From the IMG/VR virus record IMGVR_UViG_3300009545_000018, positions 51,224 to 115,223 of that record: a stretch of DNA of 64,000 bases; one strand, given 5' to 3'. Position 1 is the stretch's first letter. The number at the start of each line of letters is the position of its first letter. A program made the translations under genes and the position numbers. Under the pieces are notes generated by a model that was not told the DNA's origin, did not search any database, and worked only from the letters and a program-made list of their open reading frames with translations. Of this stretch, positions 1 through 64,000 are shown one piece after another. This stretch comes from a virus.

Positions 1-72
1 ATTAAAGATTTTGATGTAAGTGAAGCATTTAATATTTTAATGAAATATAAAAATTTAACAGTGTTCTTATGA
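1..72 (+). CDS. 3' end of an upstream small ORF; C-terminus ...KYKNLTVFL* (KLKAF-tail family member, partial)
   Basis: In-frame translation of 1-72 ends LTVFL then TGA overlapping the next ATG at 69. Confidence 0.5.
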   Translation: MKDFDVSEAFNILMKYKNLTVFL

Positions 73-329
73 AATGCCCCTATTGTCATCATAATATCTA
101 TTATAGTATTCAGTGTGCTGATTCTGAACACGAGTTTTATTATGACTCAATAAATGCTTGGTATCTTATTATTGCCGGATATAAATTTAATATGATTGGG
201 GCTATTAATGGTAGATTTTATCTTGGTTCAAATCTTTACTTAAACAAAGATGTTACTATTAATAAATTTAACATTAATGATGCTGTTAAAACAATGATCA
301 AACTTAATAAATTAAATTGTTTTATATAA
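69..329 (+). CDS. small protein, KLKAF-tail family, N-terminal MKCPYC zinc-ribbon-like motif; tail KLNCFI
   Basis: ORF track; N-terminal CPxC; C-terminal family motif; ATGA overlap with neighbours. Confidence 0.6.
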   Translation: MKCPYCHHNIYYSIQCADSEHEFYYDSINAWYLIIAGYKFNMIGAINGRFYLGSNLYLNKDVTINKFNINDAVKTMIKLNKLNCFI

Positions 330-330
330 T

Positions 331-660
331 ATGAGTACACTTATTTATGAAGGACAGATTTTATCTGAGTGGAAACCTGATGAGGGGCATGGTTATAATT
401 GGGTAAGATATGAAAATAAGACTCAAAGTTTTATTGGATTAAATTGTGCAGATGGTATATTATATGACCTCTATAATAAAATAGTAACTGAATCAGATCT
501 TCGATGGAGAATATTTGGTAGAGGATTTTTACAAAAATGTGTAGACCAATATATTAAGATTTATGGATATCAACTATATCGTTATGGTGAATTAGATGAA
601 GTCAAAAATAATATTGATAAAGTTTTGATTTCATTCCCCAAATTAAAAGTTTTTATATGA
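331..660 (+). CDS. small protein, KLKAF-tail family (tail KLKVFI)
   Basis: ORF track; C-terminal motif; stop overlaps next start. Confidence 0.6.
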   Translation: MSTLIYEGQILSEWKPDEGHGYNWVRYENKTQSFIGLNCADGILYDLYNKIVTESDLRWRIFGRGFLQKCVDQYIKIYGYQLYRYGELDEVKNNIDKVLISFPKLKVFI

Positions 661-932
661 AGTGCCCTTATTGTAATCTTGATACTGTAGATAAAACTTT
701 ACATTTATCTTGTAAAGATAATTCACACTGGTTTGTCTTTACTAAAGGAAAACCCAATTATTGGTTCTTACATATTGACAATTTGCCAATATTTAACCAA
801 ATTGGACGTGGCGCAAGTGGATTTTATATAAAACATTTAATGGCAGAATTTATTACTAAATTAGAAAAAATAGATATCAAAAAGTCTAAAGAAATATTAA
901 TTAAGTATAATAAATTAAAAGCATTTATATGA
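657..932 (+). CDS. small protein, KLKAF-tail family, MKCPYC N-terminus (tail KLKAFI)
   Basis: ORF track; paralogous to 929-1204 (shared HWFV...PNYW...LPIFNQIG block). Confidence 0.65.
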   Translation: MKCPYCNLDTVDKTLHLSCKDNSHWFVFTKGKPNYWFLHIDNLPIFNQIGRGASGFYIKHLMAEFITKLEKIDIKKSKEILIKYNKLKAFI

Positions 933-1204
933 AATGTCCATATTGTAACAATAAAACTAAAAATGTAATTGATCAATTACATTGCCAATCAGATACTCAT
1001 TGGTTTGTTTGTGTTAAAAAACAGCCTAATTATTGGTATTTGCAAGTGACAGGTTTGCCAATATTTAACCAAATTGGATTGTGTAAACGCGGATATTATA
1101 TAAGAGGAATAACTGATAATAGTTTTATTCTAATAGAAAAAATAGATATCGAAGAATCTAAAGAATTTTTAATTAAAAAAAATAAGCTAATAGCATTTGC
1201 ATGA
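929..1204 (+). CDS. small protein, KLKAF-tail family, MKCPYC N-terminus (tail KLIAFA)
   Basis: ORF track; clear paralog of 657-932. Confidence 0.65.
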   Translation: MKCPYCNNKTKNVIDQLHCQSDTHWFVCVKKQPNYWYLQVTGLPIFNQIGLCKRGYYIRGITDNSFILIEKIDIEESKEFLIKKNKLIAFA

Positions 1205-1505
1205 TTTTAAAATGAAAAACATTAATTGTATTGTTTGTAATAAAGAAATGTTATTTATCCGAAATAGAGGTTTATTTGGATTATATACTTGTGAACTAGA
1301 TAACCATTATTTTGAAGTAACCGCTGAAGATTGGACATTTATTTTACAAATTGATAATTTGAAAATAAAATCTTTAGGCTATATATCAGGAAGACCTTTT
1401 TCATTTGAAATGAATAAAGGTCAACCAGGTATTCCTTTTGAATTTAAAATGTCTGAAACATATACGACTTTATTAAAGATAAATAAATTATTAAGCTTTA
1501 TGTAA
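1197..1505 (+). CDS. small protein, KLKAF-tail family (tail KLLSFM), internal CxxC
   Basis: ORF track; C-terminal motif variant. Confidence 0.55.
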   Translation: MHDFKMKNINCIVCNKEMLFIRNRGLFGLYTCELDNHYFEVTAEDWTFILQIDNLKIKSLGYISGRPFSFEMNKGQPGIPFEFKMSETYTTLLKINKLLSFM

Positions 1506-1534
1506 ATAATTTAATCAATATAAGGAAAATTAAA

Positions 1535-1723
1535 ATGCAAGAACAAGATTTTATTGGGTTAACTAAAAAGGGTGCACAACAAAAAGCTGAACAATTAAAC
1601 CTAATTTTTCGGCTTATAAGAGTGGATGATAAAACAATGTTCAGTTATCCATCTGATACACGAAACGATAGAGTTTGTGTGGAAATAGATAATGGTGCCG
1701 TAACTATTGCTAAACTACAATAA
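1535..1723 (+). CDS. hypothetical protein
   Basis: ORF with SD-like AAGGAAAA upstream. Confidence 0.5.
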   Translation: MQEQDFIGLTKKGAQQKAEQLNLIFRLIRVDDKTMFSYPSDTRNDRVCVEIDNGAVTIAKLQ

Positions 1724-1994
1724 GTATAATATGTTCTTAACTGAAGAAATAAAAAGCAAACTTACACCTGAACAATTAAAAATTGCCCAAATTTGGGAGG
1801 CGGAAAACATTAAACGAGACAAATTAATGGATCAGGTAGAAAAAGGATCCTTATCTTTATCTGATGCATTAGATCTAATGAAAGATATGACTCCTGAGTT
1901 TTGCGAACATAATAGGTCAATAATGGGAATGTGCTCTGCCTGCGATGAAATTGAAAGAATTATTAATCCAGATGCTTTTAAAGAAGAAGATTAA
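1707..1994 (+). CDS. hypothetical protein, C-terminal CxxC...CxxC
   Basis: ORF track; overlaps upstream ORF by a few nt. Confidence 0.5.
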   Translation: MLNYNKYNMFLTEEIKSKLTPEQLKIAQIWEAENIKRDKLMDQVEKGSLSLSDALDLMKDMTPEFCEHNRSIMGMCSACDEIERIINPDAFKEED

Positions 1995-2194
1995 TATTAC
2001 ATTCTCATTGTAACCATCCCATCAGTAGACGGCACTCAGCAGTTAACTGACAAGATCTTAATTTCTCTTTATCGAGATTAAGTGGTGGAGGCGATTGATA
2101 AGATCGCCCTAAGGTTAAGTGGTCTCCTTAAAACTCTATTTTTAAATATAGACACTATTGTTTATATGCGTTATATCCTTATCTGAGGTATCAG

Positions 2195-2548
2195 ATGAAA
2201 TATTTATTAGCATTATCAATTTTATTAATTACAAGCATTACATTAGCGGCTGCCCCTTTAGATAGAACTATCTTTTCTTCTTTAGAGCCGGGCAAATCTA
2301 AATCATATGATCTTTCCATTCCAAAAGGAAAAACTTCTATAGCTGTCTTGCAAACAGAAGAAAGCAATGAACAAGTTTTTACTTGCGTCTTTTCTTCAGA
2401 CGGTGAAGTGGGTTTAGAGCAAAAGCATGTTGCTAAATGTTTGGGCAAAATGGATCTAAAAGAAGACACTAAAGTATCTTTAAAGATAACAAACGCTTCT
2501 AAGAAGACTGTTGATTTTCAAATTAAACAATTTACTACTAAGCATTAA
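2195..2548 (+). CDS. secreted or periplasmic hypothetical protein with N-terminal signal peptide
   Basis: MKYLLALSILLITSITLAAA signal-like N-terminus; SD GAGG upstream. Confidence 0.55.
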   Translation: MKYLLALSILLITSITLAAAPLDRTIFSSLEPGKSKSYDLSIPKGKTSIAVLQTEESNEQVFTCVFSSDGEVGLEQKHVAKCLGKMDLKEDTKVSLKITNASKKTVDFQIKQFTTKH

Positions 2549-3148
2549 ATGATTACTTTCGCTATTACTGGTAGCATCGCAACTGGGAAAAGTACAGTTA
2601 CTTCAACTATTAGAGATAAATATAATATCCCTATTGTTGACGCTGATGTGATAGCTCGAGAGGTTGTTGAAGTTGGTAGACCTTGTCTAACACATTTAGT
2701 ACATGCTTTTAGTGATAAAATTTTAAACCAAGATGGCACTTTAAATAGAAAGTATCTTGGTAATTTATGCTTTAATAATAAAGATATTCTTAATTCTGTT
2801 AATAGGATAGTAGGTCCCTTTATTAAAGAAGAATCTTTTAAACAAATTCAATCTCTTCATGAATCAGGACATTATTTAGTAGGATATGATAGTGCTCTTT
2901 TAATTGAGATGAAACTACATACATTATACAAACCTATAATAGTAGTAACTTGTTCTCCTGAAACTCAACTGAATAGGTTAATGAACCGCAATAATTTTTC
3001 TAAGGAAGAAGCTATGGCAAGAATTTCTTCCCAGATGAGTCTTAGTGATAAGGTCAAATATGCTGATCTTATCATTAATAATGACAGTGGATTAATGGAA
3101 CTCAATTCAGAGATCTATTCTGTTGTTAATAAATTAAAACAATTATAA
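2549..3148 (+). CDS. coaE: dephospho-CoA kinase
   Basis: P-loop AITGSIATGKSTV at N-terminus, size and layout typical of CoaE; start overlaps upstream stop. Confidence 0.75.
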   Translation: MITFAITGSIATGKSTVTSTIRDKYNIPIVDADVIAREVVEVGRPCLTHLVHAFSDKILNQDGTLNRKYLGNLCFNNKDILNSVNRIVGPFIKEESFKQIQSLHESGHYLVGYDSALLIEMKLHTLYKPIIVVTCSPETQLNRLMNRNNFSKEEAMARISSQMSLSDKVKYADLIINNDSGLMELNSEIYSVVNKLKQL

Positions 3149-3173
3149 CGCCTTACAAGGCAAGGAGGTTTTA

Positions 3174-3686
3174 ATGGATCTTTTTACCATTAAAATGGCA
3201 CTTTCACTAGCATGCTCTGGTCTACCTACTCCTTCGGTAGATGCTTATGCTACTGTAATCTACAATCAATCTGTTAAATTAGAGCAAGACCCTCTAATTA
3301 CTGTTGCTATTATTAAACATGAAAGTAAATGTGTTAGTAGTATTATATCTGATGACGGATTTGATTTTGGGTTAATGCAGATTAGAGCTATGTATTATGG
3401 CGGTCCTTCCGTTAATTTGCTTAATCCTTGGGTAAATATTACAGTAGGTTCTTATTGGATTCAATCAAGCCAAGACTTTTGTCATAAACAATTGGGAAGA
3501 GAGCCTGCTGCAACGGAATATTTAAGTTGTTATACTGGCGCTTGTAAAACCAAAGGTAAATGGTGTCAACCAACTAAAATGTCTAGAGATATTGCAGAGT
3601 ATGCTGCTTGTTTACAAGATAACTTATCAGTAAAGATGTCAGTACATAATTGTGACGCCATCTATCTTAGGGGAATGAAAATCTAA
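3174..3686 (+). CDS. lytic transglycosylase (SLT domain) protein
   Basis: Catalytic E-S ... GLMQI ... Y motifs of the SLT/goose-lysozyme fold; SD GGAGG upstream. Confidence 0.65.
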   Translation: MDLFTIKMALSLACSGLPTPSVDAYATVIYNQSVKLEQDPLITVAIIKHESKCVSSIISDDGFDFGLMQIRAMYYGGPSVNLLNPWVNITVGSYWIQSSQDFCHKQLGREPAATEYLSCYTGACKTKGKWCQPTKMSRDIAEYAACLQDNLSVKMSVHNCDAIYLRGMKI

Positions 3687-3690
3687 AAAT

Positions 3691-4020
3691 ATGATAATAG
3701 ATTTATGTGATTTTCTAAAAGATAAACCACATATTTATGTGTCTGATTATAGCATAAACTATGGAAATAGTATTAGGTTTGTAGATGATAATGTAACAGG
3801 ATTTCTATTTAATATAGAGGTCGGTGATAAATTTATTATTGAATTGTTTAAAAATCCTAATAGAGTAAAATATTACGGGTACCACATAATAATCTGGGAT
3901 CATGAAAATGATTCTTCTATTTATGAAAAAGATAATATTACAGGCTCTTTAATCAAAGAGGAATTAATCAACTGTATCACATATTGTGAAAAATATTTAA
4001 ATTTAATTGTCTTCTCATGA
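3691..4020 (+). CDS. small protein, KLKAF-tail family variant (tail NLIVFS)
   Basis: ORF track; tandem array with overlapping stops. Confidence 0.5.
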   Translation: MIIDLCDFLKDKPHIYVSDYSINYGNSIRFVDDNVTGFLFNIEVGDKFIIELFKNPNRVKYYGYHIIIWDHENDSSIYEKDNITGSLIKEELINCITYCEKYLNLIVFS

Positions 4021-4319
4021 ATTCATTTTTACAATTAGATTGTGGAAAATATCCATATTATTTAGCAAACTATTATAATTATAGTATTAGTTATTTATTA
4101 GAAAATAATATAGAAGGCATTGTTTTTAATATAAATTTTCATCAACATAAAGTAAGTGTAATTTTTTCTTATGAAGAAAAATTATATGCTATATATTGTA
4201 GTACTAATAAAATGGTTGTTAATATATATGATTGTTATTCATTAAAACAAACATTAAATAAATGTCAAGAGTTAATTAATTATTATACTAGAATTGATAA
4301 ATTGAAATCATTTTCATAA
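4017..4319 (+). CDS. small protein, KLKAF-tail family (tail KLKSFS)
   Basis: ORF track. Confidence 0.55.
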   Translation: MNSFLQLDCGKYPYYLANYYNYSISYLLENNIEGIVFNINFHQHKVSVIFSYEEKLYAIYCSTNKMVVNIYDCYSLKQTLNKCQELINYYTRIDKLKSFS

Positions 4320-4323
4320 AATT

Positions 4324-4680
4324 ATGTTTGATAGAGAACTGCTTAAAAAAGAATATTATTCTAAGTTAAATCTTAATGGTGGAGAATTATATTTAAACTC
4401 TTCTTTTCAAAAAGATTTTAATAAATATTATGGATATATGTCTATCGTATATAAAAGTTTTAGTATAGAGGTATTAAGAGTTCCACATTTATTTAAAATA
4501 AATAACTTCAAAATTAAAGTTTGGGATCATACAAAAATATATTATAATCATTTTGCGGGAGATTATTATAAGTGTCATTTAGAAATTATCCATATACCAA
4601 AATCTCATTTATTAAATGAGCTTCAAAAGCAAATTGATTTCTTTCATAGAAGATATATTAAACTAGCAGCTTTTACATGA
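4324..4680 (+). CDS. small protein, KLKAF-tail family (tail KLAAFT)
   Basis: ORF track. Confidence 0.55.
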   Translation: MFDRELLKKEYYSKLNLNGGELYLNSSFQKDFNKYYGYMSIVYKSFSIEVLRVPHLFKINNFKIKVWDHTKIYYNHFAGDYYKCHLEIIHIPKSHLLNELQKQIDFFHRRYIKLAAFT

Positions 4681-4994
4681 GTGATGTTTTCAAAAAATCA
4701 TATTATAATCTTTTAGATTTAAAAGGTGGCAAAATAGATATTTGTGACTTTAACATTAAATATTTTAATAACTATAATAATTATGTTACCATACTAAATA
4801 TTAATTATGAAAAATACTATATATCATTAACTCATCAAACGAATATGATCTTCGCAGTTCATACTTTATTTTTTAATTCTTTTGATACTCCTAGTAGTAC
4901 TTATAATGTAAACAAATATAGTGTACTTACAACATTGCAAAACACTATTAATTTTAATTATAAAAAATATATAAAACTGTCAGTATTTACATAA
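4677..4994 (+). CDS. small protein, KLKAF-tail family (tail KLSVFT)
   Basis: ORF track. Confidence 0.55.
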   Translation: MSDVFKKSYYNLLDLKGGKIDICDFNIKYFNNYNNYVTILNINYEKYYISLTHQTNMIFAVHTLFFNSFDTPSSTYNVNKYSVLTTLQNTINFNYKKYIKLSVFT

Positions 4995-5242
4995 CCTATG
5001 AATGAATTAAAAGTATTACAAGATCAAATAATTAATTTTAGTTTCGATAAATTCAATTGATCAACGTACTTATACTAAAAGTATGTTCATTGAATATGAA
5101 TTATTTGCTTTATATTTTGTATTTGATGAATTAAATAATTTACTTAAAGCAAATACGGCTTATATTTCAGACTTATATCATTATGAAGAATGGACAGAAA
5201 TTAAAAAATTTTCCTCCATAGAAGATATACAAAATATTATAG

Positions 5243-5521
5243 ATGAATGATTATTTAATTAAATTTTCTAAATCATTAAATTATCATAGTGGACATTTTA
5301 GTATTATTAGCAATAGTATTTATGTTGATTCTCCTAAAAAAATTTTAGATTATAAAATATGTTTTAATTTTACGAATAAAACAATTTTCATTTCTGATTT
5401 ATATACAAACATAAAATGGACTAAAATTAAAGATAATTTTACAGAAAAAGATGTGCAACCAACAATAGATTTTTATTATAATTATTATAATAAGTTACAA
5501 AAACTAAAGTCATTTATTTAA
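5243..5521 (+). CDS. small protein, KLKAF-tail family (tail KLKSFI)
   Basis: ORF track. Confidence 0.55.
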   Translation: MNDYLIKFSKSLNYHSGHFSIISNSIYVDSPKKILDYKICFNFTNKTIFISDLYTNIKWTKIKDNFTEKDVQPTIDFYYNYYNKLQKLKSFI

Positions 5522-5535
5522 AAGGAATAACAACA

Positions 5536-5895
5536 ATGAAAACTCGCATTATGTATCTACGTGACAATAACAATCCACAAGGCAAAGGTAATCCAATTGG
5601 ATGCCTAGCTATTGATGTTCTTAAGGGACAAGACAATCGAATTGCTATTAACTACCAAGTATCTGTACTGCACCCTACCGATGTATTTGATCGTAAGTTA
5701 GGTCAATTAAAAGCTACTAGTAAGTTAGATGGTTCACCTATTTGTGCCGATGTAGTCTTCGAAAATGACATTTCAATACATCAAGTATCTTCTATTGTTA
5801 TGAACCATTTGGTTAGTAATAAGAAAGTTCCAACGCGGGCGCGCAAAGCAGCCGCTCGTTGGCTAGTTAATGCTAATAATTTAGTTACAAAGTAA
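5536..5895 (+). CDS. hypothetical protein
   Basis: SD AAGGAAT 8 nt upstream; followed by a hairpin terminator. Confidence 0.6.
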   Translation: MKTRIMYLRDNNNPQGKGNPIGCLAIDVLKGQDNRIAINYQVSVLHPTDVFDRKLGQLKATSKLDGSPICADVVFENDISIHQVSSIVMNHLVSNKKVPTRARKAAARWLVNANNLVTK

Positions 5896-5903
5896 TAAGA
5901 GAA

Positions 5904-5936
5904 CTTCCCATCGTATAACGGTGGGAAGCTTCTTTT
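5904..5936 (+). terminator. rho-independent terminator (CTTCCCA...TGGGAAG stem then TTCTTTTT)
   Basis: Perfect 7-bp inverted repeat followed by a T-run immediately after the stop at 5895. Confidence 0.6.
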
Positions 5937-5947
5937 TGTAGGATAAA

Positions 5948-6382
5948 ATGAACTCAATCGATTTAATTACAAAAATGGGTGGATTGTTTGCAATATTTAC
6001 ATTTGTTCACTTCTTGGTGGACTGGATTCTGCAAACTCATGCAGAGGCTATGGCTAAACATAATAACTGGAAAGTTAGGGCAAGGCACTGTGTAATCTAC
6101 ACAATTGGCTTTGTTCCTCTAATGTTGATATTAAAACTGTCAACATTAGAATTTATGTTTGGTCTTAATATTCTTTTTTGGTCTCACTTCATAGAAGATA
6201 GTTATATTCCTGTGTTTCTATGGGCGAAATATATTCGCAAGCCTCCAGAGATGAATGCTAACCCTAAAGAAGGTTTTATACAATTTGTATCTACTCCACT
6301 AGGAAAGATACTAATGATTGCTGTCGATCAAATTATTCATTTGGCTTTTTTGTTTCCATTAGTTTGGATGTCTATTAATTAA
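5948..6382 (+). CDS. integral membrane protein (about 4 TM)
   Basis: Hydrophobic segments throughout. Confidence 0.5.
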   Translation: MNSIDLITKMGGLFAIFTFVHFLVDWILQTHAEAMAKHNNWKVRARHCVIYTIGFVPLMLILKLSTLEFMFGLNILFWSHFIEDSYIPVFLWAKYIRKPPEMNANPKEGFIQFVSTPLGKILMIAVDQIIHLAFLFPLVWMSIN

Positions 6383-6398
6383 ATTTCGGAGAAATATA

Positions 6399-6644
6399 AT
6401 GAGCAATACTCAACACATTGATGATTCGTTAACCAAGATTCGCGCTATTTTTGAAAAGGCTTCCGATCGTATCGAAGCTTTGCAACCTGGGGAAAAGATT
6501 CCTGCTACTAAGTTAGCTGAAGATTTAGCTAGTGAAATTGGTATGACAGGCGCAAGCTTATATCCTACTTTACGTTTCTTATTTGAAAGTTATCCTGGAG
6601 TTACGGTTACTCGTGGAGCACATGGAGGCATTAAGAAACTTTAA
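6399..6644 (+). CDS. hypothetical protein with VTRGAHGGI motif (paralog of 37109-37471)
   Basis: SD GGAGAAATATAATG; shared C-terminal block with 37109 ORF. Confidence 0.55.
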   Translation: MSNTQHIDDSLTKIRAIFEKASDRIEALQPGEKIPATKLAEDLASEIGMTGASLYPTLRFLFESYPGVTVTRGAHGGIKKL

Positions 6645-7305
6645 TTTCGGGCCATATTTTTTCATGTTTTATTAAACTGATAGTGGCTTCAGAAACTGAA
6701 AATTGTTTAGCAATAATTCTATTTTTGACGCCACTATTGATTAGTAATTTAATTTGTTTAACATCATCCGATTTAAGTTTACCTTTATTTTCTTTCCATT
6801 CTATGGTTTGATGTTTTCCAAATTGTGAATGTCTTTCTCCACTTTGAGCTTCAGATAATGCTTTTTTGTGTTCATCACTAAAAGTTTTACCTTTACGTGA
6901 TTCAGACATTTTCTTTTTTGATTCTTCTGTATGTTTCCATCCAGAAATTCCAGAATTGGATCTACCGCCATTTCCTATATTATAAATTTCAATATTATTA
7001 TCCCTAGCATTTTTAATCTCAATCACTTCTAAATCAAGCGATTCTTGTTTAGTTGACACTGTATGAATAATTTCAAACTTAAAATTATCAATACTATATT
7101 TTGTAATAGCTGCATGAATAATATGAAATTTGCCAGGATATTTAGCTTTGCCGCCACGCGCAATTTTACGATGATCTAAAAATCTTTGCTTAGGATCTTT
7201 AGTCTCACCAACATAAAATTTACCGTTGATTAAATTTGTAATTTTATAAACATAAAACATATCAACAATTTGAGACTTTTTGTAAGGACAAATATCTAAT
7301 TGCAA
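6631..7305 (-). CDS. GIY-YIG homing endonuclease
   Basis: N-terminal GIY-YIG module (VYKITN...KFYVGETKD...R..H) plus NUMOD-like repeats (KGKTFSDEHKKALSEA); lone minus-strand gene among + strand genes. Confidence 0.7.
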   Translation of the reverse strand: MQLDICPYKKSQIVDMFYVYKITNLINGKFYVGETKDPKQRFLDHRKIARGGKAKYPGKFHIIHAAITKYSIDNFKFEIIHTVSTKQESLDLEVIEIKNARDNNIEIYNIGNGGRSNSGISGWKHTEESKKKMSESRKGKTFSDEHKKALSEAQSGERHSQFGKHQTIEWKENKGKLKSDDVKQIKLLINSGVKNRIIAKQFSVSEATISLIKHEKIWPEIKVS

Positions 7306-7629
7306 ATTATTTCTCTAGAAAATGCACAAGTTTCTATTAACAGAATAGATTTAATCTTTAAAGATTTTAAAGTAAACTCTAAGTTTCTTCAAAAAGAATC
7401 ATTAGATGATAGTGCTTTTATCTTTGTACTAAAGTACAACAATTTATTTGGCATAGATGCCTATGTAGCAAAAGATTATTCAATTTCTATTAGATTATTT
7501 CATTATAATAAATTTACTCATGAGCTTGTAGATTTACAATATGTGCCTCCATTTCATATTATTCCTGCCTTAAATGAAGTAATTAATTTTAATTATAAAT
7601 ATTTTGAAAAGATGAAAGTTTTTGCTTAA
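7300..7629 (+). CDS. small protein, KLKAF-tail family variant (tail KMKVFA)
   Basis: ORF track; paralogous to 7629-7997. Confidence 0.5.
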   Translation: MQIISLENAQVSINRIDLIFKDFKVNSKFLQKESLDDSAFIFVLKYNNLFGIDAYVAKDYSISIRLFHYNKFTHELVDLQYVPPFHIIPALNEVINFNYKYFEKMKVFA

Positions 7630-7997
7630 TGCTGGATCTTAAAGAGGGCGGCAATGTTACTGTTAATAAAATTGATGTTTTAGTTAAACATAACTTTATC
7701 ATTAATGATTTAGTTCTAAGAGAACTAGAATCAAATAGTGGTCAGACTTATATTTTCTGCATAAAATATCCTACATATTTTGCCATTGATTGTTATTTAG
7801 ATGTAAATAATATGATTAATATTAGGACATTTGTTTATATAAGCCCCTCTAATAGAACTGAACTTGACAGATCATATAATATAGAGTATAGTTTTATTGG
7901 TAAAAAATTAGTAAATATATCTGAATTTATTCCTACATTAAATTATATTATAAACTATAATCATAAAAAATATTTTACATTAAAAGCATTTGGATAA
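7629..7997 (+). CDS. small protein, KLKAF-tail family (tail TLKAFG)
   Basis: ORF track. Confidence 0.5.
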   Translation: MLDLKEGGNVTVNKIDVLVKHNFIINDLVLRELESNSGQTYIFCIKYPTYFAIDCYLDVNNMINIRTFVYISPSNRTELDRSYNIEYSFIGKKLVNISEFIPTLNYIINYNHKKYFTLKAFG

Positions 7998-8003
7998 CAT
8001 TCA

Positions 8004-8234
8004 ATGATCACTATACTAATATTTTTATCAATAGCATTTGTTATGTCGCCCATTTTATATAGTGCATTATGGGTAACTAATAATAAAAAACCTCATGTTT
8101 CAGGTAATTCCAAACATGAAAAAGTTAAGGATGATTTGGAATCAAATTGTGCCGCTGTTGTGATTGATATTGATAATAGTCATTCACATAACAGTAGCCA
8201 TAACTGTAGTCACAGTTGTAGTAGTAGTCACTAA
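8004..8234 (+). CDS. small membrane-anchored protein with a Ser/His/Cys-rich tail
   Basis: N-terminal TM; low-complexity SHSHNSSHNCSHSCSSSH C-terminus. Confidence 0.4.
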   Translation: MITILIFLSIAFVMSPILYSALWVTNNKKPHVSGNSKHEKVKDDLESNCAAVVIDIDNSHSHNSSHNCSHSCSSSH

Positions 8235-8245
8235 TTAAGGAGATA

Positions 8246-8467
8246 TTGTATATGTTATATGATGAATTAGAGGAAGCCTTAGATGATCTGTTACCAGCAG
8301 GATATTCAATTTCTATTAATCGTCGGGGCGAAGTTGTAATCTTTACTAATTGTCGTAAGGATGATGATGGAGAATTAGTTTCTATGGATGAAGAAATAGA
8401 TGAAGATTCATCTTTTAACGATGAAGATACTATTCCTCTAGAAGACGAAGTTGATGAAGATGAATGA
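8246..8467 (+). CDS. small highly acidic protein
   Basis: SD AAGGAGAT; D/E-rich C-terminal half. Confidence 0.5.
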   Translation: MYMLYDELEEALDDLLPAGYSISINRRGEVVIFTNCRKDDDGELVSMDEEIDEDSSFNDEDTIPLEDEVDEDE

Positions 8468-8705
8468 ATGGACATTAATTAAAATATTAATGATCTTATC
8501 ATTGACATTAACTGGATGCAGTACCATGTATTTTAGTCCAGTATCTTGGTTTAAATATTATGGACATAAGGATCCTGAGACATCAGCTACTGTGTATGGA
8601 GACTGTACTACTGATGCTCAGTGTGAAGAGTTAGTTCCGGGTCAAAATTATTTTTGTTACAAAACTACATCTTATGTAGGTCAATGTATTAATATAGTGG
8701 AATAA
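8451..8705 (+). CDS. lipoprotein
   Basis: Signal peptide with lipobox LTGC. Confidence 0.5.
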   Translation: MMKMNEWTLIKILMILSLTLTGCSTMYFSPVSWFKYYGHKDPETSATVYGDCTTDAQCEELVPGQNYFCYKTTSYVGQCINIVE

Positions 8706-8989
8706 TGTCAGATATTAATTCGATTAAAGACTCTTTAGAGTTTGCTTATAATAAATTTTGTGTATCTAAAAATTTTGATAAAAAAATCAAATCCGCTACA
8801 ATCTCAATTAGAATGCGAACTGAAGACTTTAAAATTCTTCAAAAATCTTTTAAAGATACTAAGGAAGCGCATTGGCACTTTATTGATTTGCCTAAATCAT
8901 TTTTTTCAGAATTTGAACAAGAAGTTAAAATAGAAGAATTTATAGTTCATAAATCAAACTATGATGAAGGTATAAAAAATTGTCTCTGA
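8705..8989 (+). CDS. hypothetical protein
   Basis: ORF track; ATGA overlap. Confidence 0.5.
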   Translation: MSDINSIKDSLEFAYNKFCVSKNFDKKIKSATISIRMRTEDFKILQKSFKDTKEAHWHFIDLPKSFFSEFEQEVKIEEFIVHKSNYDEGIKNCL

Positions 8990-9124
8990 AACAATGACAG
9001 TATTTATTGATTTCTTTTTTGAAGACGGAGAATTTAGTCATAGAAATTTTGATTCTTCTAAACATAATACTCCTATAGTTACTATTTTAAACAAAGAAGA
9101 TAGACATGCGTTATAATTTAATGT

Positions 9125-9403
9125 ATGCCTGTTAATAGAAAAAATAGAGTTACAGTAAAGAAAAAGATGTTTAATCGTAAAGTTTTCACCTTAAATAAAG
9201 GCGGAGTAATTTCAAGTAAAATTTTACTTGATGATGAAAATTTTCCAGCCGAAATAATTATATTAACTGATGGCGAGCAAATAATTAAAAATAATTCTGC
9301 AAATGGTTGCACTTGCCGGAAGTGTGGTAATTTTAATGAGTACGCAGAACCGAACCAACAGGATGGAACTTTTGTGTGTTTTGGTTGTAAAAGTGGATTA
9401 TAA
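9125..9403 (+). CDS. hypothetical protein with C-terminal zinc ribbon (CTCRKC...CFGC)
   Basis: ORF track. Confidence 0.45.
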   Translation: MPVNRKNRVTVKKKMFNRKVFTLNKGGVISSKILLDDENFPAEIIILTDGEQIIKNNSANGCTCRKCGNFNEYAEPNQQDGTFVCFGCKSGL

Positions 9404-9432
9404 TATGGAATAATGTGATATATAATTTACAT

Positions 9433-9521
9433 TAGGGAATAGAGTAACAGGCAGCTCCCCATGCTTTGAACATGGTTTTGCGAAAGCAATAGTGTAGGTT
9501 CGAATCCTTCTTCCCTAGCCA
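9433..9521 (+). tRNA. tRNA with anticodon UUG (Gln-reading) but a class II-like long variable arm; CCA encoded
   Basis: Manual fold: acceptor TAGGGAA/TTCCCTA, D stem GAGT/GCTC, anticodon stem CCATG/CATGG with loop CTTTGAA, variable hairpin TTGC-GAAA-GCAA, T arm GTAGG-TTCGAAT-CCTTC, then G-CCA. Confidence 0.55.
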
Positions 9522-9525
9522 CTAT

Positions 9526-9608
9526 GGTGATATGGCGTAACTGGCAGCCGCACAATACTTAAAATATTGCGTTAATTCGTGGGGGTTCAAATCCCTCTAT
9601 CACCACCA
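9526..9608 (+). tRNA. tRNA-Leu (anticodon UAA), CCA encoded
   Basis: Acceptor GGTGATA/TATCACC perfect, anticodon stem CAATA/TATTG with loop CTTAAAA, extra arm, T loop TTCAAAT. Confidence 0.65.
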
Positions 9609-9633
9609 ACATTACCTATTTAGGATTTTTATT

Positions 9634-9930
9634 ATGTTAAATGAACTTCAATTTCTTGATGCTTTAAAAGCAGCCATTATTAATGGTAAGTATAATTTTG
9701 TTAAGCAAGAAACTGAAAAATTAATAAATACTTGGCAATTAAAGATTTTGGATGCCGCAAACAAAGGAAATAAATCAGTAGATATTTTCTTGGGAGATAG
9801 TGAGCCACCACAAGTTTATTTAGATGGAGCCTTTAAATTCTTTAAAGAATGCCGTTTACAATTATCTTATTATACAAATAATACTCCTAAAAATCATACA
9901 CATTATTATGTTAGTATAACATGGAATTAA
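9634..9930 (+). CDS. hypothetical protein
   Basis: ORF track. Confidence 0.5.
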   Translation: MLNELQFLDALKAAIINGKYNFVKQETEKLINTWQLKILDAANKGNKSVDIFLGDSEPPQVYLDGAFKFFKECRLQLSYYTNNTPKNHTHYYVSITWN

Positions 9931-10244
9931 ATATGTCAGATTTTTATAAAGAAATCATTAATCTTACTAAAGAATCTAAGGCGTCACAATTAAACGCTTT
10001 ACTATCATCTTCTATTATTGCAATTAAAGATCATATTAAAACTGCTGCTCTTCGCGGAGAAGATGATATTGTTCTAGAATTACCGCATCTTTCTAAAGAA
10101 ATTAAAGAAGAGTTAGCTCATCGATTTTATAAATTGGGATTTAATGCCTGTGTTAAAAAAGTAAATTTAGAAGCTAATGCCTACACCTATAATGATCCTA
10201 TAGGTAGATTTGAAGCTGATTGCTTATGTATTAACTGGAAATGA
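9921..10244 (+). CDS. hypothetical protein
   Basis: ORF track. Confidence 0.5.
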   Translation: MELNMSDFYKEIINLTKESKASQLNALLSSSIIAIKDHIKTAALRGEDDIVLELPHLSKEIKEELAHRFYKLGFNACVKKVNLEANAYTYNDPIGRFEADCLCINWK

Positions 10245-10381
10245 AAAAGACTAAACCACCACGTAACAAATTTGTCATAGCTATGAAGAAGGGGCGGAAA
10301 GGTGGTCCCATGAAAAATAAAAAAGACAAACGTAAATCTGGTAAGAATAAACAAAAAGATTATCTTAAAGATAATTATTAG
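10241..10381 (+). CDS. small (46 aa) extremely basic Lys/Arg-rich peptide
   Basis: ATG overlaps upstream TGA (ATGA); translation MKKTKPPRNKFVIAMKKGRKGGPMKNKKDKRKSGKNKQKDYLKDNY; below the ORF-track size cutoff. Confidence 0.35.
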   Translation: MKKTKPPRNKFVIAMKKGRKGGPMKNKKDKRKSGKNKQKDYLKDNY

Positions 10382-10395
10382 ATTTAGAAAATAAA

Positions 10396-10896
10396 ATGCC
10401 ATATTCCCTAATCGTTGTAGATCTACAAAAAGAATTTACTGCCGCCAATAATATTTCCACCATTAATGCTTGTCAAAACTTATTGATCCAAGCTATGGAA
10501 GACAATGCAACGATCATCTTCTTAGAGTTTATTGGATGTGGTAGAACTATGGAAACCATCTATGATTTGGTAGATAACTATTATAATATATATGTTCTAA
10601 AGAAACCGAGCTGTGATGGAAGTTCTTATATTAAGAAACTGACAGCAAGTTTTGAAATACCTACCATGCACTTTAAAGTATGTGGTGTTAATACTGATGC
10701 TTGTGTATTAGATACTGTCTTAGGGTTAAGCCACAGTTATCCAGATGCAGTAGTTGAAGTTATTGAATCTGCCTGTAATTCAGATTTAGATCATAACAAA
10801 GCAATAAGTATAATGGAAAAGAAAAGCAATGTTGTGGTAACTAACAGACGAATTATTATAGAGCACGACACACTTAGAGTAGCTAATGTCAACTAA
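10396..10896 (+). CDS. isochorismatase-family cysteine hydrolase (nicotinamidase PncA-like)
   Basis: VVDLQKEF N-terminal motif and catalytic-Cys block VCGVNTDACV typical of the family. Confidence 0.6.
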   Translation: MPYSLIVVDLQKEFTAANNISTINACQNLLIQAMEDNATIIFLEFIGCGRTMETIYDLVDNYYNIYVLKKPSCDGSSYIKKLTASFEIPTMHFKVCGVNTDACVLDTVLGLSHSYPDAVVEVIESACNSDLDHNKAISIMEKKSNVVVTNRRIIIEHDTLRVANVN

Positions 10897-11293
10897 TATT
10901 TATATTATCATAGCGACTATTCTTTGGGGAGTGGGAGCCATTTTTACTAAGGTAGGCGCTAACAATTTACATCCTTTAATGTTAGCATTAGTGGCAGAAT
11001 TGTTCTATATAATATTTGTACCTTTAGGTATTTGGTTTACTAAAACTCCAATTCAAATGAACACTACGGGATTTATTTTTGGATTTATTTCGGCGGCATG
11101 TGTTGGGGCAGGGTCCTTAGCTTATTACTTTGCTTTGCAGAAGGGTGCTGCGGGCACCATTGCAGCAGCAACAAGTGTATACCCTGTGTTAACTTTAATT
11201 ATTTCCGTTGCAATTTTAAACGAAGAAATAAGTTTAAGAAAAATAATTGGCTGCCTTCTTGCTATTATTTCTGTTATTATTATTTCAAAATGA
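10886..11293 (+). CDS. small integral membrane protein, EamA/DMT-like (4 TM)
   Basis: Four hydrophobic helices, Gly-rich. Confidence 0.45.
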   Translation: MSTNIYIIIATILWGVGAIFTKVGANNLHPLMLALVAELFYIIFVPLGIWFTKTPIQMNTTGFIFGFISAACVGAGSLAYYFALQKGAAGTIAAATSVYPVLTLIISVAILNEEISLRKIIGCLLAIISVIIISK

Positions 11294-11607
11294 AATGTCC
11301 TATTTGTCAGAAATTATTATTAACTAATATTAATGAAAAATGGTGTGAACAAACCGTTTTTACTAATGATAGTGCAAATTTACATTATGTAGTTTTTAAT
11401 ATTAAAAATAATAATATGGCTTTATTTTTTAAATATAAAGATCATTCATATGAATTTGACTATTTTTCTTCATCTCAAAAAACAAATATAACATATTATA
11501 TGGGCAAAACTACTCATGATAGTGATTTTTATTTAGGGGAAATGAAAAATCTAGAAGAACTCTATAAGGCAACACTTAAGTATTTAAAAAACAAAGCATT
11601 CTTATGA
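11290..11607 (+). CDS. small protein, KLKAF-tail family variant, MKCPIC N-terminus (tail KNKAFL)
   Basis: Start set at the ATG overlapping the upstream TGA; the track's longer 11098 start lies inside the previous gene. Confidence 0.55.
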   Translation: MKCPICQKLLLTNINEKWCEQTVFTNDSANLHYVVFNIKNNNMALFFKYKDHSYEFDYFSSSQKTNITYYMGKTTHDSDFYLGEMKNLEELYKATLKYLKNKAFL

Positions 11608-11921
11608 TAATGAAATGTCCCTTTTGTAAAGAAGAACTACAATTAGGTATAGAAATATATTTTTGTAATAATGATAAATTTATTTATCATGATGTAAGTT
11701 TTAATACAATAACAAAAGATATACATTTAGCATTTTTATCAGAAAATAAAGAAATAGAATATGAATTTGAATATCTTTCAGATAAAAAACTTGTAAGTCT
11801 ATTTGTGTACTCTAACAATCCAGTTACAAGTTTTCTATCTTTAAATTTCGGGGAAATAAATTCTTTGGATGAATTTTATACTAAAACAAAATCTTACGTC
11901 AAAAATATAGCATTTCAATGA
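11604..11921 (+). CDS. small protein, KLKAF-tail family variant, MKCPFC N-terminus (tail KNIAFQ)
   Basis: ORF track. Confidence 0.55.
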   Translation: MIMKCPFCKEELQLGIEIYFCNNDKFIYHDVSFNTITKDIHLAFLSENKEIEYEFEYLSDKKLVSLFVYSNNPVTSFLSLNFGEINSLDEFYTKTKSYVKNIAFQ

Positions 11922-12640
11922 TTGAACAATTAAAAACATTATACAACACTTCTCCTCTTGCTTCTAACTGGATTAAAGAAAATGAACCTGATCCAAATCT
12001 TATTTATAACAGTGGAGTTGGGCATCAAGTTAAGCAAGGAATAGCATTATCTAACTTAGTTAGGTTTGATTTAGATGAGCCTAGGGTGGCAGCCACTCAT
12101 AGAAGTAAATCTTGCATACTTCCAGTCTTAATGTTTAAGGTTTGGCATTATGATAATGGAGGTGCCTTTTGCTTTATAAGAGATAATTTTCATGATGTCA
12201 AGCTATCAGTAGTATCTGAGTTTCCTATTGATATTAATTATAATTATATACATCATGAAATGTCTCAAGAAGAATATGATGCTGAAAAGAAACGCTGTAT
12301 TGATTATGATAATAAAGGAACTCCCAGATTAACTGAAGATGAGAAATCTGGAGATGGTTGGATAAATGGTTGGTCCGGCAATAAAATTATCAGGAAAGAT
12401 AATAAGATTTGGAAAGCCTATAACGTTAATGAAGTGTATTGTGAAGGCATTAATAGATTAAATTTGCCCAATGAAGTCTTTCGACCTTATGAAGAAGGTT
12501 ATGATATGTTTACAATTGCGGCAGGATCTTTTGCACATGTTGCTTATTTATTTGAACATCTTCAAAACGAAATACAACATAAGGTTTATTTAAAATTAAA
12601 ACAAATTAGGGATCAAAATGATAATCTCAAAAGTATGTGA
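11918..12640 (+). CDS. hypothetical protein
   Basis: ORF track. Confidence 0.5.
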   Translation: MIEQLKTLYNTSPLASNWIKENEPDPNLIYNSGVGHQVKQGIALSNLVRFDLDEPRVAATHRSKSCILPVLMFKVWHYDNGGAFCFIRDNFHDVKLSVVSEFPIDINYNYIHHEMSQEEYDAEKKRCIDYDNKGTPRLTEDEKSGDGWINGWSGNKIIRKDNKIWKAYNVNEVYCEGINRLNLPNEVFRPYEEGYDMFTIAAGSFAHVAYLFEHLQNEIQHKVYLKLKQIRDQNDNLKSM

Positions 12641-13103
12641 GAAAATTTCCAAAAGTTTGCCAGGTATAACTATTCGTTTGCCAAACCCTAAAACAAAAAT
12701 TAAACAAGATTATTTAAGTCGTTTCTATTTTTTCTTAGCTGATCGAGATTTTGGAAACATATTCTTACATCACTTTCATAGTTCAGATTTAGATGTAGGT
12801 GAAGGTGGATTTGGATTATTACATAATCATCCATTTTCCTGGTCATTATCATTTGTATTAGTCAATGGTTATTGGGAAGAAAGATTAAATCCAGACCAAA
12901 CAGTTTCACGAAGATTTGTTAAACCATTTTCTTTTAACTTCCTATCTCGTAAAGATTTCCATCGGGTAGACTTAGTTGATGGTAAAAAAGCTTGGACTAT
13001 ATTTTTTACTGGTTCCCGTTCTAGTCGTGGCAGTTGGGGATTTTATGATAGGATAACTAAACAATATAAAGACTTTACCACTTCACCTAATGCAATTAAA
13101 TAA
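12618..13103 (+). CDS. hypothetical protein
   Basis: ORF track. Confidence 0.45.
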   Translation: MIISKVCEKISKSLPGITIRLPNPKTKIKQDYLSRFYFFLADRDFGNIFLHHFHSSDLDVGEGGFGLLHNHPFSWSLSFVLVNGYWEERLNPDQTVSRRFVKPFSFNFLSRKDFHRVDLVDGKKAWTIFFTGSRSSRGSWGFYDRITKQYKDFTTSPNAIK

Positions 13104-13114
13104 GGAAATATAAT

Positions 13115-13489
13115 ATGTCTACATCAAATTATAAAAGCAGATTATTAAATCCATTCTATCTAGGAATTTATAAGGATAGTCGTGAAGATTATCTTACATA
13201 TGTTGTTTATTTAAACGTCGCAACTGAAGAGGAACAAAAAGAGTTTAATGAAATATTTCGTGCTAAAGTATTAGCAGCATGGAATAAGCATATTAAGGAT
13301 TGCGATAAACAAAGAGAAGAACATCAATCTCATATTGAACTTCAAAAGAAAGAAATTATTAAGTTAAGGCAACTTGGTCGTTTAGATATGGCGAATAAGC
13401 GTGAAGAGTTTGTTCTTCTTTTAGAAAAAAAAGAATTTCCAGGTTATACAACCTGGAGCTATAGATCGTTTGATTTAGGTTGGGATTAA
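13115..13489 (+). CDS. hypothetical protein, coiled-coil segment
   Basis: SD AAGGAAATATAATATG. Confidence 0.5.
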   Translation: MSTSNYKSRLLNPFYLGIYKDSREDYLTYVVYLNVATEEEQKEFNEIFRAKVLAAWNKHIKDCDKQREEHQSHIELQKKEIIKLRQLGRLDMANKREEFVLLLEKKEFPGYTTWSYRSFDLGWD

Positions 13490-13505
13490 TATATTTGAAA
13501 TATAA

Positions 13506-13805
13506 ATGAACTGCCCCTTTTGTAAAAAATCTCTTATAAAAGAACCTGGCGGATATTTTTGTAAAAAAAACAAGACGCATGAATTTTCTATAGGTAACGA
13601 TCCGTCTTCTGTAAATGATGAACCATATTGGCTTTTATATATTCATGAAGATAAAATTCAGATAGGGAAATATCCAAAGGGTAATTATATTACTTTTAGA
13701 AATAGAGATGGCTTTGGTGGAGAAATAATTAATATTGATCCATTTTCAATAAAAGATTCCCACTCAATTATTAATAAATATAAAAAGTTAAAAGCCTTTT
13801 TATAA
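13506..13805 (+). CDS. small protein, KLKAF-tail family, MNCPFC N-terminus (tail KLKAFL)
   Basis: ORF track. Confidence 0.6.
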   Translation: MNCPFCKKSLIKEPGGYFCKKNKTHEFSIGNDPSSVNDEPYWLLYIHEDKIQIGKYPKGNYITFRNRDGFGGEIINIDPFSIKDSHSIINKYKKLKAFL

Positions 13806-13817
13806 TCGTAATTATAT

Positions 13818-14120
13818 ATGACATTTAATATATGCCCACTTTGTCAATCTAAACTACCAGATAAGGGTGTAAGTTATTATACTTGTTATGATAATAATCA
13901 TGTTTATATTTATACTGGTGGTAATAAATGTTGGTATTTTAAAGATTGTAGAAAAAACATTAGAGTAGGTAAAGATCTATATAATTATTATATAGTTTTT
14001 GATAAAGTATCTTTTGGTAAAAATAATATGATAACATTACAACCTTTTAATGTTCAAGATTCTATGGAAATAATTGATAAATTTTATGTTAGATATCAAA
14101 AGCTGAAAGCGTTCACTTAA
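13818..14120 (+). CDS. small protein, KLKAF-tail family, CPLC N-terminus (tail KLKAFT with codons CTG/GCG/TTC)
   Basis: ORF track; tail encoded by synonymous codons. Confidence 0.6.
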   Translation: MTFNICPLCQSKLPDKGVSYYTCYDNNHVYIYTGGNKCWYFKDCRKNIRVGKDLYNYYIVFDKVSFGKNNMITLQPFNVQDSMEIIDKFYVRYQKLKAFT

Positions 14121-14131
14121 TAAAGGAATTC

Positions 14132-14866
14132 ATGAATTTTAAATCACTACTATCTAATAAATGGTTTTTAGCCGCAACATTTTTCTTAATTTATACTTGG
14201 CTAATAAACTGGAAGTTTACCATAGTATTAATGTGTTCTATTGGCTTCCATGAGTCTGGTCACTTATGGGCAGCTAATAAAAAAGGTTTATCCACTGGTG
14301 GTTTTGTTTTTATTCCATTTTTGGGAGGCTTAGCTGCCATCACAGAAAATTATAAAACTTTTGCACAACAAGCCTATATTGCTATCATGGGTCCTATTTG
14401 GGGATTAACTTTAGCAACTATAACAATGTTATTAGGAATTAGTCTGTCTAATAGTTTTTTAACAATTACTGCTACTTGGATGGGAATTTTTAATTTATTT
14501 AACTTAATACCCGTAACCTTTTTAGATGGCGGACAAATATTAAAAACAATTGTACTTTCTCTTTCAAAGATTTATGGATTTACAATAATAAACTATTTAA
14601 CAATAGTGACTGCTGGAATATTCTTTTATTATATTCATTCCCCTTTAATTATCTTTGCCACTATTATTTCAGTTCTACAAAATATAGTTGAAGCTAAACA
14701 ATATTTAAAGTCTAAGTCTTCTTTACCTAGAGATCTAACTAATAACCAGATGATTAAAACTATAATAAGTTATGTGTCAACAATAATACTATTAGTTATT
14801 ATTATATGTATTGGGTTTACATATACTCATATATTTACTGGTCATTATAGCTTTATTGTTAAATAG
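14132..14866 (+). CDS. polytopic membrane protein with HExxH (HESGH) motif, site-2/M50-like metalloprotease candidate
   Basis: About 6 TM segments, HESGHLWAA in the second helix. Confidence 0.45.
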   Translation: MNFKSLLSNKWFLAATFFLIYTWLINWKFTIVLMCSIGFHESGHLWAANKKGLSTGGFVFIPFLGGLAAITENYKTFAQQAYIAIMGPIWGLTLATITMLLGISLSNSFLTITATWMGIFNLFNLIPVTFLDGGQILKTIVLSLSKIYGFTIINYLTIVTAGIFFYYIHSPLIIFATIISVLQNIVEAKQYLKSKSSLPRDLTNNQMIKTIISYVSTIILLVIIICIGFTYTHIFTGHYSFIVK

Positions 14867-15063
14867 GTTTGAAGCTATGAGTTAACTTATATATATGCTA
14901 CTCCCCTATAGATCCCCTCAACAGATGTCGAGAAAAAGTTCGTTTAATTTTTAATAATTGATTATTTAAAGTTTAAAATATCATACCCTCAACTTGTCTC
15001 GTAGCCGCAGATATAGTACGTAACAATAATATAAATTAGTTTATAATTAGTAATAAGGTAAAA

Positions 15064-16233
15064 ATGTCTATTGCAGATCTCTTAAATAAAAAGGTTCGTC
15101 TCTTCGTATTTGCCACAGGAGCGGGGGCAGGAGCCCAGAAAACATTATGGGACATTCCTGGATGTTCAAGTTTTCTTGTAGGAGCTGGATTTACATATGA
15201 TACTAAACTTACCTCTAAGATAATTGGATATACTCCAAAGCAATTTGCTAGTTTAGATACAGCCGCTGAATTAGCTATGGCAGCTTATATGGAAGCATAT
15301 GATCCCACTCTTAAAGATCATGATACAATTGGTATTGGTCTTTCAGCTTCTGTAGCATCAACTGTTGCACATAAGGGTGATCATAGAATACATTTAGTTG
15401 CAATTAGTAATAAAAAAGTTTATACTATTTCCTTTATTGTTAATAAAGGAACTGGTGAGCCTCAGAGAAAAAATGATGGTGAGATTGCTGATCGTCTTAT
15501 TATAGAAACTATAAAGGGCATTACTAATGTAAATGGATTAAGTGGTTTGGATTCATTTAAATATATGTATAGTGGTTCTTGTTATGTTTCTAACATAGTA
15601 AGTGATGAAAATTCTAGTATAGTTAAAGATTTATTATTACAACGTCCCTTCTTTAAATCTGATGGAACTAAATGTTCAACCAAAGATTTTTTTGGAGAGG
15701 TGACAGAATACCCAAATTATATTTTTTATCCTGGTAGTTTTAATCCGCTGCATCATGGACATTTAAATGCGGCGAAACAATCATATAAGACAGCAGTTCA
15801 TTTAAATGATAATGTTGAAGGTGTAATATTTACTACTTGTATTAATCCAAAACATAAAGCAGAACCAACAGTTCCAGAGTTACTACAGCGTATTAAACAG
15901 ATGCGAGGACATAATTTTCTACTTACAATGGATGACCCACTCTTTATTGATAAAGCAAAGATGTTTCCAGGGTCTATGATTACTATTGGAACTGATGTAT
16001 TATTATCTTTGTTTGACCCTAAGTGGGGAGTTGATGCAGTAGAAATGCTAGAAATATTTAGGGAAAACAATGTTCGGTTTCTAGTGCAGGGGCGTTTAGT
16101 TGATGATAAATTTGTTTCTTTGCGAAATGTTCGAGATCAAAATAAATTAATGCAAGATAATAAATACTATAAATTATTTGCGCATGTAGAAGGTAGGGTT
16201 GATATTTCTTCTACTGAACTTAGAAATAAATGA
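15064..16233 (+). CDS. two-domain protein: N-terminal unknown domain plus C-terminal nicotinamide/nicotinate mononucleotide adenylyltransferase (NMNAT/NadD-like)
   Basis: Nucleotidyltransferase motif FYPGSFNPLHHGHL and terminal ISSTELR characteristic of NadD/NMNAT. Confidence 0.6.
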   Translation: MSIADLLNKKVRLFVFATGAGAGAQKTLWDIPGCSSFLVGAGFTYDTKLTSKIIGYTPKQFASLDTAAELAMAAYMEAYDPTLKDHDTIGIGLSASVASTVAHKGDHRIHLVAISNKKVYTISFIVNKGTGEPQRKNDGEIADRLIIETIKGITNVNGLSGLDSFKYMYSGSCYVSNIVSDENSSIVKDLLLQRPFFKSDGTKCSTKDFFGEVTEYPNYIFYPGSFNPLHHGHLNAAKQSYKTAVHLNDNVEGVIFTTCINPKHKAEPTVPELLQRIKQMRGHNFLLTMDDPLFIDKAKMFPGSMITIGTDVLLSLFDPKWGVDAVEMLEIFRENNVRFLVQGRLVDDKFVSLRNVRDQNKLMQDNKYYKLFAHVEGRVDISSTELRNK

Positions 16234-16568
16234 CAGATAATCCAGAAATAGATGAGTATGGAATTAAGCGATGGTTTAATGAAAATGGTGAGTTACATCG
16301 TTTAGATGGTCCTGCAGTAATTGGACATGGATATGAAAGTTGGTATGTTAATGGAAAAAGACATCGAGATAATGGTCCGGCAGTAAGCATTGTTTATGAA
16401 GATGGAGTTCTTTGCCAAGAATGGTATATAAATAATCTTCTACATAGATTAGATGGTCCCGCAATTATTGATGAATATGGTCCGGCTTGGTATGTAAATG
16501 ACAATAAAATTGAATGCTCCTCTCAAGAAGAATTTAAAAAGTTACTTAAATTGAAAGCCTTTTGGTAA
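16230..16568 (+). CDS. MORN-like repeat protein (WYxNGxxHRxDGPA x3) with KLKAF tail (KLKAFW)
   Basis: Three tandem repeats visible in translation; family tail. Confidence 0.55.
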   Translation: MTDNPEIDEYGIKRWFNENGELHRLDGPAVIGHGYESWYVNGKRHRDNGPAVSIVYEDGVLCQEWYINNLLHRLDGPAIIDEYGPAWYVNDNKIECSSQEEFKKLLKLKAFW

Positions 16569-16807
16569 TGAAAGATTGGAATGAAAAAGCCGCCAAGAAA
16601 TGGCTCTACCTTGCGGCTATGGATATAATTTCTGATGGATTATATGCTGAAGGTGGAGAATTAATTTATTATTATAAATTTAATAAGAAAACAATATCTA
16701 GAGAATATTTTATCTTTATTATTAAAGATGTTCTTAGTTGGGACCATGATATGATAGAAGATGCAATAGAAGAAGTAAGAAAGTTAGCTTTATCAGCCTT
16801 TATTTAA
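16562..16807 (+). CDS. small protein, KLKAF-tail family variant (tail ALSAFI)
   Basis: ORF track. Confidence 0.45.
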   Translation: MVMKDWNEKAAKKWLYLAAMDIISDGLYAEGGELIYYYKFNKKTISREYFIFIIKDVLSWDHDMIEDAIEEVRKLALSAFI

Positions 16808-16808
16808 T

Positions 16809-16994
16809 ATGGAAAAGCAATCAATATATCCTTGTCCTATTTGTCAACAACCAATGACAATTATTGGGCTTAATAATAAAAATAAAAAGATTGCAAGTTG
16901 TGGGCACGTTTTTTCATTTAGAAAAACCAAATCAGCCAAGATGCTAGATCGTAAATACATTCAAACACCATTTGGGCTAGAATTACGAAAGTAA
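16809..16994 (+). CDS. small zinc-ribbon protein (CPIC ... CGH)
   Basis: ORF track. Confidence 0.45.
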   Translation: MEKQSIYPCPICQQPMTIIGLNNKNKKIASCGHVFSFRKTKSAKMLDRKYIQTPFGLELRK

Positions 16995-17058
16995 TTTTTA
17001 AATTTGACAAACGCCAAATCATGGCAATCTTTCGGGCTCAACATACAGGGAATTAATT

Positions 17059-17385
17059 ATGAAGCATAGTAAAACAATAAATTTGATTTTCATTAATGCA
17101 TTAGCAGCATCTATTTTGGGTTGTAGTAGCTCTGAAGAAGTTAAGCACTGTGTTGATGAAAATGGTGTTGTAATTGATGAGTCTAATTGTGATCAAGGCA
17201 ACCCTCATTACAGCCCACATTTTCGTTGGTACTATGGTGGCGGATTATTTAATAGGGGTTCTAGAGTATCAGGTGGAGGATATCATCCTCTTTCTGGTCA
17301 TAGTTATTCCAGCCCTTCTCATGGCTCATCTTCAATTACTCGTGGTGGATTTGGTAGCCTTGGTCATGTTAGTTCTGGTGGATAA
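17059..17385 (+). CDS. Gly/Ser-rich lipoprotein
   Basis: Lipobox ILGCSS; SD AGGGAATTAATTATG. Confidence 0.5.
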   Translation: MKHSKTINLIFINALAASILGCSSSEEVKHCVDENGVVIDESNCDQGNPHYSPHFRWYYGGGLFNRGSRVSGGGYHPLSGHSYSSPSHGSSSITRGGFGSLGHVSSGG

Positions 17386-17387
17386 TT

Positions 17388-18530
17388 ATGCAAAGAAAAA
17401 GTATTACAGCACGTTCTAATTGGGAAAAAACTGTTGAGTCACAGGGGTTTCTTTTTCATTCAGTAGAGGGACAACCATATTGGGACGAGTCTCATTACTA
17501 TGAGTTTACTTCGTCCGAAGTAGATGAATTAGAAAAAGCCACCAATAATTTGCATGAGTTATGTTTAAATGCAGTTCAGCACGTTATTGATAATAATTTA
17601 TATTCTAAATTATTTATTCCACAACATGCCATACCATTAATTGAATCCTCTTGGAATAATGAGACTCCTGCTATTTATGGTAGGTTTGATTTATCTTATG
17701 ATGGTAAGTCTTCTCCGAAGATGTTGGAATATAATGCTGATACGCCTACTTCTCTATTAGAATCAGCAGTTATTCAATGGTATTGGTTGAAAGATCAGTT
17801 TCCTTCTTGTGATCAATTTAATTCCATCCACGAAAGATTAGTAAGTAAGTGGAAAGAATTAGGAGATTATTTAAATCCTGGACCATTATATTTAACTGGA
17901 CTTGATATGATTGAGGATTATATGAATCTTCAATATATGGCAGAGACCGCCAAGCAAGCAGGATTAGAAACTAAAGACATTAATATTGTTGATGTTGGTT
18001 GGGATTCTAAAGATAAAAAGTTTGTTGATAATGAATTTTATTCAATCACTAATGTCTTTAAATTGTATCCTTGGGAATGGTTATTGAATGAAGAGTTTGG
18101 TAAAAACATAGGCGAATGTTTTGATAAGACTTGTTGGATTGAACCCCCATGGAAAATGATTTTATCCAACAAAGGAATTCTTCCTATCTTATGGCAACTA
18201 AATCCTAATCATCCTAATCTATTACCGGCATTTTTTGATGATAAAAGTGTCTTGTTGAATAAGAGTTTAGTTAAAAAGCCGTTTTATTCTAGAGAAGGTG
18301 CTAACATTTCCATTGAAGAAAATGGGAAAATCATATCCAGTTCTGATGGTGAGTATGGAGAAGAAGGATTTATTTACCAGAAGTTTGCCCCATTACCTAA
18401 CTTTGATGGCAATCACCCTATGATTGGATCATGGGTTATTGATGGAGTATCTGCCGGAATTGGTATTCGAGAAGATAATAGTTTGATTACAGGCAACCTT
18501 AGTAGATTTGTGCCACATATATTTAAATAA
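17388..18530 (+). CDS. glutathionylspermidine synthase-like ATP-grasp family protein
   Basis: About 380 aa, matching stand-alone Gsp-synthetase-like proteins; recalled similarity only, no diagnostic motif verified. Confidence 0.45.
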   Translation: MQRKSITARSNWEKTVESQGFLFHSVEGQPYWDESHYYEFTSSEVDELEKATNNLHELCLNAVQHVIDNNLYSKLFIPQHAIPLIESSWNNETPAIYGRFDLSYDGKSSPKMLEYNADTPTSLLESAVIQWYWLKDQFPSCDQFNSIHERLVSKWKELGDYLNPGPLYLTGLDMIEDYMNLQYMAETAKQAGLETKDINIVDVGWDSKDKKFVDNEFYSITNVFKLYPWEWLLNEEFGKNIGECFDKTCWIEPPWKMILSNKGILPILWQLNPNHPNLLPAFFDDKSVLLNKSLVKKPFYSREGANISIEENGKIISSSDGEYGEEGFIYQKFAPLPNFDGNHPMIGSWVIDGVSAGIGIREDNSLITGNLSRFVPHIFK

Positions 18531-18548
18531 TTATAGAAAGAAAATAAT

Positions 18549-18992
18549 ATGAAAAAAGATTTAGTAAAATCAATAAAATCCATTTTAAGTAACGGTCAGC
18601 CTATGAAACTTATTAATATTTATAATAAGATTGTTGATGAGGGTGATGTAACTTCGCCTAACACATATATGTCAACTTATCTTGCATTAAGAGAAAATAT
18701 TCATCTATTTGAAAAAGTATCTAAAGGCTATTACAAAATTAGAGATGAAAAAGAAACTAAAGCTTTTTTGCAATTGAAAAAAGATCCTGAAGAAGCTTTA
18801 GATGAGATATACGATTTTGTTAGCAAAAATCCAAACAAAACACCAACAGCTATCCATCAAGCTATTAATAATAGTGGAACCTATATTAGTTATAAGTCGG
18901 TTTGTCATCATTTAAGAAAAAATTGCTTTACAAGCAAGCTAGATAAAGTAAAAATTAATAAATATACTAGTGTTTATTCTACTGAAGAATAA
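18549..18992 (+). CDS. hypothetical protein
   Basis: ORF track. Confidence 0.5.
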   Translation: MKKDLVKSIKSILSNGQPMKLINIYNKIVDEGDVTSPNTYMSTYLALRENIHLFEKVSKGYYKIRDEKETKAFLQLKKDPEEALDEIYDFVSKNPNKTPTAIHQAINNSGTYISYKSVCHHLRKNCFTSKLDKVKINKYTSVYSTEE

Positions 18993-19290
18993 TATGTCTT
19001 TAGATAAAGTTTATCGTATAAAGTCTGTAAGAGAATACAATAGTTACGGTAGTAGTAAAAAATTTAAATTTAAAATACAAAGAAGAGTAAAATTTTTATT
19101 TATATCCATTTGGGTAGATGAGTTATCAGACACTTATGATACAATTCAAACAGCAGAAAATTATCTCAAATCTTATTTAGAAGATAAACATTTTATTAAA
19201 TACTTTTGTATTATAAGTAATTTTTCTGTTTTTGATGGCGAGACTTTAGTTGAATTAGAAAAGAAAACTAAATTAAAGGCATTTCTATAA
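18970..19290 (+). CDS. small protein, KLKAF-tail family (KLKAFL)
   Basis: ORF track. Confidence 0.55.
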   Translation: MFILLKNNMSLDKVYRIKSVREYNSYGSSKKFKFKIQRRVKFLFISIWVDELSDTYDTIQTAENYLKSYLEDKHFIKYFCIISNFSVFDGETLVELEKKTKLKAFL

Positions 19291-19571
19291 TGTACAGAAT
19301 AGTCTGGGATCCTGAATATCATTATATTATACAAAAAAGATTTTTATATTTCTTTTGGTATACAATACGATATGATGGTGCATTATGTATTTCTTATTCG
19401 AAAAGAGAGCATGCAGAAGAAGTTTTAGAAAAATATATTGATAAAAAGAACTTGCAAAAATCTGGAATAAATCCAGATATAAAATATTATTTAAATAGTA
19501 ATAATAAATTGTTATCTGGAGATACTATTAATGAAGTAAATAAAAAGAGTAAGTTAAAGGCATTTTTATAA
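19290..19571 (+). CDS. small protein, KLKAF-tail family (KLKAFL); paralog of 19571-19846
   Basis: Shared MYRI...ERRFLYFFW block. Confidence 0.6.
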   Translation: MYRIVWDPEYHYIIQKRFLYFFWYTIRYDGALCISYSKREHAEEVLEKYIDKKNLQKSGINPDIKYYLNSNNKLLSGDTINEVNKKSKLKAFL

Positions 19572-19846
19572 TGTATAGAATTAGTTATCATCGAGTATAT
19601 AAATTTATAATAGAAAGAAGATTTTTATATTTTTTCTGGATTATAATACGAGATCAAGAAGGGAATTTTGGCTGGAATTACCCTACAAAAGAAGAGGCAG
19701 AAAAGGATCTACAAAAGTATTTAGATTTTAAAGCTACTAAAACAGATACTAATGTAAGTTATTATATGTTTCACAATAGTAAGTTGCTCTCTGGCACTTC
19801 AGTTAAGGAAGTAAAGAAAAAACGTAAATTAATAGGATTTTTGTGA
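19571..19846 (+). CDS. small protein, KLKAF-tail family variant (KLIGFL)
   Basis: Paralog of 19290-19571. Confidence 0.6.
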   Translation: MYRISYHRVYKFIIERRFLYFFWIIIRDQEGNFGWNYPTKEEAEKDLQKYLDFKATKTDTNVSYYMFHNSKLLSGTSVKEVKKKRKLIGFL

Positions 19847-20193
19847 TAGCAACCAGTTCTTCTAAAGAAGTTTGTATTTATAAAGCTTTTGAGTGTAAAT
19901 CATTATTAGAGTTTATGTTTTGTCTTAAGGAAGAATTAGTTCGTGGAATAACTTTTATATCATGCCTTAGAAATCAAGTCTCATGTGACTCAGAATTAGA
20001 TGCCATATTAAGTAATGATCATTTTTACCATGTTACAGAAGATGGGGTGGCATATTCAATATTAGATTATAATTATTATAACGGTTTTCTTTATAAAGAA
20101 ATTCGACTATTAAATACTGATAAATTCTATCAATTTATTAAGGATAATGCTGATCGAATCGATAAGCTATATAAAATGAAAGCTTTTATATGA
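19843..20193 (+). CDS. small protein, KLKAF-tail family (KMKAFI)
   Basis: ORF track. Confidence 0.55.
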   Translation: MIATSSSKEVCIYKAFECKSLLEFMFCLKEELVRGITFISCLRNQVSCDSELDAILSNDHFYHVTEDGVAYSILDYNYYNGFLYKEIRLLNTDKFYQFIKDNADRIDKLYKMKAFI

Positions 20194-20492
20194 ACACCAA
20201 AAATATAGTTGAAGCAAAGTCTATGATAGAGTGGTTGTGTTTAATTGCACATGAATTTATTAATAATAAAGATTTAACGATAGATACAGGGCTTATTGAT
20301 TTGTTATATCCTAAATATTATTATATAGAATCAAATGATAAGATCATAGCAATACCAAAAAAGCTTCATAATTGGAAGAGCATTAAAGATTTTGGGTTAG
20401 ATATTTCCGATGCGGAATATGATTTAATTGCATTTATTGCTCGTAATTGTGAAAAGCTAGATAAGATTTATAAATTGAAAGCCTTCATTTAA
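20190..20492 (+). CDS. small protein, KLKAF-tail family (KLKAFI, codons TTG/GCC/TTC)
   Basis: ORF track. Confidence 0.55.
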   Translation: MNTKNIVEAKSMIEWLCLIAHEFINNKDLTIDTGLIDLLYPKYYYIESNDKIIAIPKKLHNWKSIKDFGLDISDAEYDLIAFIARNCEKLDKIYKLKAFI

Positions 20493-20562
20493 TAATTTAT
20501 TTTTATAAAATGTCCCATCATTTGACGGCAGTAATTGGATAATTACAACATATTAATGTTTT

Positions 20563-20638
20563 GCCTTCGTAGCTTAATGGATAAAGTGCGATTTTTCTAA
20601 ATTCGAAGATATAGGTTCGAGTCCTATCGAAGGTACCA
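20563..20638 (+). tRNA. tRNA-Arg (anticodon UCU), CCA encoded
   Basis: 76-nt cloverleaf: acceptor GCCTTCG/CGAAGGT, anticodon loop TTTCTAA, T arm ATAGG-TTCGAGT-CCTAT. Confidence 0.7.
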
Positions 20639-20639
20639 A

Positions 20640-20864
20640 ATGAATTATGATGAAGCTTTTTTAAAGTTTAAAGAACAATATTCATCTCATCCTCGTGTGA
20701 TGAAAATCATGATGGAACAATTTGGAGGAGATGAATTTTGTGTACTTTATCATGACAAGCATGATACATCTTCACCCATTTCAGTAACCTCGTATGAGGG
20801 GTTTCCAGACTACTTTCGATCCATTAGTCAGCAAATTGCTGAATATGAGATAGGATTATTATAA
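20640..20864 (+). CDS. hypothetical protein
   Basis: Starts 2 nt after the tRNA. Confidence 0.45.
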   Translation: MNYDEAFLKFKEQYSSHPRVMKIMMEQFGGDEFCVLYHDKHDTSSPISVTSYEGFPDYFRSISQQIAEYEIGLL

Positions 20865-20994
20865 TGCCTTTTCACTTTTGTATTGATGAAGCTATGATGA
20901 TAATGGCAATGATTCCTTTTATAGGAATTTATTTTAAAAAACTTCACCTTTGGTATCATACCAAAGTAAAACATCGCAGTCATGATGGTCCCAA

Positions 20995-22650
20995 ATGAAT
21001 GATTATTACAACTTATTAAATACTTGTGCTAAGCCTGTTCCTGGATTAAAGACAAAAGCTATTGCTTTTTATGATGATTATAATTATCCGGTTTATTCAG
21101 AAGATACTTTTAAACCAGTAACTCAAAAAGCTAAATCTATTATCAATGGTATTACTTTACTTGAAAAGATAGATTTAAACAAATATGTTTCTTTAAGAGA
21201 GAATGTTGGAACAAAAGTTATTTGTTCCAGACTCTTAGAGCTAATTCAAGATCCAACAGATATTTCTCATCTTCCAGCTAAGTTCTGGGACGTGCATTTT
21301 CCTATCTTTGCTAGACCTTGTCCTTTAAAGCCTCGTCATGGATTCATAGATAGCAGAGTTATTTCGACTAAATCAGAATTAGAGAAATTACTTTCGGAAG
21401 TTAAATCAGTAGATCCAAAAGGCGAAATCATTTTAATGCCTTTTATTAAAGCTGATTATAATGCTATCTTGTGTAATAGCGGATACTTATCAATTGGTCC
21501 TGGTCATGACGGAGCTACTGCCGGCAATAATTCAGTTTCTTTTCCGGTAGCTCCAGCTAAAATTACTCAAAAAGTAAAGTTTAAATCTGGTTTGTCTTCA
21601 AAATCAACCGTTTTTATTGAGGCTGTCTTTAAAAAGCGTCGTTCGGCAAAACGTTTTGATTATGAATATAGTGTTAATAAATCATTTTTTATTACACAAC
21701 TACGTGGTGGTCCACCAGTTAGTGCGATGAATGATTTTATTCCAGAAAGAATGGATGTTAAAAAAGTAGTTATTCCACATAATAACTTATTAAAATGGGA
21801 GGCAGAAACTAAAAAATTCCCTAAAGGTACAGTTGTGTATGGTAAAGGTCATACTTTAGCTAGTCATGCAGCTATTCACTGCGCCATTAATAAAATACCG
21901 TTTATTACTTCTTTTGAGCCTCATGTTGGTGACAGTATTGCTCCTACCGCAATTAGTAAAGTAAAGTTTAATAAACAACAATTTTTACGTGGAGTTACAG
22001 CCGCTTTAGTTTCTAAAGTTAGTAAAAGAAAAATGCTGCACTTTGCAGCAGTGATACTCCATAATTGGAACTATCTTTCTACTTCAGAACATTCATCTTG
22101 GTTATTAGGCATAGCATCAGTTTATCTTTCGAAAATTTTATGTGCCTTATCATATGGTGAGTATCGGCATTGCCATGGAAAAACTTTAAAATTTAAGAAG
22201 ATTAAATCTTCCCGAACTAGAGGATCTATTTACTCTACCGTTATGGATGAAAAATCTTTTAGTTATTACATTAGAAATGCTTATAAAATTAAAAAAGAAT
22301 TTCAATCCAAAGCCAAATTTCGTCGGGGCTATGGTGGTAAGTTATGGGCAAATGCAGTTAAGCAATCCATTAATATCTGGAATACCATTGCTCTTATTCA
22401 AGATTCTAAAAACCTTACAACATCAAAAATTAAAAGCCTAATTAGTTTAGTTAACAAATCTATTAATTTAGTTCATAATAATGGTTGGTTATTTAATAAA
22501 ATAAGTGACAAATCGACTATGACAAAAATATCTGAACAACCAGGTCTTTCAGCGCTGGAATTAGCAGATGTATTTTATGAGCATTTACAAAAAGTAAATT
22601 CTACTAAAAAATTAAAACCTTTAACTAAAGTAAATCTTACAGAAAAATAA
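20995..22650 (+). CDS. large hypothetical protein (551 aa)
   Basis: ORF track; no motif recognised. Confidence 0.5.
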   Translation: MNDYYNLLNTCAKPVPGLKTKAIAFYDDYNYPVYSEDTFKPVTQKAKSIINGITLLEKIDLNKYVSLRENVGTKVICSRLLELIQDPTDISHLPAKFWDVHFPIFARPCPLKPRHGFIDSRVISTKSELEKLLSEVKSVDPKGEIILMPFIKADYNAILCNSGYLSIGPGHDGATAGNNSVSFPVAPAKITQKVKFKSGLSSKSTVFIEAVFKKRRSAKRFDYEYSVNKSFFITQLRGGPPVSAMNDFIPERMDVKKVVIPHNNLLKWEAETKKFPKGTVVYGKGHTLASHAAIHCAINKIPFITSFEPHVGDSIAPTAISKVKFNKQQFLRGVTAALVSKVSKRKMLHFAAVILHNWNYLSTSEHSSWLLGIASVYLSKILCALSYGEYRHCHGKTLKFKKIKSSRTRGSIYSTVMDEKSFSYYIRNAYKIKKEFQSKAKFRRGYGGKLWANAVKQSINIWNTIALIQDSKNLTTSKIKSLISLVNKSINLVHNNGWLFNKISDKSTMTKISEQPGLSALELADVFYEHLQKVNSTKKLKPLTKVNLTEK

Positions 22651-22651
22651 A

Positions 22652-23233
22652 ATGCTTAAATTTATGAAGACCTGCAATCATCAACCGAAAAAGATTTTTT
22701 CGCATGATGGAGTCAATTATTATTCTTCAGATGAAGATAATGCTATTTCATTTGACGGAGATTTAGTTGTTAATTTAACTCAATCGCCAGGGATTAGAAC
22801 ATTATCTGGTGCTTATGATATTCCCGCCTTATCTCCGCATTTGATACAACTACCTCCAGAAATAGTTCTTGGATGGATAGATATGTCTCGACCTCCAGTT
22901 AAAAGCTCTTTTTGGACAGCTTTACATCTTTATTGTAAAAATAATAAGTATAAAGATGTATTGTTCCATTGTGAGCATGGTCATGGTAGAACTGGAACCG
23001 CACTTTGTGCAATGCTAACGGCTCTTAAGCACACATCAATTAAAACTGCTATTGAGGAAGTCAGAGAGTCTCATTGTCAATTTGCAGTTGAAAGTGAAAA
23101 ACAAATTGAGTATCTTTTATTATTAGATAATGAATTAAATGGTAGGCTTCTTCCAGAAGAGGAAGAAGATCTTGAGAAATTAGTGGATAGTTTATTGCCA
23201 CCCAGATTAATTAATCGTTCACTAAAAGGATAG
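22652..23233 (+). CDS. protein tyrosine / dual-specificity phosphatase (CX5R)
   Basis: P-loop HCEHGHGRTG. Confidence 0.65.
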   Translation: MLKFMKTCNHQPKKIFSHDGVNYYSSDEDNAISFDGDLVVNLTQSPGIRTLSGAYDIPALSPHLIQLPPEIVLGWIDMSRPPVKSSFWTALHLYCKNNKYKDVLFHCEHGHGRTGTALCAMLTALKHTSIKTAIEEVRESHCQFAVESEKQIEYLLLLDNELNGRLLPEEEEDLEKLVDSLLPPRLINRSLKG

Positions 23234-23236
23234 ATA

Positions 23237-24388
23237 ATGTTAACTTTAAATATTTCAGATACAGATGTTACAACAGGATCGGTTCCAATTACTTGGTGTT
23301 TAGATAATGAAGACATCAAAAATATTATGGAATCATTTGATAATGATCCTATTGTTCTTATTGTAGTTGCTCCGCAACAGAGATATTCGGCAAGAAAAGA
23401 AATAAGATATATTGTTCCATTAAAAGATTTAATGACTTATATTTCTTTTAAAAGACCTGGTCCTAATAAAATTTTCGCGGCAGTTCTTGATATGGATATT
23501 AAAACTGCTCGCGATGTATTCCTACGAAAATATGATAGGGAATATTTATCTCATGCCCTTAATTATGAGGGAACAAAGATACAACATTCTAAATTTAATG
23601 AAACATCACTAGATGTAAATGTGCCAGAGGAAGCCTTTGCTCCAGAACCACCACAATGGGAAAAAGATTGGGTCCTTTGGTTGGTTAGTGATAAAGGTTT
23701 AGATCAATGTGATTTTCGTAAAAGAAAGATTTTTGCATACACATTACAGCCAATCATCTTTGCTTTAAATTATTTATTTAGAGCATTGTTGATCTTTATT
23801 TCTGCCTCGCTTTTGCTTGAAAGCTGTAGTCTTAAATTATTAACTAAACCATTACAAAATAATCTTTGTGATTCTTTTGATTTATTTTATGAACGCTGTT
23901 TAGCATTTGGTGAAACTAGGGAGTCTGGTTGGAAATTAACAAATCAACACTCTTGTACTTTTAAAAATTATACGTTGACTTGTTGGTATAGTTTTACTAA
24001 ATTTGGTGGATTACTATTTTTACCAGTATTATGGTTATGTGTTTTTGCACTTTATCATTTCTTTGGGGCGCATGTAATTATTAGTCTTGGCATTTTTTGT
24101 GCCATTAATATATTTTTATTGATTTTAGTGGGAGCATTAGGTACCTTGGTAGGAAAAATTGCTTGGACATTTATTAAGCGTGATGTTAAAGAAAAGACCA
24201 AGAACACTGACAATGTTAGTAAAAACAAAACCTTTTTTAATAAAAAAGAAATTGAATATATTGCTTGTAATCCAGTTAACATGCAACCATCTTATGTGAA
24301 AGTAGAAGCCTTGCCTATTCAAAAGCGCTCAATTAAATTGCGCTATCAACAACTTAAGTCCAAAATTTGTCGTCCATTTCCAGGATAA
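23237..24388 (+). CDS. membrane protein (several TM in central region)
   Basis: Hydrophobic segments. Confidence 0.5.
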   Translation: MLTLNISDTDVTTGSVPITWCLDNEDIKNIMESFDNDPIVLIVVAPQQRYSARKEIRYIVPLKDLMTYISFKRPGPNKIFAAVLDMDIKTARDVFLRKYDREYLSHALNYEGTKIQHSKFNETSLDVNVPEEAFAPEPPQWEKDWVLWLVSDKGLDQCDFRKRKIFAYTLQPIIFALNYLFRALLIFISASLLLESCSLKLLTKPLQNNLCDSFDLFYERCLAFGETRESGWKLTNQHSCTFKNYTLTCWYSFTKFGGLLFLPVLWLCVFALYHFFGAHVIISLGIFCAINIFLLILVGALGTLVGKIAWTFIKRDVKEKTKNTDNVSKNKTFFNKKEIEYIACNPVNMQPSYVKVEALPIQKRSIKLRYQQLKSKICRPFPG

Positions 24389-24392
24389 TCTT

Positions 24393-24773
24393 ATGTTTGC
24401 TTTAGGACATATTCATTTTAAAAAATATACTTTGTATGTAACTTTGCCTGTAATCTCTGAAGTAAAAGAATATCAGCAAGGGGCTGATAATCAATCATAT
24501 TATGAAGTGCTCTTATCAAAGAAGGAGTTACTTCAAGAAGGATCGACCATTCCAGTTACACAACTGTATAATTTTTATGTTGATATTATGTCGGAACCTC
24601 TTTTAAGAAGTGTTATGGAGGTTGATGAAAAACTTCATCCAATAAAGGATTTTACTGATATGGTTCAATATCAAGCTTATTTGGATCGTAAAAGTAGTTC
24701 TCAACCTTTATACAAACTATCTCATAAGAATGTAACTATGTTAATAGGTATGCTAGAGGTATTAGACAAATAA
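24393..24773 (+). CDS. hypothetical protein
   Basis: ORF track. Confidence 0.5.
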   Translation: MFALGHIHFKKYTLYVTLPVISEVKEYQQGADNQSYYEVLLSKKELLQEGSTIPVTQLYNFYVDIMSEPLLRSVMEVDEKLHPIKDFTDMVQYQAYLDRKSSSQPLYKLSHKNVTMLIGMLEVLDK

Positions 24774-24889
24774 AATTATAAATTATTTTAGGCGCCTCCC
24801 ATCGTCTAACGGCAGTAATATTATAATATAGACTTTAAGATAAGCTTTATTAATCCCCTCCTTTTTCTAATAGAGCTTATCTTAATTAT

Positions 24890-24975
24890 GCTATTGTGGT
24901 GTAATGGCAGCCACGTATCGCTTAGAACGATATGTCCGTAAGGACGTAGGGGTTCAAGTCCCTTCAGTAGCACCA
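24890..24975 (+). tRNA. tRNA-Leu (anticodon UAG), class II with variable hairpin GTCC-GTAA-GGAC; CCA encoded
   Basis: Acceptor GCTATTG/CAGTAGC, anticodon stem TATCG/CGATA with loop CTTAGAA, T loop TTCAAGT. Confidence 0.7.
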
Positions 24976-24982
24976 ATTTCAA

Positions 24983-25456
24983 ATGAAGTATTCAAAAGAA
25001 TTACTATCTAAACTAGTTTCTGAATGTACTACTGTTGCAGAGCTAATGAGAAAGTTAGGACTCCAACAATCTGGAGGAACACATTCATTTTTAACTAAAA
25101 GAATAAAATCATTTAGTATTGACACATCTCATTTTGTTGGTTCTGCTTTTAATGCGGGACTAAATCATGTAGGCGGTCCAGAGAAACTATGTTCAACAGA
25201 TGTTTTAGTCCTAGATAGGCTTAACGGTCAAAGAGAGAAATCTTTTAGATTAAAGAGAGCATTATTAGAATCTAACATAAAAGAAGAGTGTGAACAATGT
25301 GGTGTGAGTACTATTTGGAATAATAAACCAATTACACTTCATATTGATCATAGAGATGGTAATGGTCTAAATAATTGTATAGAAAATTTAAGGTTCCTTT
25401 GTCCTAATTGTCATTCTCAAACGGACAATTATGGATCTAAAAATATTGGAAAATAA
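24983..25456 (+). CDS. HNH homing endonuclease
   Basis: C-terminal HIDHRDGNGLNN...NLRFLCPNCH HNH motif; directly upstream of lysS with ATGA overlap. Confidence 0.7.
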   Translation: MKYSKELLSKLVSECTTVAELMRKLGLQQSGGTHSFLTKRIKSFSIDTSHFVGSAFNAGLNHVGGPEKLCSTDVLVLDRLNGQREKSFRLKRALLESNIKEECEQCGVSTIWNNKPITLHIDHRDGNGLNNCIENLRFLCPNCHSQTDNYGSKNIGK

Positions 25457-27075
25457 TGTCAGAAGAATCCCTTATAGAAACCCGTCGCCAGAAGCATATT
25501 AAAGCTAATGGTGGAACTTACCCCATTGCTAATGATAGTAATTCAATTGATGATATCATTGGGCATAATTTAATTATGCGGTTTAAACAACCAGAATCTG
25601 ACATTAAAACAACTATCTGCTTCTCTGATTTAGAAGGAGAAGAACTCGTTAAGGTTCATGGCAGACTAACCAGTATCAGAAATACTGGCGGCATTACTTT
25701 TCTTAAAATTAAAGATAATACTGGTGCAATACAAATAATTGTTTCAAAAAAAGAATTATCTAATTATAAAGATTTAGCTAATTTAGATTTAGGCGACATT
25801 GTTGAAGTCGAAGGTAAAGTGGTTTTTTCTAAGACCAAAGAATTATCGGTTCTTATGTCTAGCTGGATCTTATTGTCTAAAGCTATTAGACCTTTACCAG
25901 AAAAATATCATGGCATTACAGATGTAGAATTAAAATATCGCAAGAGATATCTAGATTTAATTTGTTCGGATGAGTCAAGAGAGATCTTTAAATTAAGGTC
26001 ACTTGTTATTTCTTCCATAAGAAATTTTTTAATTCAGGACGGTTTTATGGAAGTAGAGACTCCAACATTAAATATAGTTAATAGTGGGGCTAATGCCAAA
26101 CCATTCCAGACACACCACAATTCTTTAGATATGGATCTTAATTTGAGAATTGCTCCGGAGCTTAATCTCAAGCGATTAATTGTGGGAGGATTTGATAAAG
26201 TATTTGAAATTGGTAAGAATTTTCGTAATGAAGGGCTGTCTACTAGACATAATCCAGAATTTACTATGCTTGAATTTTATGAGGCTTATAGTAATTTTGG
26301 TAATTTAATAGATAAAACAATGCGGCTTTTCAATTATATTGAGGGTGATTTAGAAACTTACTATCAAAGTAAACCAGAAGAAAAAGTATTATTTGATAAA
26401 TGGAAAACTGCTCGCCCCTTTTCTTTTTCCTTTTGGAAAGAATTACCTATGTGGGATTTAGTACTTCATGCTTGTAATAAAGCAGAAATATTAATTCATC
26501 ACGGAATTCATCCTCTAGTAAAAGACAGCCCAACAGATGGTGCTCCTTTATTAGAAAGAATTAATTTAAATAATGAAAGATTATTAAAAATTGATTGGAA
26601 AGATTTGTTAGACAAATTAAATCTGGAAAAAGATAATGGTCAAATAATAGGATTATTATTTGAATATCTTGCTGAACCATTTCTTACTGAAGATTATAGA
26701 ACTGCTGATGGTACACATTCTTTGCCAGTCATTGTAACGCAATTCCCCACAGAGCTTTGTCCTTTAGCCAGAGCTTATGATAAAGCCCCAACATTATGTG
26801 AGCGTTTTGAGCTTTACATAGATGGCAAAGAAATTGCTAATGCCTTTCAAGAACTTAATGATCCAGTAGAACAAAGAAAAAGGTTTGATGAACAGCTAGT
26901 AAGCAATCAAAGAGATGCTATGGATATCGACAATGATTACATTGAAGCTTTAGAATATGGCATGCCTCCAACTGTTGGTTTGGGTCTAGGAATAGATCGT
27001 TTGGTAATGTTATTAACTAATTCATCATCCATTAAAGATGTAATTTTATTTCCTACAATGAAGCCATTAAAGTAA
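25456..27075 (+). CDS. lysS: lysyl-tRNA synthetase, class II
   Basis: Class II motif 2 FRNEGLSTRHNPEFTMLEFYEAY, motif 3 GLGIDRLVMLLT, N-terminal OB anticodon-binding region. Confidence 0.85.
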   Translation: MSEESLIETRRQKHIKANGGTYPIANDSNSIDDIIGHNLIMRFKQPESDIKTTICFSDLEGEELVKVHGRLTSIRNTGGITFLKIKDNTGAIQIIVSKKELSNYKDLANLDLGDIVEVEGKVVFSKTKELSVLMSSWILLSKAIRPLPEKYHGITDVELKYRKRYLDLICSDESREIFKLRSLVISSIRNFLIQDGFMEVETPTLNIVNSGANAKPFQTHHNSLDMDLNLRIAPELNLKRLIVGGFDKVFEIGKNFRNEGLSTRHNPEFTMLEFYEAYSNFGNLIDKTMRLFNYIEGDLETYYQSKPEEKVLFDKWKTARPFSFSFWKELPMWDLVLHACNKAEILIHHGIHPLVKDSPTDGAPLLERINLNNERLLKIDWKDLLDKLNLEKDNGQIIGLLFEYLAEPFLTEDYRTADGTHSLPVIVTQFPTELCPLARAYDKAPTLCERFELYIDGKEIANAFQELNDPVEQRKRFDEQLVSNQRDAMDIDNDYIEALEYGMPPTVGLGLGIDRLVMLLTNSSSIKDVILFPTMKPLK

Positions 27076-27082
27076 AATAATT

Positions 27083-28141
27083 ATGACTGAAATTTTATTA
27101 GCAAAACCAAAATTATCTTCTGATTTTATTGATTCTTCCGTTGGCGAGCCTTACATTATTCGCAAGCATCTCTTTGATATGTTTACATGGGACGAGGATG
27201 TTGGAGCTGTTGATCTATCATATCCTTTTCCTCAAGGATATGAGCCGTTAGTTAAGATGTTGGAAGATAAACATCAAGCTCCAGTTATTATAACAAATGG
27301 CGCAAAACAAGCCTTGGGTGGGGCTTTTTACTCTCTACAAAAAATGGGTAAAATTAGAATGGGAATGAGAAAGCCATATTGGGCACTCATTCCTCCACTA
27401 GCAGAAATGCATGGAATTGTTCCGACTTTTCCAAAACAAGATGTGGATTGTCACCCAAATTTAACAATAGCTAAATTTAAGGATGACTTTAATCCAAAAG
27501 ATTTAGATAGTTATTTATGTATAAATCCTAACAATCCTGATGGTTGGGTATCAAATGATATAGAAAATTTGTATTTATTATTTGAGAGTCACAAGATTCC
27601 ATTCATATTTGATGGCGCTTATTATCATGATATGTATATGCAAGGCACATATCCTAAACATAAGCAACTTGGTGACGTTCAAATTTATACTTTTTCTAAG
27701 TCTTTAGGTTTATCTGGACTTAGATTAGGGTACGCTGTTTGTCATAATACAGAGTTTTATAAACACATGTCTGCTTATATGGAAGCTATGACAGTTGGAG
27801 TATCAACTATATCTCAAAGATATCTTTATAATTTACTTCAATCTATGAATCAGGATCCGGAACTAGTTCGTTCTTTTGAAGAAAGATGTTTTCTTTCTTT
27901 GTTAGAAAACAAAAAAGAATGTTTAAATATTAATCCGGAAGTTTTGGAATTGCCAAGTAATTTTACAGATATTCCAGGAATGTTTGGATGGTGTAAAGTA
28001 GGACCTAAAGCTGATTTTAATAAAGCTAAAATTCATTTTGTTGGTGGTAAGTTATTTGGTGCTGAGGATATGATACGAATAAATTTAGCTTTTGAAAATC
28101 ATGTAATCAAAGATATTGTAAATAGATTGAATTCATTATGA
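27083..28141 (+). CDS. PLP-dependent aminotransferase, class I/II fold
   Basis: Lys-containing FSKSLGLSGLRLGY block typical of fold-type I aminotransferases. Confidence 0.55.
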   Translation: MTEILLAKPKLSSDFIDSSVGEPYIIRKHLFDMFTWDEDVGAVDLSYPFPQGYEPLVKMLEDKHQAPVIITNGAKQALGGAFYSLQKMGKIRMGMRKPYWALIPPLAEMHGIVPTFPKQDVDCHPNLTIAKFKDDFNPKDLDSYLCINPNNPDGWVSNDIENLYLLFESHKIPFIFDGAYYHDMYMQGTYPKHKQLGDVQIYTFSKSLGLSGLRLGYAVCHNTEFYKHMSAYMEAMTVGVSTISQRYLYNLLQSMNQDPELVRSFEERCFLSLLENKKECLNINPEVLELPSNFTDIPGMFGWCKVGPKADFNKAKIHFVGGKLFGAEDMIRINLAFENHVIKDIVNRLNSL

Positions 28142-28476
28142 AATCATTTGTAGCTGTTATTACTTGTCTAACTTCAGAATATCATAAAGCTATTTCTCCA
28201 TCTTTAATTACTTTAGGCTATGAAGTATCAGCCGGGGCAGCGTCTGGTAAAATATCTGTTGATAAATCGGCAATTTCAACTATAGGTTATTTATTAAAAA
28301 TTGAAAGTAAAAATGCTAACCAGGTTCGTGATGATATTAAACAGATATGTGATAGTAATAAAGTGTACTATTATTCTTGTGTGGTATTTCAATTATCAGA
28401 ATCTGCATGGTGTCTCGGAAACATAGAATGTGAAACAGATCCAACGAGAGTGTTACAATTAAAAGCATTATGGTAA
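28138..28476 (+). CDS. hypothetical protein with family-like tail LQLKALW
   Basis: ORF track. Confidence 0.45.
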   Translation: MKSFVAVITCLTSEYHKAISPSLITLGYEVSAGAASGKISVDKSAISTIGYLLKIESKNANQVRDDIKQICDSNKVYYYSCVVFQLSESAWCLGNIECETDPTRVLQLKALW

Positions 28477-28477
28477 G

Positions 28478-28681
28478 ATGACTAAAATTCCTTATGATTT
28501 AATTGCTATTGAAGCAGATAAATTAATTACGGAAATGGTGGTGTCTCCTATGTATGAACATAATGTTTTTTATATAAAATATTTATTTTATCTTAATGCT
28601 TGCGGGTGGACTGATAAAGAATTTGATCGTGAAACTCTTCGAAGAATAGATTGTTCTTGGGAGGAAAGGTTTTTAAATTAA
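28478..28681 (+). CDS. hypothetical protein
   Basis: ORF track. Confidence 0.4.
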   Translation: MTKIPYDLIAIEADKLITEMVVSPMYEHNVFYIKYLFYLNACGWTDKEFDRETLRRIDCSWEERFLN

Positions 28682-29055
28682 TGATTATTGTTATAATACT
28701 GTTGATGCTTTTTTGCCTAGCGGGTTTTCAAATATATCAAAGTAAACCTAAGCCAACTAAACCATTAGTTAAATTTAAAGTTGATGATATAAGTGTCACT
28801 TTATTTTTTGAAAAGGGACAAGAATTACATAAAAAATTTGAAGGTAGAGTATATAAAACATGTTATCCAACAGCGCACCGTGTGTTTTATTATTACGAAA
28901 CTGTTAAAGCAGAAGATACTATGTTGCGCTGGTTACAGAAAAATAAAGAAAGCGGATTTGTTGCCATTGATGATTCTACTCTATTACCAGTAGAACAAAT
29001 TACTAATATTAATATAGATAAATCTTCCAGAGAAATTGAGTTAGAAGCATTATGA
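28651..29055 (+). CDS. N-terminally membrane-anchored protein
   Basis: N-terminal TM. Confidence 0.45.
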   Translation: MFLGGKVFKLMIIVIILLMLFCLAGFQIYQSKPKPTKPLVKFKVDDISVTLFFEKGQELHKKFEGRVYKTCYPTAHRVFYYYETVKAEDTMLRWLQKNKESGFVAIDDSTLLPVEQITNINIDKSSREIELEAL

Positions 29056-29116
29056 AAATTTTGTTTATTATTATAATTCTTTCTGCATTTTATTTTATAT
29101 TGATGAAATCAGGAAA

Positions 29117-29740
29117 ATGGAATCAATGAAACAAAAAATCAGAACCATTCCTAATCTAGCTGATACTTCTCCTGCACATCTTTCTGCTATAGAAAAAGGA
29201 TTAGAACATTTTGGATCTTGGCAGTATAATGTAGAAGATAGATTTAAATCTTTGGCTCAAGAAGAAATTAAAGCAGAATTAAGGCGCACAGCTTTTCCAT
29301 ATGCTGTATTATTTGAACACCTCATTGGAGATTTTAATTTAGGAACTGGTATTAGAAATGCTAATGCCTTTAATGCCAGAGAAGTATTTTATCTCGGAAA
29401 TAAAAAATGGGATAAGCGAGGAGCTACTGGAGTATATAATTATACTGATATCACCTTTCTATCTACCATAGATGAAGTAATAGAGTTGCAATCTAAATAT
29501 ACTTTTATTGGAGTAGATAATGTTCCTGGAAGTATTCCGCTAAATGAAATAGAGTATCAACCAAACACTCTTTTTGTTTTTGGAGAAGAGGGGGTAGGTT
29601 TAACTCCTGCGATGCAATCTTTTTGTAAAAACATTGTTTACATTAAACAATACGGATCAGTAAGATCTTTGAATGTTGGAACTGCTAGTGGTATTATAAT
29701 GCATGATTTTGTCACCAGATTCAAACCACACAATTTATAA
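29117..29740 (+). CDS. SpoU/TrmH-family RNA 2'-O-methyltransferase-like
   Basis: VFGEEGVGLTP ... SLNVGTASGI motifs resemble SPOUT motifs 2/3. Confidence 0.5.
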   Translation: MESMKQKIRTIPNLADTSPAHLSAIEKGLEHFGSWQYNVEDRFKSLAQEEIKAELRRTAFPYAVLFEHLIGDFNLGTGIRNANAFNAREVFYLGNKKWDKRGATGVYNYTDITFLSTIDEVIELQSKYTFIGVDNVPGSIPLNEIEYQPNTLFVFGEEGVGLTPAMQSFCKNIVYIKQYGSVRSLNVGTASGIIMHDFVTRFKPHNL

Positions 29741-30244
29741 TTTTAAAAATAGGCAGCCCTTGACAATTTATTTATAGAAATAATGTTATAGGTGGCAATT
29801 ATGCCTAGTCTTTGCAATGCAGAATAACTGTCTGCTAGTGAGGTTTAAGCTCATGAAAACGGGAGTAGTTACCCGAAGAAGTAGCCGGCTCGGCTGTTCC
29901 AAAAGAACAATAGTTTGCTAACAAGGATAGCGATACAATTATCATAATAAGTCTTATGAAAGTCAAAACGAACTTTTGATATAAGTAAGAACTAAAAGGT
30001 ATGTAGAAGCGGAACACTTAGATACATAGGAATAAGGTGTAACAGCTTTATTCCGCTGAAACAAGTTAAACCGTATCCGTAATTTTTAATATGTCCAAAT
30101 TAATATATACAACAATACTTTCATTTATTACGCTATACTTACTCAATGCATTATGGCTCTTTGTGGTATACAAATGTAATATATTTCATTTAGATTTTGT
30201 ATGGGGACCATTTGGTGCTCTAATTTTATTCCAATCTGTTATGA
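29741..30244 (+). ncRNA. about 500-nt ORF-free, locally GC-enriched region; candidate structured RNA or long leader
   Basis: No ORF >60 aa on the + strand; GC-rich tracts (GGGAGTAGTTACCCGAAGAAGTAGCCGGCTCGGCTG); TTGACA motif at 29759. Confidence 0.3.
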
Positions 30245-30694
30245 TTGGAATTGGTCGTAGCATATAGGTTTAATATGAGACACGCTGCTGTTATGTTAAT
30301 TATAAACAGAGAAGGTAAAATTTTAGCCGTTTCTCGCCGTTATGACTCATCTAAGTTCGGACTTCCAGGCGGCAAACTTGAGGAAGGCGAATCTACCTCT
30401 GATGCTGCCCGAAGAGAAACCCTAGAGGAAACAGGAGTAAAAGTTACCGCCTGTGACTTAATTTATACTAGAGTTGAAAAGAAACATAATGATAGTGGGG
30501 AAGATTTCAATACACATTGTTTTTATGCTACTGAATTTGATGATTCAGGATTAGTAAAATCTTCAGAAGAAGGAACGGTAAAGTGGATGAGTTCTTCAGA
30601 ATTAACTTCTATGGAACACGGGGCTTTTCCGGATTATAATTCTAAAACAATAGAATCGTTTAAATTAAAATACCCAGAGATTAAAATATCATAA
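30245..30694 (+). CDS. Nudix hydrolase
   Basis: Nudix box GLPGGKLEEGESTSDAARRETLEETGV; alternative start at 30275. Confidence 0.75.
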   Translation: MELVVAYRFNMRHAAVMLIINREGKILAVSRRYDSSKFGLPGGKLEEGESTSDAARRETLEETGVKVTACDLIYTRVEKKHNDSGEDFNTHCFYATEFDDSGLVKSSEEGTVKWMSSSELTSMEHGAFPDYNSKTIESFKLKYPEIKIS

Positions 30695-30714
30695 TAAAGT
30701 TAGGAATAATTAAA

Positions 30715-31338
30715 ATGAAATTAAATAGTATTGTTTGTGCGTTTATGATTGCTACTTGCGCTATTACATCAACTGGTTGTGGTCTTTTAGATCAAGGTGT
30801 GCAAAAATATGACACTTTAGTAGATAAAGATGAAAAGTGTAACCAGGCTTGGTCAGACTATGAGGCACAATTACAAAGACGTTCTGATATGATTCCAAAT
30901 TTAGTAGCTGTTGTAAAAGGTTCTGCTGCACATGAGCATAGTACTCTTAAAGATGTAATTGATGCTAGGGCTAGTGCCACTCAAGTTAAATTAAATGCTG
31001 ATGATTTAACCGATCCAGCTAAGGTTGAAGCATTTAAAAATGCTCAAGCAGGTTTGACGGGCGCGTTAAGTAAGCTTATGAGCATTCAAGAACAGTATCC
31101 AACACTTCAAGCTAATGCTCAATTCCATGATTTAATGATCCAAATGGAAGGAACAGAAAATCGCATTTTGACAGCACGTCGAGATTATAATACATCAGTA
31201 CAAAGTTTTAACTTAGAGTTACGACGTGTTAGTGGAAAAGTGGTTAATCCATTGACTGGCAGGGAATTTAAACCACGAGTTTATTTTTCTGCTGATGCTG
31301 ATGCTAAGACCGCTCCCAAAGTTTCTTTTGATAAATAA
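30715..31338 (+). CDS. LemA-family lipoprotein
   Basis: Lipobox STGC; LemA hallmark RRDYNTSVQSFN...FP region. Confidence 0.65.
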   Translation: MKLNSIVCAFMIATCAITSTGCGLLDQGVQKYDTLVDKDEKCNQAWSDYEAQLQRRSDMIPNLVAVVKGSAAHEHSTLKDVIDARASATQVKLNADDLTDPAKVEAFKNAQAGLTGALSKLMSIQEQYPTLQANAQFHDLMIQMEGTENRILTARRDYNTSVQSFNLELRRVSGKVVNPLTGREFKPRVYFSADADAKTAPKVSFDK

Positions 31339-31413
31339 TATCTAAAAATGATATACGTAATAATGTATTTTCTATTTATGATATTTTGTTGTTGGCGAAT
31401 GGAGTCCAGATAA

Positions 31414-31608
31414 ATGACATTTTTATTATTTGTACTAGCGGTAGTGGTATTGATATTAGCAATACGTTATGGTTTTGTTGGTATCCTATTAGATATATTC
31501 TTTGCCATTGTTACTGGCGGAAGCTCTTCTGGTAGTTCTGGTAAGAGTGGAGGAAGTGGATTTGGTGGAGGAGATTCTGGGGGATCTGGTGCCTCTAGTG
31601 ATTTTTAA
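31414..31608 (+). CDS. small membrane protein with Gly/Ser-rich C-tail ending GFGGGDSGGSGASSDF
   Basis: TM N-terminus; tail nearly identical to the C-terminus of the TPM protein at 32838-33965. Confidence 0.45.
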   Translation: MTFLLFVLAVVVLILAIRYGFVGILLDIFFAIVTGGSSSGSSGKSGGSGFGGGDSGGSGASSDF

Positions 31609-31621
31609 TTGGAGATTTAAG

Positions 31622-32512
31622 ATGAAGAAAAGTATTTATACATTAATTGGTTTATTAGCATTATCAACTTTAGGTTGTTCAAGTGAAGAAATTCCAGCCG
31701 CTCATAAAGGCAGAATGTTTGAAAAGACGGGCGCGCTCGCCTTTTATAGTGGCGAGGTAGGTTTTACAGGACCTATTCTTGGTCCAGGAACGCATTATAC
31801 TGGATTGTACAATGAACTTAAAATGGTAGAGTGTGCCCAAGGAACCAAAAAAGAAACGCTGCCATCCTTAACAAAGGATGGAGTACAATTTAGCGTGGAT
31901 GTCTATACAAGATTTTCTGCTAATTGTGACGATGATGCTGCATTAAAATCTATCTTAGATAAGTTTTCTCCTGGATGGACCGACGATGAAAAGCACCCAG
32001 AATGGAAACATGTAATCTTTGGTGTTCAATTATATGATCAACTAGCTCGCCCAGCTCTTGGTTCTTCTGTCAGAAAATCAGTATCTCCTTATATTGCTAA
32101 TGATATTAACAATAATCGAGAAAAGATATTTGATGAAACCACCAAATCATTCTTAGACGATATTAATAATCAAAAGCCCAAGATGATTAATATCTTAGAA
32201 ATTAATCTTTCTAATTTAGATTTTCCTGATGAATTAGATAAGGCTAACGTAGCTCGGGCGGAACAAGCCGTTTTCAAAGATAAGGCTATTGCTGAACGTG
32301 AGAGAGTAACGGCTGAAATTGAAACTATGAAAATGAGAAAAGATTTAGCCACTAGTGAATCTAATAATGAAGCAGTTCGTATTGATGCCCTTGGTTCTGC
32401 CTATCGTCGCAACCCAGAATATGTTCAATTAGAATCTATTCGGGTAGCGGCTGAAAAAGGGAATTTAATTATAGCTCAACCAGGGACCGGGCTAATCATT
32501 CAACATAAGTAA
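31622..32512 (+). CDS. SPFH/band-7-like lipoprotein
   Basis: Start taken at MKKSIYT (lipobox LGCSS; GGAG SD); the track's 31502 start is an upstream extension; LTKDGVQFSVDVYTRF resembles band-7 core. Confidence 0.5.
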   Translation: MKKSIYTLIGLLALSTLGCSSEEIPAAHKGRMFEKTGALAFYSGEVGFTGPILGPGTHYTGLYNELKMVECAQGTKKETLPSLTKDGVQFSVDVYTRFSANCDDDAALKSILDKFSPGWTDDEKHPEWKHVIFGVQLYDQLARPALGSSVRKSVSPYIANDINNNREKIFDETTKSFLDDINNQKPKMINILEINLSNLDFPDELDKANVARAEQAVFKDKAIAERERVTAEIETMKMRKDLATSESNNEAVRIDALGSAYRRNPEYVQLESIRVAAEKGNLIIAQPGTGLIIQHK

Positions 32513-32517
32513 AAAAT

Positions 32518-32826
32518 ATGAGATTTGTTTTAGAGTTTGCGGTTTTAATTGGTATTGTTACTTTAATTGTTTTCATAGTTAAAGTATCATATGCAGCATG
32601 GTCTAAAAGACGAGATATAATTGCCAAAAAAGAAGAAGCTATGTGGCAGGATCTTCGCCAGGCGTTAAGTAATAACTCTAAACAAAGATTAGAGGACTGT
32701 CTTATATTACATAATAAAAATATTCCAAAAGAAATAAAACCAATAATTCAATCTAGAATTGATGATTTAGCAATTAAAGAATCTGATGATAAGGCTTTAA
32801 AGATTATACATTTTACAGATAAATAG
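32518..32826 (+). CDS. small N-terminally membrane-anchored protein
   Basis: ORF track. Confidence 0.45.
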   Translation: MRFVLEFAVLIGIVTLIVFIVKVSYAAWSKRRDIIAKKEEAMWQDLRQALSNNSKQRLEDCLILHNKNIPKEIKPIIQSRIDDLAIKESDDKALKIIHFTDK

Positions 32827-32837
32827 GATTTAAATAA

Positions 32838-33965
32838 ATGAAAAAATATATTTCGTTATTGTTCGCCGTATTAATTACGGCTTTTACGGCAAATGCTATG
32901 GCATTTGCCCCTCCACCTAAACCAGATAATGGTTGGTACATTGTTGATCAGGCAAATAAATTATCTGAAGATCAAAAATCTAATCTCAATAAAAAGATTG
33001 ATGGTATTAATAAAAATACTAAGAATGAATTTGCTGTTTTAATTATCACATCTATGGATGGAGATAATATTGAGGATGTGGCTCAAAACACCTTTCGTAG
33101 TTGGGGTGTTGGTAAAGCCGGGTTAAATAACGGAGTATTACTTGCTATTTCAGTAGGTGAACGTAAGATGCGTTTACAAACTGGCAAAGGGGTAGAGGGT
33201 GATTTACCAGATCTTAGAGCAAAAGATATCTTAGATCAAACTCTTAAACCACATTTAAAGAATGGTGATTTTTATGGAGGTATTGATGCGACTATTGATG
33301 CAACATCTTCTTTTCTAGAATCACGTGCCAACAAACAAGCTTCTCCGGCTCCAGATTCTCAAGAAAGCCCAGTATCATCTACTACAGAAAATTCTAGTTC
33401 TGCTGGTGTTTTTCTCTTGATTTTATTTTTAGGTCTTGGAGGTGGTGGTTTATTTTTCTATTGGCTTATTCGTCGGGCAGAGCGTAAAGAAAAGGAAGCT
33501 AGTCTTCGTGATTGGCAAAAAGAGCAAGACATTTATAATAAATACGTTCAAAAACAACAAGATATTATTAATAAATATGCTGCTGATGTTGCTAAAGCTA
33601 AAAGACAAAAATCTGCTGCGGCACCTAATATTAATCATTCCGCTGTTAATTCAGTTACTGCTGGTACAGTAGCTGTCGCTGTTGTTGGAACATCCGCCGT
33701 AGCAGCTTCTCATTTATCATCTGATGATGAGGTTAAAAAGCGCAAGAAGCGAGAAGCTGAACAAGCCCGTGAAGCTGAAGCTGCATCTAGAAAACGTCGA
33801 GATGAGGAAGAAGCAGCTGCTCGTAGACGCAGAGAAGAAAGTTCTTCATACTCTAGCTATGATTCTGGGAGTAGTAGCAGTTATGATTCTGGTAGTAGCT
33901 ATGACTCTGGTGGTGGATTTGGTGGAGGAGACTCGGGTGGGTCCGGCGCCAGCAGTGATTGGTGA
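32838..33965 (+). CDS. TPM-domain protein with TM segment, charged coiled region and Gly-rich tail
   Basis: TPM core (WYIVDQANKLS...GVLLAISVGERKMRLQTGKGVEG), then TM, then GGGFGGGDSGGSGASSDW tail. Confidence 0.75.
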   Translation: MKKYISLLFAVLITAFTANAMAFAPPPKPDNGWYIVDQANKLSEDQKSNLNKKIDGINKNTKNEFAVLIITSMDGDNIEDVAQNTFRSWGVGKAGLNNGVLLAISVGERKMRLQTGKGVEGDLPDLRAKDILDQTLKPHLKNGDFYGGIDATIDATSSFLESRANKQASPAPDSQESPVSSTTENSSSAGVFLLILFLGLGGGGLFFYWLIRRAERKEKEASLRDWQKEQDIYNKYVQKQQDIINKYAADVAKAKRQKSAAAPNINHSAVNSVTAGTVAVAVVGTSAVAASHLSSDDEVKKRKKREAEQAREAEAASRKRRDEEEAAARRRREESSSYSSYDSGSSSSYDSGSSYDSGGGFGGGDSGGSGASSDW

Positions 33966-33971
33966 AAATTT

Positions 33972-34175
33972 ATGGTAAAAGTAATTTCTAAAAAACCAGT
34001 TTCTTCTAAGAAGTGTATCTGTTCTAATTGTGGATATAAACTAGAGTATACTATAGAAGATGTTAAACGGCACGACTATACAGATTATGCCGGTTATTCT
34101 GATACATATTACTATATAATTTGTCCACGTACAAATTGTAATAACAAGAATGAAGTAAAGCAATATATTGTTTAA
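33972..34175 (+). CDS. small zinc-ribbon protein
   Basis: CICSNC ... CPRTNC. Confidence 0.45.
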   Translation: MVKVISKKPVSSKKCICSNCGYKLEYTIEDVKRHDYTDYAGYSDTYYYIICPRTNCNNKNEVKQYIV

Positions 34176-34187
34176 AAGATTAGGAAA

Positions 34188-34586
34188 TTGTTAATGGATA
34201 ATAAAAGATTTTTAATACAATGTGCCGGTAGAAATGCATTTGATTTGGCTATGAAAGTAGCATTTATTACTGAATATGATGACAATGATCCTAAAATGAA
34301 GGTCTCTCATTATTTTGAAGATCCAGAAAAAGGATTAGTCTTTCTTTGGTCTGAAGATAAATCGGTTAATTCTATTAAATTACCAGTTGATTTGAATTGG
34401 GAAGGTGCTGCTAATCTGGCGTGGCAGTGGTTACAAAATCAGCCAAATGAAAAATATCAAGAAGATCTTGATCATGCTGGAAGTAATAGTAAAGGATTTA
34501 GAGTTTATAATGAAGCTTGGGGACATATCAAGTCACATTATGCTGTTGTAGGAATAGTTCCTATTTGGGCTTGGCACGGGAAGTAA
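34188..34586 (+). CDS. hypothetical protein
   Basis: SD AGGAAATTGTTAATG. Confidence 0.5.
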   Translation: MLMDNKRFLIQCAGRNAFDLAMKVAFITEYDDNDPKMKVSHYFEDPEKGLVFLWSEDKSVNSIKLPVDLNWEGAANLAWQWLQNQPNEKYQEDLDHAGSNSKGFRVYNEAWGHIKSHYAVVGIVPIWAWHGK

Positions 34587-34588
34587 TA

Positions 34589-34861
34589 ATGGAAAACCCA
34601 GCAACGTGGAATCAATGTATTAGAATATTAAATAATAGTCTCAATTATGGAAATGATTCTATGTTAACGACAGATAAAGTTTTATCAATTTTAATTAATA
34701 ATAATTTTCTTATACCTGAAGATAAAAATAATCAAAAAATTATTGATGCTATTGACAAGTCTATAGCAAGTCATCAATATGCTATTGATAATCAATGTTG
34801 CGGGAATAGTATTGGAAACATAATTTATTTTAATTTGAAACCTTTAGGTGTTGTAGAATAA
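34589..34861 (+). CDS. hypothetical protein
   Basis: Start moved to the ATG just after the upstream stop (TAATAATG); the track start is inside the previous gene. Confidence 0.45.
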   Translation: MENPATWNQCIRILNNSLNYGNDSMLTTDKVLSILINNNFLIPEDKNNQKIIDAIDKSIASHQYAIDNQCCGNSIGNIIYFNLKPLGVVE

Positions 34862-34952
34862 CTAATGTCGAGATGGCGAAAAGGTAAACGCGGAAGAATT
34901 ATGGGTATAATACATAATTCATCTGGGAAACTGTAATTATACTACATAACCC

Positions 34953-35255
34953 TTGCAGGTTCAAGTCCTTGCTCTCGACACCATAATGAATAAATATGAT
35001 AATGAATATTGGTCAATAATTGAAGAGGCTCAACTTTATTTAAATATAGATGTTCTTAATTATGCTAAAAATAATAAACATGGAGTTTTTTATCTTTATG
35101 AAAGTCCATGGACCGGAGAGCTAATAGCAAAATATGAAGATGATATATTTGAATTCCGATATTATAATGAATGGAAATATCTCATTAAATATAATAATGA
35201 GTTAATTTTTGAACAAGAATTAATTAAAAGAATAAAACTTATTGCCTTTATTTAA
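34953..35255 (+). CDS. small protein, KLKAF-tail family variant (KLIAFI)
   Basis: ORF track. Confidence 0.5.
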   Translation: MQVQVLALDTIMNKYDNEYWSIIEEAQLYLNIDVLNYAKNNKHGVFYLYESPWTGELIAKYEDDIFEFRYYNEWKYLIKYNNELIFEQELIKRIKLIAFI

Positions 35256-35269
35256 AGTTTGTTGTTGAA

Positions 35270-35665
35270 ATGAAAGATATTTGTAATATGCAAATTAAAA
35301 TGTTTAAATCTAAAATTCATCGTGCTACCTTAACTGGAGCAAATCTCGAATATGAAGGATCAATTAAAATTGATTCTGATCTTTTAGATGCTGCTAATAT
35401 ACTTGAATATGAATCAGTTTATGTATGGAATATTAATAATGGTAATAGGTTAATGACATACACTTTACGAGGTGAAGCTGGTTCAGGCATTGTAGAATTA
35501 AATGGCAGTGCTGCCAGATTAGGTCATAAAGGTGATTTAATAATCATTACTACCTTTGCTGACATGACCCCCTTAGAAGCTAAAGAATTTAAACCTACTG
35601 TTGTTTTAGTAGATTCTTTTAATAAAGTTAAATCTATATCAGATAGATCAGGCGGATTAACATGA
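35270..35665 (+). CDS. panD: aspartate 1-decarboxylase
   Basis: KIHRATLTGANLEYEGSIKID...NGSAARLGHKGDLIIITTF closely parallels PanD including the pyruvoyl-forming GS site; true start may be 35288. Confidence 0.85.
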   Translation: MKDICNMQIKMFKSKIHRATLTGANLEYEGSIKIDSDLLDAANILEYESVYVWNINNGNRLMTYTLRGEAGSGIVELNGSAARLGHKGDLIIITTFADMTPLEAKEFKPTVVLVDSFNKVKSISDRSGGLT

Positions 35666-35856
35666 GCAATAAAACATCTAAGAAAAAGAAAGCTCCCAAG
35701 AAAATTAAAAGAATTGACGAAGATAATCCTGAACATTTTGAAGAGAAAATATCAGAACAAATTAAACAACAAGATAAAGTTCAAACTGAAATTATAATAA
35801 ATAATGGAGTAGTGATAGTAAATCCCGTTTACAATCCACTTGATGAAAATAAATAA
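35662..35856 (+). CDS. small basic protein
   Basis: ORF track; ATGA overlap. Confidence 0.4.
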   Translation: MSNKTSKKKKAPKKIKRIDEDNPEHFEEKISEQIKQQDKVQTEIIINNGVVIVNPVYNPLDENK

Positions 35857-35864
35857 ATCATTAA

Positions 35865-36476
35865 ATGCAAACATTAAAACTTATTCAACTTAATAATTGT
35901 CTAATTAATTATAAATTAGGAAAAGAAATTGGTTGTGGGGCTGATGGACAACTATTTGAACTTGCAGACTTTAAAGATAAAGTAATTAAGATATCAGTAA
36001 TATTTGATTTAGATTTTATTGGTAAAGATGTATTAAATAATAAATATGATGCATTTTCTAAAAACCTAAGTTATTTACAACAACACAATACTATTTTTGC
36101 AAAAGTCTTTGATTTTCAAAAGATTGGAATCTTTAAAAGATTATTCAATAACATAGATCAATATTATTTATTACATTATTGTGTAATGGAAAAATGCTTT
36201 AAGCTTACTGAAGATGAGAAAAAAGTATTTCATACAATTATTTCTCATGAAGATCGTGGAATAACAAAAAAATTTTCAACAGAAAAAATTGAAGAAATAT
36301 TATTTGGATTATCGCGGGGGCTTGACTTTGATTCTAAAAAGATTAAATTGTTTTATGAATCAGTGATGACATCACCCATTAAACATTTAGATTTGCATCC
36401 CAGAAATATTATGAAAGATATTAATGGGAATTTTAGATTAATAGATTTTGACCGAATTCAATTGGAGATTACATGA
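35865..36476 (+). CDS. protein-kinase-like (eukaryotic-like / aminoglycoside-phosphotransferase fold) protein
   Basis: Gly-rich loop GCGADGQ then K, catalytic-loop-like LDLHPRNIMKD and DFD. Confidence 0.5.
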   Translation: MQTLKLIQLNNCLINYKLGKEIGCGADGQLFELADFKDKVIKISVIFDLDFIGKDVLNNKYDAFSKNLSYLQQHNTIFAKVFDFQKIGIFKRLFNNIDQYYLLHYCVMEKCFKLTEDEKKVFHTIISHEDRGITKKFSTEKIEEILFGLSRGLDFDSKKIKLFYESVMTSPIKHLDLHPRNIMKDINGNFRLIDFDRIQLEIT

Positions 36477-36790
36477 AAGTTAATATTACATATTTAAAAA
36501 AACTAGTTGATCAATTAGAGACAGAGTTAAAGACGTCTGAAATGGATACTGGCACCGCACTCTCTAAAGAGGCTCAAGAAGCGCTAGAACATGAAAAACT
36601 AATTGCTTTGAATAAGGCGGGTGGCGTTTGTATGGGCATTTATCAAGAAGCTATAATGTTAGTCTCTGATATTCATAAAGTAGTAGCATCATCTTTTGGT
36701 CCTCCAAAATCATCAAAGGATGATGTTGTAGAGACTTTGTTGGGCTCCTTTAATAAATCATTTAAAGTTAATGGCGATAAAAATAATTAG
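36473..36790 (+). CDS. hypothetical protein
   Basis: ORF track. Confidence 0.45.
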   Translation: MKVNITYLKKLVDQLETELKTSEMDTGTALSKEAQEALEHEKLIALNKAGGVCMGIYQEAIMLVSDIHKVVASSFGPPKSSKDDVVETLLGSFNKSFKVNGDKNN

Positions 36791-36799
36791 GAGATTAAA

Positions 36800-37081
36800 A
36801 TGTATTCAGCATCAAAAAATGATATAAAGACTTTTGCACAAAAAATAGAGATCTTGGCTAAAGAGGTTTCTTCTACCATTGATAATGGTGGCGATGTATT
36901 AGCGGTGGCTAACAAATTAGTAAGTAATAGTAATACATTCGTTTTTGTTTTGGGTGAAGTGTATGCCGTAGACCAGTTAGCAAAAAATACGCCTACACCA
37001 CAAACAAATAAAATTTCTACGGTTAAAAATTCTAACTATCATAATGTTAGAGACAGTTTGGGACGCTTTAAAAAAGCATAA
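36800..37081 (+). CDS. hypothetical protein
   Basis: SD AGGAGATTAAAATG. Confidence 0.5.
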   Translation: MYSASKNDIKTFAQKIEILAKEVSSTIDNGGDVLAVANKLVSNSNTFVFVLGEVYAVDQLAKNTPTPQTNKISTVKNSNYHNVRDSLGRFKKA

Positions 37082-37108
37082 TTTTATATTAAATATTGGA
37101 GTAAAATC

Positions 37109-37471
37109 ATGAGTAACAATGTAACAAGAGCTACAGAAAAGTTTGAGAGTATTGCTAAGGCTACAGAAGATGCCTTAAATAGTTGGAGCGGTGAAGGATG
37201 TTTACAGTTTCCAACCTTATTGGGAATGATGGCTGTAAAATTCAATTGGGATGAACAAGAGGTTCGTAAAAACGATCCATTGATTAGGTTTTTTATTAGA
37301 GAGCATGATGATTGGCACGTTACTCGTGGTGCTCATGGTGGTATCATGAGAATGTCCGAGAAACAGAAGAAAGAGCAAAGTCGAGTGGCTAAGAATGCCG
37401 CCAAAGAAGCAGCTCGCGTAGCTGTCGAAAATGCAACAAACATATCAACTACCTCTGAAACACAAGAGTGA
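37109..37471 (+). CDS. hypothetical protein with VTRGAHGGI motif (paralog of 6399-6644)
   Basis: SD GGAG; followed by a strong terminator. Confidence 0.55.
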   Translation: MSNNVTRATEKFESIAKATEDALNSWSGEGCLQFPTLLGMMAVKFNWDEQEVRKNDPLIRFFIREHDDWHVTRGAHGGIMRMSEKQKKEQSRVAKNAAKEAARVAVENATNISTTSETQE

Positions 37472-37476
37472 GTTGC

Positions 37477-37515
37477 CAAAAGGGACGTGAGAAAAAACTC
37501 ACGTCCCTTTTATTT
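37477..37515 (+). terminator. rho-independent terminator (AAAAGGGACGTGAG ... CTCACGTCCCTTTTATTT)
   Basis: 11-bp perfect stem plus T-run. Confidence 0.75.
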
Positions 37516-37542
37516 ATCTGATATATGTAGTGTGAGGTATTT

Positions 37543-38094
37543 ATGAGTTCTTTATCTAAAATTTTAATTGTTAGTTTACTGTTTTGTACGGCATCATGTA
37601 CTTCTTGTTCTAAGAAAAATGTAACTGATCCACCAAAACCATTACCCACTTCTACTGAGACGGTAATAGTTCCTCCAGTACCCACTACACAATTAGTAGA
37701 ATCATATCATGCAAGTGTAACTGTTCCATTACTCTTTCAAGACCAGCATAAAGATACTACTAATGATCCTAATTATAGGCTTTTTGCCAATATGAATGCT
37801 AATGAATTACTTTCATTAGATGCTGAGGCGTTTTCCTCTTCATATGAAGAATATGTATTAGAGGCTATAAGATTTATAAAAGAAACTGGCGGCACCATAC
37901 AATCAGCCAATTCTGTAACTCTTAATGGACAGAAAATGACATTGATAGAATCTTCTAGGGAAGGTATTGTGGCTTATTTTTGGGTAACAACCAAAGATGG
38001 GTATGGTTATACTTTTACTTGTGGTGGAGAAGAAACATCTTCTACTATAGAAGATACCTGTGCGATGCTATCTACGACTTTTCAAATTAAGTGA
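37543..38094 (+). CDS. lipoprotein or secreted protein
   Basis: Signal peptide, Cys-rich lipobox region. Confidence 0.5.
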   Translation: MSSLSKILIVSLLFCTASCTSCSKKNVTDPPKPLPTSTETVIVPPVPTTQLVESYHASVTVPLLFQDQHKDTTNDPNYRLFANMNANELLSLDAEAFSSSYEEYVLEAIRFIKETGGTIQSANSVTLNGQKMTLIESSREGIVAYFWVTTKDGYGYTFTCGGEETSSTIEDTCAMLSTTFQIK

Positions 38095-38420
38095 AAACAT
38101 GGAAAATAGAGATGGCAGTAGTTGCTATCATTCTTTTATTGGTTAATTTGTTAACTCATAAATTATTTACCATAGAAATAATATCTGCTGTTGCTGTTTT
38201 GTTGACTTTCGGTTATGCCCAAATATCTAGTAGATTAAGTGAACATCAATCTATTATAGAACAGCCTACGATAGATTGCTATCGCAAACTTATCCTATAT
38301 TATATAGGAAAAGAGGTTTGCTGGTTTGGATATTTTTTATTAACTAAATCTTACTCTGCTTTAGTTGGTGTATTAGTATTTCTCTTATATCCGTTATGGA
38401 GGAAGTACTATAAATCATGA
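38091..38420 (+). CDS. small membrane protein (3 TM)
   Basis: Hydrophobic segments. Confidence 0.45.
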   Translation: MKTWKIEMAVVAIILLLVNLLTHKLFTIEIISAVAVLLTFGYAQISSRLSEHQSIIEQPTIDCYRKLILYYIGKEVCWFGYFLLTKSYSALVGVLVFLLYPLWRKYYKS

Positions 38421-38842
38421 AAGTAAAATGTCCTATTTGTGCGACTTGGTTAACCAAAAAATCAAGACGTGATTATTGGAATTATGAAAAAATATACACT
38501 TCATTAATTTGCAATCATTGTGTTCAAAAACAAGGTTACTTCTTTAAAGTAGATTTGTGTGATAATAATGAAGAAGATTTTTATTTATCAATGGCTATGT
38601 CTTTTGTGCATAAAAAATATTATTGTAATGGTAAAATCGTAAATTACAAAAACAATGATATAGATATTTGTTTTTATGTATTCGGCATGCCACATGGTAA
38701 TTTAAAAGATATTACATATGAGAAAAAATTTAACTTTAATGATCTCTGTGATAAAAACATAGATATTTTAGATTACAATGAAGTATATTGGCTTTTTAAA
38801 AAAGAGGCTCGCAGGTGGTCTAAACTACAGGTATTTTCATAA
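38417..38842 (+). CDS. small protein, KLKAF-tail family variant, CPIC N-terminus (KLQVFS)
   Basis: ORF track. Confidence 0.5.
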   Translation: MKVKCPICATWLTKKSRRDYWNYEKIYTSLICNHCVQKQGYFFKVDLCDNNEEDFYLSMAMSFVHKKYYCNGKIVNYKNNDIDICFYVFGMPHGNLKDITYEKKFNFNDLCDKNIDILDYNEVYWLFKKEARRWSKLQVFS

Positions 38843-39720
38843 TGGATAAAATATTGTTAATAGATGGGATGAATCAAATGTGGCGAGCTAATACTACCTT
38901 TGGTCCGCCAATCAAACATATTCAAATTGAAGATAAATGCGCTTGTAAGTCTCCTTGGAATGTTACAGATAACTTTTGTTATGGGGAAAAATATGGTGTA
39001 GTTTTTAATTTCTTTAGAAATCTTAGACCATTAATTGAATTATTTCAGCCCAATAAATGTTTCTTTGTTTTAGAGGGTCATCCTCAATTTAGATATGATT
39101 TATTTTCTGACTACAAAGCTAATAGAATTATCAAGACTGCTTCTGCAGTTAAACAGGAAATATTTGATAAATTTGAAATTATTAAAACACTTATTCGTTA
39201 TTTGCCAATAACAATAGTCAAATCAGATAATTATGAATGTGATGACGTCATTGCAACTCTGGCAGAAAATTTAAAAGATGAAGATGTTACTATACTAAGT
39301 AATGATTCTGATTATATTCAATTATTGCAAAAAGGATATAAAAATCTTTGCATTTATAATCCAATAAAAAAAGTTGCTATGGAAGCTCCATCTTATCCTT
39401 ACGTAGCTTGGAAAAGTTTAGCCGGTGATAAATCTGACAATATTCCCTCACTGTTAACACCCAAGAAAGTTATAAAATGCATGGAAGATCCGACAGCTTT
39501 TCAGGCGTTCCTATCCAGCGAAGAGAATAGAGCAAATTTTAATATTAATCGTCAACTGATAGAGTTTAGGTCAGTACCTGAAGAAGAAATTTCTTTTGTT
39601 GAAGGTATATCTAATTTTGATGCATTACGTAAAGAATTTATCAAAATGAAATTTGACACAATAACAAATGATAAAAGTTGGGAAAAGTATATTAATACAT
39701 TTGATTGTATCAACTTATAG
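38842..39720 (+). CDS. 5'-3' exonuclease / flap endonuclease (RNase H-like, FEN family)
   Basis: N-terminal LLIDGMNQMWRA and GDKSDNIP motifs of the PIN-like 5' nuclease family. Confidence 0.75.
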   Translation: MDKILLIDGMNQMWRANTTFGPPIKHIQIEDKCACKSPWNVTDNFCYGEKYGVVFNFFRNLRPLIELFQPNKCFFVLEGHPQFRYDLFSDYKANRIIKTASAVKQEIFDKFEIIKTLIRYLPITIVKSDNYECDDVIATLAENLKDEDVTILSNDSDYIQLLQKGYKNLCIYNPIKKVAMEAPSYPYVAWKSLAGDKSDNIPSLLTPKKVIKCMEDPTAFQAFLSSEENRANFNINRQLIEFRSVPEEEISFVEGISNFDALRKEFIKMKFDTITNDKSWEKYINTFDCINL

Positions 39721-39728
39721 GAGTATAA

Positions 39729-40193
39729 ATGAAAATATTAAATATTAAATATATTCCGTTCGAGCCTGTTAAGCCTTCTCCGCCATTAGAGTATATTAAA
39801 AAATATAATCCTATTGATGTGGGTTATTATGAAAAAGAATTTACCATTGCAGATATTGAAAAGAAATTACCTCCCAATATCATGTTGAGCGATGTAATTT
39901 TTGTTCTTGAATCTTCTTATGAAGATGATAGTACTACTATTACTACTACTTCTATTTTTTATCTTACTAAAATTAAAAATCCCAAATACGAATCGGAATT
40001 GAAAAAATATAATAAAGAAATTGAAATTTACAATAAAAAATATTCTAAATTTCAAGTAGAATTAAAAGAATATGAAGAACAACAAGCCGCGAAGCAGCTA
40101 TTATTGGAAAGCCAGGCTTTACAAAGAGCAGAGAAAGAATTATTGGCAGCTCAGCGTAAAGTAGAAAAACTTAAGAAAAAATTAAAAGTATAA
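39729..40193 (+). CDS. hypothetical coiled-coil protein
   Basis: SD AGGAGTATAAATG. Confidence 0.5.
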   Translation: MKILNIKYIPFEPVKPSPPLEYIKKYNPIDVGYYEKEFTIADIEKKLPPNIMLSDVIFVLESSYEDDSTTITTTSIFYLTKIKNPKYESELKKYNKEIEIYNKKYSKFQVELKEYEEQQAAKQLLLESQALQRAEKELLAAQRKVEKLKKKLKV

Positions 40194-40787
40194 ATGAATA
40201 TATTTATAATTGGATTACCACGATCAGGTCGCACTACAATTGCAAAAGAAATTTCTAAGAAATTAGGATATACTTATGTATCAAGCACTGATTGGATTAA
40301 ACAAACTTTTAGATTGCAAAATCCAGATGAACATGAGCAGTCTTATGTGGAAGAATATCAAAAATATGTTTTTGATAGATTAAAAGTAAATCCAGATCTT
40401 AATGTAAAAAATATTGTAGATACCATGGCTTGCCAGAAAGATAATAATTTTATTATTGATGGCATTAGTTCCCCCCGAGACTTTGTTAATTTATTTGACT
40501 ACAATAAAGATATTGTAGTTATTTTGAATAGAGTTGATAACGAACATTATCATAAAGATTATGATGGTATCTTTATTTCAGCCGTTAAAGATTATTGTTT
40601 TTGGTTAGCTGCCGCCGAATTATTAGAAAAATCACATTGGCTTGAATATAATTTTAAAATAAAGGGAGAGCCTTTAGATATTGTTAAACCTATGGGGGCA
40701 AAAAATTCTGTTTTCTTGGTCAAGAATATTAATCGAGTTATATCTCACTTAGAAGAACAAGTGAGGAATGTTGTTAAATTATCCTAA
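40194..40787 (+). CDS. P-loop nucleoside/nucleotide kinase-like protein
   Basis: Walker A GLPRSGRTT at N-terminus; about 200 aa. Confidence 0.5.
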   Translation: MNIFIIGLPRSGRTTIAKEISKKLGYTYVSSTDWIKQTFRLQNPDEHEQSYVEEYQKYVFDRLKVNPDLNVKNIVDTMACQKDNNFIIDGISSPRDFVNLFDYNKDIVVILNRVDNEHYHKDYDGIFISAVKDYCFWLAAAELLEKSHWLEYNFKIKGEPLDIVKPMGAKNSVFLVKNINRVISHLEEQVRNVVKLS

Positions 40788-41535
40788 TGATTTTATAAAT
40801 AAAATTATTTGTGGCGACTCAATTGAAATAATGAAACAGATGCCCAACGAATCTGTTGATTTAGTTATTACGTCACCACCATATAATCTTAATATAAGAA
40901 AAACATATGCCAATACTGCAAAGAATTTCAAAGGCAAATGGAATAACTCTAAATTACAATTATCTGGTTATGATTCTCATTTAGATAATATGCCGGAAGA
41001 TAAATATATTGAGTGGCAGCAAAATATTCTTAAAGAATGTTTCAGGTTAATTAAAGATGATGGTGCAATATTTTACAATCACAAATGGAGAGTTCAAAAG
41101 GGACTTTATCAGCAAAGATTAGAAATTATACAAGGATTACCATTAAGGCAAATTATTATCTGGAAAAAAGCAGGTGGTATTAATTTTAATGAAGGTTATT
41201 ATTTGCCAACATATGAAATTATTTATTTGATAACTAAGCCTAAATTTAAAATTGCTAATAAATCATATAAGTATGGTGATGTTTGGGAAATACCACAACA
41301 AAAAGGTAGTTGGCACCCAGCTCCATTTCCTTTAGAAATACCTAAACGATGTTTAGAGTCTACTAACGGAGATGTAATTCTAGATCCTTTTATGGGGTCC
41401 GGAACTGTTGCTGAGGCTTGTATTAAAGCAAACAAGAACTATATAGGAATTGATATTTCTTCAGAATACTGTACAGAAACTGAGAAGCGACTTAGCTCAA
41501 TCGTCCAACCCAGTAATGTGCAAATTATTAAGTAA
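40768..41535 (+). CDS. DNA methyltransferase, N6-adenine/N4-cytosine, beta-class (SPPY)
   Basis: Motif IV DLVITSPPYN then FxGxG-type AdoMet motif DPFMGSGTV at C-terminus (circularly permuted beta order). Confidence 0.75.
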   Translation: MLLNYPNDFINKIICGDSIEIMKQMPNESVDLVITSPPYNLNIRKTYANTAKNFKGKWNNSKLQLSGYDSHLDNMPEDKYIEWQQNILKECFRLIKDDGAIFYNHKWRVQKGLYQQRLEIIQGLPLRQIIIWKKAGGINFNEGYYLPTYEIIYLITKPKFKIANKSYKYGDVWEIPQQKGSWHPAPFPLEIPKRCLESTNGDVILDPFMGSGTVAEACIKANKNYIGIDISSEYCTETEKRLSSIVQPSNVQIIK

Positions 41536-41666
41536 TTCTTGAAAAATCTTATCAGCATACTCTTTTGAATCTTGAGTGGTTGATTGATTAGCTTTATCAA
41601 TTGCATCTTGAGCCGTTTTGTTAAGTTTAGCTTCCTTAACAATTTTATTTATAATATTTTTCTTGT

Positions 41667-42419
41667 TCATAGTAATCCGCCTTGTAAGTGATTTATAATT
41701 TTTGAAGTTGTTTCAGTTAATGGTATAAAGAACTTAACTTGATTATATTTAGTATATAATTCATTACCATACTGTATTAGTTTTTCTATTTCTTCTTTAG
41801 GGCTATCAGCATTTACAGATAATATTTCATTCTTAAAAATTAAAAATTTACTACTATGTTCAGCATATACCCTAACTTCATTTTGTTGTTCTGCATAATT
41901 ATTCATAGCCTTATTTAATTCTTTGGTTGTCTTTGCTAAATATGCAGTATCATTATTTTGTTTAGCAACAGCCACATTATTTATCAAATTTTCAAATAAG
42001 ATATTTTTTTCGGACATTAATTTTCGTATAATTGATTTTTTTATTTCATGTTTTTGTGTAGCAATTCTGGTTTGCAACTGTAAACATAGCCCTTCTAAGT
42101 TATTTGATTTTTTTATTTCTCTTAGTTTGGTTGCTATTTCCTTATTTTTATTTTGTCTTTCAATAAATTTTGGATGATTTTCTAGCTCTAAATTTATCAG
42201 CTGTAATTCTTTTTCTAAATCTTGTTTTTTTGCCGGATCTATTTCGTTTTTTAAAAGTTGTAAAACTATTTTTTTACGATTTAATAATTCAGATCCATCA
42301 TAAAACTTTGATAAATATTTTCTTTGTCTTTCTTTTGCTTTAGAACGATATAAAGATCTTTTATTAGGATCCATCATAATTTTTTTATATTGTTCTTTTC
42401 TTTTATCTATTTTGGGCAT
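41667..42419 (-). CDS. coiled-coil protein, paralog of the C-terminal half of 42423-43808
   Basis: Shared blocks (QTRIATQK, NKAMNNYAEQQNEVRVYAEHS) with the upstream minus-strand gene. Confidence 0.55.
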   Translation of the reverse strand: MPKIDKRKEQYKKIMMDPNKRSLYRSKAKERQRKYLSKFYDGSELLNRKKIVLQLLKNEIDPAKKQDLEKELQLINLELENHPKFIERQNKNKEIATKLREIKKSNNLEGLCLQLQTRIATQKHEIKKSIIRKLMSEKNILFENLINNVAVAKQNNDTAYLAKTTKELNKAMNNYAEQQNEVRVYAEHSSKFLIFKNEILSVNADSPKEEIEKLIQYGNELYTKYNQVKFFIPLTETTSKIINHLQGGLL

Positions 42420-42422
42420 AAA

Positions 42423-43808
42423 TTATAATTTGCTTTGCAAATAGCTAACGATTTGAGATGTTGTATCTACAACAGTTTTAAAAAATTTAACTTGTTGGTA
42501 ATTCATACAAAGTTCTTTGCCATTATCAATTAGTGCTTGCACAGCAGGTTTAGCCTCTTCTGGTACGCCAGAATCTAACCAACCTAATTTATTTAATTCT
42601 TTAACTTGATCTTTGTAAGCTTTGAATTTCAAACTATGTTCAACATATACTTTAACTTCATTTTGTTGATCGGCATATGCACTCATTGCCTTATTTAATT
42701 CTTTTGTGGCAGCTGTTAATGCTACAGTATCATTTGCTTCTTTAGCTTTTTCAATAGCGTCTAATTGTGGCTTAAACATAGAATCTTTATTGGCTAATAA
42801 TTTATCAGTTATACTTTGTTTTACTACAATTTTTTGAGTGGCTATTCTTTGTTGTAAATGAGTTAATAAACCATCTAAATTACCACTTTCTTTAACATTT
42901 CTAATCTTTGTAGCAACATCCTTATTCTTATCATGGCGTCTTAGAAAGTCTTTTTGTTTTTGTAGCTCTTGATCTATTTCCAATAACTCTTGTTCTAGTT
43001 TGTGAGTCTTTTCAACACTAGTTTCATTTTTAAGCATTCTGATAATCAATTCTTTACGAGCTTGTAAATCAGTACCAGATTTAAATTTTTCTAAATATTT
43101 CGCTTGTCTTTCTTTAGCTTTAGTACGATAAATTCCTTTTTTAATAGGATCATCCATTATATCTCTGTATAATTTACGACGAGATTCGATATAAGAACGA
43201 TATTGTGGATGGTTAGGATTTAGTTTTTTTAAAGCCATTAGGTTTTCAAACCAGCGTTTTTTAGCTTCTAAATTTTGTCTAACTTTATCTCCAGTCCAAG
43301 TAATGTTTTTGTCGCCCTTATCAATGCCTTGTTGATTAAACTCTTTAGCTAATTGGGCAGCTTTCATATCAGAAATTTCAAAGTCTTCACCAGCAAAAGA
43401 CTTTAATTTATTAGCGGCATCATCATATACTTGTACTACAAAGGTTAAGAAGTCGGCAGGATTAAAGTTTTCGTCCCATCCTTGTTCTTCTGTTAGATTA
43501 AAGTATGGATTTTTAATGATTCTTTCTAATCTTTTTTCTAGAGTTGTTAAGAGTTCACCAGCATCTTCGAAGTTTTCTGGGTCTAAATGTTCTGAATCTG
43601 TCTTAAGAGTATTCATTAGCTCTTTATATCCAGACATGAATGTCTCAAATTGTTGAAACAGCTCTTCATCTCTAATATCATAATCTTCAGATTTGGTTAA
43701 AATATCTGCAACTGAAGCTGCTATTTTAACCATATGATACTCAAAATGAGCATCAATGGAGAATTTTTCTATACGATTGACAAGTTGTGCTAGTTTATCC
43801 ATCTTCAC
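42423..43808 (-). CDS. large coiled-coil protein (461 aa)
   Basis: Minus-strand ORF; C-terminal 250 aa paralogous to 41667-42419. Confidence 0.55.
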   Translation of the reverse strand: MKMDKLAQLVNRIEKFSIDAHFEYHMVKIAASVADILTKSEDYDIRDEELFQQFETFMSGYKELMNTLKTDSEHLDPENFEDAGELLTTLEKRLERIIKNPYFNLTEEQGWDENFNPADFLTFVVQVYDDAANKLKSFAGEDFEISDMKAAQLAKEFNQQGIDKGDKNITWTGDKVRQNLEAKKRWFENLMALKKLNPNHPQYRSYIESRRKLYRDIMDDPIKKGIYRTKAKERQAKYLEKFKSGTDLQARKELIIRMLKNETSVEKTHKLEQELLEIDQELQKQKDFLRRHDKNKDVATKIRNVKESGNLDGLLTHLQQRIATQKIVVKQSITDKLLANKDSMFKPQLDAIEKAKEANDTVALTAATKELNKAMSAYADQQNEVKVYVEHSLKFKAYKDQVKELNKLGWLDSGVPEEAKPAVQALIDNGKELCMNYQQVKFFKTVVDTTSQIVSYLQSKL

Positions 43809-43859
43809 CTTTAATTCAAAAGTATTCGATTTTATTACCTAAGATGATATATCATTTGT

Positions 43860-44768
43860 ATGAATAAAACAATAAAATCTCCTTATTCTTTATTTGGAGG
43901 AAAATCTAAAGTATCTTCTATAATTTGGGAAAGATTAGGTGAAGTTTCTAATTATATTGAGCCATTTGCTGGAACTTTGGCGGTTTTATTAGGAAACCCT
44001 AATATTCCAAAAATAGAAACAGTTAATGATATAAATTGTTATATTGCTAATTTTTGGCGAGCTGTTGCTGCTGAACCGGATAAAGTAGCAAGTTTTGCAG
44101 ATTACCCATTAACACAAACCGACTTGCATGCCCGCCATAGATGGTTAGTTTCCAGCACCAATGATAATTTTCGATTAAAAATGGATACAGATCCTGACTT
44201 TTATGATGTAAAAATTGCAGGATGGTGGTTATGGGGAATAGGCGCATCTATTGGAAATAATTGGTTAAATTCGAAGGGGTTAAATTCTATGCCTTTATTG
44301 TCTTCCGCAGGGGGAGGCATTCATGGATTAACCAATAATATTGATGACTGGATGCATCAATTACAAAAAAGAATGCGCCGAGTTCGGGTAGCATGTGGCG
44401 ATTGGAAAAAAATACTTACTCCATCTATTAGCTTTAATAACAAAGGATTAACTGATAAAGATATAACTGGAATTTTGTTAGATCCGCCATATGATTTTAC
44501 TTCAAGATCTAAAGTTTATGATAATGATGAAGATATTTTTCTTAATGTAGTTAAGTGGGCTGTTGAAAATGGTAGCAACCCTAGATTAAGAATAGCTTTA
44601 TGTGGTTATGATGGAGATTGGGGAATTCCAGATTCTTGGGAGAAATATAACTGGAAAGCCAATGGCGGGATGGCAAACCTGGGAAATAAACAAGGCAAAC
44701 AAAATGCTAATAAAGAAGTAATATGGTTTTCTCCTTTTTGTTTAAAGTCAGAAAATGAAATTATATAA
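43860..44768 (+). CDS. Dam-like DNA N6-adenine methyltransferase (alpha-class, DPPY)
   Basis: N-terminal FGGK ... EPFAGTLAV AdoMet motif and DPPY catalytic motif. Confidence 0.75.
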   Translation: MNKTIKSPYSLFGGKSKVSSIIWERLGEVSNYIEPFAGTLAVLLGNPNIPKIETVNDINCYIANFWRAVAAEPDKVASFADYPLTQTDLHARHRWLVSSTNDNFRLKMDTDPDFYDVKIAGWWLWGIGASIGNNWLNSKGLNSMPLLSSAGGGIHGLTNNIDDWMHQLQKRMRRVRVACGDWKKILTPSISFNNKGLTDKDITGILLDPPYDFTSRSKVYDNDEDIFLNVVKWAVENGSNPRLRIALCGYDGDWGIPDSWEKYNWKANGGMANLGNKQGKQNANKEVIWFSPFCLKSENEII

Positions 44769-45003
44769 TAACTTAAAAAAACATCTTAATAAGTCTAATC
44801 TAGAATTAACTCAAGATATGGCATATTATATAGCTCTTGCCATTAAAGAGTATTTGCCTAGCTTTTACGAAAGAGCTAAGAAATCTGATTGTGATGATTT
44901 AAAGTTAGTAAAATATACTGATGCTTTAGATTTAACTGAAGAGGAAATTATAAAGATATTAAAGTATGCTGGTAAAATTGGAAATTTAAAAGCTTTTATT
45001 TAA
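44755..45003 (+). CDS. small protein, KLKAF-tail family (NLKAFI)
   Basis: ORF track; four-gene paralogous array 44755-45709 sharing Y..A.....P(E/S)FY. Confidence 0.55.
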   Translation: MKLYNNLKKHLNKSNLELTQDMAYYIALAIKEYLPSFYERAKKSDCDDLKLVKYTDALDLTEEEIIKILKYAGKIGNLKAFI

Positions 45004-45008
45004 AGATT

Positions 45009-45239
45009 ATGAAACTAAAACAAGGTTTTTCTAAAACAAAAATAACAAAAGACATGTATCCTATGTTATTATTTGCTATTAAGCAAGTATTGCCAGAATT
45101 TTATAATGCATGTTACAGTAGAAGAATGAATGAAACGACTATAATTTTATTCGCCTTAAACGAAAGTATTGATGAAATATCTTATTATAAAATAATTGAT
45201 ATCTGTGAAAAATATAAATCTATGCAGGCATTTTCATGA
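45009..45239 (+). CDS. small protein, KLKAF-tail family variant (SMQAFS)
   Basis: ORF track. Confidence 0.5.
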   Translation: MKLKQGFSKTKITKDMYPMLLFAIKQVLPEFYNACYSRRMNETTIILFALNESIDEISYYKIIDICEKYKSMQAFS

Positions 45240-45472
45240 CATCAATTAATAAAATTTTAGATTACAAGGCAATAGATATTGTAAAAAATTACCCAATTCT
45301 TATTTTAGTTATTAAAGAAATTTTTCCAGACATATATGACAGCAAGAAAATAGAAAATTGGTCTGACTTAACTATTATCTCTTATATTTTAAATTTAAAA
45401 ATAAATACAATTACAGTAGGCAAATTTCTTTTGTTATATGATAGGTATCAAAAATTTTATGTGTTTAGTTAA
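45236..45472 (+). CDS. small protein, KLKAF-tail family variant (KFYVFS)
   Basis: ORF track. Confidence 0.5.
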   Translation: MTSINKILDYKAIDIVKNYPILILVIKEIFPDIYDSKKIENWSDLTIISYILNLKINTITVGKFLLLYDRYQKFYVFS

Positions 45473-45709
45473 ATGAAAATTAATACATTAATGTATAGTT
45501 GTGATTGGGAAGTTTTATTTCTAGCAATTAGTCAAGTGTATCCAGAAATGGTTATAGAGGCTAAAAAATATTTAGTTGGAAAATACGGACATTATATTTC
45601 AAATGAAACTATTATTGGCTATTGTGCAGTACAAATTGACTCTAGTTTAGATTCAAAATTAGTTGTTGATGTCTATAATAGATTATTGAAGTTAAAAAGT
45701 TTTACTTAA
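45473..45709 (+). CDS. small protein, KLKAF-tail family (KLKSFT)
   Basis: ORF track. Confidence 0.5.
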   Translation: MKINTLMYSCDWEVLFLAISQVYPEMVIEAKKYLVGKYGHYISNETIIGYCAVQIDSSLDSKLVVDVYNRLLKLKSFT

Positions 45710-45741
45710 CGGGCACTTATATCGATGAAGAAAGAAAAATT

Positions 45742-46932
45742 ATGCAAGTAATATATACTGGTGAAAAAATACCTAAGAAGATAACGAAATCAATATTTTT
45801 GGCTGGACCATCTGCTCGTCCTGGACAAGAAGATGAAGTAGCTCATTGGCGTCATGATGCTATTAAGATCTTAGAAGATAAGGGGTTTGACGGAGTAATA
45901 TTTAGTCCAGAAAATAGGGACGGTTCTTTTGGTAAGGATTTTGATTATGATGATCAAATAGATTGGGAAGATGAGTGTCTTAATATTGCTGATTGTATTT
46001 TGTTTTGGGTTCCACGAGATTTATCACTAGATTCTAATGGTAATTTGAAATTAGGAGGACTTACAACTAATGTGGAATTTGGCGCATGGTGTAATTCTGG
46101 CAAAGTATTATTTGGTGCTCCCCCTAAAGCAGATAAAGTAAGATATTTACAACGTTATGCTGATACCTATAATTTAGGTAATTATGAAAATTTAACGGAA
46201 CTATTACAGGCAGCTATAGATAAATTGGGAAATGGCGCTGAAAGAAATGAGGGGGAAAGATATGTTCCATTAATGATTTGGAATACTCCATCTTTTCAAT
46301 CTTGGTATACAGCGCAAACTAATGCTGGTAATGTCTTAGAGACTGCCAAATTATTATATTCTTTTCGACCCGGGTTTAAAGACTTTGTATTTCTCTGGAT
46401 TCTTAAAGTTGAAGTTTATATTACATCAGAAAAAAGAAGCAAAACAAATGAATTTGTTCTCGCCAGAACAGATACATCTTCTGTTGTTATGTGGTATCCA
46501 GAAGGTGAATCTATTGAGGAGAATTTAGTTGTCTTAATAAAAGAATTTAGATCTCCAGCATCTACGGAAGATGGTTTCATTTATGAAAATGCCGGCGGAT
46601 CTTCTCATAATCCAAAAGAAGATGCTTTTGACACTGCTATTGAAGAAGTACACGAGGAGACAGGGCTTATGATTGATAGTAAAAGATTAAAATCAATGCA
46701 ATCTAGACAAGTCTGTGGAACATTATCTTCTCATAAAAATTATTTATATTCTTATCAATTAAATAAAGAAGAATTAGATTGGCTAAAATCTCAAGATGGA
46801 ATTGCTCATGGAGTAGAAGAAGATACGGAAAGATCTTTTGTTACTATTTCTAGTGTGGGAGAAATATTGCAAAGCACTAATGTAGATTGGGCTAATTTGG
46901 GCGCTATATTATCAGTAATAGTTAAAAATTAA
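45742..46932 (+). CDS. fusion protein: N-terminal nucleoside 2-deoxyribosyltransferase-like domain plus C-terminal Nudix hydrolase domain
   Basis: N-terminal FLAGP...WE...ADCILFW resembles the NDT / deoxyribonucleotide-N-hydrolase fold; C-terminal Nudix-box remnant AIEEVHEETGL. Confidence 0.5.
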   Translation: MQVIYTGEKIPKKITKSIFLAGPSARPGQEDEVAHWRHDAIKILEDKGFDGVIFSPENRDGSFGKDFDYDDQIDWEDECLNIADCILFWVPRDLSLDSNGNLKLGGLTTNVEFGAWCNSGKVLFGAPPKADKVRYLQRYADTYNLGNYENLTELLQAAIDKLGNGAERNEGERYVPLMIWNTPSFQSWYTAQTNAGNVLETAKLLYSFRPGFKDFVFLWILKVEVYITSEKRSKTNEFVLARTDTSSVVMWYPEGESIEENLVVLIKEFRSPASTEDGFIYENAGGSSHNPKEDAFDTAIEEVHEETGLMIDSKRLKSMQSRQVCGTLSSHKNYLYSYQLNKEELDWLKSQDGIAHGVEEDTERSFVTISSVGEILQSTNVDWANLGAILSVIVKN

Positions 46933-46957
46933 ATCTATTAAAAATAACATATGTATT

Positions 46958-47119
46958 TATGTTATTTGATAAAAGCAAACATGTTTTATTTAGATGTGAG
47001 TCTTGTGGAACAATTGTGTCTGTTGATTTTGAAGACGAAGATGATATTGAAAAGTTAGATGAAAATAAAATTGTATTAGAGTGCCCTTGTGGGGGAAGTT
47101 CCGAGATTTTAAGAAATTA
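46958..47119 (+). CDS. small (53 aa) zinc-ribbon protein MLFDKSKHVLFRCESCG...ECPCGG
   Basis: Below the ORF-track cutoff; four Cys in a CxxC...CxC arrangement. Confidence 0.35.
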
Positions 47120-47171
47120 ATTTTATAAATTATTAAGATATTGACAATATTGGCGAGCACCTTAAATTAGA

Positions 47172-47756
47172 GTGTGCCTAGATTATAAATTTACTATTAC
47201 AGAAAATTATATGACTAATAACTCTTTCATAAATGAATTGTCTCAGTTGCGCCCTAATTCTACCTTTTTAGTCCTTAAAGGTTATCGAAATTCTTATTCT
47301 GAAGTTTCAGATTATAATATAGTTTTTAATGTTAATTATCAAAATGCATTGCAGAAAAGCATTAATTTTCTACAAAATTATACGCCCCTTTCTTCTTTAG
47401 AAATTCAAGCAAAAGATGAATTAATTGCTAGTTATCAAAAATCTTTAACTAAAATGGAAACAATTCCATTTGAGGAACTTGAAGATAATTATCTTCATTT
47501 TAAAGATGATAATGGAGATTATATTAAAGGGGTAAAGTATCATTTGAAATCTGATACTATTCATTTATATGGATTTGTGGTGCATAAAAAAATTATTATC
47601 CCAGGCAATTACCCCCAAGTTAATAAAAGGGAATTAACACTTGTTAAAGATAAATTATCTAAACTAACAATCGTATCAAAATTTAGACAATTTAAGATTG
47701 TACCAGAACAATTAGATTATATTAAAGTTAATAAATTAACAATATTTCCTGAATGA
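47172..47756 (+). CDS. hypothetical protein
   Basis: TTGACA-16-TAAATT promoter-like element just upstream (47149-47176). Confidence 0.5.
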   Translation: MCLDYKFTITENYMTNNSFINELSQLRPNSTFLVLKGYRNSYSEVSDYNIVFNVNYQNALQKSINFLQNYTPLSSLEIQAKDELIASYQKSLTKMETIPFEELEDNYLHFKDDNGDYIKGVKYHLKSDTIHLYGFVVHKKIIIPGNYPQVNKRELTLVKDKLSKLTIVSKFRQFKIVPEQLDYIKVNKLTIFPE

Positions 47757-48508
47757 GAACTATTAATAAATCTACACTTGACTCTATTAAAATAAGGGTT
47801 GAAAAATTTCTTAATAAAAAAGATATTTTATTTTACGATTATGAAAATATGCGAGAAAATATTCTTTTTCTTATTAAAGAGAATGCTGTTCTTAAAGAAA
47901 AATTATTTGATTTAGAACAAGAATTGCCTGATGATAAACGTTGGGAAAACATTTTAGCTTCTAAATTAGAATTAGCATTTTTAGAAAATGAAGCTAAAGA
48001 GTTCTTTGAAATAAATAATTCTATCAATAATCAAACATATACAATTATCATTCAGAAAAAGTTTGGGAAAACACCTAAACAACTTTTGAAATCTTCCGAG
48101 ATTCGTCGTTTAAAAGCAATTAGAAAAATTGTAAGCTTACAAAAGCATATAATAGAATTACAAAAAACTTGCACCGATTATAATAATCAAATTGGTGCTT
48201 TGACAAACATTGTAAGCAAACCTTTTCAAAATGATGAGTCTGTACGATTATCTCGACAAATTGTTGAGGCTGCGCTTCTTAAAGCACAACAATTAGCACA
48301 TTCATTTAATACTCAGTTCATAAAATATGAAACTGTTAAATTACATAAATCATTTACAGCATCTTATTATGAAAGCTGGCGCCGTGCTTCTGACGCAGAA
48401 AGTCAAGTAGAAAAGTTGAAAAACGAAATTAGTAAAATAAAAAGAGTCATTTTGCAAAAGAAATATCCATTCTGTCGGATATATAAAGGAAGATTAAAGA
48501 AAAAATAA
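47753..48508 (+). CDS. coiled-coil hypothetical protein
   Basis: ORF track. Confidence 0.5.
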   Translation: MRTINKSTLDSIKIRVEKFLNKKDILFYDYENMRENILFLIKENAVLKEKLFDLEQELPDDKRWENILASKLELAFLENEAKEFFEINNSINNQTYTIIIQKKFGKTPKQLLKSSEIRRLKAIRKIVSLQKHIIELQKTCTDYNNQIGALTNIVSKPFQNDESVRLSRQIVEAALLKAQQLAHSFNTQFIKYETVKLHKSFTASYYESWRRASDAESQVEKLKNEISKIKRVILQKKYPFCRIYKGRLKKK

Positions 48509-48600
48509 TTTTATTATTTGCAAAACCTTGACGGCAATATACAATGATTTAACTTGTTTGCCTCACAATTCGTTGAATTTATTTCAAATATAAAAGGAGA

Positions 48601-50181
48601 TTGATTATGGTATCTAAAAATTTATTTAAGTCTACAGGTTCAGTTAAGAAAGCAATTAAACCAGTTAATGCTGTTAATAATGCGGGCGGTGTGGCTTATA
48701 CTATGGATGATAAGGCTGCCTTAGCGCAACTTGCCATGACTGGTTGTTTTAATGGAACTTATTATGTTGATGCTAAAGATCAACTTAATCAAGTTGTTGC
48801 TCTTGCTAATAAGCTTCCAGTAGAGTTCGTGGCAAAGTTAGCAGTATATGCTCGCCAAGAAGGTTTTATGAAGGATATGCCTGCAGTATTAGCCGCAGTT
48901 GTTGCTAGCAAAGATACTGTTCTTTTATCCAAGATCTTTCCAAAGGTTATTGATAATCCAAAAATGGTTCGTAACTTTGTACAAGTTATTCGTTCTGGAG
49001 TAACAGGCAGAAAAAGTTTGGGAACCCGTCCTAAGAAATTAATTCAAAATTATTTGAATTCATTAACTGATGAGCAGTTGTTTAAGGCTGATGTAGGTAA
49101 TAGCCCTTCATTACAAGATATTATTAAGTTAGCTCGTCCTAAGCCAGCTACTAAGAATCGCTCTGCTTTGTATGGTTATTTGCTAGACAAGGAATATAAT
49201 CCAGAAGACTTATGTTCCTTGGTTCAAGAGTTTGAATCTTTCAAAAAAGAAATGAGTTTGGATATTCCAAATGTTCCATTTCAAATGTTAACAGCTTTGC
49301 CATTAACTGATAAGCATTGGAGCAAGATTGCTGAAAATGCAACCTGGAATCAAACCAGAATGAATTTAAATACTTTTGCTCGTCATAAGGTATTTGAAGA
49401 TGCTACTACTTTAAACCTATTGGCTGAGAGATTAGCTGATTCTTCACAAATTGCAAAAGCAAAGGTATTCCCATATCAATTGTTTGCTGCATTTAAAAAT
49501 GTAACTGCAGATGTTCCTAAGAAATTAACTAATGCTTTACAAAAAGCAGCGGATGCTTCGCTGGAAAATATTCCAGCTATTGAAGGTGAAGTTCACGTTT
49601 TAGTTGATGTATCAGGCAGCATGAGTAGCCCAGTCACTGGTAATCGTGGTTTTGTCACTAGTACTATGCGTTGTATTGATGTAGCAGCCTTAATGGCTTC
49701 TGCATTAATGCGCAAGAATGAAGATACTAAGGTATATCCATTTGATACTAGAGTTCATAATCATTCATTGAATCCAATGGATTCAGTGATGACTAATGCG
49801 GCAACTCTTGCTGCATTTGGTGGTGGAGGAACTGATTGTGGTATGGCGTTAGAGAATTTAAATAAGCAGAAAGCCAAAGGCAATCTTGTTATTTATGTTT
49901 CTGATAATGAGTCTTGGGTAGATACTACTCCTAATTCCTATTATTCTCAAAGAGGTACTAAGGTAATGGAAGAGTGGAATAAATATAAAGCTCGTAATCC
50001 AAAAGCCAAATTGGTTTGTATTGATGTCACTCCTAATAAAACCACTCAAGCTCATAATAGAGAAGATATAATCAACATTGCAGGATTTTCTGATCAAGTA
50101 TTCGATGTTATTGCATTATTCCAAAAATTTGGCAATAATAAAGATCTTTGGGTTCAAACCATTGACTCAGTAGAAATGTAA
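48601..50181 (+). CDS. rsr: Ro60-like TROVE-domain protein with C-terminal vWA (MIDAS) domain (Rsr ortholog)
   Basis: N-terminal TROVE-like region (NAGGVAY...TGCFNGTYY), C-terminal MIDAS VLVDVSGSMS; 526 aa like bacterial Rsr; SD AAAGGAGATTGATTATG. Confidence 0.6.
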   Translation: MIMVSKNLFKSTGSVKKAIKPVNAVNNAGGVAYTMDDKAALAQLAMTGCFNGTYYVDAKDQLNQVVALANKLPVEFVAKLAVYARQEGFMKDMPAVLAAVVASKDTVLLSKIFPKVIDNPKMVRNFVQVIRSGVTGRKSLGTRPKKLIQNYLNSLTDEQLFKADVGNSPSLQDIIKLARPKPATKNRSALYGYLLDKEYNPEDLCSLVQEFESFKKEMSLDIPNVPFQMLTALPLTDKHWSKIAENATWNQTRMNLNTFARHKVFEDATTLNLLAERLADSSQIAKAKVFPYQLFAAFKNVTADVPKKLTNALQKAADASLENIPAIEGEVHVLVDVSGSMSSPVTGNRGFVTSTMRCIDVAALMASALMRKNEDTKVYPFDTRVHNHSLNPMDSVMTNAATLAAFGGGGTDCGMALENLNKQKAKGNLVIYVSDNESWVDTTPNSYYSQRGTKVMEEWNKYKARNPKAKLVCIDVTPNKTTQAHNREDIINIAGFSDQVFDVIALFQKFGNNKDLWVQTIDSVEM

Positions 50182-50189
50182 GCAGGTAT

Positions 50190-50510
50190 ATGCAAATGAA
50201 AATTGTTGAGCATAGATTTGGAAAATATACAGCTCATGAGCCGCAAGAATGTTATTTTGCCGTAGTGGAACCAAATATGGAAGATTATCCGCCCGTACTT
50301 ATTTTTATTTCAGATAAAGAGACTTGGGATAAAAATAAATATACTGGGGATGTTAAGTTTGAAGACGGAATTCTTCCAGAAGAATTTGTGGAGTGGGTAG
50401 AGTCTGTTTATGAATCAAATTCTACGTCGCAAGAAATAAAAGAGGCTTTACTAAAAGTAGGCTTTACTTATTGTCAAGAGATGGAGTCTTGTATAGAAGA
50501 GTATAATTAA
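50190..50510 (+). CDS. hypothetical protein; paralog of 51908-52213
   Basis: Shared ECYF...EDYP..VLI...WDKN blocks. Confidence 0.5.
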   Translation: MQMKIVEHRFGKYTAHEPQECYFAVVEPNMEDYPPVLIFISDKETWDKNKYTGDVKFEDGILPEEFVEWVESVYESNSTSQEIKEALLKVGFTYCQEMESCIEEYN

Positions 50511-50514
50511 ACTA

Positions 50515-50838
50515 ATGAAAACCATGTTGTTTGAAAAAACTATTAATTTAGTTAAAACTTTAAGAGAAACATTCACAACTCGATGTTTACATAATCAAAA
50601 ATTGCCCCTTTTTAGTTGGTTACATAGAAATTCTAGTAACTTTTCGAATGAAGAGTTTGAAGAGTTTTGGAAATTTTTAGTAATTTTATTTAAATATAAA
50701 TATAAGGATATGAGCTTATTTTATGAAGCAGGAGAGTCTCCATTAGAAATGTTTGATTTTAGAGCAAACAAAGATCAAATCAATGACTTTATTTCTTTAT
50801 TAGAAAATAAAATTAATAAATTGAAAGCTTTTATTTAA
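50515..50838 (+). CDS. small protein, KLKAF-tail family (KINKLKAFI); paralog of 52210-52497
   Basis: Identical tail KINKLKAFI. Confidence 0.55.
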   Translation: MKTMLFEKTINLVKTLRETFTTRCLHNQKLPLFSWLHRNSSNFSNEEFEEFWKFLVILFKYKYKDMSLFYEAGESPLEMFDFRANKDQINDFISLLENKINKLKAFI

Positions 50839-51674
50839 TGATTAAAAGAAATGGTATTGAAATTAAGACTGCCCAAGCTCCAAATATAGTAGCAGCAAAA
50901 GATACTTTAAATATTCTTAAGAATAAAAATTATCTTGTTAAAGATAAGATCATAGATATTTCAGTGGCATTAGATAATTCAATTAAAAATACTAAGTTAT
51001 ATTTGCCAGAAGATTGTTTTAATAGTAAAAATAATTTAATTAAACCTACTATAGAGGTAACAAATGAAACTACTACCTCTGCTGGGTTAAGATTATTAAA
51101 TAGTGGTTTAGAAAATATTGTAGCTTTGAATTTTGCCTCAGCTAGAAATGTTGGGGGCGGATTTTTAGCGGGGGCAGTTGCCCAAGAAGAAGATTTGTGT
51201 CGGTGTTCTGGATTATATCTTTGTATTAAAAGCAAACCTATCTTTTATAATAAAAACATTTTATGTGATGATACTTTCTATACTAATCATATTATTTACT
51301 CACCCAATGTTCCTTTCTTTCGTAATGATAATCTAGATCTTTTAGAAGAGATATTCCACATTTCTATTATTTCTGCGCCCGCACCTAATGTTAGAGCTAT
51401 GGAGAATGTTGATGAAGATAATTTAAGAAGCATATTAGAAATAAGGGCAGCTAGAATTTTACAGATTGCTATTGAAAATAATCATGAAAATATTATCTTA
51501 GGAGCTTGGGGCTGTGGTGCTTTTGGTAATGATTCTAAAATGATAATTGAGGTTTTTCAAAAGGTATTAAATAGATATCCTCATTTCAAACATGTTTGTT
51601 TTGCCGTCTTTGATAATAAAATAAATGCCCCTATTTTCAATGCATTTAAAGAAGCATTTGAAAATAATGAATGA
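50838..51674 (+). CDS. bacterial-type poly(ADP-ribose) glycohydrolase (macrodomain, DUF2263-like)
   Basis: PARG signature GGG-x7-QEE (VGGGFLAGAVAQEE) in a macrodomain-sized protein. Confidence 0.65.
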   Translation: MIKRNGIEIKTAQAPNIVAAKDTLNILKNKNYLVKDKIIDISVALDNSIKNTKLYLPEDCFNSKNNLIKPTIEVTNETTTSAGLRLLNSGLENIVALNFASARNVGGGFLAGAVAQEEDLCRCSGLYLCIKSKPIFYNKNILCDDTFYTNHIIYSPNVPFFRNDNLDLLEEIFHISIISAPAPNVRAMENVDEDNLRSILEIRAARILQIAIENNHENIILGAWGCGAFGNDSKMIIEVFQKVLNRYPHFKHVCFAVFDNKINAPIFNAFKEAFENNE

Positions 51675-51894
51675 TTTTAAAGTTGGAGATTTTGTTAAAT
51701 TGGCACTTGTAGCTAAAGATGTTATGCCTTTAAATTATTCTCTGTATCAATTTAGTATTGGTAAAATTACTCATATACAATATCATGTGATACAACAATG
51801 TAATTATATATCAGTGTGTTGGTCTAATGACACCAGAACTTATGTTTATATGGATAAACATTTAGTTAAAACAAATTTAAAAGCTTTCGTGTAA
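51667..51894 (+). CDS. small protein, KLKAF-tail family variant (NLKAFV)
   Basis: Start set at the ATG overlapping the PARG stop (ATGAATGA); the track start lies inside PARG. Confidence 0.5.
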   Translation: MNDFKVGDFVKLALVAKDVMPLNYSLYQFSIGKITHIQYHVIQQCNYISVCWSNDTRTYVYMDKHLVKTNLKAFV

Positions 51895-51907
51895 AGGAAA
51901 TATTAAA

Positions 51908-52213
51908 ATGAAAATAGAAAATGATACAGAAATATATGTTCCAAATGAATGTTACTTTGGAATTGATGAAAGTGAAGATTATCCAACGACCGTTCTTATT
52001 GTGAATAAAGATTATTGGGATAAAAATCAATGTACCAACGAATCTATTGGAGATCAATCGTTTGAATCAACTATTATTCCAAATGATTTTTATAATGTTA
52101 TGGAAGCCACTTGGGAAACCCAAATGCCTATGGAAAAAGCCAAACTAATTTTAGAGAAATCTGGTTTTACTTTTAATAAATCATTATCTGAGTTTGTAGC
52201 AGATTATGTATGA
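51908..52213 (+). CDS. hypothetical protein; paralog of 50190-50510
   Basis: SD AAGGAAATATTAAAATG. Confidence 0.5.
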   Translation: MKIENDTEIYVPNECYFGIDESEDYPTTVLIVNKDYWDKNQCTNESIGDQSFESTIIPNDFYNVMEATWETQMPMEKAKLILEKSGFTFNKSLSEFVADYV

Positions 52214-52497
52214 TACCACAAGAATTTCATAATAAAGCCATAGAAATACTTACAAAATGGAGGAAAACTCCTTGTATGTATGCTTCTGATTATGAAGCTT
52301 GGATGACTATGGTTCTTGCAATTATGGAATTTGTTGATGTAAGAAATGAATCTCCTGGATTTTTTAAAAAACATATAGGTACTTATGGTAATTCATATCT
52401 AAATTTAGATAAGAAATTAGATGATGAATGGGCTCATAAAGTTATAGATGAAGCAATTAATATTATTAAAATAAATAAATTAAAAGCTTTTATTTAA
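52210..52497 (+). CDS. small protein, KLKAF-tail family (KINKLKAFI)
   Basis: ORF track. Confidence 0.55.
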   Translation: MIPQEFHNKAIEILTKWRKTPCMYASDYEAWMTMVLAIMEFVDVRNESPGFFKKHIGTYGNSYLNLDKKLDDEWAHKVIDEAINIIKINKLKAFI

Positions 52498-52557
52498 ATT
52501 TATTTTAAATAACTGAAGATATATTTTTTCTTGCACTTCATTGGCAAGAGGATATTT

Positions 52558-53247
52558 ATGACAAAAGAAAATTATACATTAGTAGGCGTAGTAATAGATC
52601 GTAGCGGGTCTATGAGTTCATTAGTTTCTGATACAATTGGTGGATTTAATTCCCTTTTAAAAGAACAAAAAAACGAGCCTGGACAAGCTTCTGTTAGTTT
52701 ATGTTTATTTAGTACAGATTATAAACTTACTCATTATGATGATATTAATCAGGTTGAAGAATTAAATGAAATTTCTTATAGACCAGGTGGTGGTACTGCA
52801 CTATTAGATGCTTTGGGTACTACAATTGATGAGATTGGAGTTAGATTAGCTGCTAAAAATGAAGAAGATAGACCATCTAAAGTAATTATTATAGTGATTA
52901 CTGATGGTCAGGAAAATTCATCTAGAAAATATTCTAAAAATAAAATTAAAGAAATGATTTCTCACCAAGAAGAAAAATATAATTGGTCATTTACTTTTAT
53001 TGGCGCCAATATGGATGCAGTTAGTGCTGGCGACTCTATTGGGTTTTCTGCCAATAATTCTTATAATTATTCCGCTTCCGCTGGTGGGACTCAAAAAGTA
53101 TATGCTACCATGAATAATTCTTTAAAAAGAGCTAGAGTTATGGGAAGTGGCATGAAATCTAATGAATCCTTATTTACTCCAGAAGAGGCGCAAAGCTTAT
53201 TAGATTCTGATAAAAAGGTGAAAGATAATGCAGAAAATAAGTCATAA
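52558..53247 (+). CDS. vWA-domain protein (MIDAS DRSGSMSS)
   Basis: Start at MTKEN with SD AAGAGGATATTTATG; MIDAS motif plus TDGQEN. Confidence 0.6.
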   Translation: MTKENYTLVGVVIDRSGSMSSLVSDTIGGFNSLLKEQKNEPGQASVSLCLFSTDYKLTHYDDINQVEELNEISYRPGGGTALLDALGTTIDEIGVRLAAKNEEDRPSKVIIIVITDGQENSSRKYSKNKIKEMISHQEEKYNWSFTFIGANMDAVSAGDSIGFSANNSYNYSASAGGTQKVYATMNNSLKRARVMGSGMKSNESLFTPEEAQSLLDSDKKVKDNAENKS

Positions 53248-53719
53248 AATATTAGTGCTATTTCTGTTGTGCTTTGGATGTTCTTCTGTAACTTCTACTA
53301 TAAAAGATCCTGTAACTACCAAACATTCTTTACAAGTAGATCGAATATTAAATAATCCAGAAGCACCACACCTGGCAGACCCTTCTTCAGAAGCAGAAAG
53401 AATTTGTATAAAACAAGGTGGCAGAATTATAGGTCTAAATCATAGTTCTTTTAATTGTCAATTAGATAATGAAACTATTTTTTCTTATTATATAATACCC
53501 ATTTCTTCAGATGAAAGTAAGATTGTTGGAATGCGAGTTTTCTTTCATCATGATAATGGTTCTTTATTACAACTTGCCACCCAAAAATTTGGACAACCTA
53601 CTTTATGGAAAGATAATGTTGCTTCTTGGTATAATGAAAATAATGGAGTAGTTATGTCTATAGAATCTCATGATAAAATCACTATTATCAGTTTTTATAT
53701 TGCAGCGGCATTTATGTAA
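53228..53719 (+). CDS. lipoprotein
   Basis: Lipobox LCFGCSS. Confidence 0.5.
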   Translation: MQKISHKILVLFLLCFGCSSVTSTIKDPVTTKHSLQVDRILNNPEAPHLADPSSEAERICIKQGGRIIGLNHSSFNCQLDNETIFSYYIIPISSDESKIVGMRVFFHHDNGSLLQLATQKFGQPTLWKDNVASWYNENNGVVMSIESHDKITIISFYIAAAFM

Positions 53720-53916
53720 TGACAAGTGAAAAATGGGTCGCCGGAGAAAATAGTATTTTTTGGTTTCTGCCAGGAACCGATCTGTTACATCGTATAGATG
53801 GTCCAGCTATAGAATATTCTCATGGTGTTAATTATTGGTACTATAATGGCATTCAAATTGACTGTCAATCTCAAGAAGAGTTCAATCGTAAAATTAAACT
53901 CTTAGCATTTTTATAG
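53719..53916 (+). CDS. MORN-like repeat mini-protein with family tail (KLLAFL)
   Basis: HRIDGPA and WYYNG repeat elements as in 16230-16568. Confidence 0.5.
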   Translation: MTSEKWVAGENSIFWFLPGTDLLHRIDGPAIEYSHGVNYWYYNGIQIDCQSQEEFNRKIKLLAFL

Positions 53917-53924
53917 GGGTTTAT

Positions 53925-54644
53925 ATGGATCCAAAATGGAAAAATCCTGATTTATCATTAGGTGAGCGATGTGTAGCTTTTGCAGAAAATGAAATGAATA
54001 ATGGAGTAAAAGAAGATAAACCTAATTCTTTTACTTCGCCCCGATTAAGAGAATACTTTGCCATTTGCACTCGTTTAGTTAATGGTAAAGAAGTTTCTAT
54101 GAAAAGCTTTACTGCTGGTAATTGGTGTGCCGCTGGCGTCTCTTTTTGTTTACATGAAAGTCTATTACTTAATGAAATGGCGCCTCATGGTTATCGTTTA
54201 GGTGTAGTTGAATTAGTAGCAGATATGCAACACAATAAAACTTATTTTACTATTGATGAGGTTCGCAAAGGACTATATACTCTTAAAGTTGGCGATATTA
54301 TTATTTTTGATAGAAGCAATCCTAATAAACCAGAAACTCAATGGTTTCGTCATGTTGGAAGAATTTATAGTGTAGATGGTTTGGATTCTTTTAAATGTAT
54401 CTCTGGTAATTCTGGGGGACAATGGAGAATTAGTTCTCATAATTTATCTCAAACTAATTTGTTAGGGTTTGGTTATTATCCAGAAAAAGCGGCTCCTACA
54501 ACAGTAAATCCAGTTCAACCAAGACAACCATTATCATTTGATAATGTTGATATTTTATCTCTTGCCCCCTTAGAAGATTCTGGTAAATTTATTTCTCAAG
54601 GGTTTTTTGATAAATTTTTTAATTTGTTTGGAAATAAATCATGA
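53925..54644 (+). CDS. putative CHAP / NlpC-P60-like cysteine peptidase (possible cell-wall hydrolase)
   Basis: Cys (GNWCAAGVSFC) and downstream His (WFRHVGRIY) spacing resembling papain-like amidases; weak. Confidence 0.35.
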   Translation: MDPKWKNPDLSLGERCVAFAENEMNNGVKEDKPNSFTSPRLREYFAICTRLVNGKEVSMKSFTAGNWCAAGVSFCLHESLLLNEMAPHGYRLGVVELVADMQHNKTYFTIDEVRKGLYTLKVGDIIIFDRSNPNKPETQWFRHVGRIYSVDGLDSFKCISGNSGGQWRISSHNLSQTNLLGFGYYPEKAAPTTVNPVQPRQPLSFDNVDILSLAPLEDSGKFISQGFFDKFFNLFGNKS

Positions 54645-54937
54645 TTGATATTGAAGATATGGTTGAGCAATTGTATCAAGCTTCTTTAGATCAAACAAAT
54701 GTTTCTAAAGAAAAAATGCGTTTAATATTAAATTTAGCATTACAAAAGCAATGTAATAATAATTTAGATATTATTTATAAATATCTAAATCAATGGAGCG
54801 CAACTAAAGTATTAGGCTCTGAAGATAATGATCCGACCTCAAGATTAATTAAATTATTGTTCAGTTTAATCACTGATGATATTAATGATGAAGTTAAAGA
54901 ATATGGAAAGCTATCTGTTAATTATAATATAAAATAA
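54641..54937 (+). CDS. hypothetical protein
   Basis: ORF track. Confidence 0.45.
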   Translation: MIDIEDMVEQLYQASLDQTNVSKEKMRLILNLALQKQCNNNLDIIYKYLNQWSATKVLGSEDNDPTSRLIKLLFSLITDDINDEVKEYGKLSVNYNIK

Positions 54938-54944
54938 TATTGCG

Positions 54945-55244
54945 ATGGATCAAAAAGATTTAATAATACAAGAATTACATAATATCATTTATAAATATGG
55001 CGTCAAAGCTTTAATGGAATTTGAGTCTAGGTTTCCGTGTGATCAATTAAGTTGTGTTAAAGTTCCATATAATCATATTCCTAACAATTCAAAATTCATA
55101 GAGAGAAATTTTGGATATGGAATTTTTGTTTGGCAAGGAATTTCTTATAATGATGCATATTTATTTAGAATTCAATCATATGAGAAATTTTGGATCGATT
55201 GGAATCAATTTAAACGTTATCTAGAATTATTAGCATTTACATGA
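54945..55244 (+). CDS. small protein, KLKAF-tail family variant (ELLAFT)
   Basis: ORF track. Confidence 0.5.
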   Translation: MDQKDLIIQELHNIIYKYGVKALMEFESRFPCDQLSCVKVPYNHIPNNSKFIERNFGYGIFVWQGISYNDAYLFRIQSYEKFWIDWNQFKRYLELLAFT

Positions 55245-55603
55245 AGACTAAAAAAGATATTGCAGATTTACTTCGACCTATGCTTGAAAAATATGGAAGA
55301 GAATATCTTGTTAATTTTAACTTATTGATTAATAACGTTACTTGGGACGGCACTCTTAGTGAGTATGTTTCTATTCCTTTTAATAACATAAGTGAACACA
55401 GAGTTAATTGTAGTTCTTTTTTAGAGCTTAAACAACATATTAATAATTTAGAGATGAAAAGAACTTGGGGAAATTCGTGGACATATATTGAAGTTCCATC
55501 TGATTGTAATGATTTTTTTCATCTTAGAATTGATGGTGTTGAAAATTTTTACATTAAGTGGGAAAAATATCAAAGATACTTAAATTTGAAAGCTTTTATA
55601 TAA
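55241..55603 (+). CDS. small protein, KLKAF-tail family (NLKAFI)
   Basis: ORF track. Confidence 0.5.
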   Translation: MKTKKDIADLLRPMLEKYGREYLVNFNLLINNVTWDGTLSEYVSIPFNNISEHRVNCSSFLELKQHINNLEMKRTWGNSWTYIEVPSDCNDFFHLRIDGVENFYIKWEKYQRYLNLKAFI

Positions 55604-55947
55604 TGACAACAGAAGAAGATTTTAGAAAAAGTTTATCTTGTATTATTGAAAAATTTGGTCCAGAACATTTTAGTGTTATTTTAACAATTGCACAAAATTC
55701 AAGCTTTTATTTTAAAAGTAAAAATATGTTATTAATACCATTTAAATCTAATTCTTCGTTTAAAAGAGTAAATGTTAAATATGAGGAGTGTGCCGCTGTT
55801 GTATGGAAAAATTATGCTAATCATAAATATTTTCCATTTCCTCCAGATTGTGATGATTGGTATTGTATGCTTGGTGATTCTTTTGAAAGTATACTAACTC
55901 TGTATAATGTTGGTAGCAAAATGATAAAAATGAAAGCTTTTATATAA
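55604..55947 (+). CDS. small protein, KLKAF-tail family (KMKAFI)
   Basis: Start at the ATG following the upstream TAA (TAATG); the track start is inside the previous gene. Confidence 0.5.
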
Positions 55948-56441
55948 TGACAATTGGAATATTTGCTGGCAGTTTTGATCCTATTACTTTAGGGCATTTA
56001 GATATTATAAATCGTAGTTTAACTTTTTTAGATAAATTAATAGTGTTAATAGCAGTTAACCCAAATAAGAAAACCACTTTCTCTTTAAATAAAAGAAAAT
56101 CTTTAATTATAGAGAGTCTTTTCGAAACATCAACGAGATCTGCAGATGTTATAGTGGATTCATATGATGGATTGGTTGTTAATTATGCTAAGTTACATGG
56201 AGCTTCAGTTTTGATTAGAGGTGTTCGTACCTCAACAGATTTTGAATATGAAACTAATTTAGCTAATGGTAATAGATTATTAGCACCAGAGATTGAAACT
56301 GTCTTTATACCAACTCGTCCAGAATTATCTGTAGTATCTTCTTCCATGGCTAAAGAAATTAATAAATGGAATGGTGATGTATCTAAATTAGTTACAGTTA
56401 AAGTTAAAAATGCTCTGAATGAAATTGTGAGTTTAAAATGA
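55947..56441 (+). CDS. coaD: phosphopantetheine adenylyltransferase
   Basis: N-terminal GIFAGSFDPITLGHLDII (T/HxGH nucleotidyltransferase motif of CoaD), about 160 aa. Confidence 0.85.
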   Translation: MTIGIFAGSFDPITLGHLDIINRSLTFLDKLIVLIAVNPNKKTTFSLNKRKSLIIESLFETSTRSADVIVDSYDGLVVNYAKLHGASVLIRGVRTSTDFEYETNLANGNRLLAPEIETVFIPTRPELSVVSSSMAKEINKWNGDVSKLVTVKVKNALNEIVSLK

Positions 56442-56689
56442 AAGTTAAAGAATTTAATAAAAGAGATAAAGCTATAGGTACTTTAGTACATACCACAGAG
56501 TATATTTATAGTGTTATTTACCCTTTCTTCCAACCAGGTTTTTGTGAAGGCGTAATTGATCTTATTAAAGATACTAAGTATGTACATATAATTGTTGATA
56601 ATAATTTATCTAAAAATAAAATCGAAGCTATTGTTGAATCTGATTTTCAAGAAGAAAAAGAATATATTGTAATTGAAACCGCCGATTAA
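56438..56689 (+). CDS. hypothetical protein
   Basis: ORF track. Confidence 0.45.
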   Translation: MKVKEFNKRDKAIGTLVHTTEYIYSVIYPFFQPGFCEGVIDLIKDTKYVHIIVDNNLSKNKIEAIVESDFQEEKEYIVIETAD

Positions 56690-56718
56690 TTTATTTTTTA
56701 AAATAACGGGCGTTGACA

Positions 56719-56747
56719 ACAAGTAAGTCGGAGTTATAATATGCCTT
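56719..56747 (+). promoter_or_regulatory. sigma70-consensus promoter TTGACA-N16-TATAAT
   Basis: Exact -35 and -10 hexamers with 16-nt spacer immediately upstream of a GTG-start ORF at 56748. Confidence 0.5.
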
Positions 56748-56936
56748 GTGCTAAGCAATGATGATTTATTGGGATTAGAGGAATCAGTAGCTATTAAGTT
56801 ATTAAAAGATTCTAATAGTTCTTTTAGAATTACTAAGAGAGATAATCAGCATTATATTGTAACTCGAGACTTTAAACCAGAAAGATTTAATTTAGAAATT
56901 AAAGATGCTTTAATTGTTAAAGTAACAAAAGGATAA
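56748..56936 (+). CDS. hypothetical small protein (GTG start)
   Basis: ORF track; would be nearly leaderless relative to the promoter. Confidence 0.35.
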   Translation: MLSNDDLLGLEESVAIKLLKDSNSSFRITKRDNQHYIVTRDFKPERFNLEIKDALIVKVTKG

Positions 56937-56989
56937 AAATCTAGGAATAACATGATATAAATAATACGTATTTGTTATTTTAAGTTTAT

Positions 56990-57079
56990 GGGGAAGTAGC
57001 TCAGCCGGCCAGAGCGCTTTACTGTTTTATAAAACGAATAGTGAAGAGGTCGATGGTTCAAATCCATCCTTCCCCACCA
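56990..57079 (+). tRNA. tRNA-like gene (90 nt, CCA encoded) with canonical acceptor, D and T arms but a 20-nt anticodon loop
   Basis: GGGGAAG/CTTCCCC acceptor, D arm GCTC-AGCCGGCCA-GAGC, T arm GATGG-TTCAAAT-CCATC, variable AGGTC; anticodon stem CTTTA/TGAAG enclosing CTGTTTTATAAAACGAATAG. Confidence 0.5.
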
Positions 57080-57156
57080 TGAATCAAATGCAGATAAGAT
57101 TACATTTAACAGTTAATTAAAAAAGCATCTTATCAATAATTTGTTGATTCATTTAA

Positions 57157-57240
57157 TGCCGTAGTTGGACAGTGTGGTGAGTCCAAGACGCTGTAAACGT
57201 CCCGGTAAACTTTGTAGGTTCGATTCCTACCTGCGGCACC
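57157..57240 (+). tRNA. tRNA-Tyr (anticodon GUA), long variable region, CCA encoded
   Basis: Acceptor GCCGTAG/CTGCGGC, D arm GGAC...GTCC, anticodon loop CTGTAAA, T arm GTAGG-TTCGATT-CCTAC. Confidence 0.65.
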
Positions 57241-57294
57241 AAAAGATAAAGCAAAGTAATTTGCCTTGTTATTTGACAACTTAATAGTTATGTA

Positions 57295-57369
57295 TTGGGT
57301 AGTAATGTCAACCTGGTAGACGCCTCCGTTTGGATCGGAGAAGTTGCGAGTTCAAATCCCGCCTACCCA
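57295..57369 (+). tRNA. tRNA-Pro (anticodon UGG)
   Basis: Acceptor TGGGTAG/CTACCCA, anticodon stem CTCCG/CGGAG with loop TTTGGAT, T loop TTCAAAT; one extra nt at the acceptor/D junction; no encoded CCA. Confidence 0.55.
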
Positions 57370-57430
57370 ACAAATATAAATGATTTCATATAGTTAGCAA
57401 AGCCAAAGTATTTGGTCAACAAAGTATGGT

Positions 57431-58399
57431 TTGAACTGTTATATATTCTGTATGATTGTCATACAGAAACGATCTTTTTCTTTAGAAGAGTTAAGAGAAA
57501 TATTCAAAAGTTCATTGTCAAAGCAAGATGTTGCCATAAAGTTAGGTTTTACTTATAGTAATGGGAAAGTTTATAAAAAAATTGAGAAACTTTCTATTGA
57601 ATATAATTTATCGACGGATCATTTTGATCCATTTTTAAGTCAAAGATTAAATACAAAATTTCCTAAAATAGAAAAAGAATGTCCTATATGCGGTAATTTA
57701 TTTGAAACTAAACATGGACATCGTGATGAAAAAATTACTTGCTCAATATCATGCTCTAATACTTATTTTGCTCCTAGTAAACACACTGAATTATCAAATT
57801 TAAAAAGATCGTTAAAGCTTTTAAAAAATTCAAAAAATGAAACTGTCAATATAATAAAAGTTCGTAAAAAACGTAAAAAGAATTTTAAATTAAAAGCTGT
57901 TGTTTTATATATTAAGTCTTGTGAATTTTGTGATTATGATTTTGAAACTTATAATAAAAATAAAAGATTTTGCAATATATCATGTCAAATCAAACATAAT
58001 TGGGAAGATCCCAATTATCGTATTAATATTATAAATAAAGCTAATGAAAGAGTTACAAATGGAACCCATAATGGGTGGTCATCAAGATCAAAACTAAAAC
58101 CTTCTTATGCTGAACAATATGTTATCAATCTTTTAGATGAGTTAAAAATAACAAATATTACTCGAGAATACAAAATTAACAAATGGTTTATTGATTTTGC
58201 TGATATAGATAGAAAATTAGCTTTAGAAATAGATGGTAAACAACATGAATTACCAGAACGTAAGGCTTCGGATCAAGTTAAAGATCAATATTTAAAAGAT
58301 AATGGTTGGACCATTTTAAGAATAAAATGGAAAAAGATAACAGCAGAATTTAGAGAAGAATTAATAAAAGTTTTGCAAAATTTCACAAGGATCATATAA
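57431..58399 (+). CDS. homing-endonuclease-like protein: N-terminal zinc-finger/DNA-binding region plus C-terminal DUF559 (Vsr-like PD-(D/E)XK) nuclease domain
   Basis: C-terminal KWFIDFADIDRKLALEIDGKQHE...DQ..D..L...GW.ILRI pattern typical of DUF559; several CxxC pairs upstream; embedded in the tRNA region. Confidence 0.5.
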   Translation: MNCYIFCMIVIQKRSFSLEELREIFKSSLSKQDVAIKLGFTYSNGKVYKKIEKLSIEYNLSTDHFDPFLSQRLNTKFPKIEKECPICGNLFETKHGHRDEKITCSISCSNTYFAPSKHTELSNLKRSLKLLKNSKNETVNIIKVRKKRKKNFKLKAVVLYIKSCEFCDYDFETYNKNKRFCNISCQIKHNWEDPNYRINIINKANERVTNGTHNGWSSRSKLKPSYAEQYVINLLDELKITNITREYKINKWFIDFADIDRKLALEIDGKQHELPERKASDQVKDQYLKDNGWTILRIKWKKITAEFREELIKVLQNFTRII

Positions 58400-58803
58400 T
58401 GAATTTTAAAGATGCTCAAGACAAGTTTGATAATGAAATTAAATCAAAATCAACTATTGTAACACATAATAAAAATGCTGTAAATCAATATAGATGTTTC
58501 GACGCTGGTCTTGTCTTAAGAACGTTAAGACAACTATCTATTTCGAATCATATAGTTGATTTATATAATTTTTTTACATCACATCCATTTAAAATTAATA
58601 ATACTTCAGATTTAGATAATTTAAGAAATAAAATTAAACTTGCAAACCAAGATTTGAGTAAATTTAGGGAGGTGGAGTTTAATTCTTATAAAGTAATAAA
58701 TGAATCTTTGATTTTATCAATTGAAAAAGATATAGAATTTATTATTTCTTCTTTTAAAGAATTAGAAAAAGCTCTACGTGATATACAAGATTCAGAAATT
58801 TAA
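58399..58803 (+). CDS. hypothetical protein
   Basis: ATGA overlap with upstream gene. Confidence 0.45.
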   Translation: MNFKDAQDKFDNEIKSKSTIVTHNKNAVNQYRCFDAGLVLRTLRQLSISNHIVDLYNFFTSHPFKINNTSDLDNLRNKIKLANQDLSKFREVEFNSYKVINESLILSIEKDIEFIISSFKELEKALRDIQDSEI

Positions 58804-58830
58804 TATTACAACATTAAAGGAAAACACAAC

Positions 58831-58992
58831 ATGAACGAAATAACTGATTTAAAACCGTATTTAAAATATAACAATGGCGTGGTTACCGTCTTGAAGGTAT
58901 TAGCCTTCCCATTAAACTGGGTAGCTGATGTATTCGAAAATTGGAGTCGCAAGCGCACACAAAAGAAATGTGAAAAGTGGCTATCTGAATAA
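58831..58992 (+). CDS. small (53 aa) hypothetical protein
   Basis: SD AAAGGAAAACACAACATG; followed by a hairpin terminator; below the track cutoff. Confidence 0.35.
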   Translation: MNEITDLKPYLKYNNGVVTVLKVLAFPLNWVADVFENWSRKRTQKKCEKWLSE

Positions 58993-58997
58993 TTTTA

Positions 58998-59020
58998 TAC
59001 TACTAGAGTAGTATTCTTTT
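58998..59020 (+). terminator. rho-independent terminator (TACTAC-TAGA-GTAGTA then TTCTTTT)
   Basis: Inverted repeat plus T-run right after the small ORF. Confidence 0.5.
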
Positions 59021-59096
59021 ATCTATACTGGTTGAGTTACCCAGCTAAAATATAAACTTCCAGGCACGGTAGCCTGGTTAATCAAAACCGATTTAT

Positions 59097-59174
59097 AGGC
59101 TTCTAGCTTAACTTTTAGAGCAAGGGACATAAAGAGTCCCGTGGATCTTGGTGTAAATCCAAGGGAGCCTGCCA
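59097..59174 (+). tRNA. tRNA-like gene (CCA encoded) with unusual anticodon loop ATAAAGA and T loop TGTAAAT
   Basis: Acceptor AGGCTTC/GGAGCCT, D arm GCTT...GAGC, anticodon stem GGGAC/GTCCC, T stem CTTGG/CCAAG, G-CCA. Confidence 0.45.
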
Positions 59175-59179
59175 TTTAT

Positions 59180-59261
59180 TGCGGGGTAGAGGAGTATGGT
59201 TATCTCACCAGCCTCATAAGCTGTGGTATACGTGGGTTCAAATCCCACCCTTCCGCAACCA
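59180..59261 (+). tRNA. tRNA with CAU anticodon (Met/fMet/Ile2-type), CCA encoded, slightly oversized D loop and variable region
   Basis: Acceptor TGCGGGG/TTCCGCA, anticodon loop CTCATAA, T arm GTGGG-TTCAAAT-CCCAC. Confidence 0.5.
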
Positions 59262-59329
59262 CTGGATGGTGGTTACCAAATCCGCAAAGGGGTATAGAAA
59301 TATACTCGGAGGATTGAATCCACTATTAT

Positions 59330-59464
59330 GCAATTCTGGTATAATGGCATTACTGACTCTAAAAAGAGTATCACTTACAAAGAAACCTGTGAGGCTACCA
59401 GGAAATTATTGTAAGAATAACGCCTTGCCTGGCGTAGATGTTGGTTCGATTCCAACGGATTGCA
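59330..59464 (+). ncRNA. extended tRNA-like element (135 nt): canonical acceptor and T arm flanking a roughly 60-nt internal insertion
   Basis: 5' GCAATTC pairs with 3' GGATTGC directly after T arm GTTGG-TTCGATT-CCAAC; internal hairpins ACTCT-AAAA-AGAGT and ACGCC-TTGCCT-GGCGT. Confidence 0.4.
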
Positions 59465-59469
59465 TTAAG

Positions 59470-59558
59470 TGATGTTTGATAAGTAATCACGCCAGAAACA
59501 TGATTTATCATGTTTGCCCTGATCAGCCTGGTAGTTAGGTGCAAATCCTAAGCATCAC
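59470..59558 (+). ncRNA. tRNA-like element (about 89 nt) with D-loop-like AGCCTGGTAG sequence and TGCAAAT loop
   Basis: 5' GTGATGT pairs with 3' GCATCAC flanking a TTAGG-TGCAAAT-CCTAA arm. Confidence 0.35.
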
Positions 59559-59925
59559 AACAACTGAGTTTATATGCCCGAATCCCTATATTGGTTAAGA
59601 CATATAGACAATAGTCCGGTCTTAGGCTACCATTAAGGAGTAATCCTTTTAGAGACCACTGCTTCGGTGTGGGCAAACCCGGCATTTAGGTGGAAAGCCT
59701 AATAAATTTTGCTTGATTAAATAGTTTCTTGCTACAAGATCAACGGTGTACAACGAATCTTGCTATTTAATTGGGAAGTCTTATAATTGTGGACTTGGTG
59801 AAACAGGTATAAGGCGAATTACGCTCGATATTGGATAAAACTAACATTGGGCGCCATGAATCAAATCCGTATAGGAATACATTCGGAAAAAATAAATCTT
59901 ATACACTACTTGTTGATTCAATTAT

Positions 59926-60002
59926 TGTCGATTAGCTCATCGTTAGAGCGCCCGGCCGTAAGAGTCTGGAGGTACTAGGTTCAATTCCTAGATCGACAAC
60001 CA
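59926..60002 (+). tRNA. tRNA-like gene (77 nt, CCA encoded) with an irregular, enlarged anticodon arm
   Basis: Acceptor TGTCGAT/ATCGACA, D arm GCTC-ATCGTTA-GAGC, T arm CTAGG-TTCAATT-CCTAG; anticodon region CCCGGCCGTAAGAGTCTGG does not give a 5-bp/7-nt arm. Confidence 0.45.
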
Positions 60003-60242
60003 TGTAACAAATGCCAGGGCAGCATTACATTTATTGGAATTAAATCCGATGAGGCTCGACTCCTCTTAAGGTCCGGTGACAGGCAAAACATGTTGCTCAT
60101 TATTTGTTGTTACAAATTTTTGACAGTATATCTAAACTGTATAGTGTGAGTTATGCGCAAGGGATAATTACCTAAGTAGCAACTATAGGTTTGCTAGTTA
60201 ATCCTACACATGAATCAGAGTTAACCTGAAAACTAGCACAAT

Positions 60243-60316
60243 GCGAGTATGGCATAATGGTTGTGTCCCATGTTTCCAACTTGGTTATCTCAGTTCGATT
60301 CTGAGTACTCGCTCCA
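60243..60316 (+). tRNA. tRNA-Gly (anticodon UCC), CCA encoded
   Basis: Acceptor GCGAGTA/TACTCGC, anticodon loop TTTCCAA (stem with one U-U), T arm CTCAG-TTCGATT-CTGAG. Confidence 0.55.
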
Positions 60317-60394
60317 TGCCCACTAACTTAATTACATAAAAGTAAGGTTGTCGGGGCGCCAAATTTACGTTCTGGTCGTCTAAATAATTAGGAC

Positions 60395-60450
60395 ATCTCC
60401 GCGAAAGGGGAAGATATTGGAGAATTACCAATCTGGAGCGCCATAAGTTA
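60395..60450 (+). repeat. copy A of an about 60-75 nt structured repeat (GGACATCTCC...GGAGAATTACCAA...GCGCCA)
   Basis: About 80% identical to copy B at 60553-60608, same order of hairpins TTGG-AGAATTR-CCAA. Confidence 0.5.
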
Positions 60451-60552
60451 GTGGCTGGAAATCATTTAAGCGAGTTCAAATGCAATAACAGTCCGCCTAA
60501 TTGCTCGTATATTAGGTAACTTAATTTTATGCCCCTGTCGTCGTAAAAAGTC

Positions 60553-60608
60553 AGGACATCTCCAGTAATAGGAGAAGATGTTGGAGAATTGCCAACTGGG
60601 GGTGCCAA
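60553..60608 (+). repeat. copy B of the structured repeat
   Basis: Direct comparison with copy A. Confidence 0.5.
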
Positions 60609-61007
60609 AGGCAAGTAAGGACCAGGAAGCCTTATGAGCTGCTGGTTTTTCATATAGGGAACTAGCCTGGTTAGTCCTATATGAGAACCAACCAATGTCT
60701 TTAAATAAAGAAATTTATATAAGGACACCATGATTAATTTGTGCAGCTGACTTATATTGGATTTCGCGATCTGATATATGAGTGCTGGAAAATACGGAAA
60801 GTTGGAAAACTGATGCACACCGTATAAGTTAACTAAATCACTAACTGTTATTATCTACGCGAATAGATAAAAACAAAGTAATTAGTTAATTATAATTAAT
60901 CAAAAACTTTAGCAAATGCAGTAAGGATTACATTGGTTATAGTCAATCGAAAGATTGATGGTGGGTATCGATTCCCACAGTATCTTTACAAAACTTGTTG
61001 CTATTAT

Positions 61008-61144
61008 TCCGAGGTACGTCTAATGGTAAGACACGCGGCTGTGGGAACTATAGGTTAATAATAAGTCCCGTTCGATTCGGGCAGTTCCAAGAATAACCGC
61101 GCGGTGGTAACACTTTGTAGGTTCGAGTCCTACCCTCGGAGCCA
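61008..61144 (+). ncRNA. extended tRNA-like gene (137 nt, CCA encoded): tRNA-His-like (GUG) frame with a roughly 51-nt insertion in the anticodon loop containing its own mini T-arm-like hairpin
   Basis: Acceptor TCCGAGG/CCTCGGA perfect, T arm GTAGG-TTCGAGT-CCTAC, anticodon stem CGCGG/CCGCG enclosing CTGTGGG + GAACTATAGG...CCCGTTCGATTCGGG... Confidence 0.45.
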
Positions 61145-61334
61145 TTATATTAAATAAAAGGAAAGTACTATGCAAGTTCAAATACATCTTTACAATCAAT
61201 CCAATCCTATTGTGTTGGAACATGTAACTAATGCTTATCAAAAAGGTGATTTTTATTGTGTTATGTTTGCTAGTAAACTAGTTCAAAAGTTTCCAATTCA
61301 ACATATATTTAGAATAATAGAAACTCCTTAATGT

Positions 61335-61610
61335 ATGATTTCAAAATTAACAATCAAATCTTATGGAGTGACAGTAACTCTTCCCAGTGAAATTCTAATT
61401 TTAGAAGATTGTATCTGGGCTAAAACTGGTGAACATTTAGCTTTAGGAAAAGACAAAAATATTATGGGTAATGATTGTTTTATTGTCCTTAGAAAAAACG
61501 GAGTTGTTATTTCTGGACCTTCTCCTTTAATTCATTCGGTTGGAGCAAATAGTTTAATTTATCAAGAGTGTTCGGTAGAAAAATATTATAAAATGAAAGC
61601 ATTTTTGTAA
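61335..61610 (+). CDS. small protein, KLKAF-tail family (KMKAFL)
   Basis: ORF track. Confidence 0.55.
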   Translation: MISKLTIKSYGVTVTLPSEILILEDCIWAKTGEHLALGKDKNIMGNDCFIVLRKNGVVISGPSPLIHSVGANSLIYQECSVEKYYKMKAFL

Positions 61611-61879
61611 TGATCAAATATGTTGATGATAACGGTAAAGAAAAAATTTTACCTGAAAAAATAGTTATACTAAAATGTCCTGATAGTTGGCTTATTGAGC
61701 CTGGAGATTATATAGAATTTATTCATACATATTATCTTCATATGAGGATCTCCAGCTTTGAAATCAAAGTTTTAAAAGGATATCATAAGAATAAAATATT
61801 TGATTTACTCTTTAGTCATTTATCTAAGATTGAATATGTAAGCATAGAAAAGTTTGAAAAACTAAAGGCGTTTGTTTAA
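61610..61879 (+). CDS. small protein, KLKAF-tail family (KLKAFV; codons CTA/AAG/GCG)
   Basis: ORF track. Confidence 0.55.
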   Translation: MIKYVDDNGKEKILPEKIVILKCPDSWLIEPGDYIEFIHTYYLHMRISSFEIKVLKGYHKNKIFDLLFSHLSKIEYVSIEKFEKLKAFV

Positions 61880-62107
61880 ATGGAAACCAAGTGGATTTTA
61901 GTAACACAACAAAACTCTGTTTACTATAATAAAATCTTAGAATTAAAAGAAGGTTGGACATCAACCATTTATAATGGGACTATTGTTTGGTTTATTGAGT
62001 CAGTAAATGGTCAAGTTAGACATTATCCGGATTGGTTTGAGTTAAACGATTTGCCAACACATACAGTAGTAACAAAGGATGCCCTTAATTTATTAGCCTT
62101 TTTATAA
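61880..62107 (+). CDS. small protein, KLKAF-tail family variant (NLLAFL)
   Basis: ORF track. Confidence 0.5.
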   Translation: METKWILVTQQNSVYYNKILELKEGWTSTIYNGTIVWFIESVNGQVRHYPDWFELNDLPTHTVVTKDALNLLAFL

Positions 62108-62486
62108 AAAACTTTAGATGAATGCCGCAATGGAATACATATACAACCGATAGCTGAATGTCGCAAGACATTCAATATCTCCGATTTCATAAAAGAGATA
62201 TGAACCAACCTAAAGGAATTCCTATAAGGATAAACTATGTGACTGACAAACTTGAAGCCAGTTAAAGCTCAAGTCCTCTATGGTATTATTAGGATAAGAT
62301 ATACTGTGCTATTGGATAAAATTAATCGCACTTTCTATTGCATTCTTGTCATCTAATTAACTTTTCATTTAAATGAATGCCGATTCGGGAATACATTAAA
62401 CACAAAGATACTGCAGCATGTGCCAGGCTAATCCACATGTACCTTAGGAGTACTCAGGGTAAAGTGTACCGACTTCTCAATCACCT

Positions 62487-62786
62487 TTGTCATTTAACAT
62501 GAATTACTTAAAACACACATTAGATAACGGCACAGTATTAGAAATACCAGAAGAATTTATGGTATTAGATAATTTACCATCAGAAGATCTACATTACAAA
62601 GTAGAATTAATTCTTGATTTTATTAGAGGCTGGGTATTTAAAATAACCCATATAAATGGTTTAGAACTAACTCAATATAAAGAAGATCCAACATGGATTT
62701 GTTATTTTAGTCCAGAAAAGATTTTTAATAAAAAAATTATACCATGTTCACTTGAAAAATTTAACAATATGAAAGCATTTTTATAA
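62487..62786 (+). CDS. small protein, KLKAF-tail family (NMKAFL)
   Basis: ORF track. Confidence 0.55.
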   Translation: MSFNMNYLKHTLDNGTVLEIPEEFMVLDNLPSEDLHYKVELILDFIRGWVFKITHINGLELTQYKEDPTWICYFSPEKIFNKKIIPCSLEKFNNMKAFL

Positions 62787-62980
62787 TGTCAAAAGAAGAA
62801 AAACCATTATCACCTTATGAGATAAGAAGATTAGGTCATTGCAAAGAAACAGAGCAGTGTGTTGATGATCTATATTGTAATTGTCCTTGTTTACCTTGTT
62901 CTAAGCAAGATTGTTTTAGACCAGGATGTAAATGTGGTAGAACTCATCCATATAAAAATTAATGTACTTACATATCCATG
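62786..62980 (+). CDS. small (64 aa) Cys-rich protein (CxxxxxC...CNCPCLPC...CFRPGCKCG)
   Basis: Manual translation from the ATG overlapping the upstream TAA (TAATG); not in the supplied ORF track, so possibly a reading error. Confidence 0.35.
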
Positions 62981-63231
62981 ATAAAGATGTTCCATCTTCT
63001 ATTTTAGTTTTAGAAGACTCAAAAACTCACACCATTGAAAAGAATTCTCATTTTGTTTTTAGAAAAATTAAGTATAATGAATATTGTGTTGATTTTTTTA
63101 ATGGTAAAGATAATCGTTATTCTTATGCAAGATATTCAGAAGATGATTTATATCGTATGTTTTTTGATGGCAAATTAAAATATAAAGAATTTTCTTTAGC
63201 CCAGTTTAATAAAATAAAAGCATTTTTATGA
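62962..63231 (+). CDS. small protein, KLKAF-tail family (KIKAFL)
   Basis: ORF track. Confidence 0.55.
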   Translation: MYLHIHDKDVPSSILVLEDSKTHTIEKNSHFVFRKIKYNEYCVDFFNGKDNRYSYARYSEDDLYRMFFDGKLKYKEFSLAQFNKIKAFL

Positions 63232-63494
63232 AATATTATATTATTGAGGATACAGTAGTTCCAAGTGAGTTCATTATAATTCATGATACAGATTTATGTA
63301 GAATTTATAATATTTATCCAGAGTTTAATAGAAATATTTATACTCATAAGAATTTTTTTGATTATATAAGCTACGATCTTGATTATAATTTTATTTCGAT
63401 TGCTACCATGCCAGGCAGTCAATTACTAAGTTATATTGATAATAATAAGTTATTTCCAATAGAAAAGTTTAATAGTTTAAAGGCTTTCTTATGA
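63228..63494 (+). CDS. small protein, KLKAF-tail family (SLKAFL)
   Basis: ORF track. Confidence 0.55.
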   Translation: MKYYIIEDTVVPSEFIIIHDTDLCRIYNIYPEFNRNIYTHKNFFDYISYDLDYNFISIATMPGSQLLSYIDNNKLFPIEKFNSLKAFL

Positions 63495-63739
63495 AATATA
63501 TTCAAACTGCTAAATATAATTATCCAGAAGAAATATTTGTAACACAAAGTTTCTTTAGACACGAGTGGACTAATAAACACTTGGTATTAAAACAATATAA
63601 TGAATATGTATTAAGTGTATTTTTAATAAATGGGGAAGAGCCCTCACATCCAATGGCTATTACCAATAATTTCATTCATGAGGCTAATTTTTTAGAAATG
63701 TCTTTAGAAAGATATTTAAAGATTAAATCTTTCTTATAA
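63491..63739 (+). CDS. small protein, KLKAF-tail family (KIKSFL)
   Basis: ORF track. Confidence 0.55.
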   Translation: MKYIQTAKYNYPEEIFVTQSFFRHEWTNKHLVLKQYNEYVLSVFLINGEEPSHPMAITNNFIHEANFLEMSLERYLKIKSFL

Positions 63740-63762
63740 TAACTTGATATATAGTAATTCAT

Positions 63763-63836
63763 GCCTTCATCGTTCAATGGTAGGACGCTGGATTGTCACT
63801 TCAGTAACAGCGGATCGTAACCGCTTGGAGGCGCCA
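63763..63836 (+). tRNA. tRNA-Asp (anticodon GUC), CCA encoded, non-canonical T loop ATCGTAA
   Basis: Acceptor GCCTTCA/TGGAGGC, D arm GTTC-AATGGTA-GGAC, anticodon stem CTGGA/TTCAG with loop TTGTCAC, T stem AGCGG/CCGCT. Confidence 0.6.
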
Positions 63837-63843
63837 TTATTAT

Positions 63844-63919
63844 CCGCTATGAGTCTCTTGGTTGAGCTGAAGGTTCTTATAAAGCTTTTGGACAAGTTCA
63901 AATCTTGTATGGCGGACCA
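63844..63919 (+). tRNA. tRNA (76 nt, CCA encoded); anticodon arm not confidently resolved by eye (possibly UAU/AAU region TTCTTATAA)
   Basis: Acceptor CCGCTAT/ATGGCGG, T arm ACAAG-TTCAAAT-CTTGT, A-CCA. Confidence 0.45.
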
Positions 63920-63975
63920 TGAGGAATATTCCTCACTTTGCACATGGTATCCATGTGATAATTTAGGAGCACTCA
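63920..63975 (+). terminator. two consecutive hairpins (TGAGGAATATTCCTCA; CACATGG-TAT-CCATGTG) after the tRNA pair
   Basis: Perfect palindromes directly downstream of the tRNA. Confidence 0.4.
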
Positions 63976-64000
63976 TGTTAGATAATAGAGATGGTTATAT

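What the first reader, a model, noticed from the sequence alone, without database searches (positions are those of the whole stretch)
48520..50181. Phage-encoded Ro60/TROVE-vWA (Rsr-like) protein
ORF 48601-50181 (526 aa) has an N-terminal region with the look of a TROVE module and a C-terminal vWA domain with an intact MIDAS (DVSGSMSS), the domain pair diagnostic of Ro60/Rsr. Ro60 orthologs in phages are uncommon and are functionally tied to Y RNAs and RNA quality control (with PNPase and exoribonucleases). The upstream 110-nt leader (48490-48600) has promoter-like hexamers and a strong SD.
Basis: partly seen in the sequence, partly recalled or inferred. Interest (0 to 1): 0.6.

Follow-up and report, generated by a model that had tools for sequence, protein, structure and literature searches.

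The report
Phage Ro60 with hidden Y RNAs
This is a genuine Ro60 (TROVE + vWA) RNA-binding protein gene in a very large phage, and its likely partner Y RNAs are five small stem-bulge-stem RNAs hidden among the tRNA genes 7-12 kb downstream; phage Ro60/Y-RNA systems are already known, so the find is solid but only modestly new.

Summary
The ORF is real, but the start is ATG 48607 (524 aa), not TTG 48601. It is a full-length Ro60/Rsr orthologue. Pfam TROVE and vWA_Ro60 both pass their cut-offs, the top 13 PDB fold matches are all Ro60/Rsr (TM 0.60-0.67), and the MIDAS is intact. Four of eight RNA-contact residues validated in Thermus phage phiLo Ro60 are conserved.

The family is common: 164 GenBank phage records, more than 8000 metagenomic homologues, and a solved phage structure. 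The promoter-like hexamers are at chance level.

Rfam finds no Y RNA in the window. Comparative analysis found five Y-RNA-like genes on the Ro strand inside the tRNA island (57080-57151, 59857-59920, 60003-60114, 60908-61005, 62369-62497). Both helices covary. A covariance model built from the phage copies hits only the Ro strand. It abuts Ro in divergent phages, coincides with Rfam YrlA hits, and gives 104 hits, all on the rsr strand, beside bacterial rsr genes. It gives none in T5 or actinophage tRNA arrays.

The most likely mechanism is a Ro60/Y-RNA particle whose RNAs are released by tRNA-processing enzymes and which acts on host exoribonucleases or defence. That step is inferred.

Verdict: new member of a known kind, moderate interest.

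The parts
48594..48599 (+). Shine-Dalgarno AAGGAG, 7 nt upstream of ATG 48607
   Evidence: Read directly from the sequence.
48607..50181 (+). Ro60/Rsr orthologue CDS (524 aa plus stop)
   Evidence: ORF. Pfam TROVE + vWA_Ro60 above cut-offs. PHROG 850 'RNA-binding protein' 2e-37, residues 21-508. PDB phmmer hits to phiLo Ro60, D. radiodurans Rsr and human Ro60. AF2 model pLDDT 78.5. Foldseek top 13 hits are all Ro60/Rsr.
48667..49566 (+). HEAT-repeat (TROVE) ring region, about aa 21-320
   Evidence: All-helical in the AF2 model, H33-H321. Aligned to the ring of phiLo Ro60 and Rsr. Pfam TROVE gives 2 stretches, best 213-312.
49597..50121 (+). Ro60-type vWA domain (aa 331-505) with MIDAS D334-x-S336-x-S338 ... 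T409 ... D433
   Evidence: PF25045 58 bits. MIDAS residues are invariant in 40 homologues. They align with the phiLo Ca2+ ligands D322, S324, T391 and D416 (PMC12135203).
56713..56740 (+). Only perfect sigma-70 consensus (TTGACA-16-TATAAT, 12/12) in the island, about 250 nt upstream of the first tRNA-like gene; candidate promoter of the tRNA/Y array (inferred)
   Evidence: Promoter-like matches overall are at chance level, so only the 12/12 match is noted.
57080..57151 (+). Y-RNA-like gene Ya (72 nt, minimal stem-bulge-stem). It starts at the base after the CCA of tRNA-like 56990-57079 and ends 6 nt before tRNA-Tyr.
   Evidence: Descriptor. Model R1 55.4 bits. MFE fold reproduces both helices. 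tRNA adjacency.
59857..59920 (+). Y-RNA-like gene Yb (64 nt, minimal). It ends 5 nt before tRNA-Leu 59926.
   Evidence: R1 58 bits. Fold. Adjacency.
60003..60114 (+). Y-RNA-like gene Yc (112 nt). It starts at the base after the CCA of tRNA-Leu. Its apical domain has a V-like hairpin and a T-arm-like hairpin, gaggCUCGACUccuc. It has the same closing stem as L009:16156-16298, which carries a T arm, a closed acceptor hairpin and a D arm.
   Evidence: R1 43.2 bits, E=1e-5, not used in training. Descriptor. Folds.
60908..61005 (+). Y-RNA-like gene Yd (98 nt). Its apical domain has two hairpins, one T-arm-like (gugggUAUCGAUUcccac). It ends 2 nt before tRNA-like 61008-61144.
   Evidence: R1 37.2 bits, not in training; 26 bits with filters off. 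MFE z = -3.8.
62369..62497 (+). Y-RNA-like gene Ye (129 nt). This is the least certain copy: it is not next to a tRNA, its 3' end overlaps the start of an ORF, and its fold is not better than shuffles.
   Evidence: R1 36.2 bits, E=3e-4, not in training. Descriptor. Fold z = +0.19. Sequence.
56990..57079 (+). tRNA-like gene with acceptor, D and T arms and an encoded CCA. An 11-bp hairpin replaces the anticodon arm, so there is no 7-nt anticodon loop. It sits directly upstream of Ya, and orthologues in L013 and L147 also flank Y modules.
   Evidence: Rfam tRNA 59.5 bits with a 16-nt insertion. ARAGORN. Fold z = -4.95. L147 and L013 arrangement.
61008..61144 (+). tRNA-like gene (137 nt) with a 51-59 nt branched insertion in the anticodon arm that contains a T-arm-like minihelix. 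It sits directly downstream of Yd.
   Evidence: Rfam tRNA 39.3 bits. ARAGORN intron mode. Fold.
52531..53247 (+). Small stand-alone vWA protein (238 aa, VIDRSGSMSS) that is syntenic with Ro60 in the window's clade and recurs near Ro in Mx1 and L023. Its link to Ro is unproven.
   Evidence: Pfam VWA. tblastn synteny table. Mx1 annotation.

Best explanation
ORF 48607-50181 encodes a genuine Ro60/Rsr orthologue: a HEAT-repeat (TROVE) ring closed by a vWA domain with an intact MIDAS. It sits in a very large phage with about 30% GC. Its RNA partners are most likely at least four, and probably five, phage-encoded Y-RNA-like genes on the same strand, 6.9-12.3 kb downstream, interleaved with the tRNA genes. 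Each has a closing 5'/3' stem that ends in (C/U)(G/A)A, an invariant AUGC bulge, a second covarying stem, a UUACAU element, a variable apical domain, and a 9-10 nt 3' internal loop ending in UUUG. This is the Ro-binding module of YrlA/YrlB-type bacterial Y RNAs. Because the elements abut tRNA 3' and 5' ends, they are probably cut out of a polycistronic tRNA/Y transcript by RNase P and the tRNA 3'-processing enzymes (inferred). By analogy with D. radiodurans, Salmonella and Thermus phage phiLo, the Ro60/Y particle would then bind and re-programme or attenuate a host 3'-5' exoribonuclease such as PNPase. That would alter RNA decay in the infected cell and possibly counter a host defence (inferred, not shown).
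For: Protein. Pfam TROVE scores 32.3 bits against a gathering score of 23, and vWA_Ro60 scores 58 against 27.7. PHROG 850 gives 2e-37. phmmer hits phiLo Ro60 at 2e-14 and D. radiodurans Rsr at 5e-12 over residues 23-505. The AF2 model (pLDDT 78.5) has its top 13 PDB hits all in Ro60/Rsr, at TM 0.60-0.67, followed by a sharp drop to vWA-only hits. MIDAS D334/S336/S338/T409/D433 is invariant in 40 homologues. K143, K144, K174 and K179 align with the validated RNA-contact residues K141, K142, R173 and R178 of phiLo Ro60.

RNA. The descriptor gives 25 hits on the Ro strand and 0 on the other. On a MAFFT alignment not fitted to structure, 13 of 17 pairs are compensatory, 84% of cells are paired against 29-56% in slid controls, and the covariation score is 0.57 against 0.08-0.20. 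Model R1 finds all five window copies, three of them untrained, at 36-43 bits. All 36 hits in 445 kb of phage loci are on the Ro strand. Copies abut Ro in L012, L014, L023 and L026. R1 hits coincide with Rfam YrlA hits: Mx1 L001:254-381, L023:11603-11745 at 64.9 bits, and L014. In 80 bacterial rsr loci there are 104 hits in 49 loci, all on the rsr strand and within about 2 kb of rsr. Several coincide with Rfam YrlA, which reaches up to 95 bits in these loci. The independent 506-kb contig L147 has the same array, Y / odd tRNA / Y / tRNA-Tyr / tRNA-Pro. Negative controls gave 0 hits at E<=1 in the T5 25-tRNA region and in three actinophage Ro/tRNA loci. Gaps between tRNA ends and Y elements are 0-6 nt.

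Function by analogy. phiLo Ro60 + Yrl1/2 bind host PNPase and attenuate it (PMC12135203). Bas63 gp130, a Ro60-like protein upstream of tRNAs, counters Ppl (PMC11482910).
Against: No window element reaches any Rfam Y-RNA family, even at E<=10. None has the canonical CGAA/GNCGAAN0-1G motif: four read CAAAUG/CAAAUC and one reads UGAAUG. In phiLo, each CGAA base contributed 3-4 fold to affinity. The elements lie 6.9-12.3 kb from Ro, outside the 4-kb criterion of Chen et al. 2014. None has a complete tRNA-like domain. Ye is weak: its fold z is +0.19 and it overlaps an ORF start. Only 4 of the 8 validated phiLo RNA-contact residues are conserved. There are no expression, binding or host data. The window encodes no PNPase or RNA ligase that I could detect among the genes scanned. 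The window covers only part of the genome, so a canonical YrlA may lie elsewhere.
Confidence: 0.8

Rival explanations
1. The protein is a real Ro60 orthologue, but the inter-tRNA stem-bulge-stem elements are only spacers or processing signals of the tRNA array (or small mobile repeats) and are not bound by Ro60.
For: They abut tRNA ends. They lack canonical CGAA and miss Rfam thresholds. Phage tRNA regions are known to contain other stable RNAs without any Ro60; for example, T5 RNAI, RNAIII and 'tRNA-like stable RNAs' are annotated in NC_005859.
Against: The same modelled element occurs next to Ro/rsr genes where no tRNAs are adjacent: L012, L014 and L023 in phages, and 49 bacterial loci with all 104 hits on the rsr strand. 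It forms the closing module of Rfam-recognised YrlA RNAs. It is absent from the T5 and actinophage tRNA arrays.
Confidence: 0.08
2. The Ro60/Y particle works mainly as a counter-defence factor. It neutralises a host anti-phage system (as Bas63 gp130 does for Ppl) rather than acting in general RNA quality control or PNPase re-programming.
For: The Bas63 Ro60-like gp130 lies directly upstream of the tRNA genes and is needed to overcome Ppl (PMC11482910). The phiLo authors propose hijack of PNPase to escape CRISPR. Neighbouring genes here have a conflict flavour: microbial PARG at 50838-51674, Dam methylases, an NDT-like enzyme and a stand-alone vWA.
Against: No defence system or host is known for this phage. 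The Bas63 protein is too distant to appear among the tblastn hits. The mechanism of Ppl inhibition is unknown. This reading does not exclude the PNPase model.
Confidence: 0.3
3. Ro60 and the Y RNAs serve the phage's own translation apparatus. They would provide quality control, trimming or protection of the many phage tRNAs and tRNA-like transcripts produced from the island.
For: Ro genes sit in or beside tRNA islands in every phage lineage examined: Mx1, Beuffert, Mareelih, the window's clade and L147. The window also encodes a class II aminoacyl-tRNA synthetase and 13 or more tRNAs. Ro60 is known to bind misfolded non-coding RNAs, and bacterial Rsr works with exoribonucleases in rRNA maturation and decay (established knowledge; PMC4201824 introduction).
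Against: Co-location may simply reflect shared transcription and processing of small RNAs. There is no direct evidence. Bacterial rsr loci of the same subfamily are not tRNA-linked.
Confidence: 0.2
4. The ORF is only a vWA/MIDAS protein with an unrelated helical N-terminus.
For: The Pfam TROVE hit is modest (32 bits, partial coverage). The NCBIfam Rsr equivalog scores 55.7 bits, far below its 900-bit cut-off.
Against: Full-length sequence alignments to Rsr and to phiLo Ro60. Full-length structural matches to 13 Ro60/Rsr chains at TM 0.60-0.67, whereas vWA-only proteins reach TM of about 0.2. All close homologues carry both Pfam domains.
Confidence: 0.01

Closest known systems
Thermus phage phiLo Ro60 with Yrl1/Yrl2 (PDB 9KOP, 9L5Y; Hu et al., NAR 2025, PMC12135203)
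   Same: Both are phage-encoded Ro60 proteins with a HEAT ring plus a vWA/MIDAS domain. Sequence E=2e-14 and fold TM 0.66-0.67. The MIDAS ligands and four basic RNA-contact residues are conserved. Both phages encode several stem-bulge-stem Y-like RNAs on the same strand.
   Different: Identity is only about 19-20%. The phiLo Yrls lie immediately upstream of the gene and carry CGAA. Here there are five RNAs, 7-12 kb downstream inside a tRNA array, with CAAA/UGAA in place of CGAA. R163 and R169 are not conserved. Binding and the PNPase effect were shown for phiLo and are only inferred here.
Bacterial Rsr with YrlA/YrlB (Salmonella, M. smegmatis, Rhizobium; Chen et al. 2014, PMC4201824; Rfam RF02553/RF02565)
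   Same: The same protein architecture. Rhizobium, Undibacterium, Planctomycetota and Acidobacteriota Rsr proteins are 48-53% identical. The same Ro-binding RNA module is present: the phage-derived model hits their rsr-flanking RNAs, and these coincide with Rfam YrlA. Several Y RNAs per locus is also shared.
   Different: Bacterial Y RNAs lie within about 2 kb of rsr. YrlA has a complete permuted tRNA-like domain (T arm, closed acceptor stem, D arm). The window's copies are minimal or retain only T-arm-like hairpins, and they are embedded among real tRNAs. No rtcBA operon is present.
Myxococcus phage Mx1 'putative ribonucleoprotein related-protein' (OR576727, WNM70118.1)
   Same: This is the closest protein in GenBank phages: 49.9% identity over the full length. 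Its Ro gene lies amid a large tRNA island that also holds a tmRNA. A YrlA-like RNA lies between tRNAs (Rfam 32 bits; R1 31.6 bits) about 11.7 kb from Ro. A stand-alone vWA gene is nearby.
   Different: Mx1 is a 170-kb GC-richer phage with no other synteny to the window. Its Y RNA keeps GCCGAAUG and a full tRNA-like domain.
E. coli phage Bas63 gp130 (Ro60-like, PhageMaP preprint PMC11482910)
   Same: A Ro60-like gene directly upstream of the phage tRNA block. The authors speculated that some of the 'tRNAs' are Y RNAs, which is what is found here in the spacers.
   Different: It is too divergent to be retrieved by tblastn with this protein. Its anti-Ppl function was shown genetically, and no such data exist here.

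Membership tests
Ro60 / Rsr (TROVE + vWA) proteins | N-terminal HEAT-repeat TROVE domain | tested here: met
   PF05731 scores 32.3 bits against a cut-off of 23. Alignment to Rsr covers 23-505 and to phiLo Ro60 27-435. The AF2 model is all-helical over residues 33-321.
Ro60 / Rsr (TROVE + vWA) proteins | Ro60-type vWA domain with MIDAS (DxSxS...T...D) | tested here: met
   PF25045 scores 58 bits against a cut-off of 27.7. D334, S336, S338, T409 and D433 are invariant in 40 homologues and align with the phiLo Ca2+ ligands.
Ro60 / Rsr (TROVE + vWA) proteins | Overall ring-shaped Ro60 fold | tested here: met
   The top 13 Foldseek PDB hits are all Ro60/Rsr, full length, TM 0.60-0.67, E from 1e-16 to 1e-11. 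The next hits are vWA-only at TM of about 0.2. Ring closure and cavity size were not measured.
Ro60 / Rsr (TROVE + vWA) proteins | Basic surface residues that contact the Y-RNA stem | tested here: inconclusive
   4 of 8 residues validated in phiLo are conserved: K143, K144, K174 and K179 correspond to K141, K142, R173 and R178. These include the two with the largest effect (K142, R178). R137, R163, R169 and K193 are not conserved at the aligned position.
Ro60 / Rsr (TROVE + vWA) proteins | NCBIfam equivalog of bacterial Rsr (NF041674, cut-off 900 bits) | tested here: not met
   55.7 bits, although the alignment is full length at 15-505. The protein is a member of the superfamily but is not an Rsr equivalog by NCBI's curated threshold.
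Ro60 / Rsr (TROVE + vWA) proteins | Binds Y RNA and misfolded RNA; associates with an exoribonuclease | not testable with these tools
   This needs EMSA, RIP or pull-down experiments.
Bacterial Y RNAs (YrlA RF02553 / YrlB RF02565) | Reaches the Rfam gathering score | tested here: not met
   No YrlA, YrlB or Y_RNA hit in the window at E<=5 over 64 kb or E<=10 over 20 kb. Relatives give sub-threshold to threshold hits: L023 64.9 bits, L014 55.7 bits, and 69-95 bits in bacterial loci.
Bacterial Y RNAs (YrlA RF02553 / YrlB RF02565) | 5'/3' ends paired in a stem-bulge-stem that carries the Ro-binding site | tested here: met
   Both helices covary: 13 of 17 pairs on the unfitted alignment and 17 of 17 on the fitted one. 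MFE folds reproduce them.
Bacterial Y RNAs (YrlA RF02553 / YrlB RF02565) | GNCGAAN0-1G / CGAA motif in the 5' strand | tested here: not met
   Window copies read AUCAAAUG, AUCAAAUC, AACAAAUG, AGCAAAUG and AAUGAAUG, and there is no intergenic GNCGAAN0-1G near Ro. Across the family the C and G positions are base-paired and covary (CG 23 / UA 12; GC 27 / AU 8), while AAUGC is invariant. Relatives next to Ro do carry GNCGAAUG.
Bacterial Y RNAs (YrlA RF02553 / YrlB RF02565) | Permuted tRNA-like domain: T arm, closed acceptor stem-loop, D arm (YrlA only) | tested here: not met
   Ya and Yb have none. Yc and Yd have only T-arm-like hairpins. The orthologue L009:16156-16298, L023 and Mx1 have the full set. 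The window copies are therefore YrlB-like or reduced.
Bacterial Y RNAs (YrlA RF02553 / YrlB RF02565) | Encoded on the same strand within about 4 kb of Ro60 (Chen et al. 2014) | tested here: inconclusive
   Same strand: met, 5 of 5 copies, and 36 hits on the Ro strand against 0 on the other in phage loci. Distance: not met, at 6.9-12.3 kb. The arrangement is conserved across the clade.

The most novel reading that the evidence does not exclude
In this clade of huge phages the YrlA design has been taken apart. The Ro-binding stem-bulge-stem modules are separate short genes punctuated by tRNAs and released by RNase P and the 3'-processing enzymes. The tRNA-mimic 'effector' part would be supplied by unpermuted tRNA-like genes with non-decoding, extended anticodon arms (56990-57079, 59329-59465, 61008-61144) that sit directly beside the Y modules. 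Ro60 would then act on, or together with, these tRNA mimics, for example as decoys for host tRNA-targeting defences. This would be a new organisation of the Ro60/Y system, and one that published Y-RNA screens may have missed, because hits overlapping tandem tRNA genes were discarded.
Probability: 0.2. Interest if true: 0.6.

Novelty: new member of a known kind. Interest (0 to 1): 0.38.

Why it matters
Ro60/Y-RNA particles are conserved from bacteria to humans, where Ro60 is a lupus and Sjogren autoantigen, yet their function in bacteria and phages is still poorly defined. This locus adds a well-supported case from a clade of very large phages (relatives on contigs up to 506 kb). It shows that the RNA partners can be hidden as short spacer-like genes inside tRNA arrays, where Rfam and annotators miss them or mislabel them as tRNAs or small ORFs. 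The covariance model built here recovers such RNAs beside Ro/rsr genes in phages and in many bacterial phyla. It could be used to re-annotate them and to choose tractable systems, such as Undibacterium or Rhizobium with 3-7 tandem copies, for studying why several Y RNAs accompany one Ro60. It does not reveal a new kind of system.

Tried and rejected
1. Rfam scans of the window for Y_RNA, YrlA and YrlB at gathering and permissive thresholds found nothing.

2. A search for GNCGAAN0-1G gave no convincing intergenic site near Ro or in the island.

3. A scan for permuted T-arm, hairpin, D-arm architecture gave only isolated T-arm-like hairpins at 59440 and 61066, both inside insertion-bearing tRNA-like genes.

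4. The supplement of Chen et al. 2014, which holds the alignments, is not held. Two reviews are also not held.

5. An association test scanned viral contigs for GAATGC-N7-11-GATTACAT. Of 120 loci, 116 were chance pattern matches. Only 4 passed the full descriptor: 1 with Ro on the same strand and 2 in tRNA clusters. The test has too little power to use.

6. The R1 hit at 36448-36514 (29.7 bits) was judged a probable false positive. Its 'GAUUACAU' is an SD plus ATG at a gene junction, and stem 2 has 3 mismatches.

7. The 'GGGGAAG' repeat at 63632 is coding, not a tRNA-like gene.

8. The 974-nt stretch with no long ORF upstream of Ro is filled by four small paralogous ORFs, not RNA genes.

9. 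The promoter-like hexamers upstream of Ro are at chance level.

10. A group I intron as the explanation for the long tRNA-like genes is not supported: no Rfam intron hit, and the insertions are only 13-51 nt.

11. A search for RNA-repair or decay genes (RtcB, RNA ligase, PNPase) among about 30 neighbouring ORFs found none. Not every ORF of the window was scanned.
Full report
OBSERVATION

The window contains an uninterrupted + strand ORF from 48601 to 50181. Its product carries DVSGSMSS. The mechanical ORF starts at TTG 48601. The SD AAGGAG (48594-48599) lies 7 nt before ATG 48607 and only 1 nt before the TTG. The closest homologues are 521-524 aa long. I therefore take 48607-50181 (524 aa) as the gene and 48509-48606 as its 98-nt leader. 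The promoter-like hexamers exist (TTGCAA-16-TACAAT, 48518-48545). Such matches are as frequent in shuffled sequence, 10 found against 9.6 +/- 2.7, so they are not evidence.

WHAT THE PROTEIN IS

Pfam gives vWA_Ro60 (PF25045, 58 bits, residues 331-505) and TROVE (PF05731, 32.3 bits). Both are above their gathering scores. PHROG 850 'RNA-binding protein' matches residues 21-508 at 2e-37. The NCBIfam Rsr model aligns over residues 15-505 but scores only 55.7 bits against a 900-bit equivalog cut-off. The protein is therefore a divergent family member and not an Rsr equivalog.

phmmer against PDB sequences finds Thermus phage phiLo Ro60 (9KOP/9L5Y, 2e-14), D. radiodurans Rsr (2NVO, 5e-12, residues 23-505) and human Ro60. 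An AlphaFold2 model built on 40 homologues (pLDDT 78.5, pTM 0.71) is all-helical to about residue 321, followed by an alpha/beta domain. Its top 13 Foldseek PDB matches are all Ro60/Rsr chains, matched over the full length at TM 0.60-0.67. After those, the scores fall to vWA-only proteins at TM of about 0.2.

The MIDAS residues D334, S336, S338, T409 and D433 are invariant in the 40-sequence alignment. They align with the Ca2+ ligands D322, S324, T391 and D416 of phiLo Ro60. In the alignment the chain index equals the residue number plus 9. Using that offset, four of the eight basic residues whose mutation weakened Yrl2 binding in phiLo are conserved here: K141, K142, R173 and R178 correspond to K143, K144, K174 and K179. 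These include the two strongest, K142 and R178. R137, R163, R169 and K193 are not conserved at the aligned position.

HOW COMMON IT IS, AND WHAT GENOME THIS IS

tblastn finds relatives in 164 of 50,697 GenBank phage records. Most are actinophages annotated 'Ro-like RNA binding protein'. The best hit is Myxococcus phage Mx1, at 49.9% identity over the full length. Hundreds are 65-81% identical, and all carry both Pfam domains. Cellular relatives reach 48-53% identity and are spread over Planctomycetota, Acidobacteriota, Myxococcota, Rhizobium, Undibacterium and others.

The window is about 30% GC, with nearly all genes on one strand and 13 or more tRNAs. It also encodes a class II aminoacyl-tRNA synthetase and a glutathionylspermidine synthase. 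A group of viral contigs (L005, L006, L009, L010, L011, L013) shares this gene order: Dam methylase, NDT-like, 53 aa, 194 aa, Ro60, vWA, 164 aa, then the tRNA island. A 506-kb metagenomic contig (L147) has the same synteny. The window therefore comes from a clade of very large phages.

The literature already covers several related cases. Ro60 and YrlA have been reported in 22 phages (PMC4201824). TROVE proteins occur in a subset of jumbo phages (PMC7824862). The structure of phiLo Ro60 is solved, together with Yrl1/Yrl2 binding and attenuation of host PNPase (PMC12135203). A Ro60-like gp130 lies directly upstream of the tRNAs of phage Bas63 and counters the Ppl defence system (PMC11482910).

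THE SEARCH FOR Y RNAs

Rfam finds no Y_RNA, YrlA or YrlB in the window, even at permissive thresholds. There is no GNCGAAN0-1G motif near the gene. As a positive control, Rfam's YrlA model gave sub-threshold but significant full-length hits inside the tRNA islands of other Ro phages: Mareelih at 52 bits and Mx1 L001:255-383 at 32 bits. It also gave weak YrlA/YrlB hits in inter-tRNA spacers of the window's close relatives.

Reading those spacers revealed a shared module. It consists of a closing stem ending in (C/U)(G/A)A, an AUGC bulge, a second stem, UUACAU, a variable apical part, the return strand of stem 2, a 9-10 nt loop ending in UUUG, and the return strand of stem 1.

A two-helix descriptor found 25 copies on the Ro strand and none on the other strand, across the window and 20 non-redundant loci. 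Five of these are in the window: Ya 57080-57151, Yb 59857-59920, Yc 60003-60114, Yd 60908-61005 and Ye 62369-62497. The repeat finder recovers Ya, Yb and Yd independently.

VALIDATION OF THE RNA FAMILY

(i) Covariation. On a MAFFT alignment of 13 short copies that was not fitted to any structure, 13 of 17 pairs show compensatory changes. 84% of cells are paired, against 29-56% when partners are slid. The covariation score is 0.57 against 0.08-0.20. On the 36-sequence model-fitted alignment, all 17 pairs covary. That alignment leans towards the structure.

(ii) Detection of untrained copies. A covariance model (R1) finds the three window copies it was not trained on at 43, 37 and 36 bits. All 36 hits in 445 kb of phage loci are on the Ro strand.

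(iii) Link to Ro. Copies abut the Ro gene in L012 (upstream) and in L014, L023 and L026 (directly downstream).

(iv) Link to curated YrlA. The R1 or descriptor elements coincide with Rfam YrlA hits in Mx1, in L023:11603-11745 (64.9 bits) and next to Ro in L014 (55.7 bits). MFE folds of L023, Mx1 and L009:16156-16298 show the module closing a T arm, a closed acceptor hairpin and a D arm.

(v) Independent bacterial test. In 80 bacterial rsr loci, R1 gives 104 hits in 49 loci. All are on the rsr strand and within about 2 kb of rsr, and some form tandem arrays of 5-7 copies. The longer hits coincide with Rfam YrlA hits of 41-69 bits, and other YrlA hits in the same loci reach 72 and 95 bits.

(vi) Independent phage test. 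L147, which was not used for the model, shows the order Y, odd tRNA, Y, tRNA-Tyr, tRNA-Pro, then Y, tRNA-Pro. This matches the window's 56990-57371 segment.

(vii) Negative controls. There are no hits at E<=1 in the 25-tRNA region of T5, which has its own stable RNAs but no Ro60. There are also none in three actinophage Ro/tRNA loci, whose Y RNAs are of another type.

An attempted association test by pattern scan of all viral contigs had too little power to use.

ANATOMY IN THE WINDOW

Ya and Yb are minimal, YrlB-like. Yc has the same closing stem as L009:16156-16298, a full YrlA-like RNA, but keeps only a V-like hairpin and a T-arm-like hairpin. Yd has two apical hairpins, one of them T-arm-like. 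Ye is the weakest copy: its fold is not better than shuffles and its 3' end overlaps an ORF start.

None of the five has CGAA. They read CAAAUG, CAAAUC or UGAAUG. Across the family the C and G positions lie in stem 1 and covary with their partners, while A-AUGC is invariant. The conserved determinant in this subfamily therefore appears to be the AUGC bulge with its flanking A-U pair, rather than CGAA as such.

Ya begins at the base after the CCA of the upstream tRNA-like gene and ends 6 nt before tRNA-Tyr. Yb ends 5 nt before tRNA-Leu. Yc begins at the base after that tRNA's CCA. Yd ends 2 nt before the next tRNA-like gene. Relatives show alternating tRNA / Y / tRNA / Y arrays. The only perfect sigma-70 consensus in the island lies at 56713-56740, upstream of the array.

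MECHANISM

Shown: the gene encodes a Ro60-fold protein with an intact MIDAS and a partly conserved RNA-binding surface. The phage encodes four to five RNAs that carry the covarying stem-bulge-stem module which accompanies this Ro subfamily in phages and bacteria.

Inferred: these RNAs are released from a polycistronic tRNA/Y transcript by RNase P, which cuts at the tRNA 5' ends and so makes the Y 3' ends, and by the tRNA 3'-end machinery, which makes the Y 5' ends. They then bind the outer surface of the Ro60 ring through the module.

Inferred by analogy with D. radiodurans, Salmonella and phiLo: the particle tethers to or gates a host 3'-5' exoribonuclease such as PNPase and so changes RNA decay. 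Alternatively or additionally it counters a host defence, as reported for Bas63 gp130, or it services the phage's own tRNA pool. I give 0.97 to Ro60 identity, about 0.8 to the Y-RNA partnership, and no more than about 0.4 to any single downstream function.

COMPARISON, NOVELTY AND VERDICT

The protein is a member of the Ro60/Rsr family. Fold, both domains and the MIDAS are met. The Rsr equivalog threshold is not met.

The RNAs work like bacterial Y RNAs and share their Ro-binding module. The window copies nevertheless fail three formal YrlA criteria: the Rfam score, the CGAA motif and a complete tRNA-like domain. They also lie beyond the 4-kb rule. They are best described as reduced, YrlB-like Y RNAs relocated into a tRNA array.

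Phage Ro60/Y systems, their position next to tRNA islands, and a solved phage structure are all published, so this is a new member of a known kind. What is modestly new is the concrete identification of multi-copy Y modules as inter-tRNA 'spacers' in huge phages, a model that recovers them widely, and their neighbourhood with non-decoding tRNA mimics. Interest is 0.38.

Noticed in passing
window 56990-57079, 59329-59465, 61008-61144 (also 34867-34980): These tRNA-like genes have normal acceptor, D and T arms, and some have an encoded CCA, but the anticodon arm is replaced or expanded. 56990-57079 has an 11-bp hairpin and no 7-nt anticodon loop (fold z = -4.95). The other two carry 44- and 51-nt branched insertions, and the one at 61008 contains a T-arm-like minihelix. 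The insertions are too short for group I introns. Similar genes occur in relatives (L010, L012, L013, L019, L026, L147), often right next to Y modules. They look like tRNA mimics rather than decoding tRNAs.
   Followed up: partly
window 25456-27075: A phage-encoded class II aminoacyl-tRNA synthetase of the Asp/Lys/Asn type, with an OB anticodon-binding domain (Pfam tRNA-synt_2, 262 bits). This is a hallmark of very large phages.
   Followed up: no
window 44755-45709 (four tandem ORFs), 50515-50838, 51625-51894, 52210-52497; DNA repeats 61561-63499: A multi-copy family of small ORFs (76-107 aa) whose products end in ...(N)LKAF(I/V/L/S). The stop codon often overlaps or adjoins the next start. 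No Pfam or PHROG match. The four tandem copies fill a 974-nt stretch that relatives lack.
   Followed up: partly
window 50838-51674: A microbial-type poly(ADP-ribose) glycohydrolase (PF10021, 151 bits) three genes downstream of Ro60. It is also present downstream of Ro in L013 and L147. It may be an ADP-ribosylation-reversing counter-defence enzyme.
   Followed up: partly
window 52531-53247; L001 7898-8551; L023 ~5982: A stand-alone 238-aa vWA/MIDAS protein (VIDRSGSMSS) is syntenic with Ro60 throughout the window's clade. It recurs within a few kb of Ro in the otherwise unrelated Mx1 and L023. This is a possible functional link to Ro60 that I did not test.
   Followed up: partly
window 59466-59856 and 60115-60242, 60317-60907: Several hundred bases of the island have no long ORF and no recognised RNA family, and look GC-richer and structured by eye. 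No Rfam hit was found, including for group I introns.
   Followed up: no
L001 606-711 (Mx1) and L004 7652-7791 (Gordonia phage Mareelih): These are likely mis-annotations in GenBank. Mx1 'hypothetical protein' WNM70101.1 (610-732) overlaps an R1 Y-like hit. Mareelih 'tRNA-Leu(gag)' (7652-7740) overlaps a full-length Rfam YrlA hit (52 bits), and Rfam calls no tRNA there.
   Followed up: partly
L181, L183-L185, L189, L191, L194, L198, L221, L222 (Undibacterium spp.), ~7630-8230: Bacterial rsr genes followed by tandem arrays of 3-7 short Y-like elements (3 in L221, 7 in L194) spaced about 100 nt apart, most of them missed by Rfam. This number of Y RNAs per Ro60 is unusually high.
   Followed up: partly
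window 45742-46932: A 396-aa protein with an N-terminal nucleoside 2-deoxyribosyltransferase-like domain (PF15891) and an uncharacterised C-terminal half. It is conserved just upstream of Ro60 across the clade, including the 506-kb contig L147.
   Followed up: no
window 36448-36514: An R1 hit of 29.7 bits (E about 1e-3 to 6e-3) containing CCGAAU and GAUUACAU at the junction of two ORFs. It is probably a chance match, since the GGAG...AUG is an SD and start codon and stem 2 is poor. It was not checked in relatives.
   Followed up: partly

What the first reader, a model, noticed from the sequence alone, without database searches (positions are those of the whole stretch)
58990..61330. 2.3-kb non-coding island packed with tRNAs, oversized tRNA-like elements and structured repeats; possible Y-RNA-like (YrlA-type) partners for the encoded Ro60
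Between the small ORF ending at 58992 and the KLKAF array restarting at 61335, no credible + strand ORF exists. Instead there is a run of T-arm/acceptor-stem signatures. Canonical or near-canonical tRNAs lie at 59097, 59180 (CAU), 59926 and 60243 (Gly-UCC). Several elements (59330-59464, 59470-59558, 61008-61144) have perfect 7-bp acceptor stems and TTCGANT T arms but are 90-137 nt long, because 50-60 nt are inserted at or before the anticodon arm. In the 61008 element, His-like CUGUG is followed by an insert that itself forms a mini T-arm CCCG-TTCGATT-CGGG. Short tRNA introns of this size are not expected in phage. tRNA-mimicking modules joined to an extra stem are, however, the defining architecture of bacterial and phage Y RNAs (YrlA), which are bound by Ro60/Rsr. 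An Rsr ortholog is encoded in this same window at 48601-50181. The island also has GC-rich nested helices at 59600-59705 (GGTCT...AGACC enclosing AAGGA-GTAA-TCCTT; TAGGCT...AGCCTA) and a GGTCCGG element at 60070.
Basis: partly seen in the sequence, partly recalled or inferred. Interest (0 to 1): 0.85.

Follow-up and report, generated by a model that had tools for sequence, protein, structure and literature searches.

The report
Phage tRNA array interleaved with Y-RNAs

Summary
The island is real. 58993-61169 has no credible gene. ARAGORN calls four tRNAs, and two oversized tRNA-shaped genes (59329-59465, 61008-61144) are supported by intron-mode ARAGORN and by 11 compensatory base-pair changes, with no broken pair, against a related contig. 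The Y-RNA idea is partly right but attached to the wrong elements. The oversized elements end in an acceptor stem, lack the Y-RNA motifs, and match neither Rfam YrlA nor my own models. The spacers do match: 59856-59921, 60002-60115 and 60907-61006, plus 57079-57152, 62113-62357 and 62368-62498 outside the stated range. Each has stem, AAUGC loop, stem, UUACAU, a variable tip, stem, ANNNYUUGU loop, stem. This is the Ro-binding half of YrlA. Rfam YrlA hits elements with the same terminal motifs inside the tRNA arrays of three related Rsr phages. A covariance model found 43 copies in 545 kb of Rsr loci and none in 497 kb of controls, with strong covariation. The oversized tRNA-likes are best read as tRNA-framed structured RNAs that do not decode; splicing is not excluded. 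Rsr binding is inferred, not shown. Verdict: a new variant of a known kind, of moderate-to-high interest.

The parts
57079..57152 (+). Y-RNA-like module W1 (mini, YrlB-like hairpin). Layout: ATGAATCA / AATGC / GATAAGAT-TACA ... ATCTTATC / AATAATTTGT / TGATTCAT. It starts at the CCA of the tRNA-like 56990-57079 and ends 5 nt before tRNA-Tyr.
   Evidence: R1 66.9 bits and R2 64.4 bits. It is a seed member. The MFE fold equals the model structure.
59097..59174 (+). tRNA-like gene 'A' (ARAGORN: Phe-AAA). It forms a cloverleaf with an encoded CCA. The elbow is non-canonical: the D loop has no GG and the T loop is UGUAAAU. The anticodon loop differs in every orthologue.
   Evidence: ARAGORN; MFE is a cloverleaf; no Rfam tRNA hit; alignment A6.
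59180..59256 (+). tRNA-Met (CAU). It is 95-98% identical in L107 and L109.
   Evidence: ARAGORN; Rfam 40 bits; blastn.
59329..59465 (+). Oversized tRNA-shaped RNA 'C' (137 nt). It has an 8-bp acceptor stem, a D arm and a canonical T arm. [quoted passage not shown]
   Evidence: ARAGORN -i; fold z = -3.3. Against L109 7660-7798, 38 pairs split as 28 same, 3 one-sided, 7 double changes and 0 broken. The insert is 76/81 identical against 40/56 for the frame.
59470..59558 (+). Possible tRNA-like element 'D' (acceptor GUGAUGU/GCAUCAC, T loop UGCAAAU, long hairpin in place of the anticodon arm). Weakly supported.
   Evidence: Read by eye. Fold z = -1.6. No tool calls it, and blastn finds no counterpart in L109.
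59856..59921 (+). Y-RNA-like module W2 (mini; AAUCC variant of the loop, also present in L107 11428-11494). It starts at the CCA of a 12-bp minihelix (59822-59855) and ends 4 nt before the tRNA-like at 59926.
   Evidence: R1 64 bits and R2 62 bits; MFE fold; L107 copy.
59926..60002 (+). tRNA-like gene (ARAGORN: Leu-UAA, with G at position 33). The acceptor stem and T arm match L109 and the D arm nearly so, but the anticodon arm is different.
   Evidence: ARAGORN; Rfam 44.5 bits; alignment A9.
60002..60115 (+). Y-RNA-like module W3. Its tip holds a V-like hairpin and a T-arm-like hairpin (GAGG-CUCGACU-CCUC). It starts at the CCA of 59926-60002.
   Evidence: Not in the seed. R1 26.6-37.7 bits; R2 49.1 bits, E 4e-10; MFE fold. 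Orthologues are L107 11873-11985 and L109 8597-8709.
60243..60316 (+). tRNA-Gly (UCC), canonical.
   Evidence: ARAGORN; Rfam 53.2 bits.
60369..60443 (+). tRNA-like gene E1. It forms a cloverleaf ending in G-CCA, with an invariant non-canonical T loop AGAAUUA and anticodon loop GCGAAAG.
   Evidence: Only ARAGORN in mitochondrial mode calls it. Consensus fold with its paralogue and orthologues.
60531..60607 (+). tRNA-like gene E2, a paralogue of E1. T loop AGAAUUG, anticodon loop AGUAAUA; the orthologues have 10-nt loops.
   Evidence: MFE is a cloverleaf. RNAalifold on 4 sequences shows compensatory changes.
60608..60906 (+). Conserved structured RNA of about 300 nt and unknown kind, between E2 and W4.
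   Evidence: 77-80% identical to L109 and L107 by blastn, with indels that are not multiples of three. RNAalifold finds 21 pairs with double changes in 3 sequences. No Rfam hit.
60907..61006 (+). Y-RNA-like module W4. Its tip holds a V hairpin (GUCAAUC-GAAA-GAUUGAU) and a T arm (GUGGG-UAUCGAUU-CCCAC). It ends 1 nt before the 61008 element.
   Evidence: Not in the seed. R1 37.5 bits, E 3e-7; R2 48.5 bits; fold z = -2.8 and the MFE equals the model structure.
61008..61144 (+). Oversized tRNA-shaped RNA (137 nt). It has a tRNA frame with G73 and CCA. The anticodon loop carries a 51-nt insert (helix GGAACU/AGUUCC enclosing a mini T arm). An extra GNRA-capped variable hairpin is also present.
   Evidence: Rfam tRNA 39.3 bits; ARAGORN -i. 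Against L109 9388-9524, 39 pairs split as 34 same, 1 one-sided, 4 double and 0 broken. L107 has a plain tRNA-Asn(GUU) at this site.
62113..62357 (+). Y-RNA-like module with a tip domain of about 190 nt, in a non-coding gap of the small-ORF array.
   Evidence: R2 36.1 bits, E 1e-6; fold z = -3.7 and the MFE keeps both stems.
62368..62498 (+). Y-RNA-like module with a tip domain of about 65 nt.
   Evidence: R2 39.2 bits, E 1.5e-7; the MFE keeps both stems.
48601..50181 (+). Rsr / Ro60 orthologue, the presumed protein partner. It is on the same strand, 6.9-12.3 kb upstream of the modules.
   Evidence: Pfam vWA_Ro60 and TROVE. NCBIfam Rsr model matched over its whole length but far below its cut-off (55.8 bits against 900). 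50% identical to the TROVE protein of Myxococcus phage Mx1.

Best explanation
The island is part of one long same-strand array of small RNA genes in a giant phage (at least 448 kb, about 30% GC). The array alternates three kinds of unit.

(1) Ordinary tRNAs (Met-CAU and Gly-UCC here; Tyr, Pro, Asp and Ile nearby).

(2) tRNA-shaped RNAs that keep the acceptor stem, D arm, T arm and usually an encoded CCA. Their anticodon arm is hypervariable, capped by a tetraloop, or greatly expanded.

(3) Y-RNA-like hairpins. Each has a terminal helix, a conserved asymmetric internal loop (5' AAUGC, 3' ANNNYUUGU), a second helix, UUACAU and a variable tip. The tip is nothing, a T arm only, or a full tRNA-like domain.

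Shown: the structures, their conservation and covariation, and the sharing of these terminal motifs with Rfam-recognised YrlA elements in related Rsr phages.

Inferred: the array is transcribed as precursors. The tRNA-shaped units act as processing marks. RNase P cuts at each 5' end. The preceding CCA end abuts the Y stem. Cleavage at these marks releases Y-like RNAs of about 65-245 nt. These bind the phage Rsr through the AAUGC-loop helix and, as for bacterial and Thermus-phage Ro60-Y RNPs, recruit host PNPase or other nucleases to remodel structured RNA during infection.

The tRNA frame is kept by compensatory change. The insert is at least as conserved as the frame, and clearly more so in 59329-59465. 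The insert is therefore probably the working part, and the frame gives processing and stability. They probably do not decode.
For: Island anatomy.

Y-like family:
- Seed alignment A4 has a covariation score of 0.613 against 0.26 in shuffles (0/500) and 0.11-0.20 when slid.
- R1 finds 43 hits at E<=1e-3 in 545 kb of Rsr loci, all on the Rsr strand.
- On those 43, all 17 pairs show double changes, and the four inner pairs of the terminal helix are 98-100% paired with 2-5 pair types each.
- R1 finds 0 hits at E<=1 in 497 kb of control contigs.
- W3 and W4 were not in the seed and score E of 2e-4 to 3e-7. R2 adds 62113-62357 and 62368-62498.
- MFE folds reproduce stem / loop / stem.

Link to YrlA:
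- Rfam RF02553 hits L001 8610-8742 (42.9 bits, E 3e-6), L002 17042-17104 (28.2 bits; this element is also an R1 seed member) and Mx1 255-383 (32 bits). All three lie inside tRNA arrays.
- Their termini read ..CRAAUGC..YUACAU ... UUUGUYG.., like the Rfam consensus cggCgaAUGC..CUAc ... AaAcUuGucGccg.
- Just past the window end the same phage has a module whose fold shows V, T, acceptor-like and D arms (L024 16242-16392).
- 21 of 43 modules start within a few bases of a CCA.

Literature:
- Bacteria have two or more Y RNAs, one with a tRNA-like domain and one hairpin type. M. smegmatis YrlB has only a T arm. Yrn2 is co-transcribed with tRNA-Asp. RNase P cleaves M. smegmatis YrlA in vitro (PMC4201824).
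- Thermus phage Ro60 binds two phage Y-like RNAs and host PNPase (PMC12135203).

Oversized elements: 11 double compensatory changes and 0 broken pairs. Inserts are 91-94% identical, against 71-89% for the frames.

Anticodon arms are not conserved while frames are, in the 56990, 59097, 59926 and E families.
Against: - No Rfam YrlA or Y_RNA hit anywhere in the window (E<=1 for the whole window, E<=10 for the island), nor on the full-length-looking element past the window end.
- The strict GNCGAA(N)G motif is not present in the first four window copies (AUCAAAUGC, AACAAAUGC, AGCAAAUGC, and AUCAAAUCC in W2); only the AAUG(C) half is kept, and W2 changes that too.
- The modules lie 6.9-12.3 kb from rsr, beyond the 4 kb used by Chen et al.
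- R1 does not detect the mycobacteriophage YrlA, or the long L001 and Mx1 versions as whole hits. The link to YrlA therefore rests on shared motifs and on one element hit by both models.
- The controls were mostly cellular contigs, not tRNA arrays of phages that lack Rsr.
- Nothing here shows transcription, processing or Rsr binding.
- For the oversized elements only two sequences exist, and a function for the inserts is not identified.
Confidence: 0.62

Rival explanations
1. One reading: the oversized tRNA-like elements (59330-59464, 59470-59558, 61008-61144) are themselves YrlA-type Y RNAs bound by Rsr.
For: They combine a tRNA-like body with an extra helix. The extended anticodon arm of 61008-61144 has a helix / asymmetric loop (4 x 8 nt) / helix / T-arm tip layout that resembles a Y module in outline. 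Rsr is encoded in the window.
Against: The topology is opposite to YrlA: an open acceptor stem, with CCA on 61008-61144, and a closed distal stem. AAUGC, UUACAU and UUUGU are absent in either orientation. There is no Rfam YrlA hit at E<=10 and no R1 or R2 hit with filters off. Modules carrying the YrlA-type motifs lie next to them.
Confidence: 0.08
2. The oversized elements are genuine intron-containing tRNA genes. The insert is cut out and the halves are joined by a phage or host endonuclease and RNA ligase, giving a decoding tRNA such as tRNA-Asn(GUU) from 61008-61144.
For: Removing the insert between CUGU and UAA recreates a canonical CUGUUAA loop. G73 and CCA are as expected for tRNA-Asn in E. 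coli (my own recollection of its identity elements, not checked here). L107 has an uninterrupted tRNA-Asn(GUU) at the same site. No other tRNA-Asn is seen in the window or 6 kb beyond it. The anticodon stem is kept by a compensatory change.
Against: At 51 nt the insert is far too small for a group I intron, and there is no ribozyme hit. By eye there is no canonical bulge-helix-bulge. None of the 35 window ORFs scanned is a splicing endonuclease, RtcB, Rnl or PNK. The element also has a second expansion, a variable hairpin, that splicing would not remove. 59329-59465 has no position where excision leaves a 7-nt anticodon loop with a stem. In the 56990 family the same excision would give different anticodons in close relatives, Ile against Val. 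The inserts are as conserved as, or more conserved than, the frames.
Confidence: 0.15
3. The spacer hairpins are only processing or termination hairpins of a tRNA operon, or selfish repeats, with no link to Rsr. Their resemblance to YrlA termini is coincidental or vestigial.
For: No Rfam hit in the window. The strict GNCGAA motif is missing. They are farther than 4 kb from rsr. Binding is untested.
Against: Single-stranded motifs (AAUGC, UUACAU, YUUGU) stay the same across phages from 22% to 59% GC while both helices covary. That pattern suggests recognition by a protein, not a simple hairpin. All 43 hits are in Rsr loci and on the Rsr strand, with none in the controls. Versions range from hairpin only to a full YrlA-like form that Rfam recognises.
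Confidence: 0.15
4. The odd tRNA-like genes are decaying pseudogenes hit by insertions.
For: Non-canonical loops, missing anticodons, and several paralogues.
Against: There are zero broken pairs and 11 double compensatory changes in the two oversized elements. Frames and T loops are conserved in four lineages. Encoded CCA ends are kept.
Confidence: 0.07

Closest known systems
Bacterial and phage Y RNAs of the YrlA/YrlB type (Rfam RF02553; Chen et al. 2014, PMC4201824)
   Same: A terminal helix formed by the 5' and 3' ends. An internal loop with ..AAUGC on the 5' strand and A-rich..UUGU on the 3' strand. A second helix followed by YUAC. An optional V, T, acceptor-like and D tRNA-like domain in the tip. 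Several Y RNAs per genome, one hairpin type and one with a T arm only. Co-transcription with a tRNA is known for D. radiodurans Yrn2. Same strand as rsr.
   Different: At least 8 copies in about 7.7 kb, not 1-4. They are interleaved one-to-one with tRNA or tRNA-like genes and abut their CCA ends. They lie 7-15 kb from rsr. In this AT-rich lineage the G-C pairs of the GNCG part are replaced by A-U pairs (AUCA, AACA, AGCA). They are invisible to the Rfam model.
Thermus phage phiLo Ro60 with Yrl1 and Yrl2 (PMC12135203)
   Same: A phage-encoded Ro60 with phage-encoded Y-like RNAs. The proposed role is hijacking host PNPase.
   Different: phiLo has two Yrls directly upstream of the gene and no tRNA array context. 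Its Ro60 is only about 26% identical to this one over 65% of its length.
T4 tRNA gene cluster with its stable RNAs (species 1 and 2, rnaC and rnaD) and the segB homing endonuclease (from my own knowledge, not checked here)
   Same: A phage tRNA cluster that also encodes stable non-tRNA small RNAs released by tRNA-processing enzymes. A homing-type endonuclease gene is inserted in the cluster (here DUF559, 57431-58399).
   Different: I know of no link between the T4 RNAs and Ro60, nor of the AAUGC architecture in them.
Phage tRNAs with anticodon-loop changes that evade host anticodon nucleases (van den Berg et al. 2023, PMC10264068; title and abstract start seen, paper not read)
   Same: Phage tRNA arrays in which the anticodon loop is the part that varies.
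   Different: Here the changes remove the anticodon altogether (tetraloop caps, 8-10 nt loops, 50-80 nt inserts), which is not compatible with simple evasion while still decoding.
Engineered 'tRNA scaffold' RNAs (Ponchon and Dardel; from my own knowledge)
   Same: A foreign structured RNA placed in the anticodon arm of a tRNA, so that the frame gives correct processing and nuclease resistance.
   Different: That is a laboratory design. I know of no natural phage counterpart.

Membership tests
YrlA/YrlB-type Y RNA - tested on the spacer modules (57079-57152, 59856-59921, 60002-60115, 60907-61006, 62113-62357, 62368-62498) | 5' and 3' ends pair in a helix interrupted by an internal loop, followed by a second helix | tested here: met
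   Covariation in both helices: 17/17 pairs with double changes, score 0.749 against 0.254 in shuffles, 0/500. MFE folds agree.
YrlA/YrlB-type Y RNA - spacer modules | GNCGAA(N0-1)G motif near the 5' end (presumed Rsr contact) | tested here: inconclusive
   The AAUG(C) half is kept in five of six window copies (W2 has AAUCC). The GNCG half lies in the covarying helix and reads AUCA, AACA, AGCA or (A/G)AUG here. Relatives read GGCG, GCCG, GUCG, GCUG or GGCA. The strict motif is not met in the first four window copies.
YrlA/YrlB-type Y RNA - spacer modules | Conserved YUAY after the second helix | tested here: met
   UUAC or AUAC in all six window copies; [CU]UACA in the family.
YrlA/YrlB-type Y RNA - spacer modules | tRNA-like domain (V, T, acceptor-like and D arms) in the tip (defines YrlA, not YrlB) | tested here: not met
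   W1 and W2 have none. W3 and W4 have V plus a T arm only, like M. smegmatis YrlB. The two downstream copies show none of these arms in their folds. The full set is seen only in L024 16242-16392, about 640 nt past the window end.
YrlA/YrlB-type Y RNA - spacer modules | Encoded within about 4 kb of rsr on the same strand (criterion of Chen et al. 2014) | tested here: not met
   Same strand, but 6.9-12.3 kb downstream of the rsr stop. The Rfam-hit copies in L001, L002 and Mx1 are also 5.5-11.6 kb away.
YrlA/YrlB-type Y RNA - spacer modules | Reaches the Rfam RF02553 gathering score (69 bits) | tested here: not met
   No hit at E<=10 in the island or E<=1 in the window. The positive controls also stay below it (mycobacteriophage 28.8, Mx1 32, L001 42.9 bits), so the threshold is not informative for phages.
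YrlA/YrlB-type Y RNA - spacer modules | Bound by Rsr/Ro60 in vivo | not testable with these tools
   Needs Rsr pull-down or CLIP from infected cells.
YrlA-type Y RNA - tested on the oversized tRNA-likes (59329-59465, 61008-61144) | Ends in the Ro-binding helix; acceptor-like stem closed by a loop; AAUGC/GNCGAA and YUAC motifs | tested here: not met
   The ends lie in an open acceptor stem (with CCA on 61008-61144), and the motifs are absent. No Rfam, R1 or R2 hit.
Canonical elongator tRNA - oversized elements | Acceptor, D and T arms with conserved loops | tested here: met
   ARAGORN -i. Rfam tRNA 39.3 bits for 61008-61144 and 33.8 bits for the L109 orthologue of 59329-59465. Compensatory changes.
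Canonical elongator tRNA - oversized elements | 5-bp anticodon stem with a 7-nt loop (U33, purine 37) | tested here: not met
   The loop is interrupted by 51 nt in 61008-61144. In 59329-59465 the D-to-T region holds three hairpins with 4-, 9- and 6-nt loops.
Group I intron in a tRNA gene | Intron of at least 200 nt with the P1-P9 ribozyme core | tested here: not met
   Inserts are 44-54 nt. No Intron_gpI or other ribozyme hit at E<=10.
Protein-spliced (archaeal or eukaryal type) tRNA intron | Bulge-helix-bulge at the exon-intron borders and a splicing endonuclease plus ligase | tested here: inconclusive
   The predicted fold gives a 3-bp helix with 1-nt and 4-nt bulges, not the 3-4-3 pattern. 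No such enzyme is among the 35 window ORFs scanned. Only 64 kb of a genome of at least 448 kb was seen.

The most novel reading that the evidence does not exclude
The oversized tRNA-shaped genes are a natural 'tRNA scaffold' system, or else a non-group-I tRNA splicing system in a phage. In the scaffold reading, the phage uses tRNA frames to process, stabilise and perhaps CCA-tag structured RNA inserts. Those inserts act with the Rsr-Y RNP array on host tRNA or RNA-repair and defence pathways. In the stronger splicing version, the 51-nt insert of 61008-61144 is excised and the halves are ligated to give tRNA-Asn. As far as I know, that would be the first protein-dependent tRNA splicing described in a bacterial virus.
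Probability: 0.15. Interest if true: 0.85.

Novelty: new variant of a known kind. Interest (0 to 1): 0.62.

Why it matters
Ro60 and Y RNAs are conserved from bacteria to humans, yet the role of the tRNA-like part of bacterial Y RNAs is still unclear. What phages do with their own Ro60 has only begun to be studied (one structural paper, 2025).

This phage lineage shows that Y-type RNAs can be amplified to eight or more copies and wired into a tRNA array. The tips form a graded series, from bare hairpin to T arm only to full tRNA mimic. Anticodon-less tRNA-shaped RNAs sit beside them.

That gives three things. First, a natural series for asking which parts of a Y RNA matter. Second, a concrete set of RNAs to test for Rsr and PNPase binding. 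Third, a search model that finds copies the Rfam family misses; it could be used to re-annotate 'spacers' in giant-phage tRNA arrays.

It also warns that 'tRNA counts' in giant phages include many genes that probably cannot decode.

Tried and rejected
- Phage database searches by DNA found no relative.
- IMG/VR scans with the 134-aa flanking ORF and with a 24-mer of the 61008 element found nothing.
- The single metagenome scan, made with the CoaD-like protein, returned only relatives of 52% identity or less. Two of these (L027, L028) carried Y-like modules, but none carried the oversized elements.
- Rsr-anchored IMG/VR loci share almost no DNA similarity with the island. They proved useful only later, for the Y-module family.
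- Rfam scans found no tmRNA, group I intron, ribozyme or Y_RNA family in the island.
- A circularly permuted YrlA reading of the oversized elements was checked by eye and rejected, because the loop motifs are absent.
- Looking for splicing or RNA-repair enzymes among 35 window ORFs found none.
- A MAFFT alignment of 13 full-length YrlA-like elements (A10) was too poor at the 3' end to build a model, so I did not.
- R1 hit 36447-36515 (24.9 bits), but it overlaps coding sequence and folds worse than shuffles (z = +0.8), so I treat it as false.
- The last Rfam search, on the flank past the window, did not recognise the full-length-looking element L024 16242-16392.

Full report
**What the window is.** All large ORFs lie on the + strand and G+C is about 30%. 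No phage in the INPHARED collection is close at the DNA level. An identical stretch lies on a 152-kb Logan contig. One window protein occurs on a contig of 447,763 bp, so this is a giant phage. The ORF at 48601-50181 is a Ro60/Rsr orthologue: Pfam vWA_Ro60 1.4e-15 and TROVE 7e-8, and 50% identity to the TROVE protein of Myxococcus phage Mx1. A PARG-like protein and a VWA protein follow it, in an order conserved in relatives.

**Checking the observation.**
- Between the stop at 58992 and the 53-aa ORF at 61170-61331 there is no credible gene. That ORF is a called gene in the source record, so the island ends near 61169, not 61330.
- ARAGORN finds tRNAs at 59097, 59180 (CAU), 59926 and 60243 (Gly-UCC). 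Rfam tRNA confirms the last three.
- With introns allowed, ARAGORN adds 59329-59465 and 61008-61144, and also 56990-57079 upstream.
- Rfam tRNA aligns 61008-61141 at 39.3 bits with a 54-nt insert in the anticodon loop and a 13-nt variable region.
- 59470-59558 is not called by any tool, has a UGCAAAU T loop and folds with z = -1.6.
- The helices at 59600-59705 fold no better than shuffles and have no blastn counterpart in relatives.

**Finding relatives.** Rsr-anchored loci from IMG/VR (L001-L023, 43-68% protein identity) all carry tRNA arrays near rsr but share almost no DNA similarity with the island. Homologues of the CoaD-like protein at 55947-56441 led to three contigs, L107, L109 and L110. 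Their arrays match the island at 75-98% DNA identity.

**The oversized tRNA-like elements are real, constrained RNAs.**
- Against L109, 61008-61144 keeps all 39 predicted pairs: 34 unchanged, 1 one-sided change, 4 double compensatory changes in the acceptor, anticodon and T stems, and none broken.
- 59329-59465 keeps all 38 pairs: 28 unchanged, 3 one-sided, 7 double, none broken.
- The inserts are at least as conserved as the frames. For 61008-61144 it is 52/57 against 71/80. For 59329-59465 it is 76/81 against 40/56.
- In L107 the site of 61008-61144 holds an ordinary 76-nt tRNA-Asn(GUU). Deleting the insert between CUGU and UAA would restore CUGUUAA.
- The element also has a second expansion, a GNRA-capped variable hairpin.
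- 59329-59465 has three hairpins between the D and T arms and no 7-nt loop.

**Other tRNA-shaped genes show the same pattern.** In these genes the frame is conserved and the anticodon arm is not.
- The 56990 family has a tetraloop-capped extension whose notional anticodon differs between close relatives.
- The 59097 family has loops AUAAAGA, GUUAAAGA, AUUCGAA and others.
- 59926 has a frame almost unchanged in L109 but a different anticodon arm.
- The paralogues 60369-60443 and 60531-60607 have an invariant odd T loop (AGAAUUR) and loops of 7-10 nt.
- A third oversized element lies at 34867-34983.
- None of the 35 window ORFs scanned is an RNA ligase, kinase-phosphatase or splicing endonuclease.

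**Testing the Y-RNA interpretation.** Rfam contains YrlA (RF02553). As a positive control it hits a mycobacteriophage just upstream of its Ro gene (28.8 bits) and Mx1 (32 bits, full length). It finds nothing in the island at E<=10 or in the window at E<=1. In the two closest IMG/VR relatives it does hit, and inside the tRNA island: L001 8610-8742 (42.9 bits, E 3e-6) and L002 17042-17104 (28.2 bits).

Those elements begin, right after a tRNA CCA, with [helix]-AAUGC-[helix]-UUACAU. They end with [helix]-ANNNYUUGU-[helix]. The repeated 'spacers' of the window's array have exactly this form.

YrlA as described has its ends in the Ro-binding helix, which carries GNCGAA(N)G. After a conserved YUAY come V, T, acceptor-like and D arms (PMC4201824). 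The Rfam consensus reads cggCgaAUGC..CUAc ... AaAcUuGucGccg.

**The module family.**
- A seed of 20 short copies gave a two-helix structure with a covariation score of 0.613, against 0.26 in shuffles (0/500) and 0.11-0.20 when slid.
- The covariance model R1 found W3 (60002-60115) and W4 (60907-61006), which were not in the seed, at E of 2e-4 to 3e-7.
- R1 found 43 copies at E<=1e-3 in 545 kb of Rsr loci, all on the Rsr strand.
- It found none at E<=1 in 497 kb of control contigs.
- On the 43 copies every one of the 17 pairs shows double changes. The four inner pairs of the terminal helix are 98-100% paired with 2-5 pair types each.
- A second model built from those 43 (R2) found six copies in the window: 57079-57152, 59856-59921, 60002-60115, 60907-61006, 62113-62357 and 62368-62498.
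- Two more lie just past the window end: L024 15895-15966, and L024 16242-16392 whose fold shows V, T, acceptor-like and D arms. Rfam does not recognise the latter.
- MFE folds of all six reproduce stem / loop / stem.
- Half of all copies, and most in this clade, start at a CCA. In the window, three of the four copies in or beside the island end 1-5 nt before the next tRNA-like 5' end.

**What follows.** The island is an array of tRNAs, tRNA-shaped RNAs and Y-like RNAs. The Y-like modules match what is known of bacterial Y RNAs: several per genome, hairpin-only and T-arm-only forms beside a tRNA-like form, co-transcription with a tRNA, and RNase P sensitivity (PMC4201824). A phage Ro60 has been shown to bind phage Y-like RNAs and host PNPase (PMC12135203).

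That these modules bind this phage's Rsr, and that the tRNA-shaped units serve as processing marks, is inference from position and homology. The strict GNCGAA motif is not kept in this AT-rich lineage: the G-C pairs of the helix have become A-U. The modules are also farther from rsr than the 4 kb used in the original survey. These are the main reasons for caution.

**The oversized elements.** They are not Y RNAs. Their topology is the reverse of YrlA, the motifs are absent in either orientation, and no model hits them. Frame stems are kept by compensation and inserts are near-invariant. They carry a second expansion. Related families lack a consistent anticodon. I therefore read them as tRNA-framed structured RNAs that do not decode.

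A spliced tRNA-Asn is not excluded for 61008-61144 (about 15%). It would need machinery I did not find in the 64 kb available.

**Novelty.** Phage Y-like RNAs and phage Ro60 are known. I did not find the following described in the papers I searched and read: amplification to eight or more copies, strict interleaving with tRNA-shaped genes, the graded tips, a motif variant that Rfam cannot see, and the accompanying anticodon-less or expanded tRNA-shaped RNAs. I rate it a new variant of a known kind.

Noticed in passing
window 60608-60906: A conserved non-coding stretch of about 300 nt between a tRNA-like gene and Y-like module W4. It is 77-80% identical in L109 and L107 by blastn, with 1-3 nt indels. 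RNAalifold predicts a multi-helix structure, with 21 pairs showing double compensatory changes among three sequences, including a long-range closing helix. It matches no Rfam family. The 118-aa minus-strand ORF over it is probably spurious.
   Followed up: partly
window 34867-34983: A third oversized tRNA-shaped element (117 nt), far from the island. It has a 7-bp acceptor stem, CCA, a T arm, a long anticodon arm and an extra hairpin. Rfam tRNA scores it 28.4 bits, and its fold z is -3.1.
   Followed up: partly
window 56990-57079 (with L110 909-998, L107 9114-9204, L109 6370-6456, L002 16959-17041): A very good tRNA frame (Rfam 47-60 bits) whose anticodon loop is replaced by a tetraloop-capped hairpin. 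In all five lineages it is directly followed by a mini Y-like module. The two might stay joined as one RNA, because the Y stem starts at the CCA.
   Followed up: partly
L024 15895-15966 and 16242-16392 (about 290 and 640 nt past the window's 3' end): Two further Y-like modules of the same phage. The second folds with V, T (GAAAG-UUCGAUU-CUUUC), acceptor-like and D arms, which is the full YrlA layout, yet Rfam YrlA does not hit it at E<=1.
   Followed up: partly
window 57431-58399: A DUF559 / MTES_1575-type endonuclease gene, with two small ORFs after it, splits the small-RNA array. It is present in L107 but not at that place in L109. It looks like a homing-type insertion, as segB is in the T4 tRNA cluster.
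   Followed up: no
L001-L012, L026 (e.g. L009 12004-13819, L012 11598-16685, L008 8021-8970): By a regular-expression scan, other Rsr-encoding giant phages carry up to about 12 candidate Y-like modules in tandem. Many have full tRNA-like tips. G+C ranges from 30% to 59%, and the AAUGC, UACAU and UUGU motifs are unchanged.
   Followed up: partly
window 25456-27075, 29117-29740, 2549-3148, 55947-56441, 15064-16233: The phage encodes a lysyl-tRNA synthetase (NCBIfam lysS, 504 bits), a SpoU-type 2'-O-methyltransferase, and CoA-pathway enzymes (CoaE and two CoaD-like cytidylyltransferase-fold proteins).
   Followed up: partly
window 59822-59855: A 12-bp hairpin ending in CCA (fold z = -4.1). It looks like a tRNA acceptor/T-arm minihelix and sits directly before Y-like module W2. 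It is not conserved in L109.
   Followed up: no
L109 7430-7507: The orthologue of the 59097 tRNA-like gene has an 8-nt anticodon loop (ARAGORN 'taaa'). Other orthologues have UCG or other loops, so the anticodon arm of this gene changes faster than its frame.
   Followed up: no
window 61335-63500: An array of small paralogous ORFs ending in ..K(L/M)KAF(L/V). The 3' ends of four copies are similar at the DNA level (repeat family D1). The array is interrupted at 62108-62498 by the two Y-like modules.
   Followed up: no
window 36447-36515: A weak hit of the Y-module models (24.9 and 18.9 bits) across an ORF junction. It folds worse than shuffles and is probably a false positive.
   Followed up: yes
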